64,000 bases of DNA from an uncultured delta proteobacterium. GTDB taxonomy: Bacteria; Myxococcota_A; Polyangia; Polyangiales; Polyangiaceae. The notes beneath the pieces were generated by a model that did not search any database, had not been told where the DNA came from, and worked only from the letters and a program-made list of their open reading frames with translations. This document shows, piece by piece, positions 1 through 64,000 of the stretch. Each line of letters starts with the position of its first letter. Positions within the stretch are counted from its first letter, which is position 1. The position numbers and the translations under genes were made by a program. Location of the stretch: positions 76,915 to 140,914 of the forward strand of contig CAVXQZ010000002.1 of NCBI GenBank assembly GCA_963764075.1, in the 5' to 3' direction.

Positions 1-44
1 GCCCTATTGACTGGACCAACGCGAAGGGGCAAAGGAAACTCGAT

Positions 45-374
45 ATGGCGAAGAAAGACACCGCGAAGAAGAAGCCTCTGACCAAGAGCGCGCTCCTCCA
101 GGCCGTCACGGACACGGTCGGGGACGGGCTTTCACGAAGACAGGTGACTCAGGTAATCGAGACGCTCGTCAGCGTCGGCCACACGGAGCTGAAGAAGAAC
201 GGCGTGTTCACGCTGCCCGGTTTTGCCAAGTTCGTCGTGGTCAAGAAGCCGGCTCGACCTGCGCGCGAGGGGATCAATCCCTTCACCAAGGAGAAGCAGA
301 AGTTCGCGGCAAAACCCGCCAGCAAGGGCGTGCGCGCAAGACCCGTAAAGGCGATAAAGGACTCGGTTCTCTGA
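45..374 (+). CDS. HU/IHF-family nucleoid-associated DNA-binding protein with a Lys-rich N-terminal tail
   Basis: 109-aa ORF. The core LSRRQVTQVIETLVSVGHTELKKNGVFTLPGFAKFVVVKKPARPAREGINPFTKEK has the HU/IHF beta-arm signature (R-x-G-x-N-P-x-T). N-terminal tail is MAKKDTAKKKP. Confidence 0.85.
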   Translation: MAKKDTAKKKPLTKSALLQAVTDTVGDGLSRRQVTQVIETLVSVGHTELKKNGVFTLPGFAKFVVVKKPARPAREGINPFTKEKQKFAAKPASKGVRARPVKAIKDSVL

Positions 375-585
375 TAAAGCACGCAGCGGCTGATAAACCA
401 TCCGCCCTTCGGGCTCCCATGGCCCCGTGAGCACTGAGCCCGCACCGTCGCCGCGCGCCTTCCGGGCGGCGACGTATTACGCGAGACCATGACCCGCGAC
501 GTACGGGCGGAACGATAGGTGCTACCGAGAACGAAGTTCCGAAGAATGGGAATGCGCGCCATCGCCTGTTGTAGACTGGCCATCG

Positions 586-990
586 ATGTCCAACGCCTTT
601 CGTTCTCAAGTATCTGAGCTCACGAGGTCGCTCGTGGAATCGATCCTGGTGGCGGCTCGGTCGGCTCCCTTGGAGGAGCTCTGGTCCGATCCCCGTGGTA
701 CTCGCCATGAACCCCGTCGCAACGGCGGCGTCGCGGCGAGCAGGCTTCCGGCAGTCGACTGGTCCGCTGGCGATCGCGGTCGGCCTACGCAAGCCGCGGC
801 GAAAACGCTCGAGCTTGTCGTGCTGCTCTTGAGGGGCCAACCGGGGGGCATGCGCGCAGAGTACCTCCGCAAGAAGCTTGGAGTCTCCAAGCCGGAGATT
901 ACGCGGGCTCTCAAACAAGGACTCGAGTCCAAGAAGATCGTCAGCAAAGGTGAGAGACGCGCGACGACCTATTTCGCGGCGGCGCCATAG
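586..990 (+). CDS. hypothetical protein with a C-terminal winged-helix-like module
   Basis: 134-aa ORF. The C-terminus MRAEYLRKKLGVSKPEITRALKQGLESKKIVSKGERRATTYFA looks like an HTH plus wing. No family recognised. Confidence 0.45.
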   Translation: MSNAFRSQVSELTRSLVESILVAARSAPLEELWSDPRGTRHEPRRNGGVAASRLPAVDWSAGDRGRPTQAAAKTLELVVLLLRGQPGGMRAEYLRKKLGVSKPEITRALKQGLESKKIVSKGERRATTYFAAAP

Positions 991-1302
991 CCATAGCGAC
1001 CCTTCTCGGGGCTGCGAGCGACATCGGCCTGCCGCCAACGCTAGGGGCTACCGGGTTTAGCGCCTGCGGTCGAGGGCCAGGTTACAGCCCGTCGCGAGGC
1101 CATTGATCGCGACGAGGTAGGCGAGGGCGGCGAGCGCCAACGGCCTCGAGCCCGAGCACGTTCTCGTCCACCTGCCGGGGCTGAACATCCGGGTCGACCA
1201 CGCGGGGCTCGGCGCCAATCATGCGGCGCTCGAGGTGACGGAAGGCAGGAAGCCCTGGTTTTCACCTCGACATCGAGACAGTGTCGGCCGAGCATCTCGA
1301 AC

Positions 1303-2187
1303 ATGCCCCGCGAGTCGCCGCCCTGGCCGAAGACCTACACGGCGACGGAAGCGCCCAAGGAGGTGCTCGACCTCGCCGCGCGTGTGATGCCGCTTCTCCT
1401 CGCAAGCGACCACGCAACGTGCATCCAACTTCGGAAGCAGTACGCGAGGGCCCGCATCCAACAGGTCGAGCTGACGGGGGCTGGGTTCTTCGTCACCTTC
1501 GAGGTCCCCGCCGACGTCGCACGCACGACGCCCCCGAACCTTCAGGGAGGCGACGTGCACATCCGGGTCGAAGGAGTCGAGCATGGGGCCGGCTGCGTCC
1601 TCTTCGTCCGAGATGGGGTCCTCTCGATGCTGGAGGGCTATACCTACGGCGAGGAATGGCCGGAGCACCCGCTGATCGTCGAGCTTCGGGAGGCGACTCC
1701 GCTTGCGCCGCCCGGCGAGCCAACGCGTCGCTTGATAGACGTGGGCGGACTCGTCGAAGAGACGAGCGTTTGCCTTGCCGTCTACGGCGAGGATCTCGAC
1801 CCCGCAGCCGTCACTGCGCTTCTCGGTTCCTCACCGACCTCCGCGCATCGCAGAGGGGACCGTCGCGGTCCGCGTAGCCCTCCAGCGAAGGGAGGTGGCT
1901 GGTTTCTCGAAGTTCGTGGCAAGGCGCCAGAGGGGCCGGACGAACTCGCGCTCGCTCTCCTCGGTCGCCTGCCGGAGGACGAGAGCGTCTGGATCAAGCT
2001 CTGCGAGTTGTACGAGGTCCAGCTTCGATTCGGCATCCACATGACCGGATGGAATCGAGGCTTCGGCCTATCGCCGGCGACCACGACGAGGGTCGCCAGC
2101 CTGCGCGCCAGCATGGTGTTCAATATCTACGCTTACGATGGCGAAGAAGGCATGGGTCACGATGATCACGATCGTCCGGCACCATAA
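1303..2187 (+). CDS. two-domain hypothetical protein: N-terminal immunity-like domain plus C-terminal DUF4279-like domain
   Basis: 294-aa ORF. The C-terminal half (VCLAVYGEDLDPAAVTALLGSSPTSAHRRGD...WFLEV...LYEVQLRFGIHMTGWNRGFGLSP...MVFNIYAY) follows the DUF4279 pattern. The N-terminal half (ELTGAGFFVTFEVP...GAGCVLFVRDGVLSMLEGYTYGEEWPE) resembles small immunity-type proteins. Confidence 0.6.
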   Translation: MPRESPPWPKTYTATEAPKEVLDLAARVMPLLLASDHATCIQLRKQYARARIQQVELTGAGFFVTFEVPADVARTTPPNLQGGDVHIRVEGVEHGAGCVLFVRDGVLSMLEGYTYGEEWPEHPLIVELREATPLAPPGEPTRRLIDVGGLVEETSVCLAVYGEDLDPAAVTALLGSSPTSAHRRGDRRGPRSPPAKGGGWFLEVRGKAPEGPDELALALLGRLPEDESVWIKLCELYEVQLRFGIHMTGWNRGFGLSPATTTRVASLRASMVFNIYAYDGEEGMGHDDHDRPAP

Positions 2188-2719
2188 CGAGCCTATCGGC
2201 CACCGATTTTTACGTCGCGGCCCCGGCGTCCCCGTGTCCGAGGCTTGCCGGAAGCTTGGGACTACTACTCCCCGAAGAGGCGCTCCGCTCTGCTGTGACG
2301 CGGCTCACCGGAGCGGCGGCAAGCGGACATGTGCCGCGCGATGGCGGTGCCGCGGTTGTAGACGATGACCATGTGCACGAGGAGCTTCAAAGTCCCACCA
2401 CGCTGGCACGTCCGCCCTGGGTCGAAGGCCGCCTCTGAATCGAAGGCGCTATCAGCAAAGTCAGACCGCTTGTCCGCCGGCCCCGCTCACCGGATGCGGG
2501 CAAGTTGGAGTGTGTTCACGCTTGCATCGAAGACATCGACTATCCGCCGAAGCGCGAATCCGATCGCGCGATGGTGCGTCAGTTGGGGACGGGCGCGTGG
2601 ATCGCCTCCCAAATTGGTCGACCAATCGACGAAGACGGTCGGTTGCGGTCAAGCCGATAACGCGTGATCGGTCAAGTCTCGACCCTTGCCGGCTTGCGCC
2701 CGCTTGCACGGCCTACTCG

Positions 2720-2887
2720 CTCCTGCAATGCATTACGGCGCGTCCCATCTTCGCCAGCGCTGCGAAGGACAACGTCGCGTCGCCTCGCGTGCTCGAGAAG
2801 TGCGGCTTCACAGTCCGCGGCTCAGGGAGAGCCTTCGCGAGCGCGCGCGGTGAGGAGATTGACGAGGTTTTTCTAGTGTTCCACTGA
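2720..2887 (+). pseudogene. C-terminal remnant of a GNAT (RimJ/RimL-type) N-acetyltransferase
   Basis: Only the last ~55 codons look GNAT-like (LLQCITARPIFASAAKDNVASPRVLEKCGFTVRGSGRAFASARGEEIDEVFLVFH). The acetyl-CoA-binding part is absent in this frame. A possible frameshifted piece (VSWGRARG) lies in another frame near 2580-2640. Confidence 0.55.
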
Positions 2888-3055
2888 TGACGGTAGTGGC
2901 GTCCCTGGCGAAAGCATTACTAACGGGACCGGGCACCGGCGAAACTGGTGAAAATGGGACCCTCGGGAACCGGCGGCGACACTCTACGGCGGAGCGAAAG
3001 CGTCCTGTTCGAGACCGGTCTATCCAGGCCATCCTCCGGCCCCGAGCCCGACCCC

Positions 3056-3379
3056 TCAGTTGGGCGAAGACGGACCGTGAGGGAAGTCTTTCGCGCGAAG
3101 CCGGTCGCCCCCGGCGATGAGGAAGTGGATGTCCACCGTGCTCTCCGTACGGTCCGGTTGCACCGTGACGTGGATATGTTCTTGAGGGAGGGCGTTCCCT
3201 GGAACGTACCCGAACAACCACACCTCCAGGCAGCTTCGCAGCTCGCGGATGTGCTCGACGTGCCACATGAGCCGATCTCCGAGCGCGCTCATGTTCGCGC
3301 GTATGGCCTTGCACCTGTCCGTGGCTTCGAACCTTTCGCGCAACTCTTGACTGATTCTCGTGGAGTACGTGATGGGCAT
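3056..3379 (-). CDS. hypothetical 107-aa protein, downstream partner of the nuclease-like gene
   Basis: Starts 25 nt after the stop of the 3404-4639 gene on the same strand. Third-codon positions are GC-biased in this frame, while the overlapping plus-strand ORF looks like antisense noise. No family recognised. Confidence 0.5.
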   Translation of the reverse strand: MPITYSTRISQELRERFEATDRCKAIRANMSALGDRLMWHVEHIRELRSCLEVWLFGYVPGNALPQEHIHVTVQPDRTESTVDIHFLIAGGDRLRAKDFPHGPSSPN

Positions 3380-3403
3380 AGGGGAACCTGGTCCAACGAG
3401 AGA

Positions 3404-4639
3404 TTACTTCGGGACGTCGAACGCGAGCACGGTCACAGTAAGCTCCCGGCTCGGGTCGCTCTTGTGAGACAAGACCGCCCGGAAGCGCGTTTCGCCGTTC
3501 GGCTTCTCCTCGCGCTTGAAGTTCGGGTGCGACCGCAGCCCGTCCGGAAGCTTCGCCAGCACCGTTGAGAATTGCGTGTCGCGGTTGAATACGACGATCG
3601 CCGTCTTGGTATCGCGCCACGAGGCGTACCCAAGGAGCTGGTCGATGGTCTCGTGGAACCCCTTAGGACCGCTCCAAAACTTGCACTCGGCGATGAACAC
3701 GTTCTTGCCGCCGTCTCGCACGAGGATGTCCGTCTTGCCCTCGACGTTGAACGTCTCACCGGTCGCCGAACCCTCGTAGTGACCGTTGAGCTGCACGACG
3801 AAGTGCCAGCGAAGGTGCTCCTCACCCAAGGCCGTGAACGCCGACGGGCTACGCTCCAGGACGAGCGCCATGTTCTGCATGACGGTCAAGATGTGCTCGT
3901 AATCGTCGTCGGCTAGCGCGGGCTCTGGTTTGAATGGTGCGCTGCTCGCTACGGGCGGTGGAGCGATCTTTCGCCGGACACTGGGCGCAGCGTACGTGGT
4001 CGGCATGCCCTCCCTTCGCCGCAGCCGATACCCGAGCGAGGCGACCACGCCGTGAGTTTTGAGGAGCCGCGCCCTCCGTTCCTCGACAGAGCGTCTAATT
4101 GCGCGCGGAAGCCGGTTTTTGTTGAGGTCTTCGACCTCCGACGTGATGCTGCGGATGTGGTTACGGATCTGGGCGAGCTGGTTGGTAAGCTGGACTTCCA
4201 CGCCTGCTTCCTGGTTGGCAGGCACAGTGAACGTCAGCACGAGGTCGTTGTCGCGGACCGTCCCACGCGGAGCGTTGAGCGTGAACGTGCCCGGCTGAAA
4301 CTTGAACAGTTCGGCCTCTCCGGTGAAGGGGACGTAGAAGCTAAAGGCCGTCGCCGGGATGGTCGGCTGATGGTCCCCATATTCCCACCTACCGTGCGGT
4401 AGCCGGCTTGTCTCCAGGGTCGCCTCCCTGGTCTCCATCGTGATCTGACTGTCGTCCGCCAGCGAGAGCGGTTCAATCTGGAGCTTCTCCACGAAGTAGG
4501 TGCACAGGTCGTCGAGCGGGGTGTTGAGCAGCCGGTTGCCGTCAAAGGCGTCAACCTCCTTTTCCACGGCTTCTTCCCGCGCACGCAGCGACGCGCTGAG
4601 GTGCCCTTGCGAGAACAAGGGTCTGTCGTCATGCGCCAT
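3404..4639 (-). CDS. predicted PD-(D/E)xK (Mrr-cat / restriction-endonuclease-like) nuclease-domain protein with an unknown ~270-aa N-terminal region
   Basis: The C-terminal GKTDILVRDGGKNVFIAECKFWSGPKGFHETIDQLLGY fits a D...E-x-K core. The ATG at 4639 is preceded by AGGAGG (4646-4651), so it is preferred over the GTG at 4666. The gene ends in a TAA stop. Confidence 0.6.
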   Translation of the reverse strand: MAHDDRPLFSQGHLSASLRAREEAVEKEVDAFDGNRLLNTPLDDLCTYFVEKLQIEPLSLADDSQITMETREATLETSRLPHGRWEYGDHQPTIPATAFSFYVPFTGEAELFKFQPGTFTLNAPRGTVRDNDLVLTFTVPANQEAGVEVQLTNQLAQIRNHIRSITSEVEDLNKNRLPRAIRRSVEERRARLLKTHGVVASLGYRLRRREGMPTTYAAPSVRRKIAPPPVASSAPFKPEPALADDDYEHILTVMQNMALVLERSPSAFTALGEEHLRWHFVVQLNGHYEGSATGETFNVEGKTDILVRDGGKNVFIAECKFWSGPKGFHETIDQLLGYASWRDTKTAIVVFNRDTQFSTVLAKLPDGLRSHPNFKREEKPNGETRFRAVLSHKSDPSRELTVTVLAFDVPK

Positions 4640-5198
4640 TATGATCCTCCTGGCCTCCCGCGGCACTGCTCAGCACGCCGCGCACGTCATGTCCAGTGCC
4701 GGCCTGCTCCACACCGACTAACACGCCGATCCACGACACCTCGTGTGGGCCGTCAATCCTTCTTCGCCTTTGATGGCTGACTGCGTCGCGCTGACGCCCG
4801 TGACCATCCCGGGGCTCGCAGGCGCCCGAGCGGTTTCGATCGCCACCGACGGCGCAGGAAATTTCGCGTCGTCGCCGAGATTGGATGCACGCCACAATCC
4901 ATCGTGCTGGCTCACGGCACCCTCGCGGGCGGTTTAACCCGCACGATTACCGTCGTTCCCCGGGGAATGTCCGCGGCCGTCCAGCCCACCGTCGGGTGGG
5001 CCGCAACGCGTGCCGTGCCGGGCGAGCCACAAAGCTCTTGGGTGGTCAGCTAGATCGCCGCGGGTGGGGGCGCGTTGCACGCGCTCGCGATGCGCTTCGA
5101 CGCCAACAGCGTTGGGGGGAATCCTCGATCCGGGCGCGGCGGCCGGTGCGACGGTCACGTAAGTTGGCCGGACCGTTGAAGCTTGGCGTCCAATCCTT

Positions 5199-6440
5199 TC
5201 ACGGCCCCGACGGGGAGGCTGGCGAAGGGGTCGCATCCGACGTACCGCACGGCGAGATCTTGGTTTCGAGCTGCGTGCGATCGCTCGGCGCCCAGTCGAC
5301 GACGAACGGGTTCGCCTGCCGCTTCATTTGCTCTGCCCGTGGAGGTCGGCGTTCGGCCCGGTTGTCAAGACCGTCGCCGCGTTTCCACCACCCCCGCCAG
5401 CCTGGTCCGAAGAGTCGCTCGATGTCTGCCTTCATCTGTGCGTGAGAAACAGCCGATTCAGCGGCCGGCGCGGATTGCGGCGACGGGGCGCGTGCCTCAC
5501 CGTTGTGGGGGGCCCGAAGGCGTCCGTTGCGCTCGTCGGCGAGCCGCCGGCGCCGGCCATGCTCCACATGGTCTAAGAAGTGGTCGAGCTTGCCCCAGAT
5601 GAAACGAACCGTCGGTGGTCCTTCCTTCGACGCGAGAAACGCGCCTCCAATGGCATCGCGTAGGGCAAGCATCTTCTCACCGCTATTGCCATCGAGCGCG
5701 CTTGCGCATGCGGCCACCAGGGTAACGTCACCCGCGTCAAAATAGCGCGGGGCAGGGCGTGTCGGGTGCTTGCGCGTCATGCGCTCGCTGAGCGCGATCC
5801 GCGCCAGGTCCCGATCCTCCTCGGTGACGGGTGCGGCTTGTTCTTCTTTCGCGTCGTTCGGCGCTCCGACAGCCGGAGCATCGCAAGAAGAAGGTTTAAT
5901 CTGATCTTTCTCTCTGAGTTCCCCGGAAGCGCCTTCCGGTGGCCCACCGGCGTGGTTTTCCGGTGGGTGAGTCGCGGTAGGCGCCAGCGTCCTTGGCGAC
6001 GGGACGTCGGTCCGAAGCGCCTTCGCCCGATCGCGCGGGAAGCGTTCCACGAAGTCTGCGAGCGCGGCGAGCGTCACGAGCCCGGGCGCGTAGAAGATTC
6101 GCACCGATCCGTCCGGTCGCCGTTCGTGCCGCACTCGGATGAAGCCAGCGCGTTCGAGTAAGTCGGCTTGGTCGCGGACGGCGCGGGTCGACCATCCACT
6201 GAAGCGCCCGAGCGTGTCTTGGCTCGGCCACGCCTCGGCGTTGCCCTGCCAGTGGACAGCAATCCCGATGAAGAGCGCCCAAGGCCCTTTGCTCAGTCTC
6301 TGAAACTCGGCATTACGAGCGCGCAGTTCGAGAAGCGCCAGACCGAAGTTGTCTCGAAGTCGAATCCTCTCACGTATAGGAAACACGTCATCGTCGCGCT
6401 CTTCCGGACCGGCCGGGAGAGCGTTTGCTGCACTCAACAT
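5199..6440 (-). CDS. wHTH protein of the replication-initiator/HTH_36 type, typical of integrative elements
   Basis: 413-aa ORF. The N-terminal segment AWPSQDTLGRFSGWSTRAVRDQADLLERAGFIRVRHERRPDGSVRIFY is a winged helix of the kind seen in phage or ICE Rep-like proteins. The rest is low-complexity. Confidence 0.5.
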   Translation of the reverse strand: MLSAANALPAGPEERDDDVFPIRERIRLRDNFGLALLELRARNAEFQRLSKGPWALFIGIAVHWQGNAEAWPSQDTLGRFSGWSTRAVRDQADLLERAGFIRVRHERRPDGSVRIFYAPGLVTLAALADFVERFPRDRAKALRTDVPSPRTLAPTATHPPENHAGGPPEGASGELREKDQIKPSSCDAPAVGAPNDAKEEQAAPVTEEDRDLARIALSERMTRKHPTRPAPRYFDAGDVTLVAACASALDGNSGEKMLALRDAIGGAFLASKEGPPTVRFIWGKLDHFLDHVEHGRRRRLADERNGRLRAPHNGEARAPSPQSAPAAESAVSHAQMKADIERLFGPGWRGWWKRGDGLDNRAERRPPRAEQMKRQANPFVVDWAPSDRTQLETKISPCGTSDATPSPASPSGP

Positions 6441-7093
6441 TGCGTGCGCCCCTCCGCGCCAAGCGGCGCGGCGAAGGGCCTCGAGGAGGGCACACGATCG
6501 CCGATCACGTCCTGCGCGATGAGCGGGCGTGTCCTCTCGGGGCGTTCGTTCCTGAAGCGCGTGGCGCGCTCCATGCGAGCGGCGTCTTCAACGTCGCGTC
6601 GCCTTGGGAGTCGGCGCGCAAACAGTCTTGCGCACGGACAAGCGAACTCCTATGCTTTGGCTCGAAGCGGCGAGTGAAACCACTTCCGAGACAAAGCTCT
6701 CGAACCGGCCTTGTTTGATGCGGGTGGCTCCGCAACGAACAAGGCCGAAGTTCTTTGTGCCACCCGCGCCTAGCTCATGGTGGCCTCCGCGTCGGAGCGC
6801 AGCACGCCCTTGATACGGTGAGCCGGATGCAGCGCGTCAGCGGGGCGGGTGAGCGACGCATCGACGCGCAACGTCTTCGCGGCGACAGCCGGCATCATCG
6901 CGAGAGCGACGTCCCGCTTCGGGATCACCCGTGGGTCGCGCTCATCGTTCGCGATCGAGTAGCACGTCAGTTCCGCCCGTGCTGAACGGGAGGCACCTAC
7001 TGAACGGCTGCCTTCACACCGTTTTTCACACCGTTCGGGTGGCCACTCATAGCGTCGGCTGACCGGACCCGGACAGCAGATCCTCGAGAAAAG

Positions 7094-7138
7094 TGGAGCG
7101 GGAGAAGGGATTTGAACCCTCGACGTCCACCTTGGCAA
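7094..7138 (-). pseudogene. 3' half of tRNA-Gly(GCC), from the anticodon loop to CCA, with no matching 5' half (att-type remnant)
   Basis: The minus strand reads TTGCCAA-GGTGG-ACGTC-GAGGG-TTCAAAT-CCCTT-CTCCCGC-T-CCA. That is anticodon loop (GCC), stem 3' strand, variable loop, T-arm, acceptor 3' strand, U73 discriminator and CCA. The upstream 37 nt lack a D-arm and do not pair with the acceptor strand. Confidence 0.75.
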
Positions 7139-7499
7139 ATTGGATGCGGCATTCAACGGGATGCGCGCTCCCTGCGCGCCAGAACACGCAGCGAAGATTC
7201 CGGAGACACGCTGGTCGCCGCGCCGCGCGCCTCATTGAGGCCGTCGGCGGGAGCAGAGGTTTGGCTGAGCTCAGGAGGCGGACCAGATTCGAAAGGAGCT
7301 CTGGGCTCTTGGGCGTGATCCGCAGGGGCAGGCGGTTCTGCAGGCCGGGCAGAATTTGCTCTTTCCCCGCGCGTGACACCGCTCGTCTGCGCCAGCCTTC
7401 GCGCCTCGAGCTCGCGAGCCAGCTGAACCACTACGTCGAATCGACCGGCGGCGGCCGCTCGCCCCAGCGCTTCGACCAGCGTCATCGAGATGGGGTCGT

Positions 7500-7557
7500 G
7501 ATTGCCCGATGATTGCCCGATGCCGGTCTCGCCTCGTGCGATCTCGGGCGATCTCGT
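7500..7557. repeat. two adjacent short tandem duplications (11 bp x2, then 10 bp x2)
   Basis: gattgcccgat is repeated at 7500-7521 and gcgatctcg(g/t) is repeated at 7538-7557. The 11-bp duplication shifts the reading frame of the ORF that crosses it. Confidence 0.85.
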
Positions 7558-7613
7558 GTCGCCTTGGTGCTTGTTTGCTCGGTTTTCCGAAAAGTCGGCC
7601 TCGGTGTCCTGAG

Positions 7614-7652
7614 TTTTAAATCCGCTGCGTCTGCCGATTCCGCCAAGGGGCC
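7614..7652 (-). pseudogene. 5' half of tRNA-Leu(UAA), from the acceptor to the end of the anticodon loop, with the 3' half missing
   Basis: The minus strand reads GGCCCCT-TG-GCGGAATCGGCAGACGC-A-GCGGA-TTTAAAA, near-identical in pattern to bacterial tRNA-Leu(UAA) 5' halves. The sequence after the loop (CTCAG...) cannot close the anticodon stem, and no T-arm follows. Confidence 0.7.
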
Positions 7653-7803
7653 GAAGAACGTTGGCTTCTGTGCTCGCGACTAGGCCGCGCCGGCACAGGA
7701 TCGTTGAGGAATCGGTCGCGCACAAGACTTGATCGGAAACCGGCGTTGGCGCGCGCTCAGGACCCGGAGCGGCGCGCCAGGTCGCATTCGCCTCCCCGCG
7801 CTC

Positions 7804-8943
7804 CTACGCGGCGACCTTCAGCACGACCTTCGTCCAGCCGTTCTCGCGCGCGTCAAAATGGGCATACGCATCGGGCGCTGCGTCGAGTCGCAGCCGATGC
7901 GACACGACGAACGAGGGTCGGGCGCGCCCCGCGTGAATCAAGTCTCGGAGCTCGCGATTGTATGCCTTGACGTTGGCTTGCCCCGAGCCGAGCCTGAGGC
8001 CCTTCGCGAAAAAGGCGCCAAAGTCGAACGCAATGCGGCCCTTTCTCATGAGCGGGTCCGGGCCCTTGGGGTCCTCCGGCACGAACACTCCGACGACCCC
8101 GATGACGCCCGTCGCCCGGACCGACTGCACGAGCCGGTTCATCGTCGCGTTCGGCTCCTCGTGTCCCGACGGGTCGTGCGCCTGCCAGCCGACGCACTCG
8201 CAACCTTTGTCCGCGCCGAACCCATGTGTGAGCTCGCGGATGCGCTCGACCGGGTCCACCTCGGAGTCGTCAATCGCGATGGCGCCGATGTCTTGCGCGA
8301 GGGCAAGACGATCCGGATGTCGGTCGACCACCATCACCTGCTTGGCCCCTTGAATCATCGCCGAGTATGCGGCCATGAGGCCGACCGGACCGGCACCGTA
8401 GATGACGAGCGATTCGCCAGGCCGGAGCTCCGCCAAACGGGTCGCGTGCCAGCCCGTCGGAAAGATGTCGGCGAGCATGACGTAATCGTCTTCTTTCTCC
8501 GCCGCGTCCTCGGGAAGGCGAAGGCAATTGAAGTCGGCGAAAGGCACGCGCAAAAGCTCGGCTTGCCCTCCGTTGTACGGTCCCATCTCCGCGTACCCGT
8601 ACGCGGCGCCTGCCATGCCCGGGTTGGTCGTGAGGCAGAAGCCCGTCTGACCCTTCTCGCAGTTGCGGCAAAATCCGCACGCGATGTTGAAGGGGAGGCA
8701 AACCCGATCGCCCACCTTGACACGAACGATCGCGTCGCCGACTTCGACGATTTCGCCGAGGTTCTCGTGGCCGAGAATTTTCCCAGGCTCGACGCTCGTC
8801 CGCCCTTCGTACATGTGCAGGTCCGACCCGCAGATGTTGGTGCTCGTGATCCGAATCAGCGCATCGGTTGGACGTTCGATGCGCGGATCAGGCACGTCCT
8901 CGATCGTGACTTTGCGGGGTCCGTCATAAACGAGAGCTTTCAT
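7804..8943 (-). CDS. fdhA: Zn-dependent, glutathione-independent formaldehyde dehydrogenase-like alcohol dehydrogenase
   Basis: MKALVYDG...ITSTNICGSDLHMYEGRT...GHENLGEIVEVG...PFNIACGFCRNCEKGQTGFCLTTNPGMAGAAYGYAEMGPYNGGQAELLRVPFADFNCLRLP closely follows the P. putida FdhA pattern. Start taken at the internal ATG at 8943. Confidence 0.85.
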   Translation of the reverse strand: MKALVYDGPRKVTIEDVPDPRIERPTDALIRITSTNICGSDLHMYEGRTSVEPGKILGHENLGEIVEVGDAIVRVKVGDRVCLPFNIACGFCRNCEKGQTGFCLTTNPGMAGAAYGYAEMGPYNGGQAELLRVPFADFNCLRLPEDAAEKEDDYVMLADIFPTGWHATRLAELRPGESLVIYGAGPVGLMAAYSAMIQGAKQVMVVDRHPDRLALAQDIGAIAIDDSEVDPVERIRELTHGFGADKGCECVGWQAHDPSGHEEPNATMNRLVQSVRATGVIGVVGVFVPEDPKGPDPLMRKGRIAFDFGAFFAKGLRLGSGQANVKAYNRELRDLIHAGRARPSFVVSHRLRLDAAPDAYAHFDARENGWTKVVLKVAA

Positions 8944-9080
8944 GGTGCCTCCTCCGGCAATCCTTGAATGCGCTCGTACGCAAACCGCGAGCCCAATGGG
9001 ACCCAGCTGGACCCGCCTACGGGTGGTCCAGCGGCCGCGCCGCAAAGACGCGCGGACTCGAATGCCAGTTCATTGGGGCT

Positions 9081-10058
9081 TCATTGCGGCTTGTCCGTTC
9101 CCATCGCGTGGTCGAGCTCTTGTTTGACTTCCTTCTGCGTGGGATCGATCGGAAAGGCGTGCGCCTCGCGCGCCTGTGGGTTGTCGAACGCGAGCGATAC
9201 TTTGTAGAGTTCGAACCTCCCGTCGGCCGCGGTCTCGCGGCATCGGTCGCGCAGCGCCTGCATGTCGCGATCGCTCATCCGCTCGAAGCCGTGCGCGACT
9301 TTGAGGTTCGCACGAAGCTTGTCGACCGTCTCCATGCCGCAAATCGTTGTGGCCACCGGCAGACTCATCGCGTAGCGGAGCAGCTCTTCGGGGGTCGCGA
9401 TCTTCTTTTGGATGGGCGCGGCCTTGCCGGTCATCGGCTTCATCCCGAGCACCCCGATGGACCGCTTGCGGCACTCGGGCAGGACCTTGGTCTCGAAGCT
9501 GCGGTAGCTCGCGTCGAACGCGTTCAGCGGGAATTGACACGTGTCCCACGGGTAACCGCGGGTGATCATCTCGTAATGAACGTCCGGGCTCTTGTGTCCC
9601 GTAAACCCGACAAAGCGGGCTTTCCCGGAGCGCTTGGCCTCGTCGAGCGCCTCGATGACGCCGCCTTTTCTGTAGGCGAGCGCCGGATCGTCGTCGAAGA
9701 CTACGCCGTGGACTTGCCACACGTCCAAGTGATCGGTCCGAAGGCGGCGAAGCGATTCGTCCAGCATCTTCAGCGCGAGCGAGGCGTCTCGTCCGTGCGT
9801 GCAGACTTTGGTCATCAACATGACCTTGTCGCGCCGCCCGCCGGTGGATAGGGCGCGACCCATCCAGTCCTCGCTGCGCCCGTTGTTGTACTCCCAGCAG
9901 TTGTCGAAGAAATCGACTCCTCCGTCGATCGCCTCGCCCACGATTCGATCGGCCTCGGCGAAGCTCGGCGCGTCGCCGAGGTGGTGGCCGCCGACGGCGA
10001 GTGCGGATACCGTCGCGCCGGTCTTTCCGAGCGGGCGGCGGGGCATGGCGGCGCTCAT
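9081..10058 (-). CDS. aldo/keto reductase
   Basis: 325-aa ORF with RPLGKTGATVSALAVGGHHLG...FFDNCWEYNNGRSE...LRRLRTDHLDVWQVH...FVGFTGHK. It has a 4-nt overlap with the upstream paralogue. Confidence 0.85.
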   Translation of the reverse strand: MSAAMPRRPLGKTGATVSALAVGGHHLGDAPSFAEADRIVGEAIDGGVDFFDNCWEYNNGRSEDWMGRALSTGGRRDKVMLMTKVCTHGRDASLALKMLDESLRRLRTDHLDVWQVHGVVFDDDPALAYRKGGVIEALDEAKRSGKARFVGFTGHKSPDVHYEMITRGYPWDTCQFPLNAFDASYRSFETKVLPECRKRSIGVLGMKPMTGKAAPIQKKIATPEELLRYAMSLPVATTICGMETVDKLRANLKVAHGFERMSDRDMQALRDRCRETAADGRFELYKVSLAFDNPQAREAHAFPIDPTQKEVKQELDHAMGTDKPQ

Positions 10059-11131
10059 AGCGGAAGCTCCAGTTGGGTGGGATACCCATGTTGTTCGCGT
10101 CCCACTTTCGCGTCGTAGTGTGTCGTCGTCTTGTAGAGTTCGTTGTGCCCGTCGGCAGCCGCCCCCCGAACCCGATCGCGGAGGGCCTGCATCTCTTCGG
10201 GCCGCATCGGCTCGAATCCTCGGGCGATCGCAAGGTTCTGGCGAAGAATGTCGAGCGCGTCGACGCCGCTGACGGTCGTCGCGATCCCGGGGACGCTCAT
10301 CGCATACCGGAGCGCCTCTTGCGCGCTGACCACGCCTTTGCGAACGGGATCGCCCGCGCCGCCCAGGCTCTTCATGCCGATGGGCGCGATGCCGCGCGTG
10401 AGGAGCTCGGGCAGAACGCGCTGCTCGAAGCTCCGAAATGTGCCGTCGAAGCAGTTGATGGGCATCTGGACGGTATCGAAGGGAAAGCCATGCGCGAGCA
10501 TTCTCAGGTGAATGTCGGGATGCTTGTGGCCGGTGAAGCCGACGAAGCGGGTTTTGCCGTCCTTCTTCGCGCGCTCCAGGGCATCGATGACTCCGCCCGG
10601 GGCGAAATGCAAATCAGGGTCGTTATCGTAAATGCATTCGTGCACCTGCCAAAGGTCGAGGTGGTCGGTCTGAAGGCGGCGCAGCGAGTCTTCGAGCTGC
10701 TGCATCGCCACGTCGGCCTTGCGGCCGTGGGTGCACACTTTCGTCATCAAGAAGACTTGGTCCCGCTTGCCTTGAAGGGCGCGCCCGAGAATTTCTTCGC
10801 TCTTGCCGTCGTGGTACTCCCACGCGTTGTCGAAGAAGGTGACGCCCGCGTCGATCGCCTGGGCGACAATCGCCAGTGCCTCATCGGGGTCGCGCACGTC
10901 GCCGAGGTGAGAGCCGCCGATGCCGAGGACCGACACGGTGGCGCCAGTTTTCCCGAGAGGGCGTCGAGGGACGGACGACGGCGACGCCGCGGGGGGCTGC
11001 GGGTCTGGGGTCGCTCGAATCGAGTTCGTGTCGCCCTGAGCCCGCGAGCAACCGGCGAGAGCGGCCGCGGCGCTGGAGGCAAGGAACCTTCGACGGGTGT
11101 GCTCGGAGCGCATGCGCGAGTGCGTGTGCAA
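10055..11131 (-). CDS. aldo/keto reductase paralogue with a Tat-type signal and lipobox
   Basis: The N-terminus RRRFLASSAAAALAGC is a twin-arginine signal plus lipobox. The body is parallel to the neighbouring AKR (FFDNAWEYHDGKSE...LRRLQTDHLDLWQVH...FVGFTGHK). Confidence 0.8.
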   Translation of the reverse strand: MHTHSRMRSEHTRRRFLASSAAAALAGCSRAQGDTNSIRATPDPQPPAASPSSVPRRPLGKTGATVSVLGIGGSHLGDVRDPDEALAIVAQAIDAGVTFFDNAWEYHDGKSEEILGRALQGKRDQVFLMTKVCTHGRKADVAMQQLEDSLRRLQTDHLDLWQVHECIYDNDPDLHFAPGGVIDALERAKKDGKTRFVGFTGHKHPDIHLRMLAHGFPFDTVQMPINCFDGTFRSFEQRVLPELLTRGIAPIGMKSLGGAGDPVRKGVVSAQEALRYAMSVPGIATTVSGVDALDILRQNLAIARGFEPMRPEEMQALRDRVRGAAADGHNELYKTTTHYDAKVGREQHGYPTQLELPL

Positions 11132-11345
11132 GGCGCATTCTCAGCTGAGCGTTGCCCCGTCTCGAAACGTCTCGAACGTCGCGGGGGGGGTTCTGACCCA
11201 AAAGGACCACGAGCTTTCCCGCGTCCCGACTGTGGCGTGCTTGCGGTGACTGTGGCGAGAGCGCCTGGCGACGATTTTGCGCCCGGGCTCAGGTTCTTCG
11301 CGCACGGGGGCGCGCGGGGAGCGACGAGACCCATGCACAGCCCTC

Positions 11346-13076
11346 TCAGGCCGCGAGATTCGCGAGGTATCGGAGGCCGGAGGCGATCGGCTGACGGTGA
11401 TCGAAATCGACCTCGAGGCGCTCGAGCGCGCCGCGCAGTGCGCCTGCGGTCGGGCCGCGGTCCCGCGCCTTGATCAGGCTTTCGAGAAGGTTCCAGCGCA
11501 GCAGCCATTCGTCGGGGTAATCGCGATCGAGCTCGGCAATCACGCGTCGGAATTCTTCGGCGATCTCCCCTCGGTCCGCGCGATGCGCCCGCTCGGCTCG
11601 CACGTAGAGATCGATCAACCGGAGCTCCCGCTCCGGGCGCGCGCGCGGCCGAGGGACTCGAACGATCGGGGGTGCCGTGCTCGGAAGGTACCCGGGATCA
11701 ACGGACCCCGCGTGCACCGAGACCGGATCACCGGCCGCGACGAGCGAATGATTCGCAACCAGGCGAGGCGGCAGCCCCGGGAGGGAAATCCGCACATCGG
11801 CGAGATCCAGGTGCATCAGCCGCCCGTCGGCGCGACGCACCGTTCGGACAAATCGCCCTTCCACACGGGCGCCAGTGGCGAATTCGAAGGTGACGCGCTC
11901 GGTCGAGGGGTCGCGCGATCGGAGTATCTCGTCGTCACCGAGGTGCTCGGGGGCGGCGCCGCCCGCGAGTCGTCCGACGACGACGCACGCCCCGTCTTGC
12001 CAACGAAGGGCCGTAGGGTCCGGCATCGAGCCGTCCCACACGAAAGCCCCCGGACCCTCGAAGATGAGCCATGCCGGCGACGAAAGACTCGGGCCTGCGC
12101 TCGCAAGTACGCCCATCGCGCAGGCCCCCGATGAAAAGTGCACACTCGCAAGCTCCCGACTCCTTGTTGCTCGCGAAAGCGCCACGTCTCCTCCCACGTG
12201 CACCGCCAGCTCGCGCGAGACCCGATTGAGAAGGTCGTGGAGGGCCTCGAACGACGGCGTCACGAAGAGTCGCGGCTGCGGCCGTGTAATGTCGTAGGTC
12301 ACGTCCATGCAACCCGCGTCGAGCGGCAGCTTTGCGACGTCTTGCGCGTGACACGAGTGGCTTTCCCAGAGAGACGAAAGAAGTCCCGCGCCGTATATTT
12401 TGTAATCGTCGACCCGGCCCACTAGGCCATATTCGGCGGTCCACCAGTACAGCCTCGACAGCCGCGCGGCCTCGCTCGGTTCGGACGCACCGCCCGTGGC
12501 GGCCCCGAGCTCCGCTTCGATTTGCGCGAGTTCGTCCGGGCCCCGCGCCTGGTCCTCCATCGCCTCGCTGAGCGCGTAAATCGCACGATATACTCGGTCT
12601 TCCGCGGGAAGCGTGAACGCCTTCCGCCCGAGATCTCCGATGCGCCGCAAGTATGCGGCGTAAACCGGGTCCGGAAGGATGGGCGCGTGCCCAGCGGCCT
12701 CGTGGATGATGTCCGGCGCCGGCGTATAGACCAGATGCTCTCGTGTTCGCATTTCGCCGGCGATAGGCAAGATTCCGCACGCCTGAAATTCCTGGAAGGC
12801 GCGCGGCGGGATGAACCCGTCGACGCAGACCGCGCCCCAGCCGAAGCGCGCGAGCTTTTCGTTCATTTCTCCGATGCTCGGAATGCGCTCGACCGATATG
12901 CCGGTCGCGGCCAAGCCTTCCTTGTAGGCGGGGTGCGCCGTACGGACCAGCGTCGAGTGCGTCTGGAGCAGAACGAACCTCCAGACTGCCTGGTCGATCG
13001 CCGTGTATTGCGAATAGTCCTGTTCGACGACGAACCGGCGCAGGTGAGCGGGCACTTTCAGCCCCACGTCATCCAT
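11346..13076 (-). CDS. phhA: biopterin-dependent aromatic amino-acid hydroxylase (phenylalanine 4-monooxygenase), long form with a ~300-aa C-terminal extension
   Basis: The N-terminal ~270 aa include EHLVYTPAPDIIHEAAGHAPIL (iron-ligand His pair) and YWWTAEYGL. It lies in a Tyr-catabolism neighbourhood. Confidence 0.8.
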   Translation of the reverse strand: MDDVGLKVPAHLRRFVVEQDYSQYTAIDQAVWRFVLLQTHSTLVRTAHPAYKEGLAATGISVERIPSIGEMNEKLARFGWGAVCVDGFIPPRAFQEFQACGILPIAGEMRTREHLVYTPAPDIIHEAAGHAPILPDPVYAAYLRRIGDLGRKAFTLPAEDRVYRAIYALSEAMEDQARGPDELAQIEAELGAATGGASEPSEAARLSRLYWWTAEYGLVGRVDDYKIYGAGLLSSLWESHSCHAQDVAKLPLDAGCMDVTYDITRPQPRLFVTPSFEALHDLLNRVSRELAVHVGGDVALSRATRSRELASVHFSSGACAMGVLASAGPSLSSPAWLIFEGPGAFVWDGSMPDPTALRWQDGACVVVGRLAGGAAPEHLGDDEILRSRDPSTERVTFEFATGARVEGRFVRTVRRADGRLMHLDLADVRISLPGLPPRLVANHSLVAAGDPVSVHAGSVDPGYLPSTAPPIVRVPRPRARPERELRLIDLYVRAERAHRADRGEIAEEFRRVIAELDRDYPDEWLLRWNLLESLIKARDRGPTAGALRGALERLEVDFDHRQPIASGLRYLANLAA

Positions 13077-13138
13077 ATTGACAAAGGCTAGCGCGAAGAG
13101 CGGGGTGCGACCACCGGCCGCCCCGCGGACGCGCTGCT

Positions 13139-14122
13139 ATGATGGCTAGCGTGCGTCTCGCCACCCTCCGCGACGGTTCGCGCGACGGATCGCTCATCGT
13201 CGTCGACTCCGCAGCGCGGCGATTTGCGTCGGCCGCTCACGTCGCGCCGAATCTGCAAAGCGCGCTCGATGATTGGGACCGGATCAGCCCCGCGCTCGAG
13301 GCGCTCTCGCGCGAACTCGAGTCCGGTCGCGCTCCGGCCGATCCCGTGGCACTCCCAGCGCTCTCGGCGCCGCTGCCCCGGGCGTACGAGTGGATCGACG
13401 GATCGTGCTACTTGAACCATGTCCTTCTCGCCCGCAAAGCGCGGGGGGCCGACCCGCCGCCCGGGTTCGAAGTGGACCCGCTCGTCTACCAGGGCGGCTC
13501 TGGCGTCCTTCTCGCGGCGACCGATCCGCTCGTTTTGCCGGATGCGGCGTGGGGGCTCGATTTCGAGGCGGAGATCTGCGTCGTCTTGGGCGACGTTCCC
13601 CGAGGGGTCACGGCCGATGACGCGTCGTCCTGCGTGCGGTTGATGATGCTGGCCAACGACGTCACGTACCGAAACCTCGTCCGGCCCGAGCTCGAAAAAG
13701 GCTTCGGTTTTTTGGTGTCGAAGCCGGCGACGGCGTTCTCGCCCTTCGCCGTCACGCCCGCGGAGCTCGGTCCGGCTTGGCGCCAGGGTCGTGCGTTTCT
13801 TCGGATGCGCACGGCCTACAATGGGGATGTCGTCGGCGATGCCGAGACCGGGCCCGAAATGCACTTTTCGTTCTTCGACCTGATTGCCCACATCGCGAAG
13901 ACTCGCTCGCTGACGGCGGGCACGATCCTGGGCGGCGGAACCGTGTCCAATCGCGATCGCGGGCGGGGAGTCTCCTGCCTCGTCGAGCGCCGCATGATCG
14001 AGACGCTCGAGCTCGGAGCTCCCCGGACTCCCTTCATGACGCGGGGAGACAGGGTTCGGATCGAGGCATTCGACGACTCCGGCAGAAGTGTGTGCGGGGC
14101 GATCGATCAGCGCGTAGTGTGA
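13139..14122 (+). CDS. fumarylacetoacetate hydrolase (FAH) family protein
   Basis: 327-aa ORF with GLDFEAEICVVLG...ANDVTYRNL...FDLIAHIAKTRSLTAGTILGGGT. It sits next to hppD and hmgA. Confidence 0.8.
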   Translation: MMASVRLATLRDGSRDGSLIVVDSAARRFASAAHVAPNLQSALDDWDRISPALEALSRELESGRAPADPVALPALSAPLPRAYEWIDGSCYLNHVLLARKARGADPPPGFEVDPLVYQGGSGVLLAATDPLVLPDAAWGLDFEAEICVVLGDVPRGVTADDASSCVRLMMLANDVTYRNLVRPELEKGFGFLVSKPATAFSPFAVTPAELGPAWRQGRAFLRMRTAYNGDVVGDAETGPEMHFSFFDLIAHIAKTRSLTAGTILGGGTVSNRDRGRGVSCLVERRMIETLELGAPRTPFMTRGDRVRIEAFDDSGRSVCGAIDQRVV

Positions 14123-14206
14123 GAGGCGGGGAGGGCGCGGCAGAGCCGCGAGGCGCGGCGGCTGGGTATCCTTGTAGGAGCGCCATGGCGCCATTAAGCT
14201 AATACG

Positions 14207-15364
14207 ATGAGCGAAGCCGGCCCGATCGGCATTCTCGGTATCGAAGCGATTCATTATTACGTGCGCGACATCGAGCGCAGTCGGCGTTTTTACACGCAAC
14301 AGCTCGACTTCTCCGAGATCGGCGCCAGCGGGGCCGAGCTCACGAGCGCGGGGCGCCAGCGGTCGCTCGTGTTTCAGGCCGGCGCCTGCCGCATCGTCTG
14401 TTCTTCGCCCGCGGGGGAAGGGGGTCGGGCACACCGGTATCTCAAGAAGCATCCAGACGGGATTGGCAGCATCCTGTTCGAAGTCGAAGACATCGATCGC
14501 GCCTTCTCCACGCTCGAGGCCCGCGGAGGAACTCCGGTCGACGAGGTTCGAGTCACCGAATGCGACAGAGGCACATTTCGCTCGTTCGTCATGACGACCC
14601 CGATCGGCGACACGACTTTTCGATTCGTGGAGCGACGCGGGGAGTTTCCTCTCTATCCCGGCTTCGAGTCGTACGCCGTGGCGACCGGCGGCAAGAACGC
14701 GTTCGGGTTCGCGCGCTTCGACCACGTCACGAGCAACTTCGAGACGATGTCGCCGGCGCTCTTGTGGATGGAGCACGTTCTTGGGTTCGAGCGCTTTTGG
14801 CAGGTCCAGTTTCACACCGACGACGTCGCGCGGCTCGCCGATCGAAGCGGGTCCGGCTTGCGGTCGGCCGTCATGTGGGACCCGGCGAGCGGGGTGAAGT
14901 TCGCCAACAACGAGCCCCAGCGCCCGAACTTCAAGGCTTCGCAAATCAACGTGTTCCACGAAGATCATCGCGGCGACTCCGTGCAGCACGTGGCCCTCAC
15001 GGTATCGGACATCGTGGAGGCCGTGCGGGGCCTCCGAAGCCGGGGCGTCGAATTCATGAGCACGCCCAAGTCGTATTACGACGCCCTCGCCGAGCGGATG
15101 AGGGGCCTCGGGGTGGGCGCGATGTCCGAGCCGCTCGCCGCGCTCGAAGAGCTGCAGATCCTCGCCGACGGCGACGGTCCGGGTCGCTACCTCTTGGAGA
15201 TTTTCCTCAAGGACTCGGCGGGTCTCTACGCGAGCCCCGATGCGGGGCCCTTTTTCTACGAGATCATCCAGCGTCACGGCGACAGCGGCTTCGGGGCGGG
15301 GAACTTCCGTGCCCTCTTCGAGAGCATCGAGCGAGGCCAGCTCGCCGACGAGGGCCGCCGATGA
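14207..15364 (+). CDS. hppD: 4-hydroxyphenylpyruvate dioxygenase
   Basis: 385-aa ORF with two VOC modules. C-terminal signature is QHVALTVSDI...FFYEIIQRHGDSGFGAGNFRALFESIE. Confidence 0.9.
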   Translation: MSEAGPIGILGIEAIHYYVRDIERSRRFYTQQLDFSEIGASGAELTSAGRQRSLVFQAGACRIVCSSPAGEGGRAHRYLKKHPDGIGSILFEVEDIDRAFSTLEARGGTPVDEVRVTECDRGTFRSFVMTTPIGDTTFRFVERRGEFPLYPGFESYAVATGGKNAFGFARFDHVTSNFETMSPALLWMEHVLGFERFWQVQFHTDDVARLADRSGSGLRSAVMWDPASGVKFANNEPQRPNFKASQINVFHEDHRGDSVQHVALTVSDIVEAVRGLRSRGVEFMSTPKSYYDALAERMRGLGVGAMSEPLAALEELQILADGDGPGRYLLEIFLKDSAGLYASPDAGPFFYEIIQRHGDSGFGAGNFRALFESIERGQLADEGRR

Positions 15365-16542
15365 TCGAACGCGCGTCCGCCGGTCGCGTGCCGCCCAAAC
15401 CGCACCTCGTCTTCACGTCGGATGCAGGCGAGTTTTGTTACGAAGAGTGCGTCACGCGCGCGGGTTTCGAGGGCCCGTATTCCATCCTTTATCACCGAAA
15501 CCCGCCACACCACGCCGAGCCGACGACAGCCGCATGGACTTGCCGCGCGCCCGTCGCCGAGCCGGACCGGGGGTTGCTTCGCCGCCACTACCGATGCCTG
15601 GAGGTCCGCTCGGCGGGTGGGCCCATCGCGGCGCGCGTCCCCCTTCTCTTCAACGAGGACGTCGTCATCGGGTTCGCGCGGCCCACTGCGCCGGAGCCCG
15701 CGTACTTCGCGAACGGCGACGGCGACGACATCTTCTTCATCCACCGGGGTGCCGGGGTCCTCCGGTCGGTGTTCGGCGACCTGCGCTTCGGAGCGGGTGA
15801 CTACGTCTACGTGCCGAAGGGGATTGTCCACCGGTTCATTCCCGCGCCAGGGACCCTCCAGGCGTGGCTGTCGGTCGAGTGCAGGTCGGGGGTCGGGATC
15901 CCGTCGAAGTATCGCAATGGCGTCGGGCAGCTGAGGATGGATGCGCCGTATTCGCACCGCGACTTTCGGAAGCCCGAGTTCGTGGGTCCGGTCGACGAGG
16001 AGATTCGCGACATCGTCGTCAAACGCGGCGATGTGTATTACGGATTCCGATCGCCCCATCCGCCCCTCGATGTCGTCGGCTGGGACGGCGCCCTTTACCC
16101 GTGCGTCTTTCCGATCCTCGCGTTTCAAGCGCGGGTCGGGCAGGTCCATCTTCCGCCGAACGTGCACGCGACGTTCGAGGCAGGCGGCGCCCTACTCTGC
16201 AGCTTCGTTCCGCGTCCGCTCGACTACCATCCTGCGGCAAACCCCTGCCCATTTCCGCACTCGTCGGTCGACGTAGACGAAGTGCTCTTCTACGCGAACG
16301 GGGCGTTCGGCTCCCGTCGCGGAATCGCCGAGGGAAGCCTGTCGCATCATCCGGCCGGGATTGCCCACGGGCCGCACCGAGGAGCGTACGAGGCGGCGCC
16401 GGGGAAGGCGCACACCGAAGAGCTCGCGGTGATGATCGACTGCGCAAGGCCGCTGAGGCGCACGCCCGAAGCGCGCGAGGCCGAAGATCTCGAGTATCAC
16501 GCGAGCTTTGCCGAAGGCGGGCCGGGCACGAGAACGGCGTAG
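15361..16542 (+). CDS. hmgA: homogentisate 1,2-dioxygenase (cupin-type)
   Basis: The ATG at 15361 overlaps the hppD stop (ATGA). Motifs: FCYEECVTRAGFEGPYSILYHRNPP, GDYVYVPKGIVHRF, HPAGIAHGP. The long upstream part of the tracked ORF (from 14560) is out-of-gene read-through. Confidence 0.75.
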   Translation: MIERASAGRVPPKPHLVFTSDAGEFCYEECVTRAGFEGPYSILYHRNPPHHAEPTTAAWTCRAPVAEPDRGLLRRHYRCLEVRSAGGPIAARVPLLFNEDVVIGFARPTAPEPAYFANGDGDDIFFIHRGAGVLRSVFGDLRFGAGDYVYVPKGIVHRFIPAPGTLQAWLSVECRSGVGIPSKYRNGVGQLRMDAPYSHRDFRKPEFVGPVDEEIRDIVVKRGDVYYGFRSPHPPLDVVGWDGALYPCVFPILAFQARVGQVHLPPNVHATFEAGGALLCSFVPRPLDYHPAANPCPFPHSSVDVDEVLFYANGAFGSRRGIAEGSLSHHPAGIAHGPHRGAYEAAPGKAHTEELAVMIDCARPLRRTPEAREAEDLEYHASFAEGGPGTRTA

Positions 16543-16607
16543 AGACCTCGTGTCGTTCTTCGATCGAACGGTGGGGCGGGGGAACGCGGCCGAACGAAGA
16601 GGCCCCA

Positions 16608-17444
16608 CTACCCGATCAGCGTACGCATCTCCGCGCGGGCCTGCTCGAGCAGGTTCTCGGCTTGGTCCGCCGCGCGCCGCGCCTGCGCCGCATCGGCTGC
16701 CGCTCGCCTCGCCGAGGCTTCCGCGGCGGTCGCGAGTGCGATCGCCTCGGCCGCTTGCGTTTCCAGAGAAGCGACGCGGTGCCGCGCTTGTTCGATCGCC
16801 CGCTCTCGCTGCCTGCGCTCGCGCTCGGCGGCCTCTTGGCGTGCCAAACGCTCCGACGCTTCGCGCCGTTGCGCGGCCCGCCGGCCCTCCCCCCGCTCGT
16901 CGCCGAGCGGCGTCGAGGTCGCCGCGCCCGCCTCGAGCCCGGCGAGCGCATCACCGTCGTCGATGTCGTCGGCGAGTCGCCCTGCCAGAAGTGTCTGGCG
17001 GACTTCGTTCTCCGCGGCAGCCGCGGCCTGAAGAGTCTCACCGATGCGACGGGACTGCGCGGCTCCGAGATCAATCCCGACTGCGGCCAGCGCCTCACGA
17101 GCCGCGCGAACGACCTCGGTCACCTGGTCTCGGTAGTCCCGCACGGCGGTCCGGACGGTCTCCGCGTCGGAGCCCCGTTGCGCCGATGCCGCCCTGTCTC
17201 TGGTCTCGAAAAGAACGCGCAGCAAATCGGGCTTTTGACGCGCGACTTGGTTGAGCGCCCACGCCGTACGAGTCGGCTTGGTGGCGCCCGAGACTTCGCG
17301 AGCCGCGGATGTCTCTCCGGCGGCACGGAGGGCGCTCGAGAGCTCCCGGCGCAGCGCAACGAATTGGTCGAGGGGAGCGCCGTAGAGCCGATCCACGGCC
17401 GCGGCGAGCGCGCTTGCGTCTTCCTTTCGCCGTCTGTCGGGCAC
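16608..17444 (-). CDS. hypothetical Ala/Arg-rich coiled-coil protein
   Basis: 278-aa ORF. The N-terminus is AVDRLYGAPLDQFVALRRELSSALR. The C-terminal part has an ERERRQRERAIEQARHRVASLE heptad-like region. No family recognised. Confidence 0.55.
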   Translation of the reverse strand: MPDRRRKEDASALAAAVDRLYGAPLDQFVALRRELSSALRAAGETSAAREVSGATKPTRTAWALNQVARQKPDLLRVLFETRDRAASAQRGSDAETVRTAVRDYRDQVTEVVRAAREALAAVGIDLGAAQSRRIGETLQAAAAAENEVRQTLLAGRLADDIDDGDALAGLEAGAATSTPLGDERGEGRRAAQRREASERLARQEAAERERRQRERAIEQARHRVASLETQAAEAIALATAAEASARRAAADAAQARRAADQAENLLEQARAEMRTLIG

Positions 17445-17528
17445 GTGCGCGGACTAGCACGCCGACCACCCGAATAGGAGAGTACGGCCGAGCGGACGCG
17501 GGGGGGGCTGCTCAGTCATCTCGGCCGC

Positions 17529-17576
17529 GCTCTCGCCCATCGATTTCGCCCGGCTCTCGCCCATCGATTTCGCCCA
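17529..17576. repeat. perfect-but-one 24-bp tandem duplication in the divergent intergenic region upstream of hemD
   Basis: gctctcgcccatcgatttcgccc(g/a) occurs twice back to back. Each unit contains the ATCGAT palindrome. Confidence 0.9.
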
Positions 17577-17661
17577 TTGAAACGGCTGGGAAACATCGCT
17601 CGATGTACATAGACTCGCGCTGGTAATGGCCACGCTTGGGCGGCCAGGCCGTAGGGGGTAA

Positions 17662-18522
17662 ATGGGGCGTGTGGAACCGAGACACGTCGCGGTGAAGGGA
17701 ACGGGGCACGTCACCGAGCCGCTGCGCGGGACCCGTGTCGCTTTGCTCGAATCGCGTATGGAGAGCGAGCTCGCGTCGCTCGTGCGCAGGCATGGCGGGG
17801 ATCCCGTGTGCGTGCCCGCGATGCGCGAGGTCGAGCGCGACTGCACCGAAGACGTGGCGCGCGCATACGCGGCCTTGAGGCGCGCCGGCGCACTGGTCGT
17901 CTTGACCACGGGAGTGGGGCTCGAGCGCTTGCTGCGGGTCGCTGCGGCCAGCGGGATCGGCGCGGAGCTTCATGCGGAGCTCACCCGCGCCACGAATGTC
18001 TGCCGCGGGCCGAAGCCCATCGCGGTGCTCAAGCGCGAGGGGCTGCCGGTGCATGTCCGGGCCGAGGCGCCTCACACCGCGAAGGAACTCCTGTCCGCTC
18101 TCGAGGCCGTCGCGGTGGACGGGCGCGACGTCGTCTTCGTCCACGACGGGGGGGGCAACCGCGAAATCGTCGCAGTCCTCGCGCGCCGCGGCGCGAACGT
18201 GATCGACGTGCAGCCCTACGCGTGGGCCCTGCCCGAGGATCTCGGGCCCCTCCGCGGGCTAGTGGAAACGATCGTGAGGGCGGAGGTGGATGCGATTGCG
18301 TTCACGACGCAGGCGCAGGCAAGGCATCTTTTCGCGGTCGCCGACTCGATGGGTGAGCGGGGCGCGATGACCCGCGCGATGGGTGAGCGAATCGTCGTGG
18401 CCGCTGTAGGGCCCACGTGCGCCCGGGCGCTTTCGCAGCTCGGGGCGCCTCCTCACGTCGTTCCCGATCAGCCCAAGATGGGGGCGATGATCGTGGCGCT
18501 CGCCGCCAAGTTCGCCACCTAA
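17662..18522 (+). CDS. hemD: uroporphyrinogen-III synthase family protein
   Basis: 286-aa ORF with a HEM4-like two-lobe pattern (RVALLESRMESELASLVRRHGGDP...VDAIAFTTQAQARHLF...VVAAVGPTCARAL). The start codon is uncertain. Confidence 0.7.
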   Translation: MGRVEPRHVAVKGTGHVTEPLRGTRVALLESRMESELASLVRRHGGDPVCVPAMREVERDCTEDVARAYAALRRAGALVVLTTGVGLERLLRVAAASGIGAELHAELTRATNVCRGPKPIAVLKREGLPVHVRAEAPHTAKELLSALEAVAVDGRDVVFVHDGGGNREIVAVLARRGANVIDVQPYAWALPEDLGPLRGLVETIVRAEVDAIAFTTQAQARHLFAVADSMGERGAMTRAMGERIVVAAVGPTCARALSQLGAPPHVVPDQPKMGAMIVALAAKFAT

Positions 18523-19442
18523 TTGCAGTATGCCGCGTCGGGAACTTTGCAGATCCCCTCCACGCAGCGGGCCGGCGCGGCGCAGAACGGTCCGGAGGTG
18601 GCGTCGCAGCTCTCTCCGTCTGCGGCGTTCGCAATGCAGGTCGACGTTTGGGTCGAGGGGTTGGTGGAGCAGCTTCCCGCCCTGCACGTGATGCCAGTAC
18701 CGCACGGAGCTCCGGGGGCCGCCAAGGTATAGGGCACGCAGCGCCTGTCCTGCGCGTCGCAGAAGAGGCCCTGATCGCGGTCGCACGCATCCGCACGCGG
18801 ATCACAGGTCGTCCCCGGCGCCCCCGGATGGACACACGCGTAGTCCAAGCAAACCATCGAGGCCGGGCACTGGCGGGTCATTCCGTCACACGCCGCGCCG
18901 GGTGCAACCGGGGCCACGCACGTGAAGTAGCAAACGAGCCCGTGCTCGCAATCTCTATCGCTGTAGCATCCCGCGCCCATCGCCCCGAGCGTGGCGCACC
19001 TACCGCACGTCTCGTCGCTGGCCACCCGGCAGTACCCGTTCGGTCCCGCACACTGCGAGTCGTCGCCGCAGGGGGCCCCGATCGGAAGCGAGCCCGGGAC
19101 GGTGCACGCCGAAGGCGGCTTGGCCACGACGACTTCTTCGCAGGCGTCGGTCTCGTAAGCCCGTGCGCAGCTCTCGACGCTACTCGGTGTCTGCCCGGTG
19201 CCCTGGGCTTTGAGCGCCGACAAGCACACGGGCTTGCTTCGCTCGATGCAGGCCGCGAGCTCGCCGTAGCCGATTTGCATTGAAAGCGGGGCGCACGCCT
19301 CGAGACGATTGCAATAGTGTGTCGCCCAATCGGCGCAAGCTTCGTCCGCGACGGAGCCGCGCCGCAAACCCACGCACGAGCTTCGGCCAGAGCACGCCGC
19401 GAGGCCGATGATCGCCCACGCCCAGCCAACCCGGATTCGCAT
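18519..19442 (-). CDS. Cys-rich secreted lipoprotein
   Basis: MRIRVGWAWAIIGLAACSG is a signal peptide plus lipobox. The mature part has more than 30 Cys in repeated C-x-C patterns. Confidence 0.65.
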   Translation of the reverse strand: MRIRVGWAWAIIGLAACSGRSSCVGLRRGSVADEACADWATHYCNRLEACAPLSMQIGYGELAACIERSKPVCLSALKAQGTGQTPSSVESCARAYETDACEEVVVAKPPSACTVPGSLPIGAPCGDDSQCAGPNGYCRVASDETCGRCATLGAMGAGCYSDRDCEHGLVCYFTCVAPVAPGAACDGMTRQCPASMVCLDYACVHPGAPGTTCDPRADACDRDQGLFCDAQDRRCVPYTLAAPGAPCGTGITCRAGSCSTNPSTQTSTCIANAADGESCDATSGPFCAAPARCVEGICKVPDAAYCN

Positions 19443-19511
19443 CGGCCAGTCTGCGCCGAGTCCGGAGGGCGCGCTCTTGGTCTCAATCACGTGGGTGAGG
19501 CCGGGCTGGTC

Positions 19512-20561
19512 CTAGTTGACGAGGCTTGCCGAGCCGGCGGCAGGGGACGGCAAAAGCGGCGCGCGCCCGCGAAGAGTTCCTAGAATGGCGTAGCCGACCG
19601 CCACCCACGCGATTTCTTTCGCGCGTTTGAGCACGACGAACGCGGCCGCGCTCGAACCGTCCGCCCCGACCGCGGGCAGGACCGTTGCATACCCGAGGTC
19701 AACCACGCCCAGTCCGGACGGGGCGATGACCGCGAGCGAGCGCACCAGCGACAGCCCTGCTTCGACGGCGACTACCGAAGTGAGCGCGACATCGGCCCCC
19801 ACGAGTCGCAAGAGAAGGGCGGACTCGAGCGCCTCGACGCACCAGGATCCGAAGAACGCGAGCGTGGCCGCGGTGGTCGACCTTCGCGCGGCACGAAGGC
19901 GCGCCACCTGGGCGTCGGTCGCCACCGCCTCGTGGCCCCGTGCATCGGCCCACCTTCGCACGCGTCGCGATGGCAGACGGGCCAAGAGAGTGTGGAGTCT
20001 CGTGAACGTCGAGCGGCCGAGCAGGCCGGCACCGAGCGCCCACGAGGCAGCGAGAGGGATCGCGGCCGATGCGAGCACGATCCACGGCAGCGACCCGCCC
20101 CCGAGCAGCCGTGGCGACGACCCCGCGAGCGCCGCGAAGCCACCGAGCGCCCCGGCGCCGATGTAGACCGCGTGCGCGCGCATGACGAGCCACTTTCGAG
20201 CGATGGATGCGACGACTCCGTCGCGCAGCGGGACGTCGCGCGCTTCGAGCAGGACGGCGGTCGCGGTGTCCGACGCGACGAACCCGGCCGGAATGCTGGA
20301 ATGCAGGGCTTCGCTCGCGATGCGCACCGGGAGCATCTGGGCGAGGGTGGTGGGGCTTCCGAGGGCGCGCAAGAGAAGCACGCTGCCGTAGGCGTCGATG
20401 GTCATTCCGAGCGCGAATGGCGCGATCGCGAGTACGACGAGGGGGCCCCCGCGACCGAGCGCGTGCCAGGTCTCTGCCGCGCCCGTGTGGGTGAAGAGGC
20501 GTGCCAATAGGAGCGCGGCGAGCGCGCACCCGAGCGTCGTGACGATCAGCTTAGGTCGCAT
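19512..20561 (-). CDS. flippase-like (LPG-synthase TM / UPF0104) integral membrane protein
   Basis: Multi-TM ORF with MRPKLIVTTLGCALAALLLARLF...PVRIASEALHSSIPAGFVASDTATAVLL. Start taken at the internal ATG at 20561. Confidence 0.55.
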   Translation of the reverse strand: MRPKLIVTTLGCALAALLLARLFTHTGAAETWHALGRGGPLVVLAIAPFALGMTIDAYGSVLLLRALGSPTTLAQMLPVRIASEALHSSIPAGFVASDTATAVLLEARDVPLRDGVVASIARKWLVMRAHAVYIGAGALGGFAALAGSSPRLLGGGSLPWIVLASAAIPLAASWALGAGLLGRSTFTRLHTLLARLPSRRVRRWADARGHEAVATDAQVARLRAARRSTTAATLAFFGSWCVEALESALLLRLVGADVALTSVVAVEAGLSLVRSLAVIAPSGLGVVDLGYATVLPAVGADGSSAAAFVVLKRAKEIAWVAVGYAILGTLRGRAPLLPSPAAGSASLVN

Positions 20562-21059
20562 ACTCTTGGCTCTTGTTTGCTTCGCACGTTGGGTATGCGC
20601 CCATCCCCGCCTGAGCTCAAGCCCGCTCAGCTTTATGTCTCGAGCCTCGTCCACGGTCGCGTGCGCCAGTGACGCACTTGGGTCTCCGGATTGACGTTTG
20701 CGTGAACATGTTTCGGTCTCGTTGCGGTTCAGTTTGCAAGTAGCGAATACGTGACAATGAGGCGAATCTTCTGCGAAGTGGCCTCTTCAAAGATGGCGCA
20801 GACCCTTCGCGATTGGAATGTTCACCACTATGACCTCGACCCGAACGCGAAGGCGGAGAAGCGACAAGGGTACTTCTGCGGCACGAACCTCAGGTGTGTT
20901 CGACGCGTCCGCGCGCGTCGCTCGGCGCGGCTCCACACGGGCGGAAGCCCCCGAGGTGGCGGACGCTCCGGACAGCAGCCACGTGCGCGGGCGGCTGCGC
21001 GGCTGAGGCGCCGCCTCAGATGCTGACGCTCTGTCCACTGCGGCAGAGCTTTCGCATGA

Positions 21060-21077
21060 GCGTGACGGAAATGTCAC
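21060..21077 (+). promoter_or_regulatory. inverted repeat GCGTGAC-GGAAAT-GTCAC upstream of the OmpR-type regulator gene (candidate operator)
   Basis: It lies 45 nt upstream of the ATG at 21123. A near-identical copy in reverse orientation is at 49157-49175. A shared 11-mer GCTCGGTAGCG is at 21104-21114 and 49174-49184. Confidence 0.35.
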
Positions 21078-21122
21078 CCGGCCTTCCCGCCGGCGATGCC
21101 CGTGCTCGGTAGCGTGCGCTCA

Positions 21123-21812
21123 ATGGCACGCGTGATCCTCATCGAGGATGAACCGGATCTGCGCGAGATTCTTCAATACAATCTCACACAGGCCGGTCAC
21201 CGTGTGCAGGCGGCGGGGACGGCCGAGGCGGGCCTGCGTCTCGCCCGGGAGACCCTGCCCGACATCGTGCTCTTGGACCTGATGCTTCCGGACCGACCGG
21301 GGACGAGCGTATGCACCGCGCTCAAACGCGAGCCGCGCACGCAGGATATCCCCATTATCATGGTGACGGCAAAGGGCGAGGAGGTCGACCGCATCGTCGG
21401 TTTGGAGCTCGGAGCCGATGACTACCTGGTCAAGCCGTTCAGCGTGCGTGAGCTCGTGCTTCGTATGAACGCGGTCCTCCGCCGGGGTGAGACGAAGGAG
21501 CCGCCTCTCATCGAAGTCAGCGAGCTGCGAATCGACCGCGACGCCCACCGCGTTCAGGTCGACGGGGCGGAGATCCCGATGACTCCGCTCGAGTTCAAGC
21601 TGCTGCTGACCCTGGTCCTGCGTCGCGAACGGGTGCAGACGCAATCGACGCTCCTCGGCGACGTCTGGGAGCTCGATCCCGGCGTGTCGTCTCGAACCGT
21701 GGATACGCACGTCAAGCGTCTCCGCGACAAGCTGGGAAGCGCGGGGCGGTTCATCCAGACCGTGAGAGGGGTGGGCTATCGATTCTCGGAGAAGTCCGAG
21801 GGCGAGGTGTGA
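21123..21812 (+). CDS. OmpR/PhoB-family response regulator (orphan, no adjacent histidine kinase)
   Basis: MARVILIEDEPDLREIL...DIVLLDLMLPDRPG...ADDYLVKPFSVRELVLR followed by a winged-helix output domain (LTPLEFKLLLTL...VDTHVKRLRDKL...VRGVGYRF). Confidence 0.9.
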   Translation: MARVILIEDEPDLREILQYNLTQAGHRVQAAGTAEAGLRLARETLPDIVLLDLMLPDRPGTSVCTALKREPRTQDIPIIMVTAKGEEVDRIVGLELGADDYLVKPFSVRELVLRMNAVLRRGETKEPPLIEVSELRIDRDAHRVQVDGAEIPMTPLEFKLLLTLVLRRERVQTQSTLLGDVWELDPGVSSRTVDTHVKRLRDKLGSAGRFIQTVRGVGYRFSEKSEGEV

Positions 21813-21816
21813 AGCC

Positions 21817-22002
21817 TCAGGAAACCTCGTCCCAGCCCGCATCCAGGGCGGCCATCTCGTCGACCGGTGCGGCCGCGGCCGCCACTTCGCTGGATTCGCG
21901 GATGCCGTCGACCGCCTTCGCCGCCGGGGGCGCTTCCCGAAGGGCGGGGGCGTCGGAATTGCGGATCTTCTGGGGGCGCTGGGATCGCGACCTACGAGCC
22001 AT
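21817..22002 (-). CDS. small hypothetical protein (61 aa)
   Basis: ORF downstream of and co-oriented with the methyltransferase gene. Third-position GC bias supports this frame. No family recognised. Confidence 0.35.
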   Translation of the reverse strand: MARRSRSQRPQKIRNSDAPALREAPPAAKAVDGIRESSEVAAAAAPVDEMAALDAGWDEVS

Positions 22003-22065
22003 GGGGTGGGTTCTCTCCGGGTGCTTGCCGGTAAGTGTACGACCGGACCCCTGGCGCCGAAAGAC

Positions 22066-22893
22066 TCATCCTAGTCTCTTCCGCATCGCAGCCAACAGGA
22101 TACCGGCGGCCACCGCCACGTTCAGCGAGTCGATGGCGCCGGTTCCCCGGACGGCGACGAGGCCATCGCATTCGCCCCGAACGCGCTCGCCGAGGCCTTC
22201 GCGCTCGTTTCCGACGACGAGCAGCGCAGGCCCATCTTTCCCAAAGCCCGCCTCGCTCGCTTCGGCGTGGGCGTCGGCTCCGACGACGCGAACGCCGCGC
22301 GCGCGAAGGCGTGCGAGCGTATCGGCCAAGTCAGTCGTGCGAGCGAGCTTCAGATGCTCGCTTCCACCCTCCGCCACGCGGACCGCCGTCGGGGGCAAGC
22401 CGGGGTGCGGTGCGGGGGTGCCGAGCAGCACGGCGTCGAGACCAAAGAACGCCGCCGTCCGCACCATGGCTCCCACGTTGTAGGGGTTTCGCACGCGGTC
22501 GAGCGCCAGGGCCGCGCCGTTCGCCCGGGTGAGCGCGTCGGCCAGCTCGTGCGTCGACAGCCAGCGCCGCGGGCGCGCAGCGACGCACAACCCCTCGTGG
22601 TGCGTGGATTCGGCGAACCTGTCGAGATCCCCATCGCGCATCTCGACGCAGGGCACCTGACGCATCGCCGCCCAGCGCGTCATCTCACCGAGTTCACGGG
22701 ATATGCCGCCGGATCGGGCTCCGCCGTGGCCCAGCGCCTGAGCGCGCGCGTATGCGATGCGCACGATATCGTCCCGCCGTCGAGCAAACACGGCGAAGCA
22801 AGCCCGCAGGCCGTGCACGATCTCGACCGACTCGCGCCGCTCGGCGGGACGCTCCGGAGCGCCCGGAGCGCGCTTGGCGATCCGTTGCCTCAC
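22066..22893 (-). CDS. TrmH/SpoU-family RNA 2'-O-methyltransferase
   Basis: LDRVRNPYNVGAMVRTAAFFGLDAVLLG...LLVVGNEREGLGERV...IDSLNVAVAAGILL are SPOUT motifs. Confidence 0.85.
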   Translation of the reverse strand: MRQRIAKRAPGAPERPAERRESVEIVHGLRACFAVFARRRDDIVRIAYARAQALGHGGARSGGISRELGEMTRWAAMRQVPCVEMRDGDLDRFAESTHHEGLCVAARPRRWLSTHELADALTRANGAALALDRVRNPYNVGAMVRTAAFFGLDAVLLGTPAPHPGLPPTAVRVAEGGSEHLKLARTTDLADTLARLRARGVRVVGADAHAEASEAGFGKDGPALLVVGNEREGLGERVRGECDGLVAVRGTGAIDSLNVAVAAGILLAAMRKRLG

Positions 22894-22896
22894 GCC

Positions 22897-23691
22897 CTAC
22901 CCGCCCGCGCTCGTGTACTTGCCGATCGCGACGTTCCACACGGCGCGCGATACTCCCAGGGCGATCATCGCGCCACCGATCGTCGCCGCAAGTGTGCTGG
23001 CGCGAAGCGTTCCGAGGAGGGCCTGCGCAGGAAACGTGGTCATCAGCGCGAGCGGGACGACGAACGTCAACACGACGCGCACCAGCCCCCTGAAGACGGA
23101 TACGGGCCATCGCGCGGCGTCGAAGATCGCGCTGAAGAGATGGGTGAGATTGTCGATGCGCACGACGAAAAACGCGGCGCTCACCGTGATGACCCAGAGC
23201 GAGTAAAGGATCGCGACCGCGGTGACCATCGTCACGGCGGCGACGCAGAGCGCTCCCGGGGTCGGTCCGCGCCCCAGCTCGCGAAAGCCCCAGGCGAAGA
23301 TCGCGATGGCGGCCAGGACGTTCATGGCGCGCCACGGCTGGAATCGAGCCGTCGAAACGAGAAACTGCGCGTCGGCTGGCTTGATGAGGACAAAGTCGAG
23401 GGTTCCTTTGCGGATGTGGTCGACCACCGTCACAAGGCTCGGATTGATAGCCCCTTCGAGCACTCCGTCGAGAAGCGTGAACCATCCCATGACCATCAGC
23501 GCCTCGCCGAAGCTCCAGCCTCCGACCCGTGGACGCAGCCGGAAGACCACCGAGAGGGGGACGAGCGCGGTCGCCATCCAGAACGTCCCGACGAGACCGT
23601 CCAAGACGAAGTCCGCCCTGTACTGCATCGCCAGGAGCAGCGAGGCGCGGAACTGCACGGCAAAAAGCCGCAAATAACGCGCTCCCATCAT
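22897..23691 (-). CDS. ABC-2 family transporter permease
   Basis: MMGARYLRLFAVQFRASLLLAMQYRADFVLDGL...DFVLIKPADAQFLV. The ATG overlaps the upstream permease stop (ATGA at 23688-23691). Confidence 0.8.
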   Translation of the reverse strand: MMGARYLRLFAVQFRASLLLAMQYRADFVLDGLVGTFWMATALVPLSVVFRLRPRVGGWSFGEALMVMGWFTLLDGVLEGAINPSLVTVVDHIRKGTLDFVLIKPADAQFLVSTARFQPWRAMNVLAAIAIFAWGFRELGRGPTPGALCVAAVTMVTAVAILYSLWVITVSAAFFVVRIDNLTHLFSAIFDAARWPVSVFRGLVRVVLTFVVPLALMTTFPAQALLGTLRASTLAATIGGAMIALGVSRAVWNVAIGKYTSAGG

Positions 23692-24487
23692 CCTCCGTAG
23701 GCGGCAAACCGCCTGAGTCCACGGCGCCAGGCGACTGCCGTCGCGCCGAGCGCGATCGCCGTCCATACCCACTGCCGGGCGACGAGCGCCAAGGCCTCAC
23801 CGCGCCCGTGCGCGCCGGTCATCAGCTCGACCGGGAGGCCGATCTGGTAGCGGAACGGAAGCCAATCCACGACCCGGCCGAGCGCATGCGGGAACAAGTC
23901 GACCGGAATGAGGTACCCGCTGAGGACGAAGAAGAAGACCCCCCACGCGTCCATGAGCTTCGTGCTGCTTTCGACGAAGAACGCCGCGCAGCCGATGGCG
24001 AAGTTGACGAACAACGTGATGAGCCACGCACCGGCAACGGACGTCACCCAGAGAGCCCAGATCACCGGGTCGTGGGTGACGCAGCGGGCCCCGACGACTG
24101 CGAGCGCGATGATCGCCACCGGGATCGACACGATCAGCCGCATCGGCACAGACGCCAGACTCTCGGTGGCGTAGACCCAGAGCGGGTGGACGGGTCGAAG
24201 CAGACGCATGGCGAGCGTGCCGCTCCGAACTTCGAAGTTGATCTCCCAAAACGCCCACGAGCCGGTGATCTGGCGGGCGATGAACGTCGACAAGAAATAG
24301 GCGGTGAACTGCGGCTGCCCGTAGCGCCCGATCGGCCCGCCCTGCGCGACGCTGCGAAAGAGCGCGAGCATGACGAGCGGCATCGTCGTGGCGAGCACCC
24401 AGACCAGCATCTCCGCGCGGTAGGCGACCGCTTCGATGAGCCCCACGCGGAGCAGAGCCGGGAACGCGCGAACCGTGGCGCGAAGAC

Positions 24488-24491
<4 letters not shown>
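23688..24491 (-). CDS. ABC-2 family transporter permease
   Basis: The GTG at 24491 overlaps the ATPase stop (GTGA). Sequence VSLRATVRAFPALLRVGLIEAVAYRAEMLVWVL...GTLAMRLLRPVHPLW. The upstream part of the tracked ORF is out-of-gene. Confidence 0.75.
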
Positions 24492-25522
<1,031 letters not shown>

Positions 25523-25573
25523 CGCTGCGTAGTGGTAGCCGGTTCGCGTCTCGCGACGCGGCAAGACTCGGCG

Positions 25574-26035
25574 TCAGTGCTTGGGAACGTCGTCGTCAGC
25601 GCGGTCCCACGCGTGGATAGCCAGGCGATCGTCGCGCGTGGGCCCGCAGCTCGCGAGCGAGCGCCCCGTGAGCACTCGGCGAACCGTCTCGAGGAGCGTT
25701 TCTGGCAGGCACGGTTTTGCGAGGAAGCCGTCGCACCCGGCCTCACGCGCGCTTCGCCAGTGCCGTTCCAGGGAGTGGCCGCTGAGAACGACGACCGGGA
25801 TGTGCTGGGTGCGGGGGTCTCGCTTCAACCGCTTGGTCGCCTCCCACCCGTCGAGCAAAGGCAGCGACAAGTCCATGACCACGACATCGGGCGCGAACGA
25901 GGTCGCCTTGTCGATGGCTTCGAGGCCGTCGGCCGCTTCGACGACGGCGTACCCGGAAAACTTGAAAAACTCCGCGTACATCGTTCGATTGTCTTCGAAG
26001 TCGTCGACGATGAGCACCGTAGTTTCTTCGGTCAT
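25574..26035 (-). CDS. single-domain response regulator (CheY-like receiver)
   Basis: VLIVDDFEDNRTMY...DVVVMDLSLPLLDGWE...PVVVLSGH...GCDGFLAKP. Confidence 0.9.
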   Translation of the reverse strand: MTEETTVLIVDDFEDNRTMYAEFFKFSGYAVVEAADGLEAIDKATSFAPDVVVMDLSLPLLDGWEATKRLKRDPRTQHIPVVVLSGHSLERHWRSAREAGCDGFLAKPCLPETLLETVRRVLTGRSLASCGPTRDDRLAIHAWDRADDDVPKH

Positions 26036-26236
26036 CTCCAGCCTCGTTTCACGTCGGCCGACGCCGTTGGAGGGCGCGTTTTACCACCTTTTCGTGGGAG
26101 CGAGCGAGGACCATCCGCGACCGTGCACCGACGCGTCCGGGAGTTGACGCGCGGGCGCGGACCCTTAAGCTCGCCCGTGCGGCGAGAGTGGCAAGAGCGA
26201 CGGGACCTGGCACCCGCCGTGCAGCGACCGCATGGC

Positions 26237-26530
26237 ATGCCCGCCGTGCCCGACGCGAGCGATGCTCAGTCGCTCCAGCTCAAGCTTCGTCTCGCCGCGG
26301 TTCCCGATACGGGGGCCTTCGCCGTGACGATTGAATTCTGCGAGATCGACGTCGCCGTCGAGGTGCTCGACGTCGACCTCCGACGGGCGATTCGCACCGC
26401 GGCGAGCCGTTGCGCAGAGCGGCTCCGGGACGAGGGATACTCGGTGACTCCGGGGGACGTGATCCGTGCGCTCGAAGATGCGCTGAACTGCTCCGAGCTC
26501 GCGCACAATCCGTCGCGCACGATGAACTAG
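26237..26530 (+). CDS. hypothetical 97-aa protein
   Basis: Strong third-position GC bias in this frame. Its TAG stop (26528-26530) is the first 3 nt of the palindromic repeat. It lies antisense to the abnormal tail of the kup ORF. Confidence 0.45.
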   Translation: MPAVPDASDAQSLQLKLRLAAVPDTGAFAVTIEFCEIDVAVEVLDVDLRRAIRTAASRCAERLRDEGYSVTPGDVIRALEDALNCSELAHNPSRTMN

Positions 26531-28652
26531 TGCAGCGCCGTCGAGATGGCATTGGTCCAGTGGACGGCGCTGCACTAGCGAACTCGCGGGAGCGAGTTCG
26601 GGGTTCGGGCGGAGCCCGAGGGACAAAACCAGTGCAGCGCCGTCGAGATGGCATTGGTCCAGTGGACGGCGCTGCACGAGCGAACTCGCGGGAGCGAGTT
26701 CGGGGTTCGGGCGGCGCGGATCGCAAATCGAGCTGAATCCCGATTTCGATGACCTGCCGCGGCGGGATCTTGAAATGGCGGTCGGCCGTGACGGCGTTGC
26801 GCTGGAGATAGCTGAACAGCCCTTCGGCGAACTGCCCCATCCCGCCCTCCTTTCCGGCCTGAACGGACTCGCGCCCGAGGTAGTACGTGGTGTCCTTGAG
26901 GTCGATGGCGAGCCTGAGCAGCGAAGTCGCCTCAAGGAGAGCGGCCGGGACGTCGGGCTGTTGCATGAAGCCGTAGCGCGTGACGACCTGGTGCACGCCG
27001 TCCCCCAGAGACTTCACTTGCAGACGTCGATCGGCGGGCACCTCCGGAACCGTCTCGGTGAGGACCGTGAGGAGAAGAACATGCTCGTGCAGCGACTTCT
27101 GTCGCTCGACGACGTGCACGAGGATCGGCGGGACGTGCGTCGTGCTCGACGACATGAAGACGGCCATTCCGGGGACGCGCGCAGCGAGGCGAGCCAAGAG
27201 ACGCGGCAGTCCATCTTCAATCGACGCGCTTCGCCGCAGATATTGCTCGACGATGAGAGTCCTTCCTTTGCTCCAGATGAGCATCGAGGCGATAAAGCCG
27301 ATTCCGATGAGGACGGGCACCCATCCTCCGTCGAGAATCTTCACCGTGTTCGCCGCAAAGAAGGGGAGGTCGAACGACAAAAAGAGGACCAGGATCCCCA
27401 CCGAGACCGGTCGCGACCAACCCCACGTGTGCCGCATCACGACGTAATAGACCACCGACGTCAGGGCCATCGTCCCGGTGACCGCGATTCCGTACGCGGA
27501 GGCGAGCCGTTCGGACTTGCCGAAGCCGACGACGAGAAGGAGGCATCCGGCGGCGAGAATCCAGTTGATCTGCGGGATGTAGATTTGGCCTTCCGTGTGC
27601 GCCGCCGTGTGGCGAATGGTCACTCGGGGAAAGTAACCGAGCTGCATCGCCTGTCGGGTCAGCGAGAAGGCGCCCGAAATCAAGGCCTGCGACGCGATGA
27701 CCGTCGCCGCGCTCGACAGCCCCACGAGAGCGAGGGTGGCGCCGCCTGCCGGGACCATCGAGAAGAAAGGGTTCTCGATGGCGGACGGCGTGCGAAGCAC
27801 GAGCGCTCCCTGCCCGAAGTAGCAAAGCACGAGGGCGGGCATCGCCACCGCGAGCCACGCGAGGCGGATAGGACGAGCGCCGAAGTGACCCATGTCGGCG
27901 TAAAGGGCCTCGCCCCCGGTCACGGCGAGCACGACCGAGCCAAGGACGAGGAAGCCGGGAACCCCGTGACGGACGAAGTATTGGACCGCGTGGTGCGGCG
28001 AAAGCGCCCCCAGGATCTGAGGCTTCAGGAACACTTGGTAGGCTCCGAGCGCTCCAATCGTCGAAAACCAGACGAGCATGATCGGCCCGAAGAGCGCCCC
28101 GACCGCGCCGGTTCCGCGCTTCTGGACGATGAAGAGGGCCAGGAGAATGAGGCACGTCAGCGGCACGATGGCCGATTCCATCGACGGTCGCGCCACGCTG
28201 AGCCCTTCGATCGCGCTCAGTACGGAGATGGCCGGCGTGATTGCGCCGTCGCCATAGAGCAGCGCCGCACCGACGACGACCGCGAGCGCGACCCACGAGA
28301 TGCGCTTCGTGTTCTTCATGCGCAGGCGCTCGGGCACGACCGCAAGGAGGGCGAAAATCCCTCCTTCGCCGTGGCTGTCCGCGCGCATGATGAACGTCAG
28401 GTACTTGACCGTGACGACCATGGTCAGTGACCAGAAGATGAGGGACAGGAGTCCGTAGACGTCCGCCGTGGACGCTTCTTCGGCCCTGCCCTGATGAAGG
28501 CACTCCCGCAGCGTGTAAAGCGGACTGGTTCCGATGTCGCCGAAGACGACGCCCAGCGCGCCCAGGGTGAGGGCCGAAAGCGGAGCTCTGGCATGAGCGC
28601 TCACGGTCGCCCCTGGTCGCGAGGGCAGGTTCGACGGAATCGCGTTATCCAT
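26280..28652 (-). CDS. kup: KUP/HAK/KT potassium uptake transporter; the ORF lacks a stop at the canonical end and runs on for 147 extra codons
   Basis: ALGVVFGDIGTSPLYTLRECL at the N-terminus. The canonical C-terminus HFKIPPRQVIEIGIQLDL ends at 26724 (compare E. coli ...PPNRVIELGTQVEI-stop). The next in-frame stop is at 26280, after the repeats. Confidence 0.85.
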   Translation of the reverse strand: MDNAIPSNLPSRPGATVSAHARAPLSALTLGALGVVFGDIGTSPLYTLRECLHQGRAEEASTADVYGLLSLIFWSLTMVVTVKYLTFIMRADSHGEGGIFALLAVVPERLRMKNTKRISWVALAVVVGAALLYGDGAITPAISVLSAIEGLSVARPSMESAIVPLTCLILLALFIVQKRGTGAVGALFGPIMLVWFSTIGALGAYQVFLKPQILGALSPHHAVQYFVRHGVPGFLVLGSVVLAVTGGEALYADMGHFGARPIRLAWLAVAMPALVLCYFGQGALVLRTPSAIENPFFSMVPAGGATLALVGLSSAATVIASQALISGAFSLTRQAMQLGYFPRVTIRHTAAHTEGQIYIPQINWILAAGCLLLVVGFGKSERLASAYGIAVTGTMALTSVVYYVVMRHTWGWSRPVSVGILVLFLSFDLPFFAANTVKILDGGWVPVLIGIGFIASMLIWSKGRTLIVEQYLRRSASIEDGLPRLLARLAARVPGMAVFMSSSTTHVPPILVHVVERQKSLHEHVLLLTVLTETVPEVPADRRLQVKSLGDGVHQVVTRYGFMQQPDVPAALLEATSLLRLAIDLKDTTYYLGRESVQAGKEGGMGQFAEGLFSYLQRNAVTADRHFKIPPRQVIEIGIQLDLRSAPPEPRTRSREFARAAPSTGPMPSRRRCTGFVPRAPPEPRTRSREFASAAPSTGPMPSRRRCTSSSCATDCARARSSSAHLRAHGSRPPESPSIPRPGAALRNGSPRCESPVGGRRRAPRRRRRSRRIQSSRRRPPYREPRRDEA
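26529..26714. repeat. two direct copies (84 bp each, 18-bp spacer, 102-bp period, 1 mismatch) of a double-hairpin palindromic element
   Basis: Copy 1 is 26529-26612 and copy 2 is 26631-26714. Each has a 16-bp stem CTAGTGCAGCGCCGTC/GACGGCGCTGCACTAG around a 20-nt loop, plus a 9-bp stem CGAACTCGC-GGGA-GCGAGTTCG. Confidence 0.95.
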
Positions 28653-28817
28653 GAGTCTGCTGATAGCGGATCGCCGTCGGGAATGGATCACCGCCGTGAC
28701 GCATCGCGCAGGTGCCTTCGGGCTGAAACACGTCGGAAACGGGCTCTAGCCTCGCGAACGTACTAATTTTGTCACTCAGCCGTCGCCAAGCTCAACCATC
28801 GTGGCCGCCAAAATGAG

Positions 28818-30488
28818 GTGGCCATCGTGATCAGAACTCTCACTCTCCCCGTCTGCTCGATCCTGCTGTGCACCCCTGGCCTGGCGTTCGCACAGGGTGC
28901 GCCGGCGCCTCTGCCGTCGGCGCCGCCGACCGCAACGGCGCCCGCGCCTCTGCCACCCGCGCCGCCGACCTGGCAGTCTCCGCCAGCCGCCGCGCCGCCG
29001 ACGTACCCGACCTACCCGCCGGCGCCCGCGCCCGAACCCGCCTATCCGGCGCCGCCGCCTCCGCCGGCATCGCAGCCGACGTTCGGGTCTCCGGTGGAGC
29101 TGACGTCGCTGCGACTGATGCGCGAAAAGGGCGTCATCTCGCAGGCGGAATACGAGAGCGCCGTGCACGATCTGTCGGAGAGCGTGGGGTCCACCGCCGC
29201 TCGTCAAACGGGGACGGTGGTCATGGGGAAGTGGGCGACCACGCTCTATGGCTTCGTCGAGGCCGACGCCATCTCCGACTCGACCCAAAGCTTCACCGAT
29301 CTCGTGGGCGGCACAATGGTCGCACGCGCCGGATCGCTCGCTGGATCGAACTATCGCTTCCAGATGGGAGCTCGCAACTCGCGCATCGGCATGCGCATGA
29401 AGGCGCCCGAAGTATGGGGGGTTCGCGCCACGTCGCAGCTCGAGTTCGACTTTCTCGGTGAGCCGAGCATCGTGGGCGCCACGAGCACCGCCTATTCGAT
29501 CAGCGGCATCGGTGAAAACCCGTACTGGGCGAATCCGGTCCTGCGCCTCCGCCACCTGAACCTCAAAGTCGAGACACCCGTCGTCGACGTTCTCTTCGGG
29601 CAGTACTGGCAGCTCTTCGGTTGGCAGTCGGCGTACCAACCCTCCACCGTCGAGCTTCAAGGCGTGCCGGGCGAAATTTACTCGCGAACGACTCAGTTCC
29701 GCATCAGCAAGACGGTCAAAGCGGACCCGGTGACGTTCGAAATCGCGGTCGCCGCCACGCGCCCGGTGCAGCGCGACACGGGCATCCCGGACGGTCAGGG
29801 GGGTATTCGCCTCGCGGTCGACTCGTGGACCGGCGTGCAGACCGTCGGTTCCACGGGCACGCAGATTTCGCCCATGTCGATCGCGGCGACGGGGCTGGTG
29901 CGCCGCGTCGAAGTGAACGCGTTTCAGGCGGTTCCGAAGACCACCAAAGAGCTGACGATGAGCGCGCTCGCGGTCGACGCGTACCTCCCGGTCTTGCCGG
30001 GAACGAAGGAGGAGAAGGGAAACTCGCTCTCCTTCAACGGCGAATTCGCGACGGGGTACGGCTTCGCCGACATGTACACCAGCCTGACGGGCGGCATCAC
30101 CTTCCCCACGTATCCAGCCCCCCCGGCCGGCGGGACTCAAGCGATTCCGAACATCGACAACGGCATCGTCACGTTCGATTCCGGCGGCGGGATACACGGT
30201 ATCCAATGGACCACCTGGCTATTCGGCGGACAGTATTACTTGCCTGGTCTCGACGGGAAGCTCTTCGTCACGGGCAACTACTCGCACATGCAGTCGGCGA
30301 ATAGCCACTATTACGGGACCGCGAGCAAGACGGAAGCTGCCGAGGACTGGTTCGACGTGAACCTCTTCGGCGATCCGTTGCCCGCCGTGCGAATCGGGCT
30401 CGAATACGCCAACTTCAATACGATGACGGTGGACGGCATCCACTCGATCAATCACCGCATCCAGCTCTCGGGCTTCTACATCTTCTAA
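28818..30488 (+). CDS. outer-membrane beta-barrel porin-like protein with a Pro-rich linker and a SHOCT-like segment
   Basis: Signal peptide ...LLCTPGLAFAQG, a PAP-rich low-complexity stretch, LMREKGVISQAEYESAV, then alternating beta-strand pattern ending ...HRIQLSGFYIF (C-terminal Phe). Confidence 0.6.
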   Translation: MAIVIRTLTLPVCSILLCTPGLAFAQGAPAPLPSAPPTATAPAPLPPAPPTWQSPPAAAPPTYPTYPPAPAPEPAYPAPPPPPASQPTFGSPVELTSLRLMREKGVISQAEYESAVHDLSESVGSTAARQTGTVVMGKWATTLYGFVEADAISDSTQSFTDLVGGTMVARAGSLAGSNYRFQMGARNSRIGMRMKAPEVWGVRATSQLEFDFLGEPSIVGATSTAYSISGIGENPYWANPVLRLRHLNLKVETPVVDVLFGQYWQLFGWQSAYQPSTVELQGVPGEIYSRTTQFRISKTVKADPVTFEIAVAATRPVQRDTGIPDGQGGIRLAVDSWTGVQTVGSTGTQISPMSIAATGLVRRVEVNAFQAVPKTTKELTMSALAVDAYLPVLPGTKEEKGNSLSFNGEFATGYGFADMYTSLTGGITFPTYPAPPAGGTQAIPNIDNGIVTFDSGGGIHGIQWTTWLFGGQYYLPGLDGKLFVTGNYSHMQSANSHYYGTASKTEAAEDWFDVNLFGDPLPAVRIGLEYANFNTMTVDGIHSINHRIQLSGFYIF

Positions 30489-30523
30489 AGCGTTCGTCCG
30501 GTTCCGAACGCGCCGTAGTGTCC

Positions 30524-30560
30524 CCCCTCTCCGGGCGCCTCCGGCGTTCGCGGAGAGGGG
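30524..30560. terminator. hairpin between the convergent porin and regulator genes (candidate bidirectional terminator)
   Basis: 10-bp stem CCCCTCTCCG/CGGAGAGGGG with a 17-nt loop. No clear U-tract. Confidence 0.35.
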
Positions 30561-30588
30561 CGGTCCGCTTCGGGGCGGCGACAAGCGC

Positions 30589-31974
30589 CTACTCGGCGCT
30601 CACCCACTTCGCGAGGGTCTTGGCGTCGACGCCGAGCGCTTCGGCCGCGCGCGTTTTGTTTCCGCCGCAGCGCTCGAGCGCCCACGCGGCGTACCGCCGC
30701 TGCACTTCGCGGATCGGCAGCACGGCGCCGTCGCGCGTCTCGAGCGCGTTCGGTATGCCCGGCGGCAGCCCGCGCGCCATCGTGGTGGGCAGGTCCGCGA
30801 CGTGTCCCTCGACATCCCGGGCCAGCAGCACCGCGCGCTCGATGGTGTGTCCGAGCTCGCGCACGTTGCCGGGCCACTCGTACTCCATCAGCTTGGCCAT
30901 CGCGTCGGGCGCGAAGCGCTCCACCCGGGCGCGCGGGTGTTTGGCCCTCGCCTTGCGCAGCAGGTGCTCGGCGAGCAGCGGAATGTCTTCTCGACGGTGC
31001 CGCAGCGCGGGAATGTCTATTGTTACGACGTCGAGTCGATAGAGCAAGTCTTCGCGGAAGGCCCCGGCGCGCGCTCGCTCACGCAGATCTCGATGTGTGG
31101 CCGCAAGGACGCGCACGTCCACCGGTTGCTCTCGGTTCGACCCAACGGCGCGCACCGTGCCGGTCTCGAGGACCTGAAGCAGCTTGGCCTGAAGCGCGGG
31201 AGACATTTCACCGACTTCGTCGAGCAGGAGTGTGCCCCGATCGGCCTCGGCGAAAAGGCCGCGGCGCGCGCCGGTCGCGCCCGTGAAGGCTCCCTTCACG
31301 TGCCCGAAAAGCTCGCTCTCGAGCAGTGATTCGGGGAGCGCCGAGCAGTTGACGGCGACGAACGGCCCCGCACCGCGCACGCTGGTCGCATGGATGGCCC
31401 GCGCGAGCGCCGTCTTTCCCGTGCCCGTTTCGCCGACGATCAGCACCGGCGTCGCCGCATCGGCGACCAGTGCGGCGAGGTCGAACACTTCGCGCATGCC
31501 GGCGCTCGCCGCCACCAGCGCGCCGAGGCTGTGCTCGTCGCGCAACGCGGCCCGCAGGGTGCGCGTTTCGCGCCGCAGATTCAGGTCGTCGAGCGCCCGG
31601 CGCAGAAACAGGGCCAATTCGTCGAGCGGAAACGGCTTGGTCAGGTAGTGGTAGGCGCCGTTGCGGATCGCGTCGACGGCGGTCTCGATCGCGCCGTAGG
31701 CGGTCATCACGATGACCGGACGCTCGGGGGCGAGCTTGCGGGAAATGGCGAGCAACCCCATTCCGTCGACCTTCGGCATCCGCAGATCGGTCACGACGGC
31801 GTCGATCGGTTCCGCCTCGATCCTCGTGGCCGCTTCGGCGCTCGAAGCGCAGGCTATCGCGGCAAATCCACGGTCGCCGAGCCCTTCGGCGAGCGTCTCG
31901 GCCATTTCGACGTGATCGTCGACGATGAGCACGCGGGGCTTCACGGGGTATTGGCACCCGACGATAGCGTGCAT
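30589..31974 (-). CDS. sigma-54-dependent Fis-family response regulator (NtrC type)
   Basis: Receiver (VLIVDDHVEM...AVVTDLRMPKVDG), AAA+ domain (VLIVGETGTGKTALARAIH, ESELFGHVKGAFTGA, LLLDEVGEM) and C-terminal HTH (GGNKTRAAEALGVDAKTLAKW). Confidence 0.92.
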   Translation of the reverse strand: MHAIVGCQYPVKPRVLIVDDHVEMAETLAEGLGDRGFAAIACASSAEAATRIEAEPIDAVVTDLRMPKVDGMGLLAISRKLAPERPVIVMTAYGAIETAVDAIRNGAYHYLTKPFPLDELALFLRRALDDLNLRRETRTLRAALRDEHSLGALVAASAGMREVFDLAALVADAATPVLIVGETGTGKTALARAIHATSVRGAGPFVAVNCSALPESLLESELFGHVKGAFTGATGARRGLFAEADRGTLLLDEVGEMSPALQAKLLQVLETGTVRAVGSNREQPVDVRVLAATHRDLRERARAGAFREDLLYRLDVVTIDIPALRHRREDIPLLAEHLLRKARAKHPRARVERFAPDAMAKLMEYEWPGNVRELGHTIERAVLLARDVEGHVADLPTTMARGLPPGIPNALETRDGAVLPIREVQRRYAAWALERCGGNKTRAAEALGVDAKTLAKWVSAE

Positions 31975-32049
31975 TTCGCAAGAAGAGCGGTGCCGCGCCG
32001 GGCGGCTTCGACCGCTCGCGCCCGTCCATCGTCGCCGGGCCGCGCCGCG

Positions 32050-32484
32050 CTACGCGTCGGACCGGCCGGCGTCGCGCAAAAGCGCCCGCGCGAGCTCTGC
32101 GTCGCGTGCGAGAAGCCAGCCCGAGAGCTTCGAGAGCACCGCGCGCAGATCGCCACGCTCCACGAGCGTTGCCCCCGCTTGTGCGATGCGGGTCCAGTCC
32201 GGACTGGGCCGGGCGAGTACGATCGCACGCGACGCGGCCGGATGGTGCAAACTGGCCAGATCGCGCACGAGGTCGACGCCCCGCTCGTCGGGAAGCTCGT
32301 TGTCGACGACGAGTGCGTCGATGTCCGGGCGGCACGCCAGCCAGTCGCGTGCCCCACGCGCATTGCCCGCTTCGATCACGCCGAACGCGCGGCTGAGCGC
32401 GCGCCACATCCAGTGCCTGGACGTGATGCTCGGGTCGACCAGAAGCACGAGCGGAAGTCCCCCCAAGCCAATTTGTAGACTCAT
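32050..32484 (-). CDS. receiver-like single-domain protein
   Basis: 144-aa ORF with LVLLVDPS...IDALVVDNELPDERG...AIVLARP. The receiver fold is plausible, but the acidic pocket is only partly conserved. Confidence 0.55.
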   Translation of the reverse strand: MSLQIGLGGLPLVLLVDPSITSRHWMWRALSRAFGVIEAGNARGARDWLACRPDIDALVVDNELPDERGVDLVRDLASLHHPAASRAIVLARPSPDWTRIAQAGATLVERGDLRAVLSKLSGWLLARDAELARALLRDAGRSDA

Positions 32485-32634
32485 CTTGGTCGATTGCCCC
32501 CGGTGATTTTTCTGCAGCCCGCGGCCAAAGTGGGTCCGAGCGTTGAACGCGCGGCAAAGACGCGCAAGCGGGCCGTTGTACGAAATGGCCTCGCGGAGCC
32601 TACGCTCCCGGCCGGCGCCGGTGTGAAAAACCGT

Positions 32635-33489
32635 TTAGAAGTCCCACCAGGCGCACCCGGCGGGTGTGAGCATGAGCCCGGCAATGTGCGTGTGGGCACC
32701 AGCGAAATCGCCCGTGACGCTCGCGTACGAGACGTCGAGCTCCAATGCAACGTGCACGTGGCGAAAGCCGATCGCCGCTCCGAGGAGACCGCCTCCCCAC
32801 CAGCGCATCGCAGAAAGGGGAGGGGGCGAAGGCTCCATTGCGCCTTCGCTCGGGCCGGCGGCGATGCCGACGTGCTCGAAGCCGCCGCGCACTCCAACCC
32901 AGATTGCATAGAGGCCGCCGTCGCTCTCGTACCCGACGAGCAGCGGAGCGTCTGCGCCCCAGCCGTGGAGCGTTTCGAGATCCACGTCGGGAACGCTCTC
33001 ACCCGACTGCTGCCCGGCGAGCACAGCCGAGCCCGCGACGCCGAGCGAGACCGCCCAGGTTCGCGAGAGGTCGAACGATCTGCGTACGTCTGCTCGAGCC
33101 CCGCGGCCCGTGTACGTCAGGCCGCCTTCGACGTTCTGCCCGAACCCGACGCGCGCGCCCGCCAGAGGCGCGATCCCTGGGGCAACCGACGCCTCGACCA
33201 AGGCTGCTCTCGCGGTGGCCTCGTCGCCGTCCGCGCCGGGGGGCGCGTTCCCGTGCGTGGAGGCGCGGAGCGCGTCGGCGAGCGCCCCGGCGGCCATGTT
33301 CGCGCTGAACCCGGCGGCCGCGCGCACTTGCCCCGGGTCAAGTGTCTGCGCCGGATGAAGCAGTGGCAGGCCGCCCCCACAGGCCACCGCCGCCCCCAGC
33401 GTGGGAATCCCAAAAAGGGCCAGCCTCGCGCCCGCGCGCCGACTTCTCTCGCTCTGAATCCCCGGCGGATCCACCGCCGCGCGCTTCAC
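32635..33489 (-). CDS. outer-membrane lipoprotein / small beta-barrel protein
   Basis: The GTG at 33489 overlaps the ferredoxin stop (GTGA). Signal plus lipobox LALFGIPTLGAAVACGG. The body is Gly/Ala-rich with a strand pattern and ends ...CAWWDF. Confidence 0.5.
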   Translation of the reverse strand: MKRAAVDPPGIQSERSRRAGARLALFGIPTLGAAVACGGGLPLLHPAQTLDPGQVRAAAGFSANMAAGALADALRASTHGNAPPGADGDEATARAALVEASVAPGIAPLAGARVGFGQNVEGGLTYTGRGARADVRRSFDLSRTWAVSLGVAGSAVLAGQQSGESVPDVDLETLHGWGADAPLLVGYESDGGLYAIWVGVRGGFEHVGIAAGPSEGAMEPSPPPLSAMRWWGGGLLGAAIGFRHVHVALELDVSYASVTGDFAGAHTHIAGLMLTPAGCAWWDF

Positions 33490-33791
33490 TTCCGAAAGCG
33501 CGACGGAAACGACCCGCCATCCGCTCGCTTCTTGAGCTCCGCGTCTTCGGGGTGAAGGCGGATCGCGCGCTCGAGCAGCATCTGCTCCTCTTCGCGGTGG
33601 TTCGGATCGGGGATGCAGCACTCCACGGGGCAAACGGCCTGACACGCCTCGTGATCGTGGAAGCCGACGCACTCGGTGCAGAGCTCGGGGTCGATGACGT
33701 AGATCTCGTCGCCTTCGCTGATCGCCTCGTTCGGGCACTCAGGTTCGCACGCGCCGCAGTTGATGCAGTCGGAGGTGATGTACGTAGACAT
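33486..33791 (-). CDS. YfhL-type 4Fe-4S ferredoxin
   Basis: MSTYITSDCINCGACEPECPNEAISEGDEIYVIDPELCTECVGFHDHEACQAVCPVECC. Start taken at the internal ATG at 33791. Confidence 0.9.
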   Translation of the reverse strand: MSTYITSDCINCGACEPECPNEAISEGDEIYVIDPELCTECVGFHDHEACQAVCPVECCIPDPNHREEEQMLLERAIRLHPEDAELKKRADGGSFPSRFRK

Positions 33792-33854
33792 GGAAAGCTC
33801 TGGGCCCTTTACCGCGGCGCTCAACGTAGGAACCGGTGAAGACGATGTCAACGG

Positions 33855-34580
33855 ATGCGATCGGCCATGGATCCCGCGCGAATGCTTGCGCCGCGGCAGG
33901 GGGCAAAGCTAGGGTGCGCGCCCGCCTTGCTCTGGAACGGACCGCGCGCTTTCGTTTTCTTCGCCGCGCCCGCGCTCGCGCTCGCCGCCTTCGCGCTCGT
34001 CGGCTGTACGCCCGCCATCGGGGATCAGTGCACGCTGTCGACCGACTGCTCGGTGCAGGGCACTCGGATTTGCGACACGACCCAGCCCAACGGCTATTGC
34101 ACGATTATCCCGTGCACCGGCAATAGCTGCCCGGACCATGCGGCGTGCGTCGAAATCGGCGCGAGTGTACCGGGCTGCCCGTACGACGACTATGCGGCGC
34201 CATCGCGCGTCGGGACTGCCATGTGCCTGAAGTCCTGCAATTCGGACTCCGATTGCAGGCAAAACGACGGCTACACGTGTGCAAGCCCGGCCGGCCCCGG
34301 GAGCTCGGCCGTCATCCTCGACACGAATCAGTCCCAGAAGGTCTGCTTGGTCGCGGGGCCTCCGGCGTCGTTCGTGGACGCTCAGGTGTGCTCTTCGAAC
34401 CGGATCGACGCCTCGCCCCTCGACGCCACGCTATCGGCCGCCGCCGAGGGCGTCGACGCCCCCGTGGACTCGCCCCTCATCGATACCGGGAGCGATTCGA
34501 CGGCGCTCGAGGCCGGGGACGATTCGACCGTAGAAGACGCCGCCGGCGATTCCACGGTCGCGGACGCAGGGAGCGAGTAG
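33855..34580 (+). CDS. Cys-rich secreted lipoprotein
   Basis: Lipobox LAAFALVGC followed by paired-Cys modules (CTLSTDCSVQGTRICD..., CLKSCNSDSDCRQNDGYTC) and an acidic tail. Confidence 0.65.
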   Translation: MRSAMDPARMLAPRQGAKLGCAPALLWNGPRAFVFFAAPALALAAFALVGCTPAIGDQCTLSTDCSVQGTRICDTTQPNGYCTIIPCTGNSCPDHAACVEIGASVPGCPYDDYAAPSRVGTAMCLKSCNSDSDCRQNDGYTCASPAGPGSSAVILDTNQSQKVCLVAGPPASFVDAQVCSSNRIDASPLDATLSAAAEGVDAPVDSPLIDTGSDSTALEAGDDSTVEDAAGDSTVADAGSE

Positions 34581-34613
34581 AAGCTTTCCGCATTTCCTGG
34601 GAAGCTCGAAAGC

Positions 34614-35573
34614 GTGCGAATCACGGGAGCCGGTGGTGTCGCGCGGGCCGTCGCCTCGAGGTTCCTCGAGTCGCTGATCGTCGTGCTCGTGCTCGCCTCC
34701 CTCGTCTTCTTCGCGCTTCGCCTCGTGCCCGGTGATCCCGCCACGCTGGTCCTCGGCGACGAGGCGACCGCGGCGGATCGCGCCCGCGTGCGCGCCGTGC
34801 TCCATCTCGACGAGCCGCTCGCGGCGCAGTACGCGCGCTTTCTGCGAGGCCTGGTCACGCTCGACCTGGGCGACTCCTTCCGCCAGCCGGGGACGCGCGC
34901 GATGGCGCGCGTGGGCGAAGCCGTCGTTCCGACCGCCGAGCTCGCGCTGCTCGCCGTGGCGCTCGGTGCCGGGGCGGGGGTCGCCGGAGCGGTTGCGGCG
35001 AGCGGTCCGTGGCTCTCGGCCCGCATGGGTCGCGGGATCGATCGCATGTTCGTCGTGGTCGCGGCCGCGCCGCTGGTCGCATTCGCGCCGGTGGCGACCT
35101 GGGCTCTTGCCGCGCGCGCGCGGATCGTGCCCCTCCCCGGCGATCCGCAGGCGGGGCTAGCGGGGCTGCTGTTCGCGAGCGCCCTTCTGGCCGTTCCGCT
35201 CGGCGCCCACGTGGGTCGCATCGCGCGCGCGGCTCTTTCGGAAGTCGCGGGGGCGCAGTTTCTCGTCAGCGCGAGGGCGAAGGGAATGGCACCGATCCGC
35301 GTGTGGGTCGTGCATGCCCTTCCAACCGTCGTCGGTCCGATCGTCACGACCGTGGCGTCCCAGCTCGGCGCCCTCCTCGGAGGAGCGGTCGTTCTCGAGC
35401 GCATGTTCGAGCGCCGAGGGCTCGGCACCCTCATTCTCGAGGCCTACGCCGCGCGCGATTTGCCCGTTCTCGAAGGGGCCGTGGTCGCCGCGGGGCTCTT
35501 GTTCGCCCTGGCCCAGGGGCTCGGATCGGCGCTCCACGCGGCGATCGACCCCCGCGTGCGCGGCGTACGGTGA
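34614..35573 (+). CDS. ABC transporter permease, DppB/OppB-like
   Basis: FLESLIVVLVLASLVFFALRLVPGDP...LGLDEPL-type N-terminus and a binding-protein-dependent inner-membrane component pattern. Confidence 0.8.
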   Translation: MRITGAGGVARAVASRFLESLIVVLVLASLVFFALRLVPGDPATLVLGDEATAADRARVRAVLHLDEPLAAQYARFLRGLVTLDLGDSFRQPGTRAMARVGEAVVPTAELALLAVALGAGAGVAGAVAASGPWLSARMGRGIDRMFVVVAAAPLVAFAPVATWALAARARIVPLPGDPQAGLAGLLFASALLAVPLGAHVGRIARAALSEVAGAQFLVSARAKGMAPIRVWVVHALPTVVGPIVTTVASQLGALLGGAVVLERMFERRGLGTLILEAYAARDLPVLEGAVVAAGLLFALAQGLGSALHAAIDPRVRGVR

Positions 35574-36358
35574 AGCGCATGTGTGGCCGCCGCTTGTGCG
35601 CGCTCGCGCCCCTCCTCGTCATCGTCGTGGCGAGCGCGCTCGGTGCCGCCGCGGCGAACGAGCCGGCGGGCCGCCTCGACCCGGCGCGGGCGTGGTGCGG
35701 CCCTTCGCGAGCGCGGCCGCTCGGCTGCGGCGAGGCCGGCGTGGATCTGCTGGCGCTCGTGTCCGCCGCCGAGCTGCGCGCCGTCGCTCTGGCGGTGGCG
35801 GTCGCTCTCGTGGGCTTCGTCGTAGGTACGTCCGTCGGCGCGGGGGCGGCCCTGGTGCGCGGTCGCTTCGAGCGAGGCGTCGATCGGACGTGCGATCTCG
35901 TTCAGGCGTTCCCGAGCTTCATCCTCGCGCTGGCGGTGCTGAGTGCGGTTCGCTCGCCGTCCCGGGTCGCCCTCGGCGCGGTGTTCGCGCTGACGGCCTG
36001 GGCGCCATTTGCCCGTCTGGCGCTCGCGCAGACCCGTGTTCTGCGCGACGCGGCGTTCGTGGAAGCGGCGGTCGCGCTGGGTCGCGGGTCCTTCGGCGTG
36101 CTCGCGCGCCATATCCTCCCCAACCTTCTCGGGATCGTCGCCGTGCAGCTCGGCTCGACCGGGGCGGCAGTCGTCGTCAGCGAGGCGGCGCTCGCGTTCG
36201 TGGGGTTCGGTCCGCCCGGGGGCGTGTCGCTCGGAGGTGTCCTCGATCAGGGCGTGGCCGCGATGCTGCGTACGCCGTACGTGCTGGCGGTTGGAGCGGC
36301 CGCGGTGTTCGCGACGAGCGCTTCGATGCTCCTCGCCGGGCAGGCCGCGGAGCGGTGA
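35570..36358 (+). CDS. ABC transporter permease, DppC/OppC-like
   Basis: The GTG at 35570 overlaps the upstream stop (GTGA). Motifs: DLVQAFPSFILALAV...EAAVALGRGSFGVLARHILPN. Confidence 0.75.
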   Translation: MKRMCGRRLCALAPLLVIVVASALGAAAANEPAGRLDPARAWCGPSRARPLGCGEAGVDLLALVSAAELRAVALAVAVALVGFVVGTSVGAGAALVRGRFERGVDRTCDLVQAFPSFILALAVLSAVRSPSRVALGAVFALTAWAPFARLALAQTRVLRDAAFVEAAVALGRGSFGVLARHILPNLLGIVAVQLGSTGAAVVVSEAALAFVGFGPPGGVSLGGVLDQGVAAMLRTPYVLAVGAAAVFATSASMLLAGQAAER

Positions 36359-36390
36359 GCGGAGCCCGCGCGTGCTAGGAGGGAGCGCCG

Positions 36391-37449
36391 ATGTTCACTC
36401 CGTCGCCTCTGCCGCGGAACCTGGAGGCGAGCTTCCGAGACCTCGGTTCCGATCGCGCGGCGACGCGCATTTCCGCCATTCGCGACGTCGTGCGCCATGC
36501 GCTTCGAAGCGACGCCACGCGCGCGCGCGCGATCGCGCAGCTCGGGAAGGCGCTGCGCGACGACGCGGCAGCCGACGTACGGGTCGCGGCTGCGGTCGCT
36601 CTCGCGGACATCGCCGCCCACGAGGCACTTCCCGTGCTCCTGGTCGCCGTGGAGGACGACGACCCCCACGTTCGTCAGATGGCCCTCTCGGCGCTCGGTG
36701 AGATCGGAGATGCCCGGGCCGGTCAGCGGCTCGAGCGCGCTCTCGACGACGAACGCCCCGAGGTCCGCTACCAGGCGGTCATCGCGTTCGCACGCGTAGC
36801 GAAGGACGACGGGCCGGCGGTTGCGGCGGCGCTCTCGCGCGCTCTGACCGACCCCGACGGCGCGATCCGGTACATTGCCATGCGCGTCGCGGAGGAGCGG
36901 CTGGCGATCGACGCCGAGACCGAGCCGCTCCGCGCCGGCACGATCGCCGCCGCCGCCGAGAGGCTGATCGACGAACCGGACGACGCGATGGCCGTCGTGT
37001 CGGCGCTCTATCTGGCTCGCCTCGGGAGGGCGCGCGGCCGCGCGCTCGTGCTCGACGTCGTGGCGGAGCGGAGGGCTACGCCCGAGATCGAAGACGAGCA
37101 GGCGTGCGTGGAGCTCACCGGCGAACTGGCCCTGAGCGAGGCGATCCCGCATTTGGAGCGGCGCGCCTTTGGGACGCGCCGGCTCGTGCGCGCCGTCTTG
37201 TCCTGGGGCGCGGGCGACGGGGCGAGCTGCGCGTGGCACGCGCGGATCGCGCTCGCGCGGATGGGCCACGAGCGGGCGCGCGCCGAGATCGTGGCCAATC
37301 TCGCGTCCTGGCGCCGGGAAACGCGCGAGGCCGCGGTCGTGGCGGCCGGTCGCGCCCGCATCCGGGAGGCGCGGGCCCTCCTCGAGAGCTTGGGAGAGAC
37401 CGTCGACTCCGCGTTGGTCCGCGAAGCGCTCGTTCGACTTGCAGTATAG
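36391..37449 (+). CDS. HEAT-repeat protein
   Basis: Repeated D-x-VR-x-AA-x-ALG/ALADI units (DVRVAAAVALADI, DPHVRQMALSALGEIGD, RPEVRYQAVIAFARV, DGAIRYIAMRVA). Confidence 0.75.
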   Translation: MFTPSPLPRNLEASFRDLGSDRAATRISAIRDVVRHALRSDATRARAIAQLGKALRDDAAADVRVAAAVALADIAAHEALPVLLVAVEDDDPHVRQMALSALGEIGDARAGQRLERALDDERPEVRYQAVIAFARVAKDDGPAVAAALSRALTDPDGAIRYIAMRVAEERLAIDAETEPLRAGTIAAAAERLIDEPDDAMAVVSALYLARLGRARGRALVLDVVAERRATPEIEDEQACVELTGELALSEAIPHLERRAFGTRRLVRAVLSWGAGDGASCAWHARIALARMGHERARAEIVANLASWRRETREAAVVAAGRARIREARALLESLGETVDSALVREALVRLAV

Positions 37450-37528
37450 GAGGGGAGGCGAAGTGGCTTCTGTCGCGGCGAGGCTGTGCGATGCGGGCGA
37501 GACGAGCAGGACCGGCTAGGCGTTCCGT

Positions 37529-38029
37529 ATGAGCCGACTTCGTGCCGTCACCGCCGTTCTCTCGCTGCTTGCCGTGGCCGTCTGGCTCGGCGGCCTTTTC
37601 GCCCTCGGAGCGATCGCCGCGCCGGTCGTTTTTTCGGTGGTCCCCGCTCCCTCGAGCGCGGACGCCATGACGATCGTGTTCCGCCGGTTCGACTTGGTCG
37701 CGATGGCGTGCGCGGTGTGCCTGCTCTTGGTCGAAGCCGCGCGCGCGTTATTCCGCGAGCCCTTCGCGCTCTCCGATCGACTTCGCATCGGGGCGAGCGT
37801 GCTGGCGGGCGTGCTCGCGGCATTCGAGGGCGCCTTCGTTTCGCCTCGCATCGCTGCGCTCCACTGGGGCGGCGCCATCCGGGGGCTCGGACCCGCGGGG
37901 CTCGAGCTCGCGCGCCTGCACGACATCGCCGAAGCCTGCGGCAAAGCCGAGATCGTGCTGCTCGTGGCGATCCTCGCGCTCCATGTGGGCGCCCTTCGGA
38001 AGCCCGCGATACGGCCAGTGGCGGTGTAA
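37529..38029 (+). CDS. DUF4149-like membrane protein
   Basis: 166-aa ORF with 4 predicted TM helices. N-terminus AVWLGGLFALGAIAAPVVF...IVFRRFDLV. Confidence 0.55.
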   Translation: MSRLRAVTAVLSLLAVAVWLGGLFALGAIAAPVVFSVVPAPSSADAMTIVFRRFDLVAMACAVCLLLVEAARALFREPFALSDRLRIGASVLAGVLAAFEGAFVSPRIAALHWGGAIRGLGPAGLELARLHDIAEACGKAEIVLLVAILALHVGALRKPAIRPVAV

Positions 38030-38105
38030 CTTCACAAGTTCACGCGGTTGACGCAATCCATCGCCGCACGGTACCGTTTCCAGGCTTAGGGCGGGCGAGG
38101 AGGCA

Positions 38106-39275
38106 TTGTTCATGTCGCGGACGAAATCGACGGGGTTTGTGTCACGCGTGCTCATCGCCGCCGCGGCAGCGGCCGTTGGCGGCTGCTCGAGCAGCAGCAG
38201 CACTACCACCGCAAAGGACGCGGGCACCGCCACGCACCGACCCGTGGTGGAGGCTGGGACCACTCCGGACGCAAGCACAAGCGACAGCGGCGCGGCGGCG
38301 CCAACCTTCGATGGCACGAGCGGAAAGGCCTGCACGTCGAACGCGGACTGCGACAATGGCGCCGGGGTCAACGTGTGCAGCAACACGTACAAGTTTGAGG
38401 CCTTGGACGGTGTGAGCAGTCCCCAACTCTGGCCCACCCCCCTCTGTACGGTCCCGCTCCCGACAGTGGTCGGCGAGGGAAACTGCGACCCTGGAGACCT
38501 CGGAGATCTTCAATTCTGCGATAGTGCCAATCCGACCGACCCCGCCTCCCCGGGAATCTGCATCCCGCTGACTTCACCCCAGACCGCGGGGCCGACGAAC
38601 GGATTCTGCTTGCCGCACTGCACGTTCGCGTTTGACGGCACGGTTCAGATGGGTTGTCCGGGCAAGGACACGTGCAACCAGGACAACTACTTGCTCGATA
38701 CGACGACCAACATGGTTCAGGGACACGGCTTTTGCCAGGGTACCTGCCAGGCCGATACAGACTGCTCGGCGCTCGGCACAGGATGGGTCTGCCAAGTCGA
38801 CCAGGGCGTGTGCACGACGGCGAAGAAAACCCCCACCAAGACGATCGGCACGACCTGCACGAACTCCGGGAACGGGGCCACGCCGCTGGCGACGAGCGAC
38901 ACGCAGACCGGCGCTTGCAACTGTCCGTTTTCAGGGTCGGACATCACTGCCTTTTACTGCACGCAGACGTGTGTGGTCGGGGGAACGCCCTGTCCGGTCG
39001 GCTACACGTGCGACGCCCTCATCCCGGGTGAGCTCGACTTCAGCAACCCCGATGGCGGTTCGGACCTCATCATCCCGGGCCCCAAGATGGAGAGTCCGGG
39101 ATTAGCCGGATATTGCCTTGCGACGTGCAATCCCGACGGCGGCGCCGCGCCCGCGGCCGACGGCGGATGCCCCGGCACGAGCAACACGCCGCCGCTTTCG
39201 AATTGTACGGCGCCGACGGACTTTGATGGCGGCGGCACGGCCGCGGGTCCCGACTGCCTGCCTCCTCCGCAGTAG
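38106..39275 (+). CDS. Cys-rich secreted lipoprotein
   Basis: Lipobox AAAAAVGGCSSSSS. Many paired Cys (GKACTSNADCDNGAGVNVCSN..., CQGTCQADTDCSALGTGWVC). Confidence 0.65.
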   Translation: MFMSRTKSTGFVSRVLIAAAAAAVGGCSSSSSTTTAKDAGTATHRPVVEAGTTPDASTSDSGAAAPTFDGTSGKACTSNADCDNGAGVNVCSNTYKFEALDGVSSPQLWPTPLCTVPLPTVVGEGNCDPGDLGDLQFCDSANPTDPASPGICIPLTSPQTAGPTNGFCLPHCTFAFDGTVQMGCPGKDTCNQDNYLLDTTTNMVQGHGFCQGTCQADTDCSALGTGWVCQVDQGVCTTAKKTPTKTIGTTCTNSGNGATPLATSDTQTGACNCPFSGSDITAFYCTQTCVVGGTPCPVGYTCDALIPGELDFSNPDGGSDLIIPGPKMESPGLAGYCLATCNPDGGAAPAADGGCPGTSNTPPLSNCTAPTDFDGGGTAAGPDCLPPPQ

Positions 39276-39336
39276 CAATTCGGCTCCCGTTCGCTACGCG
39301 CCGCCGCGCGTGCCATACTGACCGACGAACTTTTCT

Positions 39337-40377
39337 TTGCGTTGGCTTCAGATGTCGTTCCATGTCCGCGTCGGCGGCAGGCCGTGGATTTCGGGGTTGG
39401 CGCTGCTGGCGGTCGTCGGCGGCGACGGCTGCGGCTCCACGTCCGCAGTTGCGCCTTCTTCCGCCACCGAGCTGCCGGGTGTCGTGGATGCGGGGGTGGA
39501 GGCAGCCGCCGCGGGCGCCGCGTCCACGGCGACCGGCTCCGTCTTCCCGACGGTCGAGGCAAGCGCGTGCAGGCCGGGCGACGTTCAAACCTACCAGCCG
39601 GGCCCGTACCATTTTGCCGCGGCCGCGTGGCGGGGGGTGTGCGTCGTGGAGGGGCCCACCGGCAATGGTCAGGACCGCATGTTCTTCGACAGATGCCTCG
39701 GGCCGGGTGCGACTCCGGCGGACTGCGATGCATTTCAGGCGGATGCCGCCAATGCGGATTGTGCGAAATGCATTTTGACGCCCGACTCCACGACCGACCT
39801 TTCCGGCTACGGGCCGCTCATCGACCACGGCACGTTCATCACGACCAACGTCGCGGGTTGCATCGAGCTCACCGATCCGGGCGCCCTGTCGTGCGCCAAG
39901 GCCGTGCAGGCGCTCGGCGGCTGCGAGCTGGGGGCCTGCGAGGCGAACTGCCCCGTGGACGACGTGGCCTCCCGCGCCGCGTACGACGCGTGCACGGCCC
40001 AAGCGGATCGCGGGGGATGCCAGCCGTACGCGATGGCCGCCGCTTGCACGAACGCGGAGGTGTCCTCGGCGCAGTCGTGCTTTCTCCGGTCGTTCGACGA
40101 CTTCTATTACGCCGTCGTGCCGCTCTTTTGCGGCCCTCCGCCCATTTTCGACGGCGGGAACGCGCTCCGATTCGACGCGGGCGATGACGGGCTTTTCGGA
40201 TCGGTCGCGCAGCCCGATGCGTCGGTGGGCGTCGACCTGGACGCCGCGATCACCGACCTGCCCGATGGGGATGTCCGCCTGGATGGACCGAAAGCGAGCG
40301 ACGCGGCGACCGGAGAGCGGCGGCCGACCGACGCGGATGCGCGGGACGATGCGCCGCGGGACGCCGCGCGCGACTAG
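39337..40377 (+). CDS. Cys-rich secreted (lipo)protein
   Basis: Signal LALLAVVGGDGCGS, a Cys-rich core, and an Asp-rich C-terminal tail. The TAG stop lies inside a palindrome. Confidence 0.6.
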   Translation: MRWLQMSFHVRVGGRPWISGLALLAVVGGDGCGSTSAVAPSSATELPGVVDAGVEAAAAGAASTATGSVFPTVEASACRPGDVQTYQPGPYHFAAAAWRGVCVVEGPTGNGQDRMFFDRCLGPGATPADCDAFQADAANADCAKCILTPDSTTDLSGYGPLIDHGTFITTNVAGCIELTDPGALSCAKAVQALGGCELGACEANCPVDDVASRAAYDACTAQADRGGCQPYAMAAACTNAEVSSAQSCFLRSFDDFYYAVVPLFCGPPPIFDGGNALRFDAGDDGLFGSVAQPDASVGVDLDAAITDLPDGDVRLDGPKASDAATGERRPTDADARDDAPRDAARD

Positions 40378-40402
40378 TGCGGCGCCGACGGCGCTGCACT
40401 AG
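40374..40402 (+). terminator. 13-bp-stem hairpin related to the kup-repeat palindrome; it overlaps the TAG stop
   Basis: CTAGTGCGGCGCC-GAC-GGCGCTGCACTAG uses the same arm sequence as 26527-26578 (one G/A difference) but has a 3-nt loop. It sits between two co-oriented genes. Confidence 0.5.
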
Positions 40403-40427
40403 AAATGCGATCGGCTGTCCGAGTGCC

Positions 40428-41555
40428 ATGACCGAACGGGACCCCGCGGAGATCAGGGACGAAGACCCGGACGTCTCGCTCCTGCGGGTGATTCGAGACG
40501 ACGGCAGCGCCGATCCGGCGACCGATCCGCTCCTTGCCCCGCAAACCGTGCTTCGGGCGTATCGCGAAATGCGTCGGCTCCGGATCCTCGACGCGCGGAT
40601 GATCGCTCTTCAGCGGCAGGGGCGCGTCGGTTTCTACGGCGCGGCGTTGGGCCAGGAAGCGGTGCCGATCGCCGCGGGGCTGGCGCTCGATCGGCGAGAC
40701 TGGGTATTTCCCGCCCTTCGCGAGCAGAGCATCATGCTGGTTCGCGGGTTTCCCCTCGCGACGTTCGTCGCGCAAATATTCGGGAGCGCCGGCGACGTGC
40801 TCAAAGGCAGGCAGATGCCGAGCCACCAGGCGGGGCGAGCCGTCCACCAGGTGAGCTGGTCGTCGTGCGTCGGCCCCCAGCTTCCCCAGGCGGTGGGGAC
40901 CGCATGGGCCATGCGCGCGCGCAGGTCGGGCGAAGTCGTGGCGGCCTTCTGCGGAGACGGGGCGACGAGCCAGGCCGACTTTCACACCGCCATGCGCGCC
41001 GCGGCCGCCTGGCGGGTCCCGTGCGTCATCGTGTGCCAGAATAACCACTGGTCGATCAGCGTGCCGACCGAGAGGCAAACCGCTTCCCGCACGATCGCGG
41101 TGAAGGCGCGCGCGTACGGCATTCCAGGGGTGCGGGTCGACGGCAACGACCTTCTCGCCACCTACGCCGTGCTGCGCGCAGCCATAGACCGGGCACGAGC
41201 CGGAGAAGGCCCTACGTTCGTCGAGGCGGTCACCTATCGAATGGGCGCGCACTCCACCAGCGACGACCCGTCGCGCTACCGCTCCGACGCCGAGGTCACG
41301 CTATGGGCGAGCAGAGACCCCCTCGATAGGCTACGAAAGCACCTCGTTTCGATGGATCTTCTCACCGAGACCCTCGATGCGGCCCTCGAGGCCGAATTGA
41401 CGGCCGAGATCGCCGAGGCGGTGGCCACCGTGGAGCACATGCCGCCGCCGGAGCGCTCGTCTCTGGTGACCGATGTGTACGCCGAGCTGCCGTGGCACTT
41501 GCGCGAGCAACTCGAAGAGTTGCAAAAGTTCGCGGTGGCTCCTAGGGACGGGTAA
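40428..41555 (+). CDS. thiamine-diphosphate-dependent 2-oxoacid dehydrogenase E1 component, alpha subunit
   Basis: RQGRVGFYGAALGQEA...FCGDGATSQADFHTAM...VPCVIVCQNNHWSISVP...YRMGAHSTSDDPSRYR. Confidence 0.88.
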   Translation: MTERDPAEIRDEDPDVSLLRVIRDDGSADPATDPLLAPQTVLRAYREMRRLRILDARMIALQRQGRVGFYGAALGQEAVPIAAGLALDRRDWVFPALREQSIMLVRGFPLATFVAQIFGSAGDVLKGRQMPSHQAGRAVHQVSWSSCVGPQLPQAVGTAWAMRARRSGEVVAAFCGDGATSQADFHTAMRAAAAWRVPCVIVCQNNHWSISVPTERQTASRTIAVKARAYGIPGVRVDGNDLLATYAVLRAAIDRARAGEGPTFVEAVTYRMGAHSTSDDPSRYRSDAEVTLWASRDPLDRLRKHLVSMDLLTETLDAALEAELTAEIAEAVATVEHMPPPERSSLVTDVYAELPWHLREQLEELQKFAVAPRDG

Positions 41556-41624
41556 GCAGTGGTCGAGCACGCCCCGAGCGGCGGCGAGCGGACCGAAACC
41601 AAGGGACAGGGCGAGAGGAACAGA

Positions 41625-43034
41625 ATGGCCAACAAAACCTACGACGCCATCGTCATCGGTGGCGGCCCGGGCGGTTATCCCTGCGCGATCCGCCTGGCGC
41701 AGCTCAAGCAAACCGTTCTCTGCGTCGAGAAAGACGAAGTCGGCGGCGTATGCCTAAACTGGGGGTGCGTGCCGAGCAAGGCGGTCATCGCGACCAGCCA
41801 CACGTTCGACAAGGTCAAAGCCGGCCAGGCGTACGGCCTCTTCGTCGACAACCCGCGCATCGACGCGAACAAGCTCCAGGACTGGAAGGAAGGCATCGTC
41901 AAGAAGCTCACCGGCGGCATCCGCTCGCTCTTCCGAGGAAACGGCGTCGATCTGCTCTACGGAGAAGCACGCGTCACCGGCCCGAGGACGGTCACCGTAA
42001 AGACGCGCGAGGGAGCGACCGAGACCATCCAGGCGGCCAAGGCCATCGTCGTTGCGACGGGGTCGTCGACGATCGAGATCCCCAGTTTCAAGTTCGACGG
42101 CAAAAAGATCATCGGCGCCAAGGAGGCGGTCAGCCTTCGCGAGATTCCCAAGCGCCTCCTCGTGATCGGCGGCGGCATCATCGGCATGGAGCTCGGCGGC
42201 GCCTACCTGCGGCTAGGCTCGGAGCTCACCGTGGTCGAGGCGCTCCCCAACGTGCTCACCGGCGTCGATGCTGATGTCGCGGCAGTCGTCGAGCGCGCGT
42301 ACGTCAAGCACGGCGCCAAGATTTTCAAAGGCGCCAAGGCCCTCGGCTACGAGTACCAGAAGGACGGATCGGTCGCCGTGCGGGTGGATATCGGCGGCAA
42401 GACCGAGACCATCGTGACCGACGTCGTCCTCGTCGCGGTCGGGATGCGCCCGAACGGGGGCGGCATCGGATTGGAGGAGCTCGGCGTCAAGGTCGAAAAA
42501 GGCTTCGTCCCGACCGACGCGATCGGGGCCACCAATGTTCCCGGCATCTACGCGGTCGGCGATTGCTCGAGCGTCCCCATGCTGGCCCACAAGGCCACCA
42601 AAGAGGGCGAAGTCGTGGCCGAGGTCATCGCCGGACACAAAACGGCCAAAGACTGGGTCGCCATCCCGACGGCGATCTTCACCGACCCCGAGATCGCCAC
42701 CGTCGGACTGGGCGAGCAGCAGGCGAAGGACAAGGGGATCGACGTACGGGTGGGCAAGTTCCCCTTCAGCGTCCTCGGTCGGGCGATGGCCGTCAGCGAG
42801 ACCGACGGCTTCGTCAAAGTCGTCGCGAACAAGAGCACCCACGAGATCCTGGGCTTCCAGATCGTCGGACCCGCGGCGACGGATCTGGTCAGCGAGGCCG
42901 TGCTCGCGCTCGAGATGCACGCGTTTCTCGAGGACGTGGCGCTGACCGTTCACCCGCACCCCACCCTCGGCGAGGCGATGATGGAGGCCGCGCTCCACGG
43001 CCTCGGCCAGTCGGTGCACCTGCTCAACAAGTGA
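41625..43034 (+). CDS. lpdA: dihydrolipoyl dehydrogenase (E3)
   Basis: YDAIVIGGGPGGYPCAIRLAQL...GGVCLNWGCVPSKA (redox-active disulfide) and C-terminal HPHPTLGEAMMEAA. Confidence 0.92.
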   Translation: MANKTYDAIVIGGGPGGYPCAIRLAQLKQTVLCVEKDEVGGVCLNWGCVPSKAVIATSHTFDKVKAGQAYGLFVDNPRIDANKLQDWKEGIVKKLTGGIRSLFRGNGVDLLYGEARVTGPRTVTVKTREGATETIQAAKAIVVATGSSTIEIPSFKFDGKKIIGAKEAVSLREIPKRLLVIGGGIIGMELGGAYLRLGSELTVVEALPNVLTGVDADVAAVVERAYVKHGAKIFKGAKALGYEYQKDGSVAVRVDIGGKTETIVTDVVLVAVGMRPNGGGIGLEELGVKVEKGFVPTDAIGATNVPGIYAVGDCSSVPMLAHKATKEGEVVAEVIAGHKTAKDWVAIPTAIFTDPEIATVGLGEQQAKDKGIDVRVGKFPFSVLGRAMAVSETDGFVKVVANKSTHEILGFQIVGPAATDLVSEAVLALEMHAFLEDVALTVHPHPTLGEAMMEAALHGLGQSVHLLNK

Positions 43035-43042
43035 GCTCGGCC

Positions 43043-43219
43043 TCAGCGCCTCCCTTTGAAGCCCATCATGGATTGAACGACCGATTCGCTCTGTTCGGCG
43101 ACCTCGGCCTGTTCGCGCGCGCGGTCCGCGCAGTCCTCGCATAGTTTCTTCGCCTTGCCCGCGACTTTCACGGTGACAAGCTCGCTTGCTTCTTCTCCGC
43201 ATTGCTTGCAAGTGGGCAT
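43043..43219 (-). CDS. small zinc-ribbon protein (58 aa, below the ORF-track cutoff)
   Basis: My translation: MPTCKQCGEEASELVTVKVAGKAKKLCEDCADRAREQAEVAEQSESVVQSMMGFKGRR. It has two CxxC pairs and AGGAG 8 nt upstream of the ATG. It is divergent from pspA. Confidence 0.5.
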   Translation of the reverse strand: MPTCKQCGEEASELVTVKVAGKAKKLCEDCADRAREQAEVAEQSESVVQSMMGFKGRR

Positions 43220-43346
43220 CGGGAAGCTCCTTTGGACGGGTCACGCCTCGCAACGGGTGAGGATAGCGTGCGCGAGGCGCCCTAGGGCAAAGAGGTGGTC
43301 CACAGGGGGCCGTGATAGATTCGGCTGCAACGAGGCTCGTCGCTCC

Positions 43347-44048
43347 ATGGGCATCTTCGATCGAATGGGCAAGGTCATTCAGAGCAACCTCAACGCCCTG
43401 CTCGACAAGGCGCAGGACGAACGCAAGCTCGTCGAACTAAACCTCGACGAAATGGACGAGCAAATCAAAGCCGGCCATCAGGAGGTGGTTCAGGCGGTCG
43501 CGGCGGAGAAGCAGCTCCGCAAGAAATGCGACGATCTCCAGGCGGACATCCTCCGATGGGACAAGCGTGCCGAGCTCGCACTGAAGGGCGGCGACGAATC
43601 CCTCGCCCGGGAGGCGCTCAAACAGAAGAAAATGCGCTCGGCCGAGCTCGAGACCGCCGACCGCGTGCGGGGCGAACAGCACGACGCAGCCGCGCGGATG
43701 AAAGATGACCTCGAGCGGATGAAGCAAAAGCTGGCGGAGCTCAAGCTCCGCAAGCCCACGATCCTGGCTCGCGCGCAGCAGGCGCGAGCGACGGCGTCGG
43801 GTTCGGAGCAGCTGGGTTCCAAAGGAGGAGCGAGCGCGTTCGACAACTTTCGCCGCATGGAAGAGAAGATCGAGGGACGGGAAGCCGAAAGCGCCGCGAT
43901 GGCCGAAGTCGAGGACGCGCTGGGCAAACGTGGCAACCCAGAAGACCTCGAAGCGAAGTTTCGCGATCTCGAAAAGCAGGCTGGCGGCGGCACCACCGGC
44001 GACGTCGACGACGAGCTCGCCGCGCTCAAAAAACGGATCCGCGTCTAG
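43347..44048 (+). CDS. pspA: PspA/IM30-family membrane-stress protein
   Basis: MGIFDRMGKVIQSNLNALLDKAQDERKLVELNLDEMDEQI... with coiled-coil throughout. Start taken at the internal ATG. Confidence 0.88.
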   Translation: MGIFDRMGKVIQSNLNALLDKAQDERKLVELNLDEMDEQIKAGHQEVVQAVAAEKQLRKKCDDLQADILRWDKRAELALKGGDESLAREALKQKKMRSAELETADRVRGEQHDAAARMKDDLERMKQKLAELKLRKPTILARAQQARATASGSEQLGSKGGASAFDNFRRMEEKIEGREAESAAMAEVEDALGKRGNPEDLEAKFRDLEKQAGGGTTGDVDDELAALKKRIRV

Positions 44049-44068
44049 GCGCCCCCCGAGAAGCGATC

Positions 44069-44998
44069 GTGTCCAGCAGGATTGTGGTCGCGTTCCGAAT
44101 GTCGTCGGCGGGAATGATCCCCGGGCCGGAAGGCAACTACCTGGCACGCGCGCGGTCGCTGTGTGTTCGCGGCGAAGAGCTCGGCGGCAGCCTCGTCGCG
44201 TGGGGCGCGACGCAGCTCGCGCTCGGGTGGGATTTCGACGCGATCGAAGACGCGGTGAAGTTCGCCACGAGCATCGGGGTGGAGGCCCTTTCCCCCGAGC
44301 GCGCGTGGGCGTGCGGACTGGCGGAAGGCGAAATCGAATCTCTTTCGCCGGATGGGGAAGGAATTCTGGCCTGGGGACCCGCTCTTCTCTCGGCCACCGC
44401 GCTTGCACAAGTCGCGCGGGCGGGGGAGGTGCTGATCGACGGAAATGTGCGGGCCTTGCGCGGAGGACTCCTGTCGCTCCGGGGTGTGCGTGACTCGGCC
44501 GACGTCGCCCAGAGCGTCCGCGGCTGGACGCTCGACCATGCGCAGCCCTGGACGCGGCCGGCTTCGGGAGACGAGAGAGCACCCGAGGACGACCCGACGC
44601 GGCGCGAGTCCGACGAAATGGCGACCGTCGTTTCCGTGGGCCGTGCGGTCGAGCCCTTGCGCGAAACGCTCGTCGCCAGAGTTCGCTCGCTCGCGCGGGG
44701 CGCGCAAAGCGCCGCCGCATTCGATTCTCTCGCGGCCATGAGGCGCGCGCGGGCGCTTGTCGAAGACGGACCGGCTCCCGCCCGGTGTCGGGCGTCGCTG
44801 GCGCTCGCGTTGACCTTATCGGTCGCCGGTCGGGTGGAAGAGGCGCTGCTCGAGGCGATGGACGCTCTGGCGAGAGCGCGCGAGGCGCACGACGCAAAGG
44901 CGATTGACGCCTGCATCGCGCTCCTCGCAAAGCTCTACGGCAGCGCCGGACACGTCGACGCGGCGACCGCACTGCGCGACACCGTCTCCCGAGCGTAG
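44069..44998 (+). CDS. hypothetical protein; the N-terminal half resembles a degenerate class III nucleotidyl-cyclase fold
   Basis: IVVAFRMSSAG...GGSLVAWGATQLALGWDF...ACGLAEGEIESL...WGPALLSATALAQVARAGEVLIDGN follows the cyclase-homology layout but lacks the metal-binding Asp pair. The C-terminal half is helical. Confidence 0.4.
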   Translation: MSSRIVVAFRMSSAGMIPGPEGNYLARARSLCVRGEELGGSLVAWGATQLALGWDFDAIEDAVKFATSIGVEALSPERAWACGLAEGEIESLSPDGEGILAWGPALLSATALAQVARAGEVLIDGNVRALRGGLLSLRGVRDSADVAQSVRGWTLDHAQPWTRPASGDERAPEDDPTRRESDEMATVVSVGRAVEPLRETLVARVRSLARGAQSAAAFDSLAAMRRARALVEDGPAPARCRASLALALTLSVAGRVEEALLEAMDALARAREAHDAKAIDACIALLAKLYGSAGHVDAATALRDTVSRA

Positions 44999-45078
44999 CG
45001 TCGCACCTCATACCCCCCCTCAGGTCCTCACCGCGGGTCGCCGCGCGGCGGGGCCCGAGCGGGGCGCGTTCTAATGTT

Positions 45079-46650
45079 GTGCGGCCCCCTGCCGTTCCCT
45101 CGATGGAGATGGTCAACGCAGCCGCTGTTTTCGATGCGAGCGAGCGCTCGGGTGCGCGACTCCGCCCTCTGCCGGCCCTCCCCCGGCCGGGTGACACCAT
45201 CGCAGGCAAGTACGCCCTTGTGGGTCTGATCGGCGAAGGCGGAATGGGAGTCGTGTTCGAAGCGACCCACCTTCGCCTAAAGCAGCGCGTGGCGATCAAA
45301 GTGCTGCGCCCCGACCTCCCCGAGTTCGAGACGGTGGTGGCCCGCTTCGAGCGCGAGGCGCGGGCCGCCGCCCAGCTCCAGTCCATTCACACCGCCCGCG
45401 TCATCGACGTCGACGTCCTGCCGAACGGCCTACCCTACATCGTCCTCGAGTTCCTCGAGGGACGCGACCTCGATGCCGAGCTCGAAGCGACCGGACCGAT
45501 GGCGGTCGAGGACGCGGTCGACATCGTGCGGCAGGTGACCGACGCGATGTCCGAGGCCCACTCTCTCGGCATCGTCCACCGCGACCTCAAGCCTTCGAAC
45601 CTGTTCGTATGCCGCGTGGGCGAGCGCGGGCGGCGCGTCGTCAAGGTGCTCGACTTCGGGATTTCGAAGACCGAGAGCGAAGATTCGCGCTTGACGCCCA
45701 CGCACGAATACTTCGGGACGCCGTATTACGCGGCCCCGGAGCAGCTTCGGGCCGCCTGCTCGGCCGACGCGCGAAGCGACGTGTGGTCACTCGGCTCGAT
45801 TCTCTTCGAGCTTCTCACCGGCCGGACGCCGTTCGTCGGATCGCCGACGTCGGTCATCGCCAAAGTGGTCACCGAGCCCGTCCCGTGGCCGACCGAGCTT
45901 CGTCCCGAGCTACCGCGGGACCTGGCCCGCGTCGTGATGCGAGCGCTCCAGCGCGACCCTCGCCAGCGTTACCAGAGCATGCGCGAGCTCGGGCACGCGC
46001 TCGAGCCCTTTGGCCCCAAACAGAGCATCGCGGAAGCGGTGGCCGAGGCGCCGCGTGGGCGAGGCAAGCTCGGAGAAATCCTAGTGACCGAAGGCCTGCT
46101 CACCGGGGCCGACCTGGAGCGAGCCCTGACCGAGCAGCGCCGGAGCGGCAAGTTACTCGGCCGCGTCCTGCTCGACCTGCGTCTCGTGTCCCAAGTCAAT
46201 CTCTTGACCGCGCTCGCGAAGCAGCAAGGCGTGATTGTGACCCCGGAAACGCCGAGCCCCATCGAGCGAGATTGGCGCGAGCGCGAGGCCCAGACGACCC
46301 CGCCCGCGAGCGACGCGCCTCGGTCGCCCGCCTGGTGGCGACAGCGTTGGATTGTCGCCGCGCTCCTGGGGATAGCCGTAGTCTTTGGGGCAGCCGCGGG
46401 CCTGGCTGCCGCCCTGAGCTCGGGCGCCAAAGCTACCGGTCTTGTCGCCGTGGCCCCGGCGCATCCCGTCGCGCCGGTCACGCTTGCTCCCGCCGGCTCC
46501 GGCGCCGCGTTGGCGGAGATCCCTGGCGTGGCCGCCCCGACGGGGACGGTGGTCTCGGGGACGACGCCGACCTCGGCGCTGCCCCGCCCGTCGCGCGGCC
46601 GCGGGTCGGCGCCGCGCTCGCGAGAGGCGTTCGAGCCCACGGGCATCTGA
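45079..46650 (+). CDS. Ser/Thr protein kinase with an MshEN-like domain, one TM segment and a Pro/Ala-rich tail
   Basis: GEGGMGVVFEA...VAIKVL...HRDLKPSNLFV...DFGISK...YAAPE. aa 329-383 read KLGEILVTEGLLTGADLERALTEQ...KLLGRVLLDLRLVSQVNLLTALAKQ. TM segment WIVAALLGIAVVFGAAAGLAAAL. Confidence 0.9.
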   Translation: MRPPAVPSMEMVNAAAVFDASERSGARLRPLPALPRPGDTIAGKYALVGLIGEGGMGVVFEATHLRLKQRVAIKVLRPDLPEFETVVARFEREARAAAQLQSIHTARVIDVDVLPNGLPYIVLEFLEGRDLDAELEATGPMAVEDAVDIVRQVTDAMSEAHSLGIVHRDLKPSNLFVCRVGERGRRVVKVLDFGISKTESEDSRLTPTHEYFGTPYYAAPEQLRAACSADARSDVWSLGSILFELLTGRTPFVGSPTSVIAKVVTEPVPWPTELRPELPRDLARVVMRALQRDPRQRYQSMRELGHALEPFGPKQSIAEAVAEAPRGRGKLGEILVTEGLLTGADLERALTEQRRSGKLLGRVLLDLRLVSQVNLLTALAKQQGVIVTPETPSPIERDWREREAQTTPPASDAPRSPAWWRQRWIVAALLGIAVVFGAAAGLAAALSSGAKATGLVAVAPAHPVAPVTLAPAGSGAALAEIPGVAAPTGTVVSGTTPTSALPRPSRGRGSAPRSREAFEPTGI

Positions 46651-46809
46651 GTCCGAGGCCGAGGCCGGGGGCGCTTCCGGGACCGTTGCAACCGCGGGCC
46701 GACCGCGCGACTGCGCCGCCATTGGCGGCCGCCGCCGACGGGTGTGGGCGGTTTTCCGGTATGCGCCGCGGCACCCGCACCCGGCGTGCTCCTTGCCACT
46801 CAAGCGCAC

Positions 46810-48183
46810 ATGAGTCCTCGCAGCGTGCGCTTCGTCCTGGTCAGCTCGTTTCTCTCCGCCGGGGCGGCGAGCTGTTCGCTGCGCGTGGGATCGGGCGGTC
46901 CGCCGCCGAGTGCCGACCAGGGCAATGGGCAGGTGTTCGGGACGTCGGCGTGCGCACGGGTCGGAGCGGAGACCAAGCTTGCATTCGGTGCGGGCGCGGA
47001 CGCCTTCGCGTTTGCGTGGGACACCGATCATTACGTCGTCGTCTATCCAGACTCCGCCACCGGCGACATCTTTGCGGGCACGATTGCGGCCGACGGCACA
47101 GCGATGGGTTCGCCTGTCAATGTGCAAGCCACCCCAGCGAAGGGCGACTTGCCGAGCATTCTCAAGACCACCGACGGCTATGTGGTGGCCTGGCAAGAAA
47201 ACTCGGCTGGAAACGCGGTCGTAGCGCATGCCCTGAACCTCAGCGCCCAACCGGTAGGGGAGGGCGTCACAGTCGCGACGACACAATTGCAGCAGCCGCG
47301 GCCCGTGCTGGCGCACGCCCCGGGAGGCAACATTGTCGTGGCGTGGATGGACCAATTTAGCGATGGAGGCCAAGGCGTAGAACTCGCGAGCCTCAATCCG
47401 TCGTCGCTAGAGGTGCAAGTCTCGCAGCGCCTGGTGTTGACGGACGTGGCCGGCTGGCCATGGCTCGCAGGCGACGATCAGGTCCTCGGACTGGCGTGGC
47501 TCGACCAAGGGACCGAATCGAATGGCAACCCCAACTACGATATTGGCTTCGCGCCGATGGACCCACAGAGCCTCGTGCCGACTTCGCAGGGGTCCCTTCG
47601 CGGTCGCGCGACGTCGGCTGCCGCATTGCCGCGAATGGTTCGGACGAACGCGGGCTTTCTTGCCGCGTGGGAAGACATGCGGACAAGCGACAACGAGATC
47701 TTCATGTCGCTCGTCGACACCAGCGGAAATCACATCGGCGGGGGGTTGGTCGAAGAGCCCAACACGGGCGACGCCAACTGGCCGAACATGGCGTGGACGG
47801 GGGAATCGGCCGCAGTCGTCTACTATCAGTGGCGCGACAACCGCCCCCAGATTTTCATCACGTTCGTCGACGGCACCGGGGCGCGGGTAGGCGGTCTCCA
47901 CGATTTGCAGGTTTCGAACGGCACGGCCGGGACGTCGAAGTATCCGGACGTCGTTTGGACGGGGACCGAGTTCGGCGTCATGTACGTCGACACGCGAGAC
48001 GGACCCGCCGGGCTTTGGTTTCAGCAGGTCTCGTGTCGAACCGCGTCCACGTCGACCTCCACGTCCACGTCGACCCCCACGTCCACGTCGACCCCCACGT
48101 CCACGTCGACCCCCACGTCCACGTCGACCCCCACGTCCACGTCGACCTCCACGTCCACGTCGACCTCCACATCGGCGGGATAA
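46810..48183 (+). CDS. secreted lipoprotein-like protein with beta-propeller-like repeats and a Thr/Ser/Pro repeat tail
   Basis: Signal FLSAGAASCS, recurring ...VVAW... strand motifs, and a C-terminal (TSTSTP)n tail. Confidence 0.6.
   Translation: MSPRSVRFVLVSSFLSAGAASCSLRVGSGGPPPSADQGNGQVFGTSACARVGAETKLAFGAGADAFAFAWDTDHYVVVYPDSATGDIFAGTIAADGTAMGSPVNVQATPAKGDLPSILKTTDGYVVAWQENSAGNAVVAHALNLSAQPVGEGVTVATTQLQQPRPVLAHAPGGNIVVAWMDQFSDGGQGVELASLNPSSLEVQVSQRLVLTDVAGWPWLAGDDQVLGLAWLDQGTESNGNPNYDIGFAPMDPQSLVPTSQGSLRGRATSAAALPRMVRTNAGFLAAWEDMRTSDNEIFMSLVDTSGNHIGGGLVEEPNTGDANWPNMAWTGESAAVVYYQWRDNRPQIFITFVDGTGARVGGLHDLQVSNGTAGTSKYPDVVWTGTEFGVMYVDTRDGPAGLWFQQVSCRTASTSTSTSTSTPTSTSTPTSTSTPTSTSTPTSTSTSTSTSTSTSAG
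48046..48174. repeat. 18-bp tandem repeat array (about 7 units) encoding TSTSTP/TSTSTS
   Basis: acgtccacgtcgacc(c/t)cc is reiterated. It also generates spurious VDVDV/WGSTWT ORFs on the opposite strand. Confidence 0.9.
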
Positions 48184-48244
48184 GGTCGCGCTCGGGGGCT
48201 CAGACTGGGCGGTACACGAACTTTGCATACCTCGGTCGTCACCC

Positions 48245-48619
48245 ATGGAAAGCGATCAAGAACTATCGACCGTGCGTCTGATGCAAGAAGCGCTCGACGA
48301 AGCGCGCGAGCTCACGCGTCTCGAAGTCGCGCTCGCACGCCAAGAAGTCATGGCCGAGCTCCGGCAGGTCCAATCGAGCGCGATCGCGTTCGGCGGCTCG
48401 GCCGCCGCGGTTTTGGCCGCTTTCATCATGTGCATGGTGGCCATCGCCCTCGCGTTCTCCGCGCCTTGGGCGGCTGCGCTCGTCATCGCGGCCGTTCTCC
48501 TTTGCATCGGCGGCGCGCTCGGCGTTGCCGCTTTTCGGTCGCTGCCAGCAAAGCCCTTGGCGAAGACGAAGCAGCGCATCGAAGAAGACATGAAGCTTCT
48601 AAAGGAGCGGAGCGCATGA
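48245..48619 (+). CDS. holin-X / phage-holin-family-like small membrane protein
   Basis: 124 aa: an N-terminal amphipathic helix, two TM helices (AIAFGGSAAAVLAAFIMCMVAIALAF, AAALVIAAVLLCIGGALGVAAF) and a basic tail. Confidence 0.55.
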   Translation: MESDQELSTVRLMQEALDEARELTRLEVALARQEVMAELRQVQSSAIAFGGSAAAVLAAFIMCMVAIALAFSAPWAAALVIAAVLLCIGGALGVAAFRSLPAKPLAKTKQRIEEDMKLLKERSA

Positions 48620-49059
48620 GCGGCAACCCAAAGTCCCGAGAAGAGCTGACGGAGGAGGCGGAGCAAGTGAGGTCCAAGCTGCTCCGCACGGTCGGCGAGC
48701 TCGATGATCGCCGTCACGGAGCGATTGCCTTCCGAAAGCAGCTCGAGCGCTACGCGCGAAACATCGCCATCGCAGGGGGGCTCCTCCTCGTCGTGACAGC
48801 GGGCGCGCTTGTGCTCGGGGTCAACCGCCTGACCTCTGCCGCCGACCGCCGCCGCCGCGGTCGCTGGCACCTCGCAAAGTCACTCTGGTCGCACCCGGAG
48901 CGCGGCCTGCGCGGCGAACGGCGCTCGTTCTTCGGCGAGATCGTCCGTTCGCTGCTCCTGTCGATCGCAAGCGCGGGTGTCACGTTTCCCGTGCGCCACT
49001 TCGCCGCGCAGCTGGAGCGGAGCGCTCGCGCACCGCGCCGCCGCCAAAGCGAGCGCTGA
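48616..49059 (+). CDS. DUF3618-like membrane-anchored protein
   Basis: The ATG at 48616 overlaps the upstream stop (ATGA). Sequence MSGNPKSREELTEEAEQVRSKLLRTVGELDDR... with one TM helix. Confidence 0.5.
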   Translation: MSGNPKSREELTEEAEQVRSKLLRTVGELDDRRHGAIAFRKQLERYARNIAIAGGLLLVVTAGALVLGVNRLTSAADRRRRGRWHLAKSLWSHPERGLRGERRSFFGEIVRSLLLSIASAGVTFPVRHFAAQLERSARAPRRRQSER

Positions 49060-49156
49060 GGCCTCGCTCCGTCACGCGGGTTTCGAGACCACTCGTTGAC
49101 AAGCCGCGGATGCGACACAAACTGTCGAGTGCGCGCGGCCATGTGCCCGCGCCCGC

Positions 49157-49175
49157 GCGTGACATTCCGTCACGC
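49157..49175 (+). promoter_or_regulatory. inverted repeat GCGTGAC-ATTCC-GTCACGC upstream of the CpxP/Spy-like gene (candidate operator)
   Basis: It lies 50 nt upstream of the ATG at 49225. Its reverse complement GTGACGGAATGTCAC matches 21063-21077 apart from one extra A. An extra half-site TCCGTCACGC is at 49068-49077. Confidence 0.35.
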
Positions 49176-49224
49176 TCGGTAGCGCCCGCCGAGAGCGAAA
49201 CCGCCTCGGCGAGGAGGTAACGAC

Positions 49225-49713
49225 ATGCATCCGGGAATGTTTTGGTGGCACGGACACCGTCGCGCCGCGTGCGGCGAGGGCGGGACGGATTGGCACGCGG
49301 GGCCGTTCGGCGGTCGGGGGTTTTCGGGGCCGTTCGGCGGCGGCGGCGGAGATGGCGAGCCGTTCGGAGGTGGCAGCTTCGGCGTGCGCCGTCCCTTGCG
49401 GTTCCTTGCGTACAAGCTCGATCTCGACGAAAAACAGGTGACCGAGCTGGCGGCGATCCTCCACGAGTTGAAGACCGAGCGAGCCCAGGCCGAGGTCGAC
49501 TATCGGCGGACCACGTCTGCCTTGGCCGACGCGGTTGCGAGTGAATCGTTCGACGAGAGCAAGGCGCAGGCGGCCGCGGGCGAACGGGTGAAGAGCACCG
49601 AGCGTGTCCAAGCGGCCGTTTCGCGAGCGCTCGGGCGTATCCACGCCGTCCTTCGGCAGGAGCAACGGACGAAGCTCGCGTATCTGCTTCGCACCGGCGC
49701 CCTGTCGATGTAA
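49225..49713 (+). CDS. Spy/CpxP/ZraP-like periplasmic stress protein
   Basis: Gly-rich N-terminal region followed by helical LDLDEKQVTELAAILHELKTERAQAEVDYRR... A GAGGAGG Shine-Dalgarno sequence is 8 nt upstream. Confidence 0.5.
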   Translation: MHPGMFWWHGHRRAACGEGGTDWHAGPFGGRGFSGPFGGGGGDGEPFGGGSFGVRRPLRFLAYKLDLDEKQVTELAAILHELKTERAQAEVDYRRTTSALADAVASESFDESKAQAAAGERVKSTERVQAAVSRALGRIHAVLRQEQRTKLAYLLRTGALSM

Positions 49714-49727
49714 GCGCGGAGGACCGA

Positions 49728-49764
49728 GAGGATCAGGAAGGGCCGCGAGGCTTTCCTGATCCTC
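49728..49764 (+). terminator. 12-bp-stem hairpin after the CpxP-like gene
   Basis: GAGGATCAGGAA-N13-TTCCTGATCCTC, 15 nt after the TAA stop. No U-tract. Confidence 0.4.
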
Positions 49765-49810
49765 CGGGCGCCCGTCCCTTCGCCTTCAGAAGTGCTACAA
49801 GGCGCGGGCC

Positions 49811-50821
49811 GTGAAATTCGTCGATTCGTGCGAAGTGAGGGTCGTCGGCGGCGACGGCGGCAATGGGTGCATCGCGTTCCGCCGCGAGAAGTACGAGCCT
49901 CACGGCGGCCCCTCGGGGGGCGACGGAGGAAGGGGCGGCAACGTCATCTTCGTTGGGGACGAGGGCAAGACGACGCTGCTCGACGTGGCGCTGACTCGCG
50001 TTCTTCAAGCGGAGCGTGGCGAGCACGGTCGCGGAAAAGACCAATACGGTCGAGGGGGAAAAGATCTGGTCGTGCGCGTGCCGGTGGGAACGCAGGGATT
50101 CGACGTCGCCACGAGCGAGCGAGTGTTCGATGTCGACGCGGGGGACAAAGAGGTCGTAATCGCGCGAGGCGGTCGCGGCGGCCGCGGAAACATTCACTTC
50201 GCGACGCCGTTCGACAGGGCCCCGCGGCGCGCCGAACCCGGCGAGCCGGGCGAGAGCAGGACGCTGCGTCTCGAGCTGAAAGTGATGGCCGACGCCGGCC
50301 TCCTCGGCTTTCCGAACGTCGGCAAGAGCACCTTCGTGAGCACAGTGTCGCGCGCGCGGCCCAAAGTCGCTGATTATCCATTTACGACGCTCGTGCCCCA
50401 CTTGGGAGTCGTCGCGGTGGGAGAAGAATCGAACTTCGTGCTCGCGGACATTCCGGGTCTGATTCCCGGAGCGGCGCAAGGTGCGGGGCTGGGTATTCGC
50501 TTTCTCAAGCACGTGGAGCGCACCCGCGGCCTCCTTCACCTCGTTTCGGTCGACGCCGGCGTAGGGCGCGAACCGCTGGCGGATTTCGACGCGATCAACG
50601 CGGAACTGATGAAGTTCGATCCTCGGCTCGCCGCGCGACCGCAAATCGTGGCAATGAGCAAGGGCGACTTGCCCGAGGTCCGCGAGGTATGGGCGAAGTC
50701 AAGGGACGCGTTCGCCGCGCGCGGCATCGATCTCAAGCTCGTGTCCGCGGCGACGGGCGAAGGTGTCCGCGAGGTCATCGTGGCGTTGTGGAAGCTTCTG
50801 GGAAGGGGCAGCGACGGATGA
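49811..50821 (+). CDS. obg: GTPase Obg/CgtA
   Basis: MKFVDSCEVRVVGGDGGNGCIAFRREKYEPHGGPSGGDGGRGGNV...GFPNVGKST...DIPGLI. Confidence 0.95.
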   Translation: MKFVDSCEVRVVGGDGGNGCIAFRREKYEPHGGPSGGDGGRGGNVIFVGDEGKTTLLDVALTRVLQAERGEHGRGKDQYGRGGKDLVVRVPVGTQGFDVATSERVFDVDAGDKEVVIARGGRGGRGNIHFATPFDRAPRRAEPGEPGESRTLRLELKVMADAGLLGFPNVGKSTFVSTVSRARPKVADYPFTTLVPHLGVVAVGEESNFVLADIPGLIPGAAQGAGLGIRFLKHVERTRGLLHLVSVDAGVGREPLADFDAINAELMKFDPRLAARPQIVAMSKGDLPEVREVWAKSRDAFAARGIDLKLVSAATGEGVREVIVALWKLLGRGSDG

Positions 50822-50916
50822 CGCGCGGCGCCTCGAAGCGGGGCGCCGGGACCCACGCAGCGGCGCCCGCGATCGGGCACGGTCCATGCTCGTGACGGGA
50901 GCTTGGAGGTTCCGAT

Positions 50917-51168
50917 ATGCCGCACGATCCCGAGAACAAGGCGCCCGAGCCCGAGAAGGATGAGGCGCGAACCGATCCCGAGCTGCAGAACGAGGGGGAA
51001 GGCAGCCGTACCGCCGCACGGCGCTATGACCAAGGGGTAGAGGAAGCGGGCAAGGACCAGAAGCACGTCGAGCAGCTGGCAAAAGAGGCGGCCGAGGCGC
51101 TCGACGGGCCGGAAGGGGAGGAACTTCGCAAGGCCGAGGAGCGCGGCAAGCGTCACGAACACAAGTAA
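50917..51168 (+). CDS. small hydrophilic protein (83 aa)
   Basis: GGAGG lies 8 nt upstream of the ATG. The protein is charged, Glu/Lys-rich and looks disordered. No family recognised. Confidence 0.5.
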   Translation: MPHDPENKAPEPEKDEARTDPELQNEGEGSRTAARRYDQGVEEAGKDQKHVEQLAKEAAEALDGPEGEELRKAEERGKRHEHK

Positions 51169-51416
51169 GGTGGGAAGCTGCGCTCCTTCCCGCGGCCAAG
51201 CGCCGCGGCGGAGCGTGAACAAGGATGAAACGCGAGGGCGCCGAGAAGTCGTCTAGGGCAGCGCCGTCGAGCGGCTCGCGATAGCGAGCGCCATCGCCGA
51301 AGGCGATTGCTCGTATCTCGACGGCGGTGCACTGGCGCCCCCCGCCACCGTTTGCTGCCTCGTGGCGGAGGGGGTGGTATCGTAGCGAGATTGCCTCTCC
51401 CTCCCGACGCCGCCAC

Positions 51417-52718
51417 ATGAGAACAGTGAGGCTCGCGGGGCCACTCGCATCGTGCGCCCTAGGGGTCGCGGCAGCGTGCGGTGCGGGCGATGCCACCTCG
51501 GGAAACGGCGACGCCGGCAGTGCGGGCGATGCCATCTCGGGAAACGGCAATGACGGCGGTGCCCGTGGCGCCATGTCCAGTGACGCGGCGATCTTCGCAG
51601 ATTCTTCCGAGGCAGGCGACGACGAAGCCGCGATGGACTCGGGAGTTCGGGAGACGGCGATTGCTGTGTCCACGGGCGCTACCACTGTTTGCGCGCTCAC
51701 GTCGAGCGGCGGAGTCGAGTGCTGGGGCTTCCAGCTCGGAAGCGCCGCGACGGGGACATTCCGCTCGGTACGCGAGCCCATCGCTGGCCTCGAGAGCGGC
51801 GTGGCGGCCATATCCGTGGGTGCGGTTTCCGCGTGCGCACTCACGACAGCCGGAGCGGTCGAGTGCTGGGGTGACAACACGAACGGTTTGCTCGGGAACG
51901 ATTCGGTGGATGGTTCGAGCACGGTTCCCGTACCCGTCGGCGGTCTCGCAGGTGCCGTGACGGCTATCTCCGTCGGACAATCTTCCGCCTGCGCCCTCAC
52001 GGCGAGCGGAGCGGTCGAGTGCTGGGGAGACAACACGAGCGGTTTGCTCGGGAACGACTCGGTGGATGGTTCGAGCACGGTTCCCGTACCGGTCAGCGGC
52101 ATCGCGAGCGGCGTGACAGCCGTTTCTGTCGGGCAGTCCTTCGCATGCGCACTCGCAAGCGGCGGAGCCCTGTGCTGGGGCAGCAACTATCCGTCTGGCC
52201 TCGGGAGCAACTCGGCGGCCTCCGGCACCGCGGTTCTTCCCATGCCCGTCACCGGACTCGGGGCGGGCGTCACCGCGATCGTCGTGGGCGGCACCTCCGG
52301 CTGCGCCCTTGTCGAAAGCGGAGGAGTCCAGTGCTGGGGAACCATCACGCAAGTCGGCACGTTCGTGAGCGTTCCGGACATTCCCGTGCCGGTCACGGGT
52401 TTGTCGAACGGTGCGACCTCCTTGGCCGTAGGAGGTCAATTCGCCTGCGCTCTGAGCGCGAGCGGAGTCCAGTGCTGGGGCGACACGCCCGTTTTGGGCG
52501 CCGAGTTTCCGACTTACCCTCCCGTGGCCGTCGCGGGACTCCCGGGCCCCGTGAAGGCCCTCTCGGCGGGACCGTCCACGGCGTGTGCGCTCATGGCGAG
52601 CGGAGGGATAGAGTGCTGGGGGGACAATTCGAGCGGTCAGCTCGGGAACGGCTCCGCCGTAGATTGGAGTTCGGTTCCAGTTGCGGTGACGGGGTTCGCC
52701 GGCGCGAACAAGCCGTGA
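51417..52718 (+). CDS. RCC1-repeat (beta-propeller) secreted lipoprotein
   Basis: Lipobox LGVAAACGAG. At least seven blades of the type ACALTxxGxVECWGDNxxGQLG. Confidence 0.85.
   Translation: MRTVRLAGPLASCALGVAAACGAGDATSGNGDAGSAGDAISGNGNDGGARGAMSSDAAIFADSSEAGDDEAAMDSGVRETAIAVSTGATTVCALTSSGGVECWGFQLGSAATGTFRSVREPIAGLESGVAAISVGAVSACALTTAGAVECWGDNTNGLLGNDSVDGSSTVPVPVGGLAGAVTAISVGQSSACALTASGAVECWGDNTSGLLGNDSVDGSSTVPVPVSGIASGVTAVSVGQSFACALASGGALCWGSNYPSGLGSNSAASGTAVLPMPVTGLGAGVTAIVVGGTSGCALVESGGVQCWGTITQVGTFVSVPDIPVPVTGLSNGATSLAVGGQFACALSASGVQCWGDTPVLGAEFPTYPPVAVAGLPGPVKALSAGPSTACALMASGGIECWGDNSSGQLGNGSAVDWSSVPVAVTGFAGANKP
51852..52090 (+). repeat. near-identical 83-nt segments 156 bp apart (a recent blade duplication inside the RCC1 gene)
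   Basis: 51852-51934 and 52008-52090 differ at 3 positions. Confidence 0.9.
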
Positions 52719-52747
52719 CCGCGGGCACCAAAGTCGAGGAATGCGTC

Positions 52748-53836
52748 ATGGGGTGGACAAGCCCGAAACGAGTACGACAACTGGGATTGGTCGCGTCCGT
52801 ATGGAGCGCACTCGCGTGCGGCGGGAACGACGCCGTCTTGCGATCCGGTGATGCGGGAGCGTCCGACGACGATCGGTTGCGTGGAAGCACGGGCGGGCAA
52901 GCTGCGGATTCTGGCGCGGCCGGAGCCGACGCGGTCGGCGCAACCCATCCCACCAGCCTAGCCCCCGCCGACGCTTCCGACTCGGGCGACACCGCAAATA
53001 CGTCGTGCGCCGGTCCTCTGACGTTCGCGGACCCCGACGTGGAGACCGTCGTGCGGCTGGGCATCGGGCTCCCGAACGGGCCGATCCATGAGGCCGATGT
53101 GGTGGGTCTTACCGACTTGAACTTCGAAACCGTGTTTGCTGTTGGGGGAAATGTGCTGTGTCCTCCCGACGGGGGCCAGGAAAACGGCGGCTGTACCGAG
53201 TACCCGAGTACACCTCAGGCCGACGGCTATATTACGTCGCTGCTCGGCGTGGAGTGCCTCCCCAACGTGCGCTCGGTCGAAGTCGATCCCTTCTTTCTGG
53301 ACCTCACGCCGCTTGCGGCTCTTCCGAACCTCGCCACCATTTCTTTCGGTCCGACCGAAGAGTCCAGTTTTCCTCAATTGCCTCAAGTCACGGCGCTCTA
53401 CGCGTACATCGAGGGCACCACGGCAGCGATCTTGTTGGCGATGCCCTCGCTGCGATCGCTGGAATTGGCCGGCGCCGTCGACTTAAGTTCGAGTTCGGCC
53501 AGTTGGGCGCTCTGGGCGCTGACGGGTCTCAGAAGGCTCAGCGTACCGAGGAGCGGGCTCGTCAACACGGTCCCTCTATCTCACCTGACCAATCTGACGG
53601 ACGTGGATCTCAGCGGAAATCAGATTCAGGACATTTCAGAGCTAGCGATGCTCCCTGCGCTCCGGAGCCTCGACTTGAGCAACAACCAGATTACCGATCT
53701 CGCACCCCTGGTCGCAAACCCGGGCCTCGGCTTCGGAAGCGCCATCGATGTGACGGGCAATGCATTGGACTGTACGAGTCAAAACATCGCGACGCTGCGG
53801 GCGAGAGGCGTCACGGTACTCACGGACTGCCCGTGA
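52748..53836 (+). CDS. leucine-rich-repeat secreted lipoprotein
   Basis: Lipobox WSALACGG. C-terminal LRRs LTNLTDVDLSGNQIQDISELAMLPALRSLDLSNNQITDLAPLV. Start taken at the internal ATG at 52748. Confidence 0.8.
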   Translation: MGWTSPKRVRQLGLVASVWSALACGGNDAVLRSGDAGASDDDRLRGSTGGQAADSGAAGADAVGATHPTSLAPADASDSGDTANTSCAGPLTFADPDVETVVRLGIGLPNGPIHEADVVGLTDLNFETVFAVGGNVLCPPDGGQENGGCTEYPSTPQADGYITSLLGVECLPNVRSVEVDPFFLDLTPLAALPNLATISFGPTEESSFPQLPQVTALYAYIEGTTAAILLAMPSLRSLELAGAVDLSSSSASWALWALTGLRRLSVPRSGLVNTVPLSHLTNLTDVDLSGNQIQDISELAMLPALRSLDLSNNQITDLAPLVANPGLGFGSAIDVTGNALDCTSQNIATLRARGVTVLTDCP

Positions 53837-53933
53837 TGGGCCGCGCCGCTGTCCCGTCGGATCGGAATGAGCGTCCGGTGCGCCCTCTCGAGAGCGGCCG
53901 CCTCGCCTGCCACTTCGTGTACCCTCCCGGGGC

Positions 53934-54809
53934 ATGACTCCCCGGAGCCGTGCAAAGACGCCGGACGTAGCTCCTGAAGAGCTCGAGCGGGTCGTGCGCG
54001 AGGCAGCGCGCGGCGCGGCGGGTCTCACGAAGACCGCACTCCGCAAGCGGGTACCGGTCTCGTACCAGCGCCCCGCCAAGCACGTGGACGCCGCGATCGA
54101 CGCCCTCGTGCGAACTGGAGCCATGTTCCTCCTCGAGGAATCGAAGGGGGCGCTCTATTTCGAACACGATCCGCTCGCGCACCTCGACGGTCTCGTTCGC
54201 GAGCGGCTCTCGACACCGCGGACCCAGCGGGCGCTCAAGGCCTGGGTCGGTGAGGTCGCGCCCGGGTACGACGTCGCGTTCGACGGGTGGTTCAAGCGCG
54301 CAACGAACGGTGCCGTTCTTTACGAGCAGAGCCCACTCCCCCGGTCGAAAGCGAAACGCTTCGGTCGAGAACCCGAACCGGTGGACGTTGCCGCGCTGCT
54401 CTCCCCGGTCATCAAGTCGTTGCGCGCCACGCTGAGGAAACTCGACGCGAAGCGCGTCCCGCGCCAGCGGGTCCGCGAGGTGCTCCTCGCTGCGCTCGAA
54501 TCGTCCGGGGCAGATTGGCACGCGAACGGCGAAAAGGACGACGACCGCTCCCGTTTCGTCGCGGCTCTCGATCGGCTGGCCGCCGACGACCCCGCGACCG
54601 CGCTCCTTTCCATTCGCGCCCTGCGCCGTCGCCTGTCGCTCGACAAGAAGGCGTTCGACGATCTCGCTCTCGATCTCGCCCACGAAGGGGTCGTGGAGCT
54701 TCATTTTCACGACTATCCTGCCTCGCTCCCCGACTCGGAACGCGCAGAGCTCGTTGTGGACGCGAAGGGAACGCACTACGTCGGCATCACGCCGAGGGCG
54801 AGACCATGA
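53934..54809 (+). CDS. gene A of the candidate system: hypothetical protein with two winged-helix-like segments
   Basis: 291 aa. N-terminal segment GLTKTALRKRVPVSYQRPAKHVDAAIDALVRTGAMFLLEE and C-terminal segment LLSIRALRRRLSLDKKAFDDLALDLAHEGVVELHFHDY. The stop overlaps the start of gene B. Confidence 0.6.
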   Translation: MTPRSRAKTPDVAPEELERVVREAARGAAGLTKTALRKRVPVSYQRPAKHVDAAIDALVRTGAMFLLEESKGALYFEHDPLAHLDGLVRERLSTPRTQRALKAWVGEVAPGYDVAFDGWFKRATNGAVLYEQSPLPRSKAKRFGREPEPVDVAALLSPVIKSLRATLRKLDAKRVPRQRVREVLLAALESSGADWHANGEKDDDRSRFVAALDRLAADDPATALLSIRALRRRLSLDKKAFDDLALDLAHEGVVELHFHDYPASLPDSERAELVVDAKGTHYVGITPRARP

Positions 54810-56755
54810 GCGGACTCGCAGCTCTTCCAAACCCGTTTCGCGACAACGTGGTCCAGGACGCGTGGCAGGCGACGGTCGACCTACCCGAAATCCACGCCGG
54901 CGCGTTCGACGCCTGCCTGGCCGGAATCGACTGCGCCTCCCGCGGTGTGCCGGACTCGCTCCTCATTTACGGCGTCGCGGGGTCGGGCAAAACGCACCTT
55001 CTCGGGCGCCTACAGCGGCACCTCACGGACACCGCACGAAGTGCGCCCGACGCCGTCCTCCGGTGCGTGTTCAGCTCGATACGCCTCCAGACGACGCGTG
55101 ACCTGCTCTGGCAGCACCTGCGCCGACGGTTCGCCGCCGACCTCATGCGCCGTGAGCAAGGGTTGACGCAGCTCCAGAGGCTCGTCGCTCACCAGCTTGC
55201 CGTTTCGGACGGGCACGGCCCCCGCGCCGGGATCCTGGAGCTACGGGTCCTTCGCGTGGAAGACGAGCCGACGCTCCTTCAACGGCTGCACGACGTCGGC
55301 GTGCGCCTCGGACTGCCGCGCGACCTCGCGATTGCCCTCGAACACCTCGTTTTGAACCGGAATGTGCGCGACGCGTCTGCGTGGCTCGCGGGCGAGAGCC
55401 TGCCCGAACAAGTCGCAGCGGCGCTCGGGCTCGGCGCCGAAGCCGACGAAGATCGCGAGCACGTCGCGCACCGGGTCGTGACCGCGCTCTGTCGGCTGGC
55501 CGGAGGAACGCTGCCCATCGTCTTCTGCTTCGATCAGGTCGAGTCGCTCCAGCGAACGCGGCACGACGACGAAGCGTTCTTCGCGTTCGGGCGCATGGCC
55601 TCGGATCTCTGCGACTCCGATCCGAACGTGTTCCTGATCACGTGCTTGCAGTCCGCGCTCCTCGAACCCTTTCGCGACGCGATCCGGCGATCCGACTGGG
55701 AGCGGATCGCGCGCCGGAGCGTGGCGCTCGATCACCTCACGCCGGTCCAGGTCGAGAAGCTCGTACGGGTGCGTTTGGAGGCGCACACCGAGCTCGCGAG
55801 CCTGCGCGCGAAGCGCTCGCGGGAGCCGTTCTACCCGCTCGAGGCACCCTTCGTCGCCCAGCTCGCGCTCGAGTCGCCTTGTGTCGCGCGGCGTGTCCTC
55901 GCGCTCGCGGCCCGGGAGTTCGAATCGAAGCAGCTCGGGCGACGCCCGTCAGGAACACGCCCGGTCGCGGAGTTCCTGGCACGCGAGCTCGAAGACCGCA
56001 TCCAGAAGCGTTTGCCGGCGCTGAAGCCGTCGGAGACCACGGGTATCTTGGCGCGCGGCGCCTCGCTCCTTGCCGAGCTGGCCGGCGCGGAGCTCACGGA
56101 GCAAGATCCGCGGCCGGCGGACGTCCTTCTCGCGGGGCCGCGTCGCGTCGCGCTTTCGTTCCGCAACGAGATCGACGGACGAAGTCTCACGCCGAAGCTC
56201 AAAGGCCTGCTCGCGCAGCCCTCCGGCAAGGGAGACCCGGCGCTCGTCATTCTGCGCGACCCGCGCCTTGCGCTCTCGAAAGCCGCCGCGCGGGCGCGCG
56301 AGCACCTCGACTCGCTTCGGGCGCGTGGGGCCAGCTTCGTCGAGCCGACCGTCGAGGCGCTCGCCGCGCTCGACGCTCTGGCCTCGATCCTGGGAGACGC
56401 AAAGTCCGGCGATCTAGCCGACGACGAGGCGCCGCCGCTCGATGCGGGCGCCGTATTGACGTGGGTACGAAGCCTTCGCTCGCATGCGCTTCTCGAGCCC
56501 GTCGGAGAGCTCGTGGCGTCCATTTTCGGAGGCGCTCCCGCCGGCCCCGACGACCTGGAGACGGACCTCGCTTTGCTTCTGAGCCAGGAGCACGTCATCG
56601 AGGCTGCGTCGGCGGCGAAGGTCTTGGGGGTGGAGGTCGAGGCCGTGCTCCGGTGCGGGCGCCAAGCGACGGCGCACTGTCTCGTGCTCGAAGGGCCACC
56701 GCCGGTCTTGCTCGACGTGTCCGGCGTCCCGCTGGACGGGCAGCAGCGCTCATGA
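54806..56755 (+). CDS. gene B: ORC/Cdc6/DnaA-like AAA+ (P-loop) NTPase with a long helical C-terminal region
   Basis: 649 aa. NPFRDNVV...LLIYGVAGSGKTHLLGRL (Walker A, aa 56-63), PIVFCFDQVE (Walker B-like, aa 238-246), SVALDHLTPVQVEKLVRVRL lid-like motif. ATGA overlaps at both ends. Confidence 0.7.
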   Translation: MSGLAALPNPFRDNVVQDAWQATVDLPEIHAGAFDACLAGIDCASRGVPDSLLIYGVAGSGKTHLLGRLQRHLTDTARSAPDAVLRCVFSSIRLQTTRDLLWQHLRRRFAADLMRREQGLTQLQRLVAHQLAVSDGHGPRAGILELRVLRVEDEPTLLQRLHDVGVRLGLPRDLAIALEHLVLNRNVRDASAWLAGESLPEQVAAALGLGAEADEDREHVAHRVVTALCRLAGGTLPIVFCFDQVESLQRTRHDDEAFFAFGRMASDLCDSDPNVFLITCLQSALLEPFRDAIRRSDWERIARRSVALDHLTPVQVEKLVRVRLEAHTELASLRAKRSREPFYPLEAPFVAQLALESPCVARRVLALAAREFESKQLGRRPSGTRPVAEFLARELEDRIQKRLPALKPSETTGILARGASLLAELAGAELTEQDPRPADVLLAGPRRVALSFRNEIDGRSLTPKLKGLLAQPSGKGDPALVILRDPRLALSKAAARAREHLDSLRARGASFVEPTVEALAALDALASILGDAKSGDLADDEAPPLDAGAVLTWVRSLRSHALLEPVGELVASIFGGAPAGPDDLETDLALLLSQEHVIEAASAAKVLGVEVEAVLRCGRQATAHCLVLEGPPPVLLDVSGVPLDGQQRS

Positions 56756-58671
56756 CGGTCCACCTTTCGGTTGCAGACGTCCGCGCTGCGCTCGCCGAGG
56801 CCTCGGGCGCAGACGGTGCCGGCAAGGGGGAGCCTGCGACGGCGCTCCTCGGGCGCCTCTTCCACGATACGTTCGCAGACCTCGTCGGCGTCGATCCCCT
56901 CCGGAGCGGCCTGCGCGTGATCGTCGAGGGGAGCGCCGAGACCGGTCGCCGCAACGAACAGCTCGTGGAGCACACCTGGCAGCGCCTTCTCGCCCCACGC
57001 CTCCGCCGGAACGCCGCCGTGCTGCAGGACTCCGCCGCCGAGGTCATGACGCTTTGGCGAGCCACGAAGAACCTCGCCGCGTGGCTCTCGGGGATCGTCG
57101 CCGAGCTCGTCGCGCACAGCCCCGGGCTCAGCGCCCATTGGGAGCGCGTCGAGCCCTTGCTGCGAGCCGAAGTCCCTCTCCAATGCGAGATTCGCGAGCC
57201 GGGATGGAAGGAGTCCGTACGTCTCGTCGGGTACGCCGATTCCGTCCTGCGCGTCCCCGGACGCGAGGCCTTCTGCGCCATCGAGCTCAAGCTCGGTCGC
57301 GCGATGCCGGCGGTGGACCTGGGGCAAGCGGCCCTCTACTACGTGATGCTGGCCCGCTCGGCGCCGACACCGAAGAGCGACGCGCGAAGGTCGGGCCTCG
57401 CCATGGTCCGATTCTCTCCGGGCCTCGACGAACACGTCGTCGAGGCCGCGGCGCTCGGCGGCGCCGTCGAGCAGCTCGTGCAGCTCATCGGACGCCTCGC
57501 GGGCGTGCTGCCTGACCCCCGCGCGACGAATGCCGGTCACCTTGCAGGAACGGTCGCAGCGCCAGGGCCCGAGGCGGCCGACAAGTCGGGGCCGGACGAG
57601 CCTGACACGCCGTACGCGCAAATTGGCAAGCGGCTGGCGAGCGCGTATCGCGAGCACGGCGTCGGCGTCGAAATCGTCGGGCCGCCGCGCGTCGGCCCGC
57701 GCTTTCTCCGCTTCGAGGCGCGCCTCAGCACAGGGACGAAGCTCGACGGACTTCGCCGGAGGACGGCCGAAGTCCAGCATCGCCTCGCGCTTTCGTCGGA
57801 GCCGCTGATTGTCCAGGAGGGAGGACGCCTCTACGTCGATGTGGCGCGTCCCGACCCGGAGACCGTGCTGTTCTCGGCGATCGCGTCCGCGCTCCCGGCA
57901 GTGGATTCGGTCCGGGGCTCGGCGAAAGCCGTCATCGGCGTGGATCCGGGGCGCCGAATACGTTTCGCCGATCTGGCAAGCGCCGGGCGGTCGCACGTGC
58001 TGGCGGCGGGCACGACTGGCAGCGGCAAGAGCGAATGGCTCCGGATGATGCTCGCGAGCCTCATCGCGACCAACACGCCGGAGACGCTCCGCGTCGTTAC
58101 GCTCGACCCCAAGCTCGCCGCGTTCAACGACCTCGAAGGAAGCAAATTCCTCTGGAAAAACGACGCCTTCTGGATCCCGAACGGCCGGCCTGCGAGCGAG
58201 CTATTCGAGGAGCTCATCGAAGAAATGGAGCGCCGCTATCAGCTCACCCGTCAGGCCGGTGCCGACGATTTGGCTGCCTACGTCCAGAAGACGGGTCGGC
58301 CCCTCGCGCGCATCGTGTGCCTGTGCGACGAGTATTTCGCGCTGATATCGCAGAACAAGCAGGAGAAAGCCGCGATCGAACGCGCGGTGGCTCTCCTCGG
58401 CGCAAAAGCCCGAGCCGCGGGAATTCACCTGGTGCTCGCCACCCAACAGCCAAGCCGCGCGACCGTCACCGGCGCGATTCAGGCAAACTTGCCGTGTCGA
58501 GTTGCGCTCACGCTCTCGAGCCACATCGAGTCGTCCATGATTCTCGGCGTCTCGGGCGCCGAGCGGCTCACGGGTTCGGGCGACCTGCTCTACAAAGACT
58601 TCGGGGAACCTGTTCGTCTGCAGGCGCCATATCTCCCGGACGGGGAACGCCGCAGCTTGTTTCGGTCGTGA
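56752..58671 (+). CDS. gene C: RecB/Cas4-type PD-(D/E)xK nuclease domain fused to an FtsK/SpoIIIE-family DNA translocase ATPase
   Basis: 639 aa. Nuclease motifs: CEIRE (145-149), GYADS (D163), AIELK (E178, K180), QAALY (Q192, Y196). Motor motifs: AAGTTGSGKSE (K426), IVCLCDEY (D526-E527), HLVLATQQPS. No TM segments and no gamma domain. Confidence 0.75.
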   Translation: MTVHLSVADVRAALAEASGADGAGKGEPATALLGRLFHDTFADLVGVDPLRSGLRVIVEGSAETGRRNEQLVEHTWQRLLAPRLRRNAAVLQDSAAEVMTLWRATKNLAAWLSGIVAELVAHSPGLSAHWERVEPLLRAEVPLQCEIREPGWKESVRLVGYADSVLRVPGREAFCAIELKLGRAMPAVDLGQAALYYVMLARSAPTPKSDARRSGLAMVRFSPGLDEHVVEAAALGGAVEQLVQLIGRLAGVLPDPRATNAGHLAGTVAAPGPEAADKSGPDEPDTPYAQIGKRLASAYREHGVGVEIVGPPRVGPRFLRFEARLSTGTKLDGLRRRTAEVQHRLALSSEPLIVQEGGRLYVDVARPDPETVLFSAIASALPAVDSVRGSAKAVIGVDPGRRIRFADLASAGRSHVLAAGTTGSGKSEWLRMMLASLIATNTPETLRVVTLDPKLAAFNDLEGSKFLWKNDAFWIPNGRPASELFEELIEEMERRYQLTRQAGADDLAAYVQKTGRPLARIVCLCDEYFALISQNKQEKAAIERAVALLGAKARAAGIHLVLATQQPSRATVTGAIQANLPCRVALTLSSHIESSMILGVSGAERLTGSGDLLYKDFGEPVRLQAPYLPDGERRSLFRS

Positions 58672-58777
58672 CGTGTGGCGAGCGCCGGGGGCACCCCCGT
58701 GCAGGGCGAGCCTGTCGGTCGCGTAGGGAACCCGTCGGCCCACCGGCGGGAAGCCGACCGCTAGGTTCCGGCCAAGG

Positions 58778-59812
58778 CTAGGTCCGTAGGGCCCGCGTCC
58801 ATCCCGTTCGACTTCTCAAAAGGGCTATGATCTCCTCGCGAGTTCGGCGCTTCGGTCCGAGGTCGACGAACTGTTCTGCGAGCCGATCGTATCGACCGAT
58901 CATGAGGTATGCCCACACGCTGAAAAAATCGAGTCCCTCGAAGACGATGGCCCCCTGCGATGCGTAGGTATCGAGATGCCGGTGAAACTCTTCCGGTAGC
59001 TCCGTATAGTGGCGGGTCGCCTTGAGGTGGTGTCCGATGTGATAGCCGTCGTTGAAGCAGCGCCGGTTGTAGCTCGAGTTGATGCACGTGATGCTGTTTC
59101 GGTAGCTGTTCTCGGGGGCCGCCGGGTCGACGAACGCGTGCTGTCCCCAGTTGCCGGCCATCATCGCAAAGCGCGTCATTACGAACGGCACGACGAACAC
59201 CGCTAGAGTTGCGCGCCAGTCGATGTAGAGCAGCGCGGCGACTGCGCAATAGAAGGAAACCTCTCCGACGATCGTGCGAGTAAGGAGGGAGCGCCGTCCC
59301 TTTTTTGCAAAGTAGTTCGTGAGATCGAAGAAGCCGAAAAAGAAAAAGTGCCCGAAGTAACGCAAGAAGTCCACGATACGGTCGCGGCGGTATCGCAGAG
59401 TCGAGCTAATGTCCTCATCGAGGTTGTTCTCGGGGTGGTGCATCCCGACGTGGTGAGTGAAATAGGCCTCCGGCGATTCGCCGAAGAACGGACCGAGCAC
59501 CCACGGGATGTAAAGATTCAGCCAATCCCAGGGTCGCCGGAAGAGGCGCCGGTGGCTGGTGTTGTGGAGCATCAGGACAAACGGCCCCGAGAAGTAGATG
59601 ACGAGCGCCACGTGGACCGCCGCAAGCCACCACCGGAAGCAATGCGGCACGAAGAGCGCGATCCCCGTCGGAACCACCGTCGCGCTGAGTAGAACCATCA
59701 GCTTCAGGAACGGCACGTCGCGGCGATCGTGGATCAACTGCTCGGCGATTCGTTCCACCAGGCCTGGCGCATCCGGCGGCGTATAGATCGGGTCGCGAAG
59801 GGTGATGTTCAC
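58778..59812 (-). CDS. membrane fatty-acid desaturase family protein
   Basis: Three His boxes: HNTSHR, HHVGMHH, HIGHH. Multiple TM helices. Confidence 0.85.
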   Translation of the reverse strand: MNITLRDPIYTPPDAPGLVERIAEQLIHDRRDVPFLKLMVLLSATVVPTGIALFVPHCFRWWLAAVHVALVIYFSGPFVLMLHNTSHRRLFRRPWDWLNLYIPWVLGPFFGESPEAYFTHHVGMHHPENNLDEDISSTLRYRRDRIVDFLRYFGHFFFFGFFDLTNYFAKKGRRSLLTRTIVGEVSFYCAVAALLYIDWRATLAVFVVPFVMTRFAMMAGNWGQHAFVDPAAPENSYRNSITCINSSYNRRCFNDGYHIGHHLKATRHYTELPEEFHRHLDTYASQGAIVFEGLDFFSVWAYLMIGRYDRLAEQFVDLGPKRRTREEIIALLRSRTGWTRALRT

Positions 59813-59921
59813 GCGGACTACCTTTACGATCGATCGCGCCTGGGTGCGAGCGGTCTGATTGCTCCTCCGCCCGTTCTATCTTCGGGATGAAACAGCCCCC
59901 GATCCGTGTACATTGCGCCGA

Positions 59922-61853
59922 ATGAGCGACCTGTCCCCGGCCCCTTCGCCGCCAAAGGCATCCAAGGACGTACGCCCGCCGGGCGGCTTTCCTTACCGTG
60001 CCGCGCTCGCGCTCGCGGAGGCGATCATCCCCGGTTCTGCCACCGTTCCCGCGGCCGACGAGGCCACGGTGGCCCGCGCGGAGGAAGTCCTCCGCGCATT
60101 TCACCCGAGTTTGCCGCGGGCGTGGAGCATCGCTCAGGCGACCCTTGCCGCCGCTGCGATCGCGCAAAGCGGGCGCCCCTTCGATCTTCTCACCGCGGCG
60201 CAGCAAGAGGAGCTCATTCGCCGGTGGGAGGACGACCCGGTGCTCAAGACGCCGCTCGCGCTAATGTCGGTCGTCTACAAGTTCGTGCACTTCGATCAGC
60301 GCGACGTCTACGAGACGCTGGGCGGAAAGCTCAACGTCGTCGGAGCGCTGGAGTCACCCCGCTGGCTCCGTCAGATCCAACGCGCCGAGCAATGGCGCGG
60401 CGGCGACGTGGAATGCGAAGTCGTGGTCGTCGGCACCGGCGCGGGCGGAGGCGTCGTCGGACGCGAGCTCGCGGATCGGGGCTTCGCGGTGGTCTTCGTC
60501 GAAGAAGGGGAGCACTACCGGCGCGACGCGTTCGACGGAAGCTCGGTCCGGGCGCATCAGCGATTTTATCGCGGGGCGTTCTCGGTCGGCAACATGGCCA
60601 TGCCGGTCTTCATCGGCCGGCTGGTCGGAGGCTCGACCGCGATCAACGGGGGTACCTGCTTTCGAGCTCCGCCCTGGGTCCTCGACCGCTGGTGCGAGGA
60701 CACCGATTCGGGGGACTTTTCGACCGAGGAAATGCGGCCGTATTTCGAACGCGTGGAGGCGGTCCTCGACGTGCGAGACGCCGATCGCTCGACCATCGGT
60801 CCTATCGGCGATGTCATGGCGCGCGGTTGCGACGCACTCGGCTGGAGCCACTACCCGATCCGACGCAACGCGCCGGGGTGCGACGGCTCCGGCTTCTGCG
60901 ACTTCGGCTGTCGGACCGACGCGCGCCGCGGCACGAACATCGCGTACATTCCGCCTGCCCTCGAGAAGGGGGCGATGGTCTTCACGGGGCTCCGTGCAGA
61001 AAGCGTCGCGATCGAGGGACGCCGCGCCGTCGGGGTGGACGCAATCGACAAGAACGGGCGCACCATCCGCGTCCGCGCCCGCGCGGTCGTGCTCGCGGGG
61101 GGCGCGATCCCGACGCCCCTTTTTCTTTTGAAGCAAGGCATTTGCAATCGCAGCGGTCAGGTCGGCAGAAACCTCAGCACCCACCCGAGCGGCGGGTTCT
61201 CTGCGCTCTTCGACCAGCCGATCCGCGGACACGCCCACATTCCTCAGGGCTACTGTTGCGACGAGTTCTTGCGCGAAGGAATGCTCATCACTGCCGCGCA
61301 GCCCGATCTCAACATCGCTGCGGCCGTCATACCGTTCTCGGGCCGGCGCCTGATGGACACCCTGGGGCACCTCGATCACCTGGCGAACTTCGCGATGCTC
61401 GTGCGAGATTCGACCCGCAACGGGCGCGTATGGCGCGACGTCGGGGGCATGCCGGCGATCACGTACAGCGTTGCGGCCGAAGACGTCGACCGCATGCATC
61501 AGGCGATGTGCCGCGTCGGCGAGATGTGCTTGGCGGCAGGCGCCACGAGGATGCACCCGGCCACTTTCAAGCATCGCCTGCTCAAGGGACGGGGCGATCT
61601 CGAAGCGTTCCGAGCGTCGAGGCTCGGACCGACCGACTACATGTGGACGAGCTACCATCCGCTCGGCACCTCGAAGATGGGGCGCGATCCGAAGACAAGC
61701 GTGGTCGACACGAGTCACGAAACTCACGATACGAAGGCGCTCTACATCGTCGATGGAAGCACCGTGCCCGGGCCGCTGGGGGTCAACCCGCAGCTGACCA
61801 TCATGGCCATGGCGACTCGGGCCGCCGAAAAGATCGCCGAGCGAATCAGCTGA
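59922..61853 (+). CDS. GMC-family FAD-dependent oxidoreductase
   Basis: VVVVGTGAGGGVVGRELADRGFAVVFVEEGE (FAD fold) and C-terminal HPLGTSKMG...ALYIVDGSTVP. Start taken at the internal ATG at 59922. Confidence 0.88.
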   Translation: MSDLSPAPSPPKASKDVRPPGGFPYRAALALAEAIIPGSATVPAADEATVARAEEVLRAFHPSLPRAWSIAQATLAAAAIAQSGRPFDLLTAAQQEELIRRWEDDPVLKTPLALMSVVYKFVHFDQRDVYETLGGKLNVVGALESPRWLRQIQRAEQWRGGDVECEVVVVGTGAGGGVVGRELADRGFAVVFVEEGEHYRRDAFDGSSVRAHQRFYRGAFSVGNMAMPVFIGRLVGGSTAINGGTCFRAPPWVLDRWCEDTDSGDFSTEEMRPYFERVEAVLDVRDADRSTIGPIGDVMARGCDALGWSHYPIRRNAPGCDGSGFCDFGCRTDARRGTNIAYIPPALEKGAMVFTGLRAESVAIEGRRAVGVDAIDKNGRTIRVRARAVVLAGGAIPTPLFLLKQGICNRSGQVGRNLSTHPSGGFSALFDQPIRGHAHIPQGYCCDEFLREGMLITAAQPDLNIAAAVIPFSGRRLMDTLGHLDHLANFAMLVRDSTRNGRVWRDVGGMPAITYSVAAEDVDRMHQAMCRVGEMCLAAGATRMHPATFKHRLLKGRGDLEAFRASRLGPTDYMWTSYHPLGTSKMGRDPKTSVVDTSHETHDTKALYIVDGSTVPGPLGVNPQLTIMAMATRAAEKIAERIS

Positions 61854-63474
61854 AGAAATCGCGGACCGTCCGCAGCCGTTTTCGGATGGCCAAAGGGAGC
61901 CGGAGCGCGCCTTCGAACCGGCCGAGCTGCAGGTTGGCGACAATTCCCCCTATGTCCCATAGGGTCTCGTCGTACGGCATCCAGAAGAACTCGGCGGCCT
62001 TCGCGTTGTCGACCACGGTGGCGCGGGGTCGCACGAACGTGGCGAGAGCGTGCGCGCTGTTGGCCACGCCGAAGCCCGTCTCGCGTGTTCCGCTCCATGG
62101 AAGGGCTGGAATGGCGCCCGAGAACGCATGGTTGTTGATGGTGACGACGCCGACGTCGAGCCGTTCGGCGAGCCGCTTGGCCCGCGCTACGTCTCGCGTC
62201 CAAATCGATGCACCGAGGCCGTATCGCGACGAGTTCGTTCGACGCACCGCCTCGGCGGCGCCGGCGACCCGAATGATCGCGAGCACCGGACCGAACGTCT
62301 CGTCGCGCACGACCCGCATCCGGTCGTGGCATTTGTCGAGGAGCGTAGGGGAGTAGAAAAGGCTGCTCCCGATCGGGGCTCCGCCGCAGACCACCACCGC
62401 ACCCTTCGCGCGCGCGTCTTCCACGTGGGCGATGACGGTCTGCAATTGCCGGCGGTTCGCGAGCTGTCCTACATCGGCGAACCGTTCGGGCCCGACCCGC
62501 AGCCGCGTCCACGCACTTCGCATGGCCGCTACGAACCGGTCCGCGATGAGCTCGTCGACGTAAACGACCTCGATTGCGCCGCAGGCCTGTCCGACGTTCG
62601 ACAGGGCCCAGTGCGTGATCCCCGCGACTGTGCGGGGCAAGTCGCAGTCCGCAAGGACGATCGCAGGGTCTTTGCCCCCCATCTCGACACTCGAGGGAAT
62701 GCCGCGCTCCGCACACTGCACGCGAACCGCGCGCCCGGACTCCGGAGAGCCCGTGAAGACGCACGCGTCGATGCCCGCGTCGATGAGCGCCGCACCGACG
62801 CGGCCGTCGCCATGAACGACGCGGACGAGCCCATCGGGGAGCTCGGCTGCCAGGCGATCGATCAGCCACGCGCTCGTCTTCGGGCTGAACTCGGAAGGCT
62901 TGACGACGACGGCGTTGCCCGTCAGAAGCGCCGGGATGGTCGGCCGGTAAAGCCCGGCGACGGGGAAGTTCCACGGCGCGATGACGCCGATCACTCCACG
63001 CGGGACCAGATCGACGTAGGCCTGCTTTCTCGGAAAACTGATTGGGTTCAAGTGAACGTGCTGACGTCGAGTCGCGTTCCGCACGAGCTTCGTCCAGCTC
63101 TTGACGTTGTCGAGCGGACCGAGCGCCTCGTTGAACAGCCCTTCGACGTCGACCTTTCCCATCTCCTCGCGCGCGAGCGCGATGACCTCGGCGCGTCGCC
63201 GGAGCATCTCCACCGCCGCACGAGTCAGCGCCTTCGCGCGCTCGGCGAACGGCACCAGTTGCCATTCGTACTGGGCGGCCTTGGCGCGGGCCACGGCCTC
63301 GCGCAGTTCGACCACAGACGAGGTGCTGGTCGAAGCGTGCGGCGGGGGCTGCCGCGGCTCGAGCGGAAGCACGGCCTCACGGTGGCGCGGGGTGGCGCCG
63401 CTCGAGTCGTGCGGGAAGGCGCCCTCGGCGAGGGGGGCGCGGGTCGTGTGGCCGTTGACGGGGGTTTCGCTCAC
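61846..63474 (-). CDS. NAD(P)-dependent aldehyde dehydrogenase
   Basis: VIAPWNFP...VVKPSEFSP...SVEMGGKDP...GQACGAIE (catalytic Cys)...ETFGPV. The start is uncertain (GTG at 63474 or 63372). The upstream part of the tracked ORF is out-of-gene. There is an 8-nt convergent overlap with the GMC gene. Confidence 0.85.
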   Translation of the reverse strand: MSETPVNGHTTRAPLAEGAFPHDSSGATPRHREAVLPLEPRQPPPHASTSTSSVVELREAVARAKAAQYEWQLVPFAERAKALTRAAVEMLRRRAEVIALAREEMGKVDVEGLFNEALGPLDNVKSWTKLVRNATRRQHVHLNPISFPRKQAYVDLVPRGVIGVIAPWNFPVAGLYRPTIPALLTGNAVVVKPSEFSPKTSAWLIDRLAAELPDGLVRVVHGDGRVGAALIDAGIDACVFTGSPESGRAVRVQCAERGIPSSVEMGGKDPAIVLADCDLPRTVAGITHWALSNVGQACGAIEVVYVDELIADRFVAAMRSAWTRLRVGPERFADVGQLANRRQLQTVIAHVEDARAKGAVVVCGGAPIGSSLFYSPTLLDKCHDRMRVVRDETFGPVLAIIRVAGAAEAVRRTNSSRYGLGASIWTRDVARAKRLAERLDVGVVTINNHAFSGAIPALPWSGTRETGFGVANSAHALATFVRPRATVVDNAKAAEFFWMPYDETLWDIGGIVANLQLGRFEGALRLPLAIRKRLRTVRDFFS

Positions 63475-63574
63475 GATTCTGTCCGATACCCCGGATGAGG
63501 CGGGCGCCACAACTGGAAGCTTGCATCGGGCTTTCGGTTGTCCGACCGTGCCCGTGCCCGAGCGGGTCCACTCG

Positions 63575-64000
63575 ATGTCCGACCAGACCGAAGCGCCCAC
63601 GCCCCGTCGCCTTCGAAAAGCCAGGGAAGAAGGGGATAGCGGCTCAAGCACGTACGCAGCGCAAGCGGTCGCTTTCATTGTGGTCGTCGCCCTCGTTCCG
63701 CACGCCGTCCGGGCGCTCGCCTCGCGCGCATCGGATGAGCTTCGCGCCGCGCTCGCAGCAGTGGCCGCCCTCCACGGACCGCCGAGGTTCGACCCGCTGG
63801 AACTGGCGATGTCCGTGACCTCGCTGACGGTGCCCATCCTGCTCGCTGCGGGAATCGTCGGTGCGGCGGCACAAGCCATCCAGACCGGGGGAGTCGTCGC
63901 CACGAAGAAGCTGACACCGAGGCTCGAGCGGCTCGATCCCATCGCGGGTTTCAAGCGTCTGTTTTCCGCGGCCCGTCTTTTCGCCGTGGCGCGTGCCATT
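63575..64000 (+). CDS. type III secretion export-apparatus switch protein (SctU/YscU/FlhB family), N-terminal 142 codons, truncated by the window edge
   Basis: My translation: MSDQTEAPTPRRLRKAREEGDSGSS...LTVPILLAAGIVGAAAQAIQTGGVVATKKLTPRLERLDPIAGFKRLFSAARLF. These match the family motifs (EKTExPTPKRLxxARxxG, the TM pair, and LNPxxGxKRxFS). The frame is open to the last base. Confidence 0.8.
   Translation, partial: MSDQTEAPTPRRLRKAREEGDSGSSTYAAQAVAFIVVVALVPHAVRALASRASDELRAALAAVAALHGPPRFDPLELAMSVTSLTVPILLAAGIVGAAAQAIQTGGVVATKKLTPRLERLDPIAGFKRLFSAARLFAVARAI

Follow-up and report, generated by a model that had tools for sequence, protein, structure and literature searches.

Organization of the locus

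The window analyzed here is the whole stretch of 64,000 nucleotides of DNA. Between positions 3056 and 4639, its minus strand carries two consecutive genes. The first encodes a 411-aa protein which, judging from its profile match, is a member of the already catalogued candidate anti-phage family PDC-S54; the second encodes a 107-aa protein. The features of the gene pair, in the direction of transcription, are as follows:

4667..4679, minus strand: the 13-mer GGCGTGCTGAGCA, 5' of the nuclease gene, spotted by eye in the upstream sequences
4651-4646, minus strand: Shine-Dalgarno sequence AGGAGG, 6 nt 5' of the nuclease ATG, read from the sequence itself
3404..4639, minus strand: PDC-S54 candidate nuclease gene, intact, 411 aa plus TAA, defined by ORF, translation and PADLOC match
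4639-4637, minus strand: ATG start codon of the 411-aa ORF
3406-3404, minus strand: TAA stop codon of the 411-aa ORF
3056..3379 (read 3379-3056), minus strand: 107-aa accessory gene, from a rare and uncatalogued family

An earlier note on this DNA had described the 411-aa ORF with its AGGAGG Shine-Dalgarno sequence and TAA stop, all of which are borne out by the sequence. It had also placed a 107-aa ORF downstream on the same strand; this proved to be a real gene, but the gap between the nuclease stop and the small ORF is 24 nt and not 25 nt. An alternative GTG start at 4666 would extend the nuclease ORF by nine residues to 420 aa. The ATG at 4639 is favored because the homologues start with MARDD... 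at the ATG.

The segment was said to be less GC-rich than the core genes, and its low GC content was confirmed: at 0.622 it falls within the lowest 0.6% of equal-sized windows (mean of the window 0.672, sd 0.024). Third-position GC is ordinary in both genes, at 0.82 for the nuclease and 0.79 for the 107-aa gene. Within the window, the pair is accompanied by genes for an HU-like protein, a DUF4279 protein, a GNAT remnant and an HTH_36 protein; no recognizable defence genes were found flanking the PDC-S54 gene in this stretch. The proposed flanks, a GNAT remnant and a Rep-like gene, are supported by weak Pfam matches to the tail of Acetyltransf_3 (E 0.007) and to HTH_36 (E 3e-4), respectively. 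The Rep-like protein has a 93%-identical relative. The PDC-S54 gene also lies inside a possible direct-repeat-bounded segment.

Domain layout and probable nuclease core of the 411-aa protein

An AF2 model of the 411-aa protein was built on 41 homologues and reached a mean pLDDT of 84. The model and the conserved motifs divide the protein into three parts, all on the minus strand:

4034..4639, minus strand: N-terminal module (aa 1-202), in which an alpha/beta domain leads into a helix of 56 residues (aa 147-202)
3911..4033, minus strand: Pro/Arg-rich linker, aa 203-243, predicted to be disordered (AF2 pLDDT 40-60)
3407..3910, minus strand: C-terminal PD-(D/E)xK-type domain, aa 244-411, with D304, E318-x-K320 and Q334-xxx-Y338
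3730-3728, minus strand: codon of D304
3688-3686, minus strand: codon of E318
3682-3680, minus strand: codon of K320

The N-terminal module is modeled mostly at pLDDT 84-96. A Pfam and NCBIfam scan of the complete protein returned no match, so that the earlier observation of an unmatched N-terminal region holds in both databases, and residues 1-202 likewise have no match among PDB sequences. The linker, predicted to be disordered, contains residues that are near-invariant across phyla, namely T215, P219, V221, R223, P227, P229, P238-E-P240 and L242. The N-terminal module and this conserved 'disordered' tether are both without structural precedent.

In the C-terminal domain, D304, E318, K320, Q334 and Y338 are invariant in the 41 homologues, which come from different phyla. 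The numbering of D304, E318 and K320 from the ATG at 4639, as first proposed, is correct. In the AF2 model, the domain runs through a helix at 273-287, a strand at 305-309 with D304 just before it, a strand at 312-321 carrying E318-C-K320, a helix at 325-338 carrying Q334 and Y338, and a strand at 345-352. By the succession of secondary-structure elements alone, this fits a restriction-endonuclease-like core.

In a Pfam scan of the 41 homologues, all matches were sub-threshold: 7 members matched HSDR_N (best E 0.017), 2 matched pPIWI_RE_REase and 1 matched SduA_C. The matches that recur are to nuclease domains of the PD-(D/E)xK superfamily. The C-terminal nuclease domain additionally matched phrog_9664 (E 2.5e-5). 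No match was obtained in a PDB sequence-profile search with the PDC-S54 family alignment, and Foldseek, run with the full-length model on PDB and BFVD, gave none at E<0.001; the sub-threshold Foldseek hits, which included Pol-beta-type NTases, a 'restriction endonuclease' and Vsr, were not relied on. Together, the invariant motif and the model make a PD-(D/E)xK nuclease core in the C-terminal domain probable.

Among known nucleases, the N-terminal nuclease of HsdR and the RecB family have D...ExK and QxxxY motifs with the order and spacing seen here. hhalign was used to compare the PDC-S54 family with an alignment of type I R-subunit N-termini taken from neighboring loci; the D/ExK/QxxxY motifs coincided, with D304/E318xK320/Q334xxxY338 falling on HsdR D147/E161xK163/Q178xxxY182, at an E-value of 0.023 and a probability of 2%. 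The likeness to HSDR_N therefore lies below significance in both comparisons (Pfam and hhalign). Unlike HsdR, the window protein has no helicase or translocase motor, and its nuclease is C-terminal, following an unmatched module. The earlier note had called the nuclease Mrr-cat-like: a PD-(D/E)xK-type core was indeed recovered, but there was no Mrr_cat match, and QxxxY points to HsdR_N/RecB. What the protein shares with Mrr_cat is the generic D...(D/E)xK core. Mrr_cat (PF04471) was rejected, since the 411-aa protein has no Pfam match to it at E<=1, and the domain is also absent among the matches listed (25 of 31 families) when the 41 homologues were scanned at E<=10. Because of the weak profile matches and the conserved QxxxY motif, the core is tentatively assigned as HsdR_N/RecB-like by motif rather than Mrr_cat-like.

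Shedu (SduA) is a single-protein defence system that combines a variable N-terminal part with a C-terminal PD-(D/E)xK nuclease. By analogy, such Shedu-like single-protein nucleases would be the closest functional counterpart of the window nuclease: both appear as stand-alone proteins with a non-catalytic N-terminal module, a C-terminal restriction-fold nuclease and horizontal spread. Membership in Shedu itself was rejected, as SduA_C was found in only one of the 41 homologues (E 0.072) and no PADLOC Shedu model matched at E<=1, PDC-S54 being the sole PADLOC match.

Family membership and distribution

A search against PADLOC-DB assigned the 411-aa protein to PDLC05036, PDC-S54, with an E-value of 8.2e-147 and 488 bits. 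The match runs from end to end, with residues 5-410 aligned to positions 4-407 of the 410-position profile, and the window protein resembles the family in its length of about 410 aa and in the same invariant motifs. Payne et al. describe the PDCs as 145 untested phage defence candidates, proposed because members turned up within BREX, DISARM or type I RM operons (bioRxiv 10.1101/2024.01.29.577857). The candidate status of PDC-S54 is thus one of guilt by embedding only. A search of the available literature found no paper naming the family, and a study that assayed some PDCs left PDC-S54 out (10.1101/2024.09.26.614923). The earlier suggestion of a candidate anti-phage effector agrees with the PADLOC check on the locus, which returned this candidate single-gene family.

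Of the untested candidate immune genes, PDC-S54 is among the most widespread: its homologues number more than 6,300, nearly all of about 410 aa and all annotated as 'hypothetical', and are distributed over bacteria, archaea, plasmids and prophages. Species-representative genomes contain at least 584 PDC-S54 loci, whose products are 43-50% identical to the window protein. The bacterial hosts belong to Proteobacteria, Chloroflexota, Cyanobacteria, Poribacteria, Nitrospirota, Bacillota and CPR, and the archaeal hosts to Bathyarchaeia, Promethearchaeota and Methanolobus. Homologues are also present on 24 plasmids, in 2 phage records, on 12 IMG/VR contigs and on prophages. The scatter over phyla at 43-50% identity therefore fits the pattern of a horizontally traded gene. 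The earlier proposal of horizontal acquisition is consistent with the homologues on plasmids, on prophages and in islands of RM, Hma or other defence genes. These sequence comparisons support the view that the window's PDC-S54 gene was horizontally acquired or mobile.

Genomic neighborhoods of PDC-S54

The immediate neighbors of PDC-S54 are heterogeneous over 78 genome loci, and the largest cluster of neighboring proteins covers 9 loci. The recurrent neighbors are type I restriction-modification genes (R at 9 loci, S at 8 and M at 4), a type II methyltransferase (4 loci), HmaB/HmaC and an Mrr-like PDC-S02 protein. Ppl, a PDC-S46 protein, Cas1, a CAP12-type TIR protein, GmrSD, HEPN and NYN were each found at a single locus. 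At several loci the PDC-S54 gene is inserted between hsdS and hsdR, at another (L063) between HmaB and HmaC, and a 71%-identical relative (L082) adjoins a DISARM-like helicase/MZB/PLD set together with two methyltransferases.

On a Thauera plasmid, PDC-S54 is located, along with a RelE/HigA pair, where a type I RM region is broken, and on a plasmid of R. tropici CIAT 899 it lies amid IS elements and a HipA pair. Two small genes 3' of the R. tropici copy were considered as relatives of the 107-aa gene and rejected as unrelated.

Genes of the window island were sought beside other PDC-S54 loci, and none recurred there. The neighborhoods match the PADLOC classification of PDC-S54 as a single-gene, embedded family without a conserved partner. 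Of the associations suggested earlier for the homologues, defence and mobile-element neighbors were found, but a conserved small partner was not. The catalogued homologues share a mobile, defence-island lifestyle; the window copy differs in that its neighbors are not recognizable defence genes and in that it is followed by the 107-aa gene, which the family normally lacks.

The 107-aa gene and its family

The 107-aa gene was compared with its orthologue at L081. The differences number 19/14/56 at codon positions 1/2/3; of the codon changes, 44 are synonymous and 27 non-synonymous. This pattern of substitution marks the 107-aa ORF as a genuine gene that is under purifying selection. Its family is rare: 5.8 billion proteins yielded four close homologues, and a set of 1.84 billion yielded 12 clusters at 50% identity. 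A metagenome scan for further relatives added only L112. Conservation of the 107-aa ORF, raised in the earlier note, thus holds in the form of purifying selection and of occurrence in three contexts, but it is limited to a narrow sub-clade.

An AF2 model of the small protein, built on 13 sequences (pLDDT 88, pTM 0.78), predicts two helices packed against a five-stranded antiparallel sheet. No match was found in Pfam, NCBIfam, PADLOC, PHROGs or a PDB profile search. A Foldseek search of the model against the PDB gave nothing significant, the top hits being cystatin-like de novo designs (E 0.09). No copy of the gene was found among INPHARED phages or IMG/VR contigs.

The 107-aa gene has no visible Shine-Dalgarno sequence or promoter of its own. 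No terminator-like or sigma-70-like site was found between the two genes, in what is a weak scan for a genome of 62-67% GC. Because such sites are lacking in the intergenic sequence, the nuclease and the 107-aa gene are probably co-transcribed.

Linkage of the two genes

The pair was seen in the window, at L081 and on a JGI contig (P0008, 68% identical), and at L112 (P0007, 69%). In the window, L081 and L112, the small gene follows the nuclease on the same strand after a gap of 24-36 nt, and the JGI contig shows the same order. Similarity among the pair loci spans exactly the two genes and ends at both edges. Since it covers precisely these two genes, the pair behaves as a unit in a narrow sub-clade.

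Outside this sub-clade, a profile HMM of the small family found no copy at 80 genome PDC-S54 loci and none beside five near relatives (P0004, P0005, P0009, P0010 and P0011), and tblastn with the 107-aa protein found none at 15 plasmid, phage and viral PDC-S54 loci. The near relatives without the small gene are as similar to the window protein as those with it, at 71-72% identity for P0004 and P0005 and 66-71% for P0009 and P0010. In a tree of the closest PDC-S54 sequences, P0008, which has the small gene, is sister to P0011, which does not, and the presence of the small gene is patchy inside this closest clade. The slot 3' of the near-relative PDC-S54 genes holds an unrelated 87-aa ORF, a DUF2158 gene (twice) or a gene on the opposite strand. 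These absences (80 and 5 loci by HMM, 15 by tblastn) speak against the earlier idea that PDC-S54 has a small partner acting as regulator or antitoxin. A type II toxin-antitoxin pair was rejected as well: the 107-aa gene is not consistently adjacent and occurs in only three independent contexts (four contigs).

Other contexts of the small family

Distant members of the small family were found behind other genes. One is encoded 6 nt behind a 382-aa CAP12-TIR protein matching PADLOC PDC-S35, an arrangement seen on 13 contigs, in which a SprT-like gene follows and an integrase is nearby. One such TIR protein, with a 110-aa small-family neighbor, is encoded at L085:4846-5991. Another member immediately follows a split type IIG-like methylase/ResIII pair, another adjoins an MNT/HEPN-like pair, and another adjoins a GH25 lysozyme; a further occurrence is inside an array of small co-directional ORFs.

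The possibility that the TIR protein shares the N-terminal module of PDC-S54 was rejected, as a comparison of the two shows nothing in common. The TIR protein is unrelated to PDC-S54, and a general antitoxin or partner role of the small gene is therefore unsupported. From these contexts, the small gene would be either a portable modulator encoded behind unrelated effectors or an independent cargo gene of the same hot spots.

Proposed function and alternative explanations

We consider it likely that the locus holds an intact, acquired, single-gene PDC-S54 candidate defence nuclease, to which the 107-aa gene is a lineage-specific add-on and not a core component. In the mechanism that we propose, the N-terminal alpha/beta module with its long helix would serve as the sensing and/or oligomerization part, and the conserved Pro/Arg-rich segment would tether it to the nuclease. 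In uninfected cells, the N-terminal module and the tether would hold the nuclease inactive. A phage or foreign-DNA cue, sensed via the N-terminal module, would activate it, and the C-terminal, Mg2+-dependent nuclease would then cut DNA, so that the invader is restricted or the infection aborted. The PDC-S54 nuclease would need no dedicated partner for this activity. In the small sub-clade, the nuclease and the 107-aa gene are passed on together as one unit, in which the latter would be either a modulator or a co-passenger.

The place of the small gene admits other explanations. It may be independent mobile-element cargo, such as a small protein with an anti-defence or regulatory role, functionally unlinked to the nuclease. 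The range of its contexts (nuclease, TIR, RM pair, TA pair, GH25 lysozyme and small-ORF array) and the variation of the slot directly 3' of PDC-S54 among near relatives both suit such an origin. Retention of the pair as a unit in three contexts argues the other way, as do the absence of the gene from INPHARED phages and IMG/VR contigs, the missing PHROG match and the missing Shine-Dalgarno sequence or promoter, and we regard cargo of this kind as somewhat unlikely. Alternatively, the two genes may form a two-component module of the sub-clade, with the 107-aa protein acting by binding to the nuclease, be it as antitoxin, inhibitor or trigger-responsive regulator. The tight, conserved 24-36 nt spacing in three unrelated contexts, the confinement of similarity to the two genes, purifying selection on both of them, and the distant relatives placed 6 nt behind a PDC-S35-like TIR gene or directly behind a type IIG-like RM pair are consistent with such a module. 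Yet the HMM finds the small gene neither at the 80 genome loci nor beside equally close relatives, and tblastn does not find it at the 15 plasmid, phage and viral loci; the family also occurs away from effectors, by the MNT/HEPN-like pair or the GH25 lysozyme. The effectors 5' of small-family genes are, moreover, mutually unrelated, which makes specific binding to each of them unlikely. Overall, we judge the two-component module to be unlikely. Less likely still, in our estimate, the family of 107-110 aa would supply portable accessory proteins (modulator, immunity or adaptor) that attach behind unrelated defence effectors, here the PDC-S54 nuclease, the PDC-S35-like TIR protein and the type IIG-like RM pair, and tune or gate their activity; if so, the window would carry a two-component variant of PDC-S54.

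A different question is whether PDC-S54 serves immunity at all. The protein could be a nuclease for the recombination or maintenance of its carrier elements or for the exclusion of competitors. Its presence on plasmids and prophages and its frequent position next to IS elements and TA pairs would agree with this, as would the placement of the window copy by a Rep-like HTH_36 gene in a possible direct-repeat-bounded segment and a candidate status that derives from embedding. Against such a role, PDC-S54 is repeatedly found within operons of type I RM and Hma systems and beside other defence candidates, and genes for replication, transfer or integration do not regularly accompany it. We therefore hold a non-immune function to be very unlikely and retain the single-gene candidate defence nuclease as the preferred reading.

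With respect to PDC-S54 as a whole, the window copy is one more intact example and adds little otherwise; the sole new element at the locus is the small downstream gene. Should the 107-aa protein act as a modulator of the nuclease, it would be a natural switch with which to study how PDC-S54 stays silent. If it does not, the locus would show how variable small genes pile up behind defence genes. In the upstream region, the 13-mer GGCGTGCTGAGCA is common to the window and the orthologous locus L112, where the remaining upstream DNA is unrelated, and it is a possible regulatory element of the nuclease gene.

Gene content of the slot behind PDC-S54

Among near relatives of the nuclease encoded by the PDC-S54 gene, a candidate anti-phage family, the slot directly downstream, which holds the 107-aa gene in the window, was found to be occupied by a different gene at two loci:

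L084:5879-6115, 78-aa DUF2158 gene
JGI contig of the close relative P0010, 5716-5952, 78-aa DUF2158 gene

The two DUF2158-bearing nuclease relatives are at 66-71% identity. Within the clade of the window nuclease, small genes seem to be swapped in and out of the place immediately after PDC-S54.

Conserved features of the nuclease gene

Two short segments, one within the nuclease and one upstream of its start, were mapped:

window 3911-4033, (-), nuclease linker, aa 203-243, pLDDT 40-60, predicted disordered
window 4667-4679, (-), 13-mer GGCGTGCTGAGCA, upstream of the nuclease start

The linker has Pro, Arg and Thr positions that hardly vary across bacteria and archaea; such conservation despite predicted disorder suggests that the segment is not a passive tether but serves as an interface or in regulation. 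The 13-mer recurs upstream of 237 in L112, another locus carrying PDC-S54 and the small gene, and precedes the nuclease start at both loci, while the surrounding upstream DNA of the window and L112 is otherwise unrelated. It may represent an operator or promoter element.

Possible boundaries of the island

An exact 16-nt direct repeat, CAACGTCGCGTCGCCT, was located at window 2770-2785 and 6589-6604 (0.01 matches expected in shuffles), enclosing 3.8 kb that comprise the tail of the GNAT remnant, the 107-aa gene, the PDC-S54 gene and the HTH_36 'Rep-like' gene. The copies show no similarity past the 16 nt. The repeat pair may be an att-like scar, although no integrase is encoded in the enclosed stretch. 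No tRNA or tRNA fragment was detected by ARAGORN in window 1-20000 or by Rfam (E<=1) in window 1-10000, both of which include 7094-7652.

The HTH_36 gene was delimited as follows:

window 5199-6440, (-), HTH_36 ORF, 413 aa

Since its relatives measure ~350 aa and span 85% of the ORF, the true start probably lies further in. The named relatives belong to Polyangiaceae and Labilithrix, and the sequencing runs containing the window segment are soil metagenomes, which makes a soil Myxococcota MAG the probable source of the window.

A relative of the small protein at a TIR locus

A conserved four-gene string was observed near an integrase at L085:4846-7602 and also in L086-L088; the genes are, in order:

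gene 1, 382-aa CAP12-TIR / PDC-S35-like protein
gene 2, 110-aa protein related to the small protein of the window, 6 nt behind the TIR gene
gene 3, 136-aa SprT-like protein, adjacent to the 110-aa gene
gene 4, 256/283-aa protein, matching phrog_19381

The string resembles a multi-gene version of a TIR candidate system that has not been catalogued in this form.

What the first reader, a model, noticed from the sequence alone, without database searches (positions are those of the whole stretch)
7094..7652. Two unrelated tRNA half-genes about 475 bp apart: tRNA-Leu(UAA) 5' half and tRNA-Gly(GCC) 3' half, both broken at the anticodon loop
Seen, on the minus strand: 7652-7614 reads as tRNA-Leu(UAA) from position 1 through the anticodon loop (…GCGGA-TTTAAAA) and then diverges. 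7138-7094 reads as tRNA-Gly(GCC) from the anticodon loop (TTGCCAA) through the T-arm, the acceptor strand CTCCCGC, U73 and CCA, with no usable 5' half. The two acceptor strands are not complementary (GGCCCCT versus CTCCCGC), so they do not form one split gene. An ORF between them (7480-7153) reads toward the Gly fragment and contains ...LVEALGRAAAAGRFDVVVQLARELEARRLAQ. Established: many tyrosine integrases cross over in the anticodon loop and leave a displaced 3' tRNA fragment as an att scar. In myxophage Mx8, attP lies inside the int coding region. Inference: this is a scar of successive integrations and deletions at a tRNA-Leu/tRNA-Gly cluster, and the intervening ORF may be a residual integrase tail.
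Basis: partly seen in the sequence, partly recalled or inferred. Interest (0 to 1): 0.6.

Follow-up and report, generated by a model that had tools for sequence, protein, structure and literature searches.

The report
Island edge with split integrase tail
The two tRNA half-genes mark the edge of a roughly 90-100 kb mobile island inserted in the bacterium's only tRNA-Leu(UAA) gene: the Leu half is the recombination site, the ORF behind it is the cut-off tail of the island's integrase gene, and the Gly half is probably a leftover docking site; the design is already known from phage Mx8, in an unusual geometry.

Summary
Both tRNA fragments are real. Window 7653-7614(-) matches, base for base, the first 39 nt (plus one upstream base) of the genome's only intact tRNA-Leu(UAA). 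Window 7138-7094(-) matches nt 31-75 of its only tRNA-Gly(GCC).

The Leu half is not a dead scar. It is the attL core of an island whose tyrosine integrase gene, on another contig (C3:1942-3420), reads through the intact tRNA-Leu in the same frame as the window ORF. Joining the two in silico gives one open frame colinear with full-length homologues. So the ORF is the displaced integrase tail: an Mx8-type design with attP inside int. [quoted passage not shown]

A congener has an uninterrupted tRNA-Leu between orthologues of genes about 10 kb and 8 kb out on the two flanks.

The Gly fragment, with two arm-type repeats and a Rep-like gene, is a 1.75-kb backbone module found in three sibling conjugative-type islands. 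It is most likely a vestigial tRNA-Gly attP half left by an integrase-module swap.

This scan has already found the attP-in-int family, and 5'-half integration, on other DNA. This is a well-documented variant, not a new mechanism. The contig linkage and the history of the Gly fragment are inferred.

The parts
7804..9045 (-). Chromosomal flank: alcohol-dehydrogenase-like gene upstream of the tRNA-Leu half. The name is given by eye and was not tested against a family library.
   Evidence: ORF. Orthologues at 84-86% aa identity in congeners G001 and G008. The chromosomal side, window 7654-27000, matches in long blocks at 72-82% in 5 congeners.
7696..7738 (-). 43-nt motif between the adh-like gene and the tRNA half, 95% identical to the end of a repeat found three times on contig C3. 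Role unknown; possibly an IS-end remnant.
   Evidence: loose ends at 7696 and 7732 in short-read contigs.
7614..7653 (-). attL core: one upstream base plus tRNA-Leu(UAA) nt 1-39, through the anticodon loop. Read in frame as ..RPLGGIGRRSGFK.
   Evidence: 100% identical over 40 nt to C3:3244-3283. It is the only 5' fragment among about 28 tRNA fragments in the genome.
7360..7613 (-). Displaced 3' part of the integrase gene (the IntP tail): a disordered-linker coding part followed by a two-helix hairpin (about 7494-7390), with the conserved motif AGRFDVVVQLARELEARRL at 7440-7396.
   Evidence: BLASTP to the C-termini of 16 full-length homologues. The in-silico join with C3:1945-3283 gives one 599-aa frame colinear with P0008 residues 5-521 of 535. 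AlphaFold model of P0008: residues 428-485 below pLDDT 50, helices at 487-501 and 505-521.
7500..7518 (-). Two tandem GGGCAATC sites (7518-7511 and 7507-7500), inverted relative to GATTGCCC 28 nt upstream of the core on the integrase side (C3:3215-3222). Candidate accessory integrase-binding sites.
   Evidence: The same 7-mer sits at about -20 to -34 and about +96 to +107 of the core in L036, L037 and the tRNA-Leu(UAG) element. Genome background is 0.11 per kb.
7139..7359 (-). Unique filler. The tail frame reads on for about 70 codons to the stop at 7155-7153 because the natural stop is missing.
   Evidence: Natural tails stop about 20 aa after the motif. The filler is not matched elsewhere in this genome and gave only two short, weak hits (about 31-35 nt) in 120 family genomes.
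7094..7138 (-). tRNA-Gly(GCC) nt 31-75: the att core of a tRNA-Gly-specific integration module, with no 5' half next to it.
   Evidence: 100% identical to C1:2459560-2459604. Five of the six copies of this core in the genome start at the same base; the sixth (C1b) keeps only the last 16 nt.
7013..7033 (-). Tandem arm-type repeat CGGTGTGAA-N3-CGGTGTGAA (the P' arm of the Gly att site).
   Evidence: This tandem pair occurs only 4 times in 7.4 Mb, always beside a Gly core: the window, C1:2459665, C1:81699 and the integrase-side arm at C3:3977268.
5391..7138 (-). Module A (Gly core + arm repeats + complete Rep-like wHTH gene, 6440-5199). A 1.75-kb backbone unit 94% identical to two copies on contig C1, one of which directly continues the intact tRNA-Gly.
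   Evidence: The HTH_36 match is weak (E 3e-4, below the Pfam cut-off). The three copies diverge at the 3' end of the Rep-like gene.
1..5390 (.). Start of the island interior: a defence-nuclease cassette, remnants, and RadC- and HU-like genes. It continues to C2:1, where a T4SS coupling protein and ArdC are encoded.
   Evidence: C2:1-76914 has only scattered or multicopy matches in 5 congeners.

Best explanation
Window 7653-7139(-) is the attL junction of a large island, at least 88 kb and probably conjugative, integrated in the single-copy tRNA-Leu(UAA) gene. The island's tyrosine integrase gene contains its own attP. The core is a sense copy of tRNA-Leu nt 1-39, placed after the catalytic domain in a stretch that encodes a disordered linker. 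Recombination in the anticodon loop had two results. It left the chromosomal 5' half joined to the integrase's 3' end (linker + helical hairpin tail) here. It joined the integrase body and the element's copy of the 5' half to the chromosomal 3' half at C3:1942-3420. There the regenerated tRNA now lies inside the integrase ORF (an IntX-like form with a host-derived tail), cut off from its native upstream region. By analogy with Mx8, loss of the tail is expected to change integrase activity after integration; this step is inferred. The tRNA-Gly 3' fragment 15 nt past the read-through stop belongs to the island backbone. It is the core plus P' arm of a tRNA-Gly-specific attP, kept next to the Rep-like gene when an ancestral integrase/P-arm module was replaced by the tRNA-Leu-specific module; this step is also inferred.
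For: Integrase and frame:
- The integrase ORF C3:1942-3420 has PF00589 at aa 230-394, and HxxR and the NRY tyrosine are present. It reads through the intact tRNA-Leu in the frame ..RPLGGIGRRSGFK|IRN... The window ORF reads the Leu half in the same frame and continues as the tail.
- The joined frame is 599 aa and open. It aligns in a single HSP with full-length homologues, and scores rise compared with the integrated (IntX) form alone: P0008 505 to 552 bits, P0044 366 to 427 bits.

Unrecombined attP elsewhere:
- A metagenomic contig (L036) carries an intact 535-aa integrase with a tRNA-Leu(UAA)-like 5' half inside the ORF and no tRNA gene. This is the unrecombined attP form.

Precedents in the same genome:
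- Elements at tRNA-Lys, tRNA-Arg and tRNA-Ala (12-14 kb), plus a 12.7-kb tRNA-Leu(UAG) element, each have the integrase beside the tRNA and a tRNA fragment followed by the same tail motif at the far end. The Lys, Arg and Ala pairs join in frame; the Leu(UAG) integrase carries an internal TGA stop.
- Conserved GGGCAAT/ATTGCCC sites flank the core on both halves.

Uninterrupted site in a relative:
- Congener G042 has an uninterrupted tRNA-Leu(UAA) between orthologues of own C2:94.6-99.2 kb and C3:11.2-17.7 kb.
- The C2 side beyond attL is non-syntenic and carries conjugation genes.

Gly fragment:
- Module A, a 3-kb conserved block, the coupling-protein block (R1) and the block upstream of the integrase (R2) are colinear between this island and the one at tRNA-Gly. 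The two islands differ between R2 and the Gly core, that is, in the integrase module.
Against: attL and attR lie on different contigs of a three-contig metagenome-assembled genome, so their linkage rests on synteny with one relative and on paralogous colinearity, not on reads. The G042 site matches only from about 10 kb (C2 side) and about 8 kb (C3 side) outward. The adh-like gene next to the half is not tRNA-linked in G001 or G008. The tail has lost its natural stop and the nearby DNA looks decayed, so the tail could come from an older element than the integrase on C3. No RNA, excision or activity data exist. No consensus promoter was found on either side. The Gly core's left edge coincides exactly with the crossover position, which would also fit a secondary-site integration. 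Only one matching integrase-side arm is present in the assembly.
Confidence: 0.78

Rival explanations
1. One reading: both halves are dead scars left by successive integrations and deletions at an ancestral tRNA-Leu/tRNA-Gly cluster.
For: No integrase within 40 kb on this contig. The tail lacks its stop and is followed by unique filler. Neighbouring genes look decayed.
Against: G042 and G006 have no tRNA-Gly within about 6 kb of tRNA-Leu(UAA). The Leu half has a perfect partner with an intact integrase in the same frame. The Gly fragment travels with a 1.75-kb module present in three islands.
Confidence: 0.07
2. The tail and Leu half belong to an older, largely deleted element. The integrase on C3 belongs to a later arrival at the same tRNA (a tandem array whose inner junction was lost), so the two were never one gene.
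For: Sibling elements with this integrase type are only 12-14 kb. The tail's 3' end is altered. The island is a mosaic with a second, frameshifted tail about 8.7 kb further in, at C2:~75.7 kb.
Against: Only one Leu 5' half and one intact tRNA-Leu exist in the assembly. The cores are 100% identical and the frames match. The conserved GGGCAAT/ATTGCCC sites are present on both halves. The joined product is colinear with homologues.
Confidence: 0.15
3. For the Gly fragment only: a tRNA-Gly-targeting element integrated by its own integrase into a secondary site just 3' of the integrase tail, so the fragment is a true attL-type junction and not a vestigial attP half.
For: Identity to tRNA-Gly starts at the same base as in four other copies, which is the expected crossover edge. 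The left flank CCAAT|TTGCCAA|GGTGG partly mimics the anticodon stem. A diverged Gly core (C2:3940-3971) lies 80 kb further in, in the same orientation.
Against: No reciprocal junction and no second copy of the matching integrase/P arm are present in the assembly. Module A occupies the equivalent backbone position in the colinear tRNA-Gly island.
Confidence: 0.3
4. Assembly chimera at short tRNA repeats.
For: The genome is a three-contig metagenome assembly with breaks inside repeats.
Against: Independent short-read contigs span 7109-7643 (X1) and 7096-7643 (X3) with no differences, and an X1 contig spans 7614-9500 with one.
Confidence: 0.02
5. A split or trans-assembled tRNA gene made of the two halves.
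For: The two halves are on the same strand, in 5'-then-3' order, and both end at the anticodon loop.
Against: They come from different tRNAs. The acceptor strands are not complementary (sequence). Each has an intact full-length copy elsewhere. ARAGORN and Rfam find no gene here.
Confidence: 0.01

Closest known systems
Myxophage Mx8 IntP/IntX (attP inside int; review PMC6070905; Tojo et al. 1996 and Magrini et al. 1999, cited there and in PMC4383910)
   Same: A tyrosine integrase whose coding sequence runs across attP, downstream of the catalytic domain. Integration into a tRNA gene replaces the C-terminal segment and strands the original tail at the other end of the element.
   Different: Only 23% identity, confined to the catalytic domain, and the tails are not homologous. 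Read from its sequence, Mx8 appears to cross an antisense tRNA 3' end (not formally tested). Here a sense 5' half is used, so the whole regenerated tRNA lies inside the integrase ORF. The host element looks conjugative, not a phage.
pTN3-like 'suicidal' integrases of Thermococcales (review PMC8371274)
   Same: attP lies inside int. attB is the 5' half of a tRNA gene. The regenerated tRNA sits behind or inside int and is said to be expressed from the integrase promoter.
   Different: [quoted passage not shown] Their gene is split so that the catalytic part is separated from the N-terminal part. Here only a post-catalytic tail is removed and Pfam sees only PF00589.
tDNA genomic islands as defined by Islander (PMC4383910)
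   Same: An intact tDNA plus a cognate end fragment in the same orientation, with an integrase at one end. A 5' fragment upstream of the tDNA is an allowed configuration. Overlap of integrase ORFs with the fragment is an acknowledged exception.
   Different: The fragment and the tDNA are on different contigs here, so the island is not formally delimited.
Integration-module exchange among sibling integrative conjugative elements
   Same: Colinear backbones (Rep-like module, coupling protein/ArdC block, block upstream of the integrase) with different integrase and att specificities (Leu, Gly, Ala) in one genome.
   Different: The old att half (Gly core + arm repeats) is still present beside the new module. 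The exchange itself is inferred, not observed.

Membership tests
Mx8-type element (attP within the tyrosine integrase gene) | Tyrosine recombinase catalytic domain | tested here: met
   PF00589 E 1e-15 at aa 230-394 of C3:1945-3420. HxxR and the NRY tyrosine are visible in the sequence at columns invariant in the family alignment.
Mx8-type element (attP within the tyrosine integrase gene) | The att core (tRNA fragment) lies inside the integrase coding sequence | tested here: met
   The integrated form reads through the tRNA. The unrecombined form L036 has the tRNA-Leu-like 5' half inside a 535-aa ORF.
Mx8-type element (attP within the tyrosine integrase gene) | Integration swaps the C-terminal segment, and the original tail is found next to the other att copy | tested here: met
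   The tail follows the Leu half in the same frame. The in-silico join is colinear with full-length homologues. The same holds for the Lys, Arg and Ala elements.
Mx8-type element (attP within the tyrosine integrase gene) | Sequence relationship to Mx8 Int | tested here: not met
   23% identity, E 2e-5 pairwise, catalytic domain only. The tail gives no match. It works like Mx8 but is not a member of Mx8's integrase family.
Mx8-type element (attP within the tyrosine integrase gene) | Altered integrase activity after the tail swap | not testable with these tools
   Needs recombination assays with the full and the integrated forms.
tDNA genomic island (Islander criteria) | Intact tDNA and cognate end fragment, same orientation, correct side, integrase inside, 2-200 kb, same replicon | tested here: inconclusive
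   Fragment, tDNA, integrase and configuration fit. Contiguity is only inferred, from synteny with G042 and colinearity with sibling islands.
Archaeal suicidal (SSV/pTN3/pT26-2) integrases | attB is the 5' half of a tRNA gene (pTN3-like) | tested here: met
   The duplicated block is tRNA-Leu nt 1-39.
Archaeal suicidal (SSV/pTN3/pT26-2) integrases | Integration separates an N-terminal part from the catalytic part; Phage_integr_3 domain | tested here: not met
   The core lies about 40 aa after the catalytic domain. Only PF00589 (and a weak PF22022) are found.
Integrative conjugative element | Type IV coupling protein, VirB4-type ATPase, relaxase | tested here: inconclusive
   The coupling protein (PF02534, E 3e-108) and ArdC are at C2:184-3676. 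The only VirB4 match in the assembly is in the sibling island, at C1:2558637. There are three coupling-protein copies of this type. Relaxase was not searched.
Split or permuted tRNA gene | Two halves that pair into one acceptor stem and fold as one tRNA | tested here: not met
   The halves have different tRNA identities and non-complementary acceptor strands. There is no ARAGORN or Rfam call.

The most novel reading that the evidence does not exclude
In a large myxobacterial integrase family, the attachment site is housed in the gene segment that encodes a disordered linker between the catalytic domain and a conserved two-helix tail. This would let lineages retarget freely: at least seven tRNAs in this one genome, either strand, either half of the tRNA. 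Every integration would detach the helical tail as a built-in directionality switch. In the 5'-half, sense-oriented version seen here, the cell's only tRNA-Leu(UAA) gene would become dependent on transcription from inside the integrase gene, while the native tRNA upstream region would now drive a tRNA-half/tail RNA.
Probability: 0.3. Interest if true: 0.55.

Novelty: new variant of a known kind. Interest (0 to 1): 0.38.

Why it matters
The finding turns an apparent pair of orphan tRNA scars into a readable junction. It delimits one end of a large, probably conjugative island. It also explains why the three contigs of this genome break where they do. It shows that the Mx8 design (attP inside int) is routine in a soil myxobacterial lineage, across many tRNA targets.

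The 5'-half, sense geometry is described in the review I read as typical of archaeal pTN3-like elements and seldom seen in bacteria (PMC8371274). It places a single-copy tRNA gene inside an integrase ORF, which makes host-element coupling of tRNA expression testable.

The retained Gly att half beside a new integrase module is a concrete trace of integration-module exchange between sibling elements.

For annotation pipelines: start-less ORFs next to tRNA fragments can be integrase tails, and 5' fragments should not be discarded.

Tried and rejected
- **Unoccupied site via the neighbouring gene.** Orthologues of the adh-like gene in G001, G008 and G018 have no tRNA within 1.5 kb and share no flanking DNA.
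- **Unoccupied site via the gene downstream of tRNA-Leu.** It belongs to a large paralogous family, and its best orthologues (G012, G014) are not tRNA-linked. The useful locus came from the tRNA hit in G042.
- **Rfam on 6800-7900.** No tRNA-type hit; the only match was a chance lncRNA hit.
- **Consensus promoter scan on both att sides.** Nothing found, so it does not inform.
- **tblastn of the integrase against the phage collection.** It found only an unrelated enrichment-culture virus, not Mx8. A second phage search failed on my frame error.
- **Collapsed-repeat hypothesis for the contig breaks.** Identity between repeat copies does not rise towards the contig ends; it stays at about 90%. The single VirB4 beside three coupling-protein copies still suggests that conjugation genes are missing from the assembly.
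- **tblastx of the island edge against the small sibling elements.** Mostly noise. Only the tail, and for the Ala element the Rep-like gene, are shared.
- **Search for the filler 7139-7359 in 120 family genomes.** Only the tail motif is conserved.
- **First in-silico join.** It was off by one base and gave a false frameshift; corrected.
- **Old papers.** PMC178153 and PMC151502 (Tojo et al.) are not held, so Mx8 facts are cited through reviews.

Full report
**Observation**

On the minus strand, the window reads in this order:
- an alcohol-dehydrogenase-like gene (9045-7804);
- a 40-nt block (7653-7614);
- an ORF;
- a 45-nt block (7138-7094);
- a Rep-like gene (6440-5199).

ARAGORN finds no tRNA anywhere in the window. 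Rfam finds nothing tRNA-like in 6800-7900.

The window is C2:76915-140914 of a 7.38-Mb, 66% GC, three-contig genome. That genome has one intact tRNA-Leu(UAA), at C3:3245-3329, and one intact tRNA-Gly(GCC), at C1:2459530-2459604.
- The first block is 100% identical to C3:3244-3283. That is one upstream base plus tRNA nt 1-39, and it ends at the last base of the anticodon loop.
- The second block is 100% identical to tRNA-Gly nt 31-75.

Short-read contigs bridge 7109-7643 (soil run X1) and 7096-7643 (X3) without a single difference. A third run, X4, covers 7384-7643. An X1 contig bridges 7614-9500 with one difference. The arrangement is therefore real and not an assembly artefact.

**The Leu half and the ORF**

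A Pfam integrase search of the genome found a tyrosine integrase whose open frame (C3:1942-3420; PF00589 at aa 230-394) ends not before but beyond the intact tRNA-Leu. It reads through the tRNA on the same strand as ..EISRPLGGIGRRSGFK|IRNPKG... The window ORF reads the Leu half in exactly the same frame..NVLRPLGGIGRRSGFK|TQDTEAD.., and goes on to ..LVEALGRAAAAGRFDVVVQLARELEARRLAQTSGVT...

Among the 120 best database homologues of the C3 integrase, 16 full-length proteins of 535-574 aa carry a C-terminal segment that aligns with window ORF residues 24-118. The best E-values are 6e-18 (P0044) and 1e-12 (P0008).

Joining C3:1945-3283 to window 7613-7153 in silico gives one open frame of 599 aa. 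It aligns in a single HSP with P0008 residues 5-521 of 535 (56% identity) and with five other full-length homologues. The scores are higher than for the integrated form alone.

The contig encoding P0008 (L036) shows the unrecombined state. It has a 535-aa integrase with a tRNA-Leu(UAA)-like 5' half (nt 1-39, then divergence) inside its ORF, and no tRNA gene. A second homologue, P0004 (L037), reads sense through a tRNA-Cys.

The window ORF is therefore the displaced 3' end of the integrase gene, and the Leu half is the att core.

**Precedents in the same genome**

The tail motif occurs 11 times in the genome. For tRNA-Lys(CUU), tRNA-Leu(UAG), tRNA-Arg(UCG) and tRNA-Ala(CGC):
- an integrase body abuts the intact tRNA;
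- 12-14 kb away, an exact 22-55-nt copy of the tRNA's 3' part precedes a tail motif by about 200-280 nt. In the window the distance is 174 nt.

The body-plus-tail joins are open for Lys (560 aa), Arg (577 aa) and Ala (656 aa); the Leu(UAG) integrase carries an internal TGA stop. The natural tails stop about 20 aa after the motif.

The window tail lacks that stop. It reads on through about 220 nt of unique DNA to 7153, so its 3' end has been altered.

Of about 28 tRNA fragments in the genome, the window's Leu piece is the only 5' fragment.

**Extra att anatomy**

The 7-mer GGGCAAT occurs twice in tandem in the tail (7518-7511 and 7507-7500). Its complement lies 28 nt upstream of the core on the C3 side. 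The same 7-mer sits at about -20 to -34 and about +96 to +107 of the core in L036, L037 and the Leu(UAG) element. The genome background is 0.11 per kb.

These are candidate accessory integrase-binding sites. They explain the 'micro-duplication' noted earlier on this window. They do not shift the frame relative to homologues.

An AlphaFold model of P0008 (mean pLDDT 76) shows:
- folded N-terminal and catalytic parts;
- a low-confidence segment at 428-485 that contains the core-encoded peptide;
- a two-helix hairpin at 487-521, which is the conserved tail.

**The other end and the size of the insertion**

In congener G042, one contig carries, in order:
- orthologues of own C2:99240-94576, in reverse (74-80% nt identity);
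- an intact tRNA-Leu(UAA);
- orthologues of own C3:11161-17655.

The two flanks of the ancestral tRNA-Leu locus are thus split between C2 and C3. The DNA from window 7613 down to C2:1, and C3:1-3244, lies between them.

The match starts about 10 kb out on the C2 side and about 8 kb out on the C3 side, so this is not an unoccupied site at base resolution.

Window 7654-27000 matches in long blocks at 72-82% in five congeners. C2:1-76914 gives only scattered, mostly multicopy matches.

C2:184-3676 encodes a type IV coupling protein and an ArdC-like protein. Three coupling-protein copies of this type exist, two of them at contig starts, but only one VirB4, which sits beside the third copy. All contig ends lie in repeats shared by the same islands.

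I infer an island of at least 88 kb, probably about 100 kb and conjugative, whose secretion genes fall in the assembly gap.

**The Gly fragment**

Identity to the intact tRNA-Gly locus does not stop at the tRNA end. Window 7138-5391 is 94% identical to C1:2459560-2461308, which directly continues the intact tRNA-Gly, and to C1:81623-83344.

This module A comprises:
- the Gly core;
- a tandem CGGTGTGAA-N3-CGGTGTGAA;
- a complete Rep-like gene.

That tandem occurs only four times in the genome, always beside a Gly core. The fourth copy lies on the other arm, at C3:3977268. There it is preceded by a 408-aa integrase that stops 183 nt before a Gly core.

The island at tRNA-Gly and the island at tRNA-Leu are colinear: module A, a 3-kb conserved block, the coupling-protein block, then a block (R2) upstream of the integrase. 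They differ in what lies between R2 and the Gly core:
- in the Gly island, a classical integrase plus P arm;
- in the Leu island, the attP-containing integrase, its tail and the filler.

The most economical reading is that the backbone once used tRNA-Gly, and that its integrase/P-arm module was replaced. The core and P' arm were left as a vestige 15 nt beyond the read-through stop.

The left edge coincides with the usual crossover edge, so a secondary-site integration by a Gly-specific element remains a serious alternative. No reciprocal junction is present in the assembly.

**Comparison with what is known**

Mx8 has attP inside int, and integration gives int a new 3' end (PMC6070905; also noted in PMC4383910). 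The present integrase family works the same way. However, it shares only 23% identity with Mx8 Int, in the catalytic domain, and the tails are unrelated.

According to a review, use of the tRNA 5' half, with the regenerated tRNA expressed from the integrase promoter, is typical of archaeal pTN3-like 'suicidal' integrases and 'seldomly encountered in bacteria' (PMC8371274). Unlike those, only a post-catalytic tail is detached here.

Earlier notes of this scan describe the same attP-in-int family with a small helical tail on other Polyangia DNA, and 5'-half integration in other phyla. So this is another, well-resolved instance that combines the two features.

**Verdict**

The 'dead scar at a Leu/Gly cluster' reading is not.

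The mechanism for the Leu half and tail is shown by sequence logic. The contig linkage, the effect of tail loss on integrase activity, the transcription consequences and the history of the Gly fragment are all inferred.

Noticed in passing
G000 C3:3560970-3561055 (-): A degenerate second tRNA-Leu(UAA)-like gene: the anticodon loop is changed and the acceptor stem is defective. Its upstream flank resembles the 3' end of the Leu-type integrase gene. It looks like an old attR-type junction, carried inside a roughly 149-kb composite island at tRNA-Asn.
   Followed up: partly
G000 contig ends: C2:1-3912, C1:4-3623, C1:2551797-2555709; C3:494-1325, C2:829620-830444, C3:3979037-3979865: All three contigs break inside two repeat blocks (coupling protein/ArdC, and a block upstream of the integrases) belonging to three sibling islands at tRNA-Leu, tRNA-Gly and tRNA-Ala(GGC). 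The implied joins are C2 start-C3 start, C2 end-C1 start and C1 end-C3 end.
   Followed up: partly
G000 C3:3975690-3978613: Two convergent integrase genes flank one 43-nt tRNA-Gly core. This is a junction between two tandem elements. The second arm carries GCTGTCCA repeats. A similar core lies 92 kb away, at C3:3884806-3884844.
   Followed up: partly
L016:4275-5165 (G000 C1:80274-81164): An IS110-family transposase lies just upstream of the third module A copy, whose Gly core is truncated to its last 16 nt. A similar left flank precedes the Gly core at C3:3884845.
   Followed up: no
window 7696-7738: A 43-nt motif upstream of the Leu half matches the end of a longer repeat present three times on C3 (2324635, 2333879, 1457576). 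It may be an IS-end remnant or a promoter element.
   Followed up: partly
window 26515-26727 and 51253-51347: Short palindromic-type repeats (about 50-190 nt) with well over 100 copies on all three contigs at 86-99% identity. They look like a REP/MITE-like family.
   Followed up: no
window 7623-7974 versus 7265-7566 in run X5: A peat metagenome from another study holds the adh-side flank with 0 differences but shows no depth over the integrase tail. This hints at a close strain without this junction. Depth is low and contigs do not prove absence.
   Followed up: no
L047:9468-11069 (G000 C2:29468-31069): A 1.6-kb segment is 97% identical to congener G014 and 97% to own C3:3971068-3972671, while the surrounding DNA is unmatched. 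It is probably a recently spread insertion sequence.
   Followed up: no
G000 C2:75626-76036 (-), about 0.9-1.3 kb before the window's first base: A second, frameshifted integrase-tail remnant, homologous to an intact tail at C3:3912804-3913076. It suggests that the first 8.7 kb inside attL is one decayed sub-element of a mosaic.
   Followed up: partly

Follow-up and report, generated by a model that had tools for sequence, protein, structure and literature searches.

The locus analysed here raises the question of what purpose is served by three coupled genes that encode a winged-helix protein (gene A), an Orc/Cdc6-type ATPase (gene B) and a nuclease fused to an FtsK motor (gene C). They lie in a 64,000-nucleotide stretch of Polyangiaceae DNA, in the following termed the window, and make up a cassette of about 4.8 kb (Table 1). 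An earlier note on this DNA had taken the triad for one self-contained operon and for a candidate undescribed DNA-targeting system.

The layout described in that note was found in the sequence: three ORFs on the same strand, joined at 54806-54809 and again at 56752-56755 by ATGA start/stop overlaps, a 97-bp gap to the upstream LRR gene and a convergent gene downstream. High-GC DNA is rich in long spurious ORFs, and the ORF list of the window contains many overlapping ORFs on both strands, as would be expected if the three genes were chance neighbours or annotation artefacts of a high-GC genome. The present results already refute this. GC fractions at the codon positions of A, B and C (GC1/GC2/GC3 about 0.75/0.48/0.79-0.83) are normal for real genes in this genome, Pfam domains are significant and AF2 models confident, full-length homologues number hundreds, and dN/dS of the genes stays below 0.35. 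The A-B-C order is moreover kept in 12 independent loci, a recurrence far beyond chance. Scans of the window for tRNAs and Rfam families gave no matches; around the cassette, sigma-70-like promoters were not detected and terminator predictions did not exceed the expectation from shuffled sequences.

Table 1. Features of the three-gene cassette and its immediate surroundings, in window coordinates.
Feature	Position (nt)	Strand	Residues (aa)	Remarks
38-nt element	53797-53834	+		upstream of gene A; overlaps final codons of LRR ORF
LRR gene	ends 53836			upstream neighbour of gene A
Gene A	53934-54809	+	291 in total	tandem triple winged-helix (wHTH) protein
A, wH1	53973-54161	+	14-76	AF2 model
A, wH2	54171-54365	+	80-144	AF2 model
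A, helical linker			152-192	AF2 model
A, wH3	54531-54794	+	200-287	AF2 model
Gene B	54806-56755	+	649 in total	Orc/Cdc6-clade AAA+ ATPase
B, NPF motif			9-11	N-terminal, conserved
B, AAA+ core	54896-55735	+	31-310	
B, Walker A	54971-54994	+	56-63	G56..K62-T63, conserved
B, Walker B	55520-55543	+	D243-Q244-x-E246	'FCFDQVE', conserved
B, lid			313-377	AF2 model
B, alpha/beta domain	56027-56407	+	408-534	order alpha-beta-beta-beta-alpha-beta (AF2)
B, C-terminal wHTH	56552-56716	+	583-637	AF2 model
Gene C	56752-58671	+	639 in total	RecB/Cas4-type PD-(D/E)XK nuclease + FtsK alpha/beta motor
C, nuclease	56833-57447	+	28-232	PD-(D/E)XK, RecB/Cas4-type
C, linker	57499-57621	+	250-290	variable, low complexity
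C, FtsK alpha domain	57622-57921	+	291-390	
C, FtsK beta motor	57922-58650	+	391-633	
FA_desaturase gene	58778-59812	-		downstream of gene C, convergent

Across the 12 loci, B and C share 36-91% identity, and the 4-nt gene overlaps are the same in most of them. The earlier note had suggested tabulating the neighbourhoods of gene C homologues, and doing so returned 12 different flanks for the 12 loci. Not one of the window's flanking genes recurs beside the triad elsewhere, not even in L001 (91% identity), where nucleotide homology to the window stops precisely at the gene C stop codon. Hence, the cassette relocates as a unit. L001 was the one close relative returned by a genome-contig scan with the single protein C based on exact 8-mers; a metagenome-contig scan with the gene C alignment, which contains generic FtsK motifs, led to ordinary FtsK in 77 of 80 loci, the useful ones being L008-L010. 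Purifying selection acts on each of the three genes (dN/dS 0.13-0.31, about 0.13 for both B and C), and the cassette is thus functional. As a separate observation, the window and L004, which were compared for an RCC1-like gene, differ by six indels.

A unit that changes its position from genome to genome might belong to a mobile element and serve its replication, segregation or transfer rather than host defence, with B as initiator, C as FtsK/TraB-like translocase and A as specificity factor. Orc/Cdc6 initiators and FtsK-like translocases are known in mobile elements, NCBIfam gave weak TraB, TraD and CedB matches in gene C, and a tyrosine integrase lies within 10 kb of the triad in two loci. 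In addition, Rakesh, Aravind and Krishnan (NAR 2024, PMC10853773) note a mixture of mobile-element and defence-system features in the neighbourhoods of the class of systems discussed below. We nevertheless consider a mobile-element module improbable: the triad does not carry an integrase, transposase or relaxase along, these being absent in 10 of 12 loci, and a search of the cassette's surroundings for terminal repeats, whether inverted or direct, gave only GC-rich matches at chance level. The point at which homology to L001 ends leaves no space for ends or an origin. Relatives of gene B were found neither among 72,556 plasmids nor among IMG/VR viral contigs, and relatives of the gene C nuclease were likewise absent from the plasmids. 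Furthermore, a fully conserved RecB-type nuclease on the pump fits poorly with the delivery of intact DNA.

Neighbours related to defence or mobile genetic elements, which the earlier note had looked to, were seen in one half of the loci. Integrases, transposases, toxin-antitoxin genes or defence-type ATPases/nucleases occur within 10 kb in 6 of 12 (L001, L005, L007, L089, L091 and L093), whereas the window and four or five other loci have ordinary metabolic neighbours with no defence island evident. PADLOC gave no matches on the neighbours submitted to it, i.e., the LRR gene, the desaturase, the R2K gene of L009 and the flanks of L001 and L008. Ordinary surroundings in about half of the loci would suit a DNA-processing machine with housekeeping duties in Myxococcota and their relatives, comparable to HerA-NurA or RecBCD/AddAB; roles considered were end resection, resolution of trapped or aberrant chromosomal DNA, and DNA clearance in division or sporulation. 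The strong conservation of B and C (50-76% identity across many MAGs, with the low dN/dS given above) would agree with such a role, as would a C motor nearest to cellular FtsK and a nuclease of the RecB/AddB family. Synteny, however, is absent even between the 91%-identical relatives, the family is rare and known almost solely from metagenomes (among 5.8 billion proteins, gene B forms 265 clusters at 90% identity), and the triad contigs span a GC content of 54-68%. The DNA-binding subunit also outpaces the enzymes two- to threefold in its rate of evolution, as is typically seen in conflict systems, and gene C lacks the membrane anchor and the gamma domain that link FtsK to division and KOPS reading. 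A housekeeping machine is hence an unlikely explanation of the triad.

The domain composition of gene C is well defined. Pfam detected PDDEXK_1 (1e-6), FtsK_SpoIIIE (2e-28) and, faintly, FtsK_alpha, the latter being a recorded match in several homologues; DUF87 reached 0.006. The best match in the PDB profile search was P. aeruginosa FtsK (2iuu, 4e-56), and PDDEXK_1 was matched in 8 of 9 diverse family members. The nuclease-FtsK fusion proposed in the earlier note is thereby borne out. Among 57 homologues, the nuclease residues D163, E178, K180, Q192 and Y196 and the motor residues K426 (Walker A), D526, E527, Q565, Q566 and R569 are invariant, including the four singled out beforehand (D163, E178, K180 and K426). 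The nuclease motifs are retained in relatives at 36-40% identity, and with all catalytic residues conserved the nuclease is predicted to be active. Gene C has an alpha/beta motor, Walker A/B motifs (both invariant among the homologues), a sensor region of the TQQPS type and arginines that are conserved in common with cellular FtsK/SpoIIIE. In contrast to these, which carry an N-terminal membrane domain, a long linker and a gamma winged helix that reads KOPS, gene C begins with the nuclease, ends directly after the beta domain and sits in a relocating three-gene cassette. With an NCBIfam FtsK score of 127 bits, where the cutoff is 1566, we rejected an assignment of gene C to cellular FtsK.

For gene B, Pfam gave AAA_16 at 6e-8, which passes the family cutoff, and the sequence search against the PDB returned nothing significant. 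The AF2 model (pLDDT 88.5, pTM 0.84) matched Cdc6/Orc1 structures best in Foldseek (1fnn, 2qby and 2v1u, probability 1.0; the top ones archaeal), followed at lower ranks by ORC, RdrA, BrxC and TnsC, in agreement with the ORC/Cdc6-like call made from sequence. The Walker A and FCFDQVE motifs quoted at that time are present and conserved among homologues, as judged from 64 close homologues and 115 distant representatives. The approximately 400 residues behind the core, described in the earlier note as helical, in fact run from a lid through a helical bundle and an alpha/beta domain to a C-terminal winged helix. AAA+ core, lid and winged helix are also found in Orc1/Cdc6 and relatives such as SspC, BrxC, RdrA and TnsC. 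Gene B differs from Orc1/Cdc6 in that its Walker B motif reads D-Q-x-E family-wide instead of D-E-x-D, and in that it adds the alpha/beta domain of about 130 residues and helical segments before the winged helix, as well as the NPF motif. In the alpha/beta domain, R484 is the only residue conserved throughout the family; a conserved (D/E)xK set was not found, and hhalign detected no similarity to the gene C nuclease domain. From its order of secondary-structure elements, the domain may be regarded as a putative inactive REase.

Gene A is a winged-helix protein, as proposed earlier, but the AF2 model (pLDDT 82.6) shows the helix and strand order of three typical wHTH units rather than two; four units are predicted for the gene A of L008. 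Sequence search against the PDB gave nothing significant for gene A, and family members match winged-helix Pfam families weakly. Foldseek returned tandem winged-helix proteins, e.g., RPC34, TFIIIC, the SelB C-terminus, YceH and ScpB. A specific link to DndG, SspB, FokI or DUF4007 did not emerge in Pfam, PADLOC, the PDB profile search or the 50 best Foldseek matches. Gene A is the fastest-evolving subunit of the triad. Only 10 homologues were found, versus hundreds for B and C; between loci, A reaches 30-44% identity against 50-67% for B and C; and dN/dS is 0.31 for the gene, with 0.36 for wH1, 0.33 for wH2 and 0.15 for wH3.

These components recall the 'HerA/FtsK capture' anti-invader systems, a class predicted from genome comparison (PMC10853773). 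As described there, the class combines an Orc/Cdc6 ATPase bearing an inactive REase, inserted between AAA+ core and C-terminal wHTH, with an active REase and a HerA/FtsK protein; one HerA/FtsK subset has the FtsK alpha domain and is regarded as captured from cellular FtsK. The triad likewise has an Orc/Cdc6 AAA+ protein with an extra domain between ATPase core and wHTH, an active REase-fold nuclease, an FtsK motor with alpha domain, and a separate fast-evolving multi-wHTH protein in a mobile neighbourhood. The same description gives this optional protein two to four wHTH units and reports it in 'a subset' of systems, versus 12 of 12 triad loci, and distinguishes 'two distinct REase families' among the class nucleases, the triad nuclease being of the PDDEXK_1 (RecB/Cas4) type. 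Architectures in the class are heterogeneous and the triad is a fixed, minimal set of three genes, which still matches the published description. We hence assign the triad, with a probability of roughly 60%, to the Orc/Cdc6-coupled capture systems as a stand-alone member without a modification enzyme that is predicted to attack invading DNA. By analogy with the class, the anti-invader function of the triad is a prediction; the variable genomic context fits a self-contained, DNA-targeting cassette that is probably directed against mobile genetic elements. The domain calls of the first reading stand, but the novelty of the triad does not: its combination was predicted in PMC10853773 and restated in PMC12839542 (2026), although no named, experimentally validated system matches it. 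Our literature search found no experimental paper on the capture class or the triad.

Named systems were compared with the triad as well. PADLOC 2.0 has no model for the triad and gave matches at the domain level only. DndFGH and SspFGH follow a similar logic, with a triple-wHTH subunit (as DndG is described), a second subunit that binds NTP and a third that ends in REase and HerA/FtsK. No DndF, DndG, SspF or SspG model matched, however, and A and B matched nothing in PADLOC past the P-loop. Gene C aligned to the C-terminal FtsK part of SspH only (residues 295-633, 4e-43), the SspH models spanning about 1500-1760 positions against 639 residues. It also lacks the N-terminal part of DndH of about 900 residues (inactive SF2 domain, TRDs and inactive methylase). 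DndF is a P-loop kinase, in contrast to an Orc/Cdc6 AAA+ protein, and dnd/ssp modification genes are absent beside the triad. We therefore rejected DndFGH/SspFGH. HerA-NurA, Sir2-HerA and DUF4297-HerA, the theme raised in the earlier note, each combine a pump of the FtsK/HerA superfamily with a nuclease or effector, but NurA, Sir2 and DUF4297 are absent here, and nuclease and motor form a single protein instead of two. HerA-NurA and Sir2-HerA were also rejected, the gene C motor belonging to the FtsK branch with a PADLOC HerA match confined to the P-loop (8e-8). Partner genes of BREX, Ssp, RADAR or transposons do not accompany the triad. Further PADLOC matches were mad8 via FtsK and, at E > 0.01 and through the P-loop, Avs2 and PtuA. 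In the absence of whole-protein matches, the named systems of PADLOC-DB 2.0 (HerA-based, Avs, Septu, MADS etc.) were rejected altogether.

How might such a capture system work? We infer a complex of the three proteins, acting in a defined order on an invading DNA target with defence as the outcome. Protein A could pick the DNA target via its two fast-evolving N-terminal winged helices, while the conserved third one would dock onto the complex. Protein B would bind ATP, and its D-Q-x-E Walker B motif would fit a switch with slow hydrolysis better than a motor; the complex might in this sense be NTPase-gated, as the earlier note had put it. With its own winged helix and its degenerate nuclease-like domain, B could assemble on the DNA chosen by A and recruit or load protein C, in analogy to Orc/Cdc6 with ring helicases or TnsC with transposition proteins. 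Protein C would then, as an FtsK-type ring, pump double-stranded DNA and cut it with its N-terminal RecB-type nuclease. A more specific variant, in which B is an Orc/Cdc6-style loader whose ATP state, stabilised by the D-Q Walker B, opens or assembles the C ring on the A-chosen DNA, is possible but rather doubtful. As the cassette includes neither a methylase nor a phosphorothioation gene, it has no self/non-self mark.

The capture class is so far a prediction from genome comparison, and the Polyangiaceae-type triad, with its compact fixed architecture, intact catalytic residues and separate fast-evolving DNA binder, offers a convenient test case. It could address how an FtsK pump couples to a nuclease, what an Orc/Cdc6 ATPase whose Walker B reads D-Q-x-E contributes to immunity and how foreign DNA is distinguished from the cell's own when no modification enzyme is present. 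If the loader variant were true, the triad would restrict DNA independently of modification and with a specificity that can be exchanged, and it would be the first bacterial case of an initiator-type AAA+ protein loading a double-stranded DNA pump for destruction instead of replication. Replication-initiator mechanics would thus be linked to bacterial immunity, and the related modules in DndFGH, SspFGH and BREX-related capture systems would be accounted for.

Finally, the only sequence beyond the three genes that the window and L001 have in common is the 38-nt element upstream of gene A (89% identity). In more distant triad loci it is not conserved. The element contains TCACGG twice, together with the inverted CCGTGA, and its copy in L001 lies in a genomic context unlike that of the window; it may be a promoter or operator of the cassette.

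With a probability of roughly 0.8, the cassette formed by the coupled genes A, B and C belongs to the Orc/Cdc6-coupled HerA/FtsK capture systems, a class predicted by Rakesh, Aravind and Krishnan (NAR 2024; PMC10853773). The passages of that paper on the class give as its core an Orc/Cdc6 ATPase, an active REase, a HerA/FtsK and a winged helix-turn-helix, and describe one HerA/FtsK set with an FtsK alpha domain "captured from the cellular versions". According to the authors' proposal, localisation of the restriction apparatus falls to the Orc/Cdc6 component, and the pump intercepts invader DNA and feeds it to the nuclease; this is repeated in the same group's 2026 BREX paper (PMC12839542). Four of the six sequence-level features of the class were found outright in the triad; the other two compared were the fold of the inactive REase domain (iREase), for which B provides strand and helix order only, and a specific kinship of A to DndG. 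An earlier note had read the cassette as a candidate undescribed, defence-like DNA-translocating nuclease. The functional part of this claim agrees with the literature, but the class is already predicted in the passages cited, and as a probable member of it the cassette would not surprise a specialist by its existence. Our literature search found no experimental work on capture systems; the class is experimentally untouched, and the compact form with three genes seen here offers a good way into it.

The three ORFs, both ATGA start/stop overlaps (A/B at 54806-54809, B/C at 56752-56755), the 97-bp gap between A and the upstream LRR gene ending at 53836, and the convergent downstream neighbour are as first described from the sequence. 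All three genes carry the coding signature of a 65-70% GC genome (GC1 about 0.75, GC2 about 0.48, GC3 0.79-0.83).

Features of the cassette and its immediate flanks
Feature	Residues	Position in window	Strand	Remark
38-nt element GCGGGCGAGAGGCGTCACGGTACTCACGGACTGCCCGT		53797-53834		upstream of A; 89% conserved in L001 despite different genomic context
Gene A		53934-54809	+	291 aa ORF
A, L-H-x-H-D motif	257-260	54702-54713	+	wing strand of third winged helix
Gene B		54806-56755	+	649 aa ORF
B, N-P-F motif	9-11	54830-54838	+	96-98% conserved in 115 representatives
B, AAA+ core	31-310			predicted structure
B, Walker B D-Q-x-E	243-246	55532-55543	+	98-99% conserved, instead of D-E-x-D
B, lid	313-377			predicted structure; helical segment next
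B, alpha/beta domain	408-534			predicted structure
B, C-terminal winged helix	583-637			predicted structure
Gene C		56752-58671	+	639 aa ORF
C, PDDEXK_1	28-232			Pfam, 1e-6
C, FtsK_SpoIIIE	390-568			Pfam, 2e-28
Fatty-acid desaturase gene		58778-59812	convergent to C	next gene downstream

Pfam, Foldseek and predicted structures bore out the initial domain reading, i.e., an Orc/Cdc6-like B, a nuclease-FtsK fusion in C and a winged-helix protein A. B scores above the Pfam AAA_16 cutoff and is confidently predicted as a five-part fold (pLDDT 88.5, pTM 0.84). Its best Foldseek matches are archaeal Cdc6/Orc1 proteins (1fnn, 2qby, 2v1u) and eukaryotic ORC/Cdc6, with the conflict-system relatives RdrA, BrxC and TnsC ranking lower. 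An exhaustive profile search returned 1638 cluster representatives (50% identity) at E <= 1e-3 and 326 at E <= 1e-30, mostly of 600-690 aa and matching end to end. In 115 of them, 27-49% identical to B, the N-terminal N-P-F, the Walker A GxxGxGKTH, W193, E218, D243-Q244-x-E246, R362, R484 and W553 are 95-100% conserved. D-Q-x-E is hence the Walker B motif throughout the family, which lacks the usual catalytic glutamate immediately after the aspartate. Engineered E-to-Q mutants of AAA+ proteins provide an analogue for slow hydrolysis. By this analogy, the motif suggests that B hydrolyses ATP slowly and has a switch-like role. Neither N-P-F nor D-Q-x-E is mentioned in the PMC10853773 passages on the class. 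Across the same 115 representatives the alpha/beta domain has no conserved (D/E)xK set, as would fit an inactive domain of nuclease fold, the fold being assigned from strand and helix order only; hhalign found no similarity between this domain and the C nuclease.

In C, both catalytic parts appear intact. A profile of 57 homologues matched the FtsK motors of P. aeruginosa and E. coli at 4e-56, and throughout these homologues the RecB/Cas4-type nuclease motifs (GxAD163, E178-L-K180, Q192xxxY196) and the motor residues (Walker A K426, Walker B D526-E527, Q565/Q566, R569) are invariant. The nuclease motifs are still present in relatives at only 36-40% identity, and PDDEXK_1 was matched individually in eight of nine diverse members; FtsK_alpha gave a faint Pfam match. 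Cellular FtsK shares the motor but has in addition a membrane domain, absent from C, and a KOPS-reading gamma domain, which C lacks because it stops directly after the beta domain; identity with cellular FtsK was hence rejected. In two other loci C is split, by a frame change near aa 189, within the nuclease domain (L093:11925-13800), and by a break across the linker that leaves nuclease and motor in different frames (L091:12004-14101); either case may reflect an assembly indel, a pseudogene or a truly split gene.

A has no Pfam or PADLOC family. It is predicted as three winged-helix units linked by helices (pLDDT 82.6) and structurally matches tandem winged-helix proteins (RPC34, TFIIIC, the SelB C-terminus, YceH, ScpB). 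Compared with L001, a triad at 91% identity, dN/dS is 0.36 in the first unit, 0.33 in the second, 0.50 in the linker and 0.15 in the third, and the two N-terminal winged helices evolve at two to three times the rate of the rest. The C-terminal unit, conserved across the family, carries an L-H-x-H-D motif that persists in the most distant homologues, with L256, H257 and D260 invariant and H259 nearly so; the motif could serve as an interface or bind a metal. The A protein of L008, a distant triad, has an additional winged-helix-like segment at its N-terminus.

We find it rather probable, with less confidence than the class assignment, that the triad works as a complete capture system. A would be the specificity subunit, its variable first two winged helices contacting DNA and its conserved third one docking. 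B, an ATP-bound switch or loader, would assemble on the DNA so chosen and there recruit C or load it, and C would translocate dsDNA as an FtsK-type hexamer and degrade it with the fused RecB-type nuclease. The domains, the conserved catalytic residues, the gene coupling, the mobility and the uneven rates are demonstrated by the data; that the proteins form a complex, what it would target, that it would tell self from non-self and that it would confer a defence phenotype are inferred, and the cassette holds no modification gene by which self could be marked.

Full-length homologues of B and C are numerous (C 55-99% identical among the best 120, B 49-100%) and nearly all are metagenomic or MAG sequences labelled Polyangiaceae, Myxococcota or Deltaproteobacteria; only ten were found for A. 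The order A-B-C recurs in every locus inspected (L001, L004, L005/6, L007, L088-L093 and the distant L008 and L009), mostly with the 4-nt overlaps, and chance adjacency or an artefact is hardly conceivable.

Percent identity of triad proteins to those of the window
Locus	A	B	C
L001	75.5	90.6	91.1
L007	41.8	61.7	67.1
L090	43.8	60.7	64.9
L005	32.8	61.8	65.3
L088	34.8	50.5	59.8
L089	34.9	55.4	54.7
L008	30.1	37.7	39.9
L009	31 (C-terminal domain only)	36.0	38.1

The cassette is conserved as a unit and moves as one. The triad is not syntenic: no gene that flanks it in the window (Obg, RCC1-like, LRR, desaturase, GMC oxidoreductase, aldehyde dehydrogenase) adjoins it in any other locus, and the flanks differ even from those of the 91% identical L001. 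DNA similarity to L001 begins 18 bp before the ATG of A and stops exactly at the stop codon of C, with the 38-nt upstream element as the one further match. This element holds two copies of TCACGG and an inverted CCGTGA; in the window it also overlaps the LRR ORF at its 3' end, and it may be the cassette's operator or promoter. With dN/dS values against L001 of 0.31 (A), 0.14 (B) and 0.13 (C), all three genes are under purifying selection. We regard a housekeeping DNA-processing machine as unlikely. Integrases, transposases, toxin-antitoxin genes or defence-type ATPases/nucleases occur in 6 of 12 triad neighbourhoods, the remainder, the window among them, looking ordinary. No relatives were found among the plasmids or viral contigs searched, nor terminal repeats around the cassette. 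That the triad serves a mobile element for its own replication or transfer we judge about equally unlikely.

No PADLOC 2.0 model covers the triad, in line with the first impression that it is no named system. Matches to C were confined to mad8 and to SspH, there in the C-terminal FtsK part (4e-43), and neither A nor B gave anything meaningful. DndFGH/SspFGH was accordingly rejected as an identity of the triad, and HerA-NurA and Sir2-HerA systems were rejected as well. In L009, whose triad is the most divergent (38% identity for C), C is followed with a 4-nt overlap by a fourth gene (9871-10728) for an R2K-clade ATP-grasp enzyme (Pfam R2K_3, 1e-13); an additional component that modifies proteins or nucleotides may thus belong to some versions.

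Positions 46769-64000 align with the 5.7-Mb ENA metagenome contig L004 at 99.58% identity (17 kb with 54 mismatches and 6 gaps, the triad gap-free), evidently the same organism; the next nearest relative is an uncultured Polyangiaceae MAG. Gene calls transferred from L004 place a small Phage_holin_3_6-family protein, an LTXXQ/Metal_resist protein, an Obg GTPase, an RCC1/WD40-like repeat protein and the LRR protein, which has no PADLOC match, at about 48.2-53.8 kb; upstream of about 52.7 kb, window coordinates are offset from the public calls, e.g., for the RCC1-like gene. Farther away, GC peaks for the window at 34001-38000 (0.72-0.73), where AT skew is strongly negative (-0.19 to -0.25) and many overlapping high-GC3 ORFs lie on both strands.
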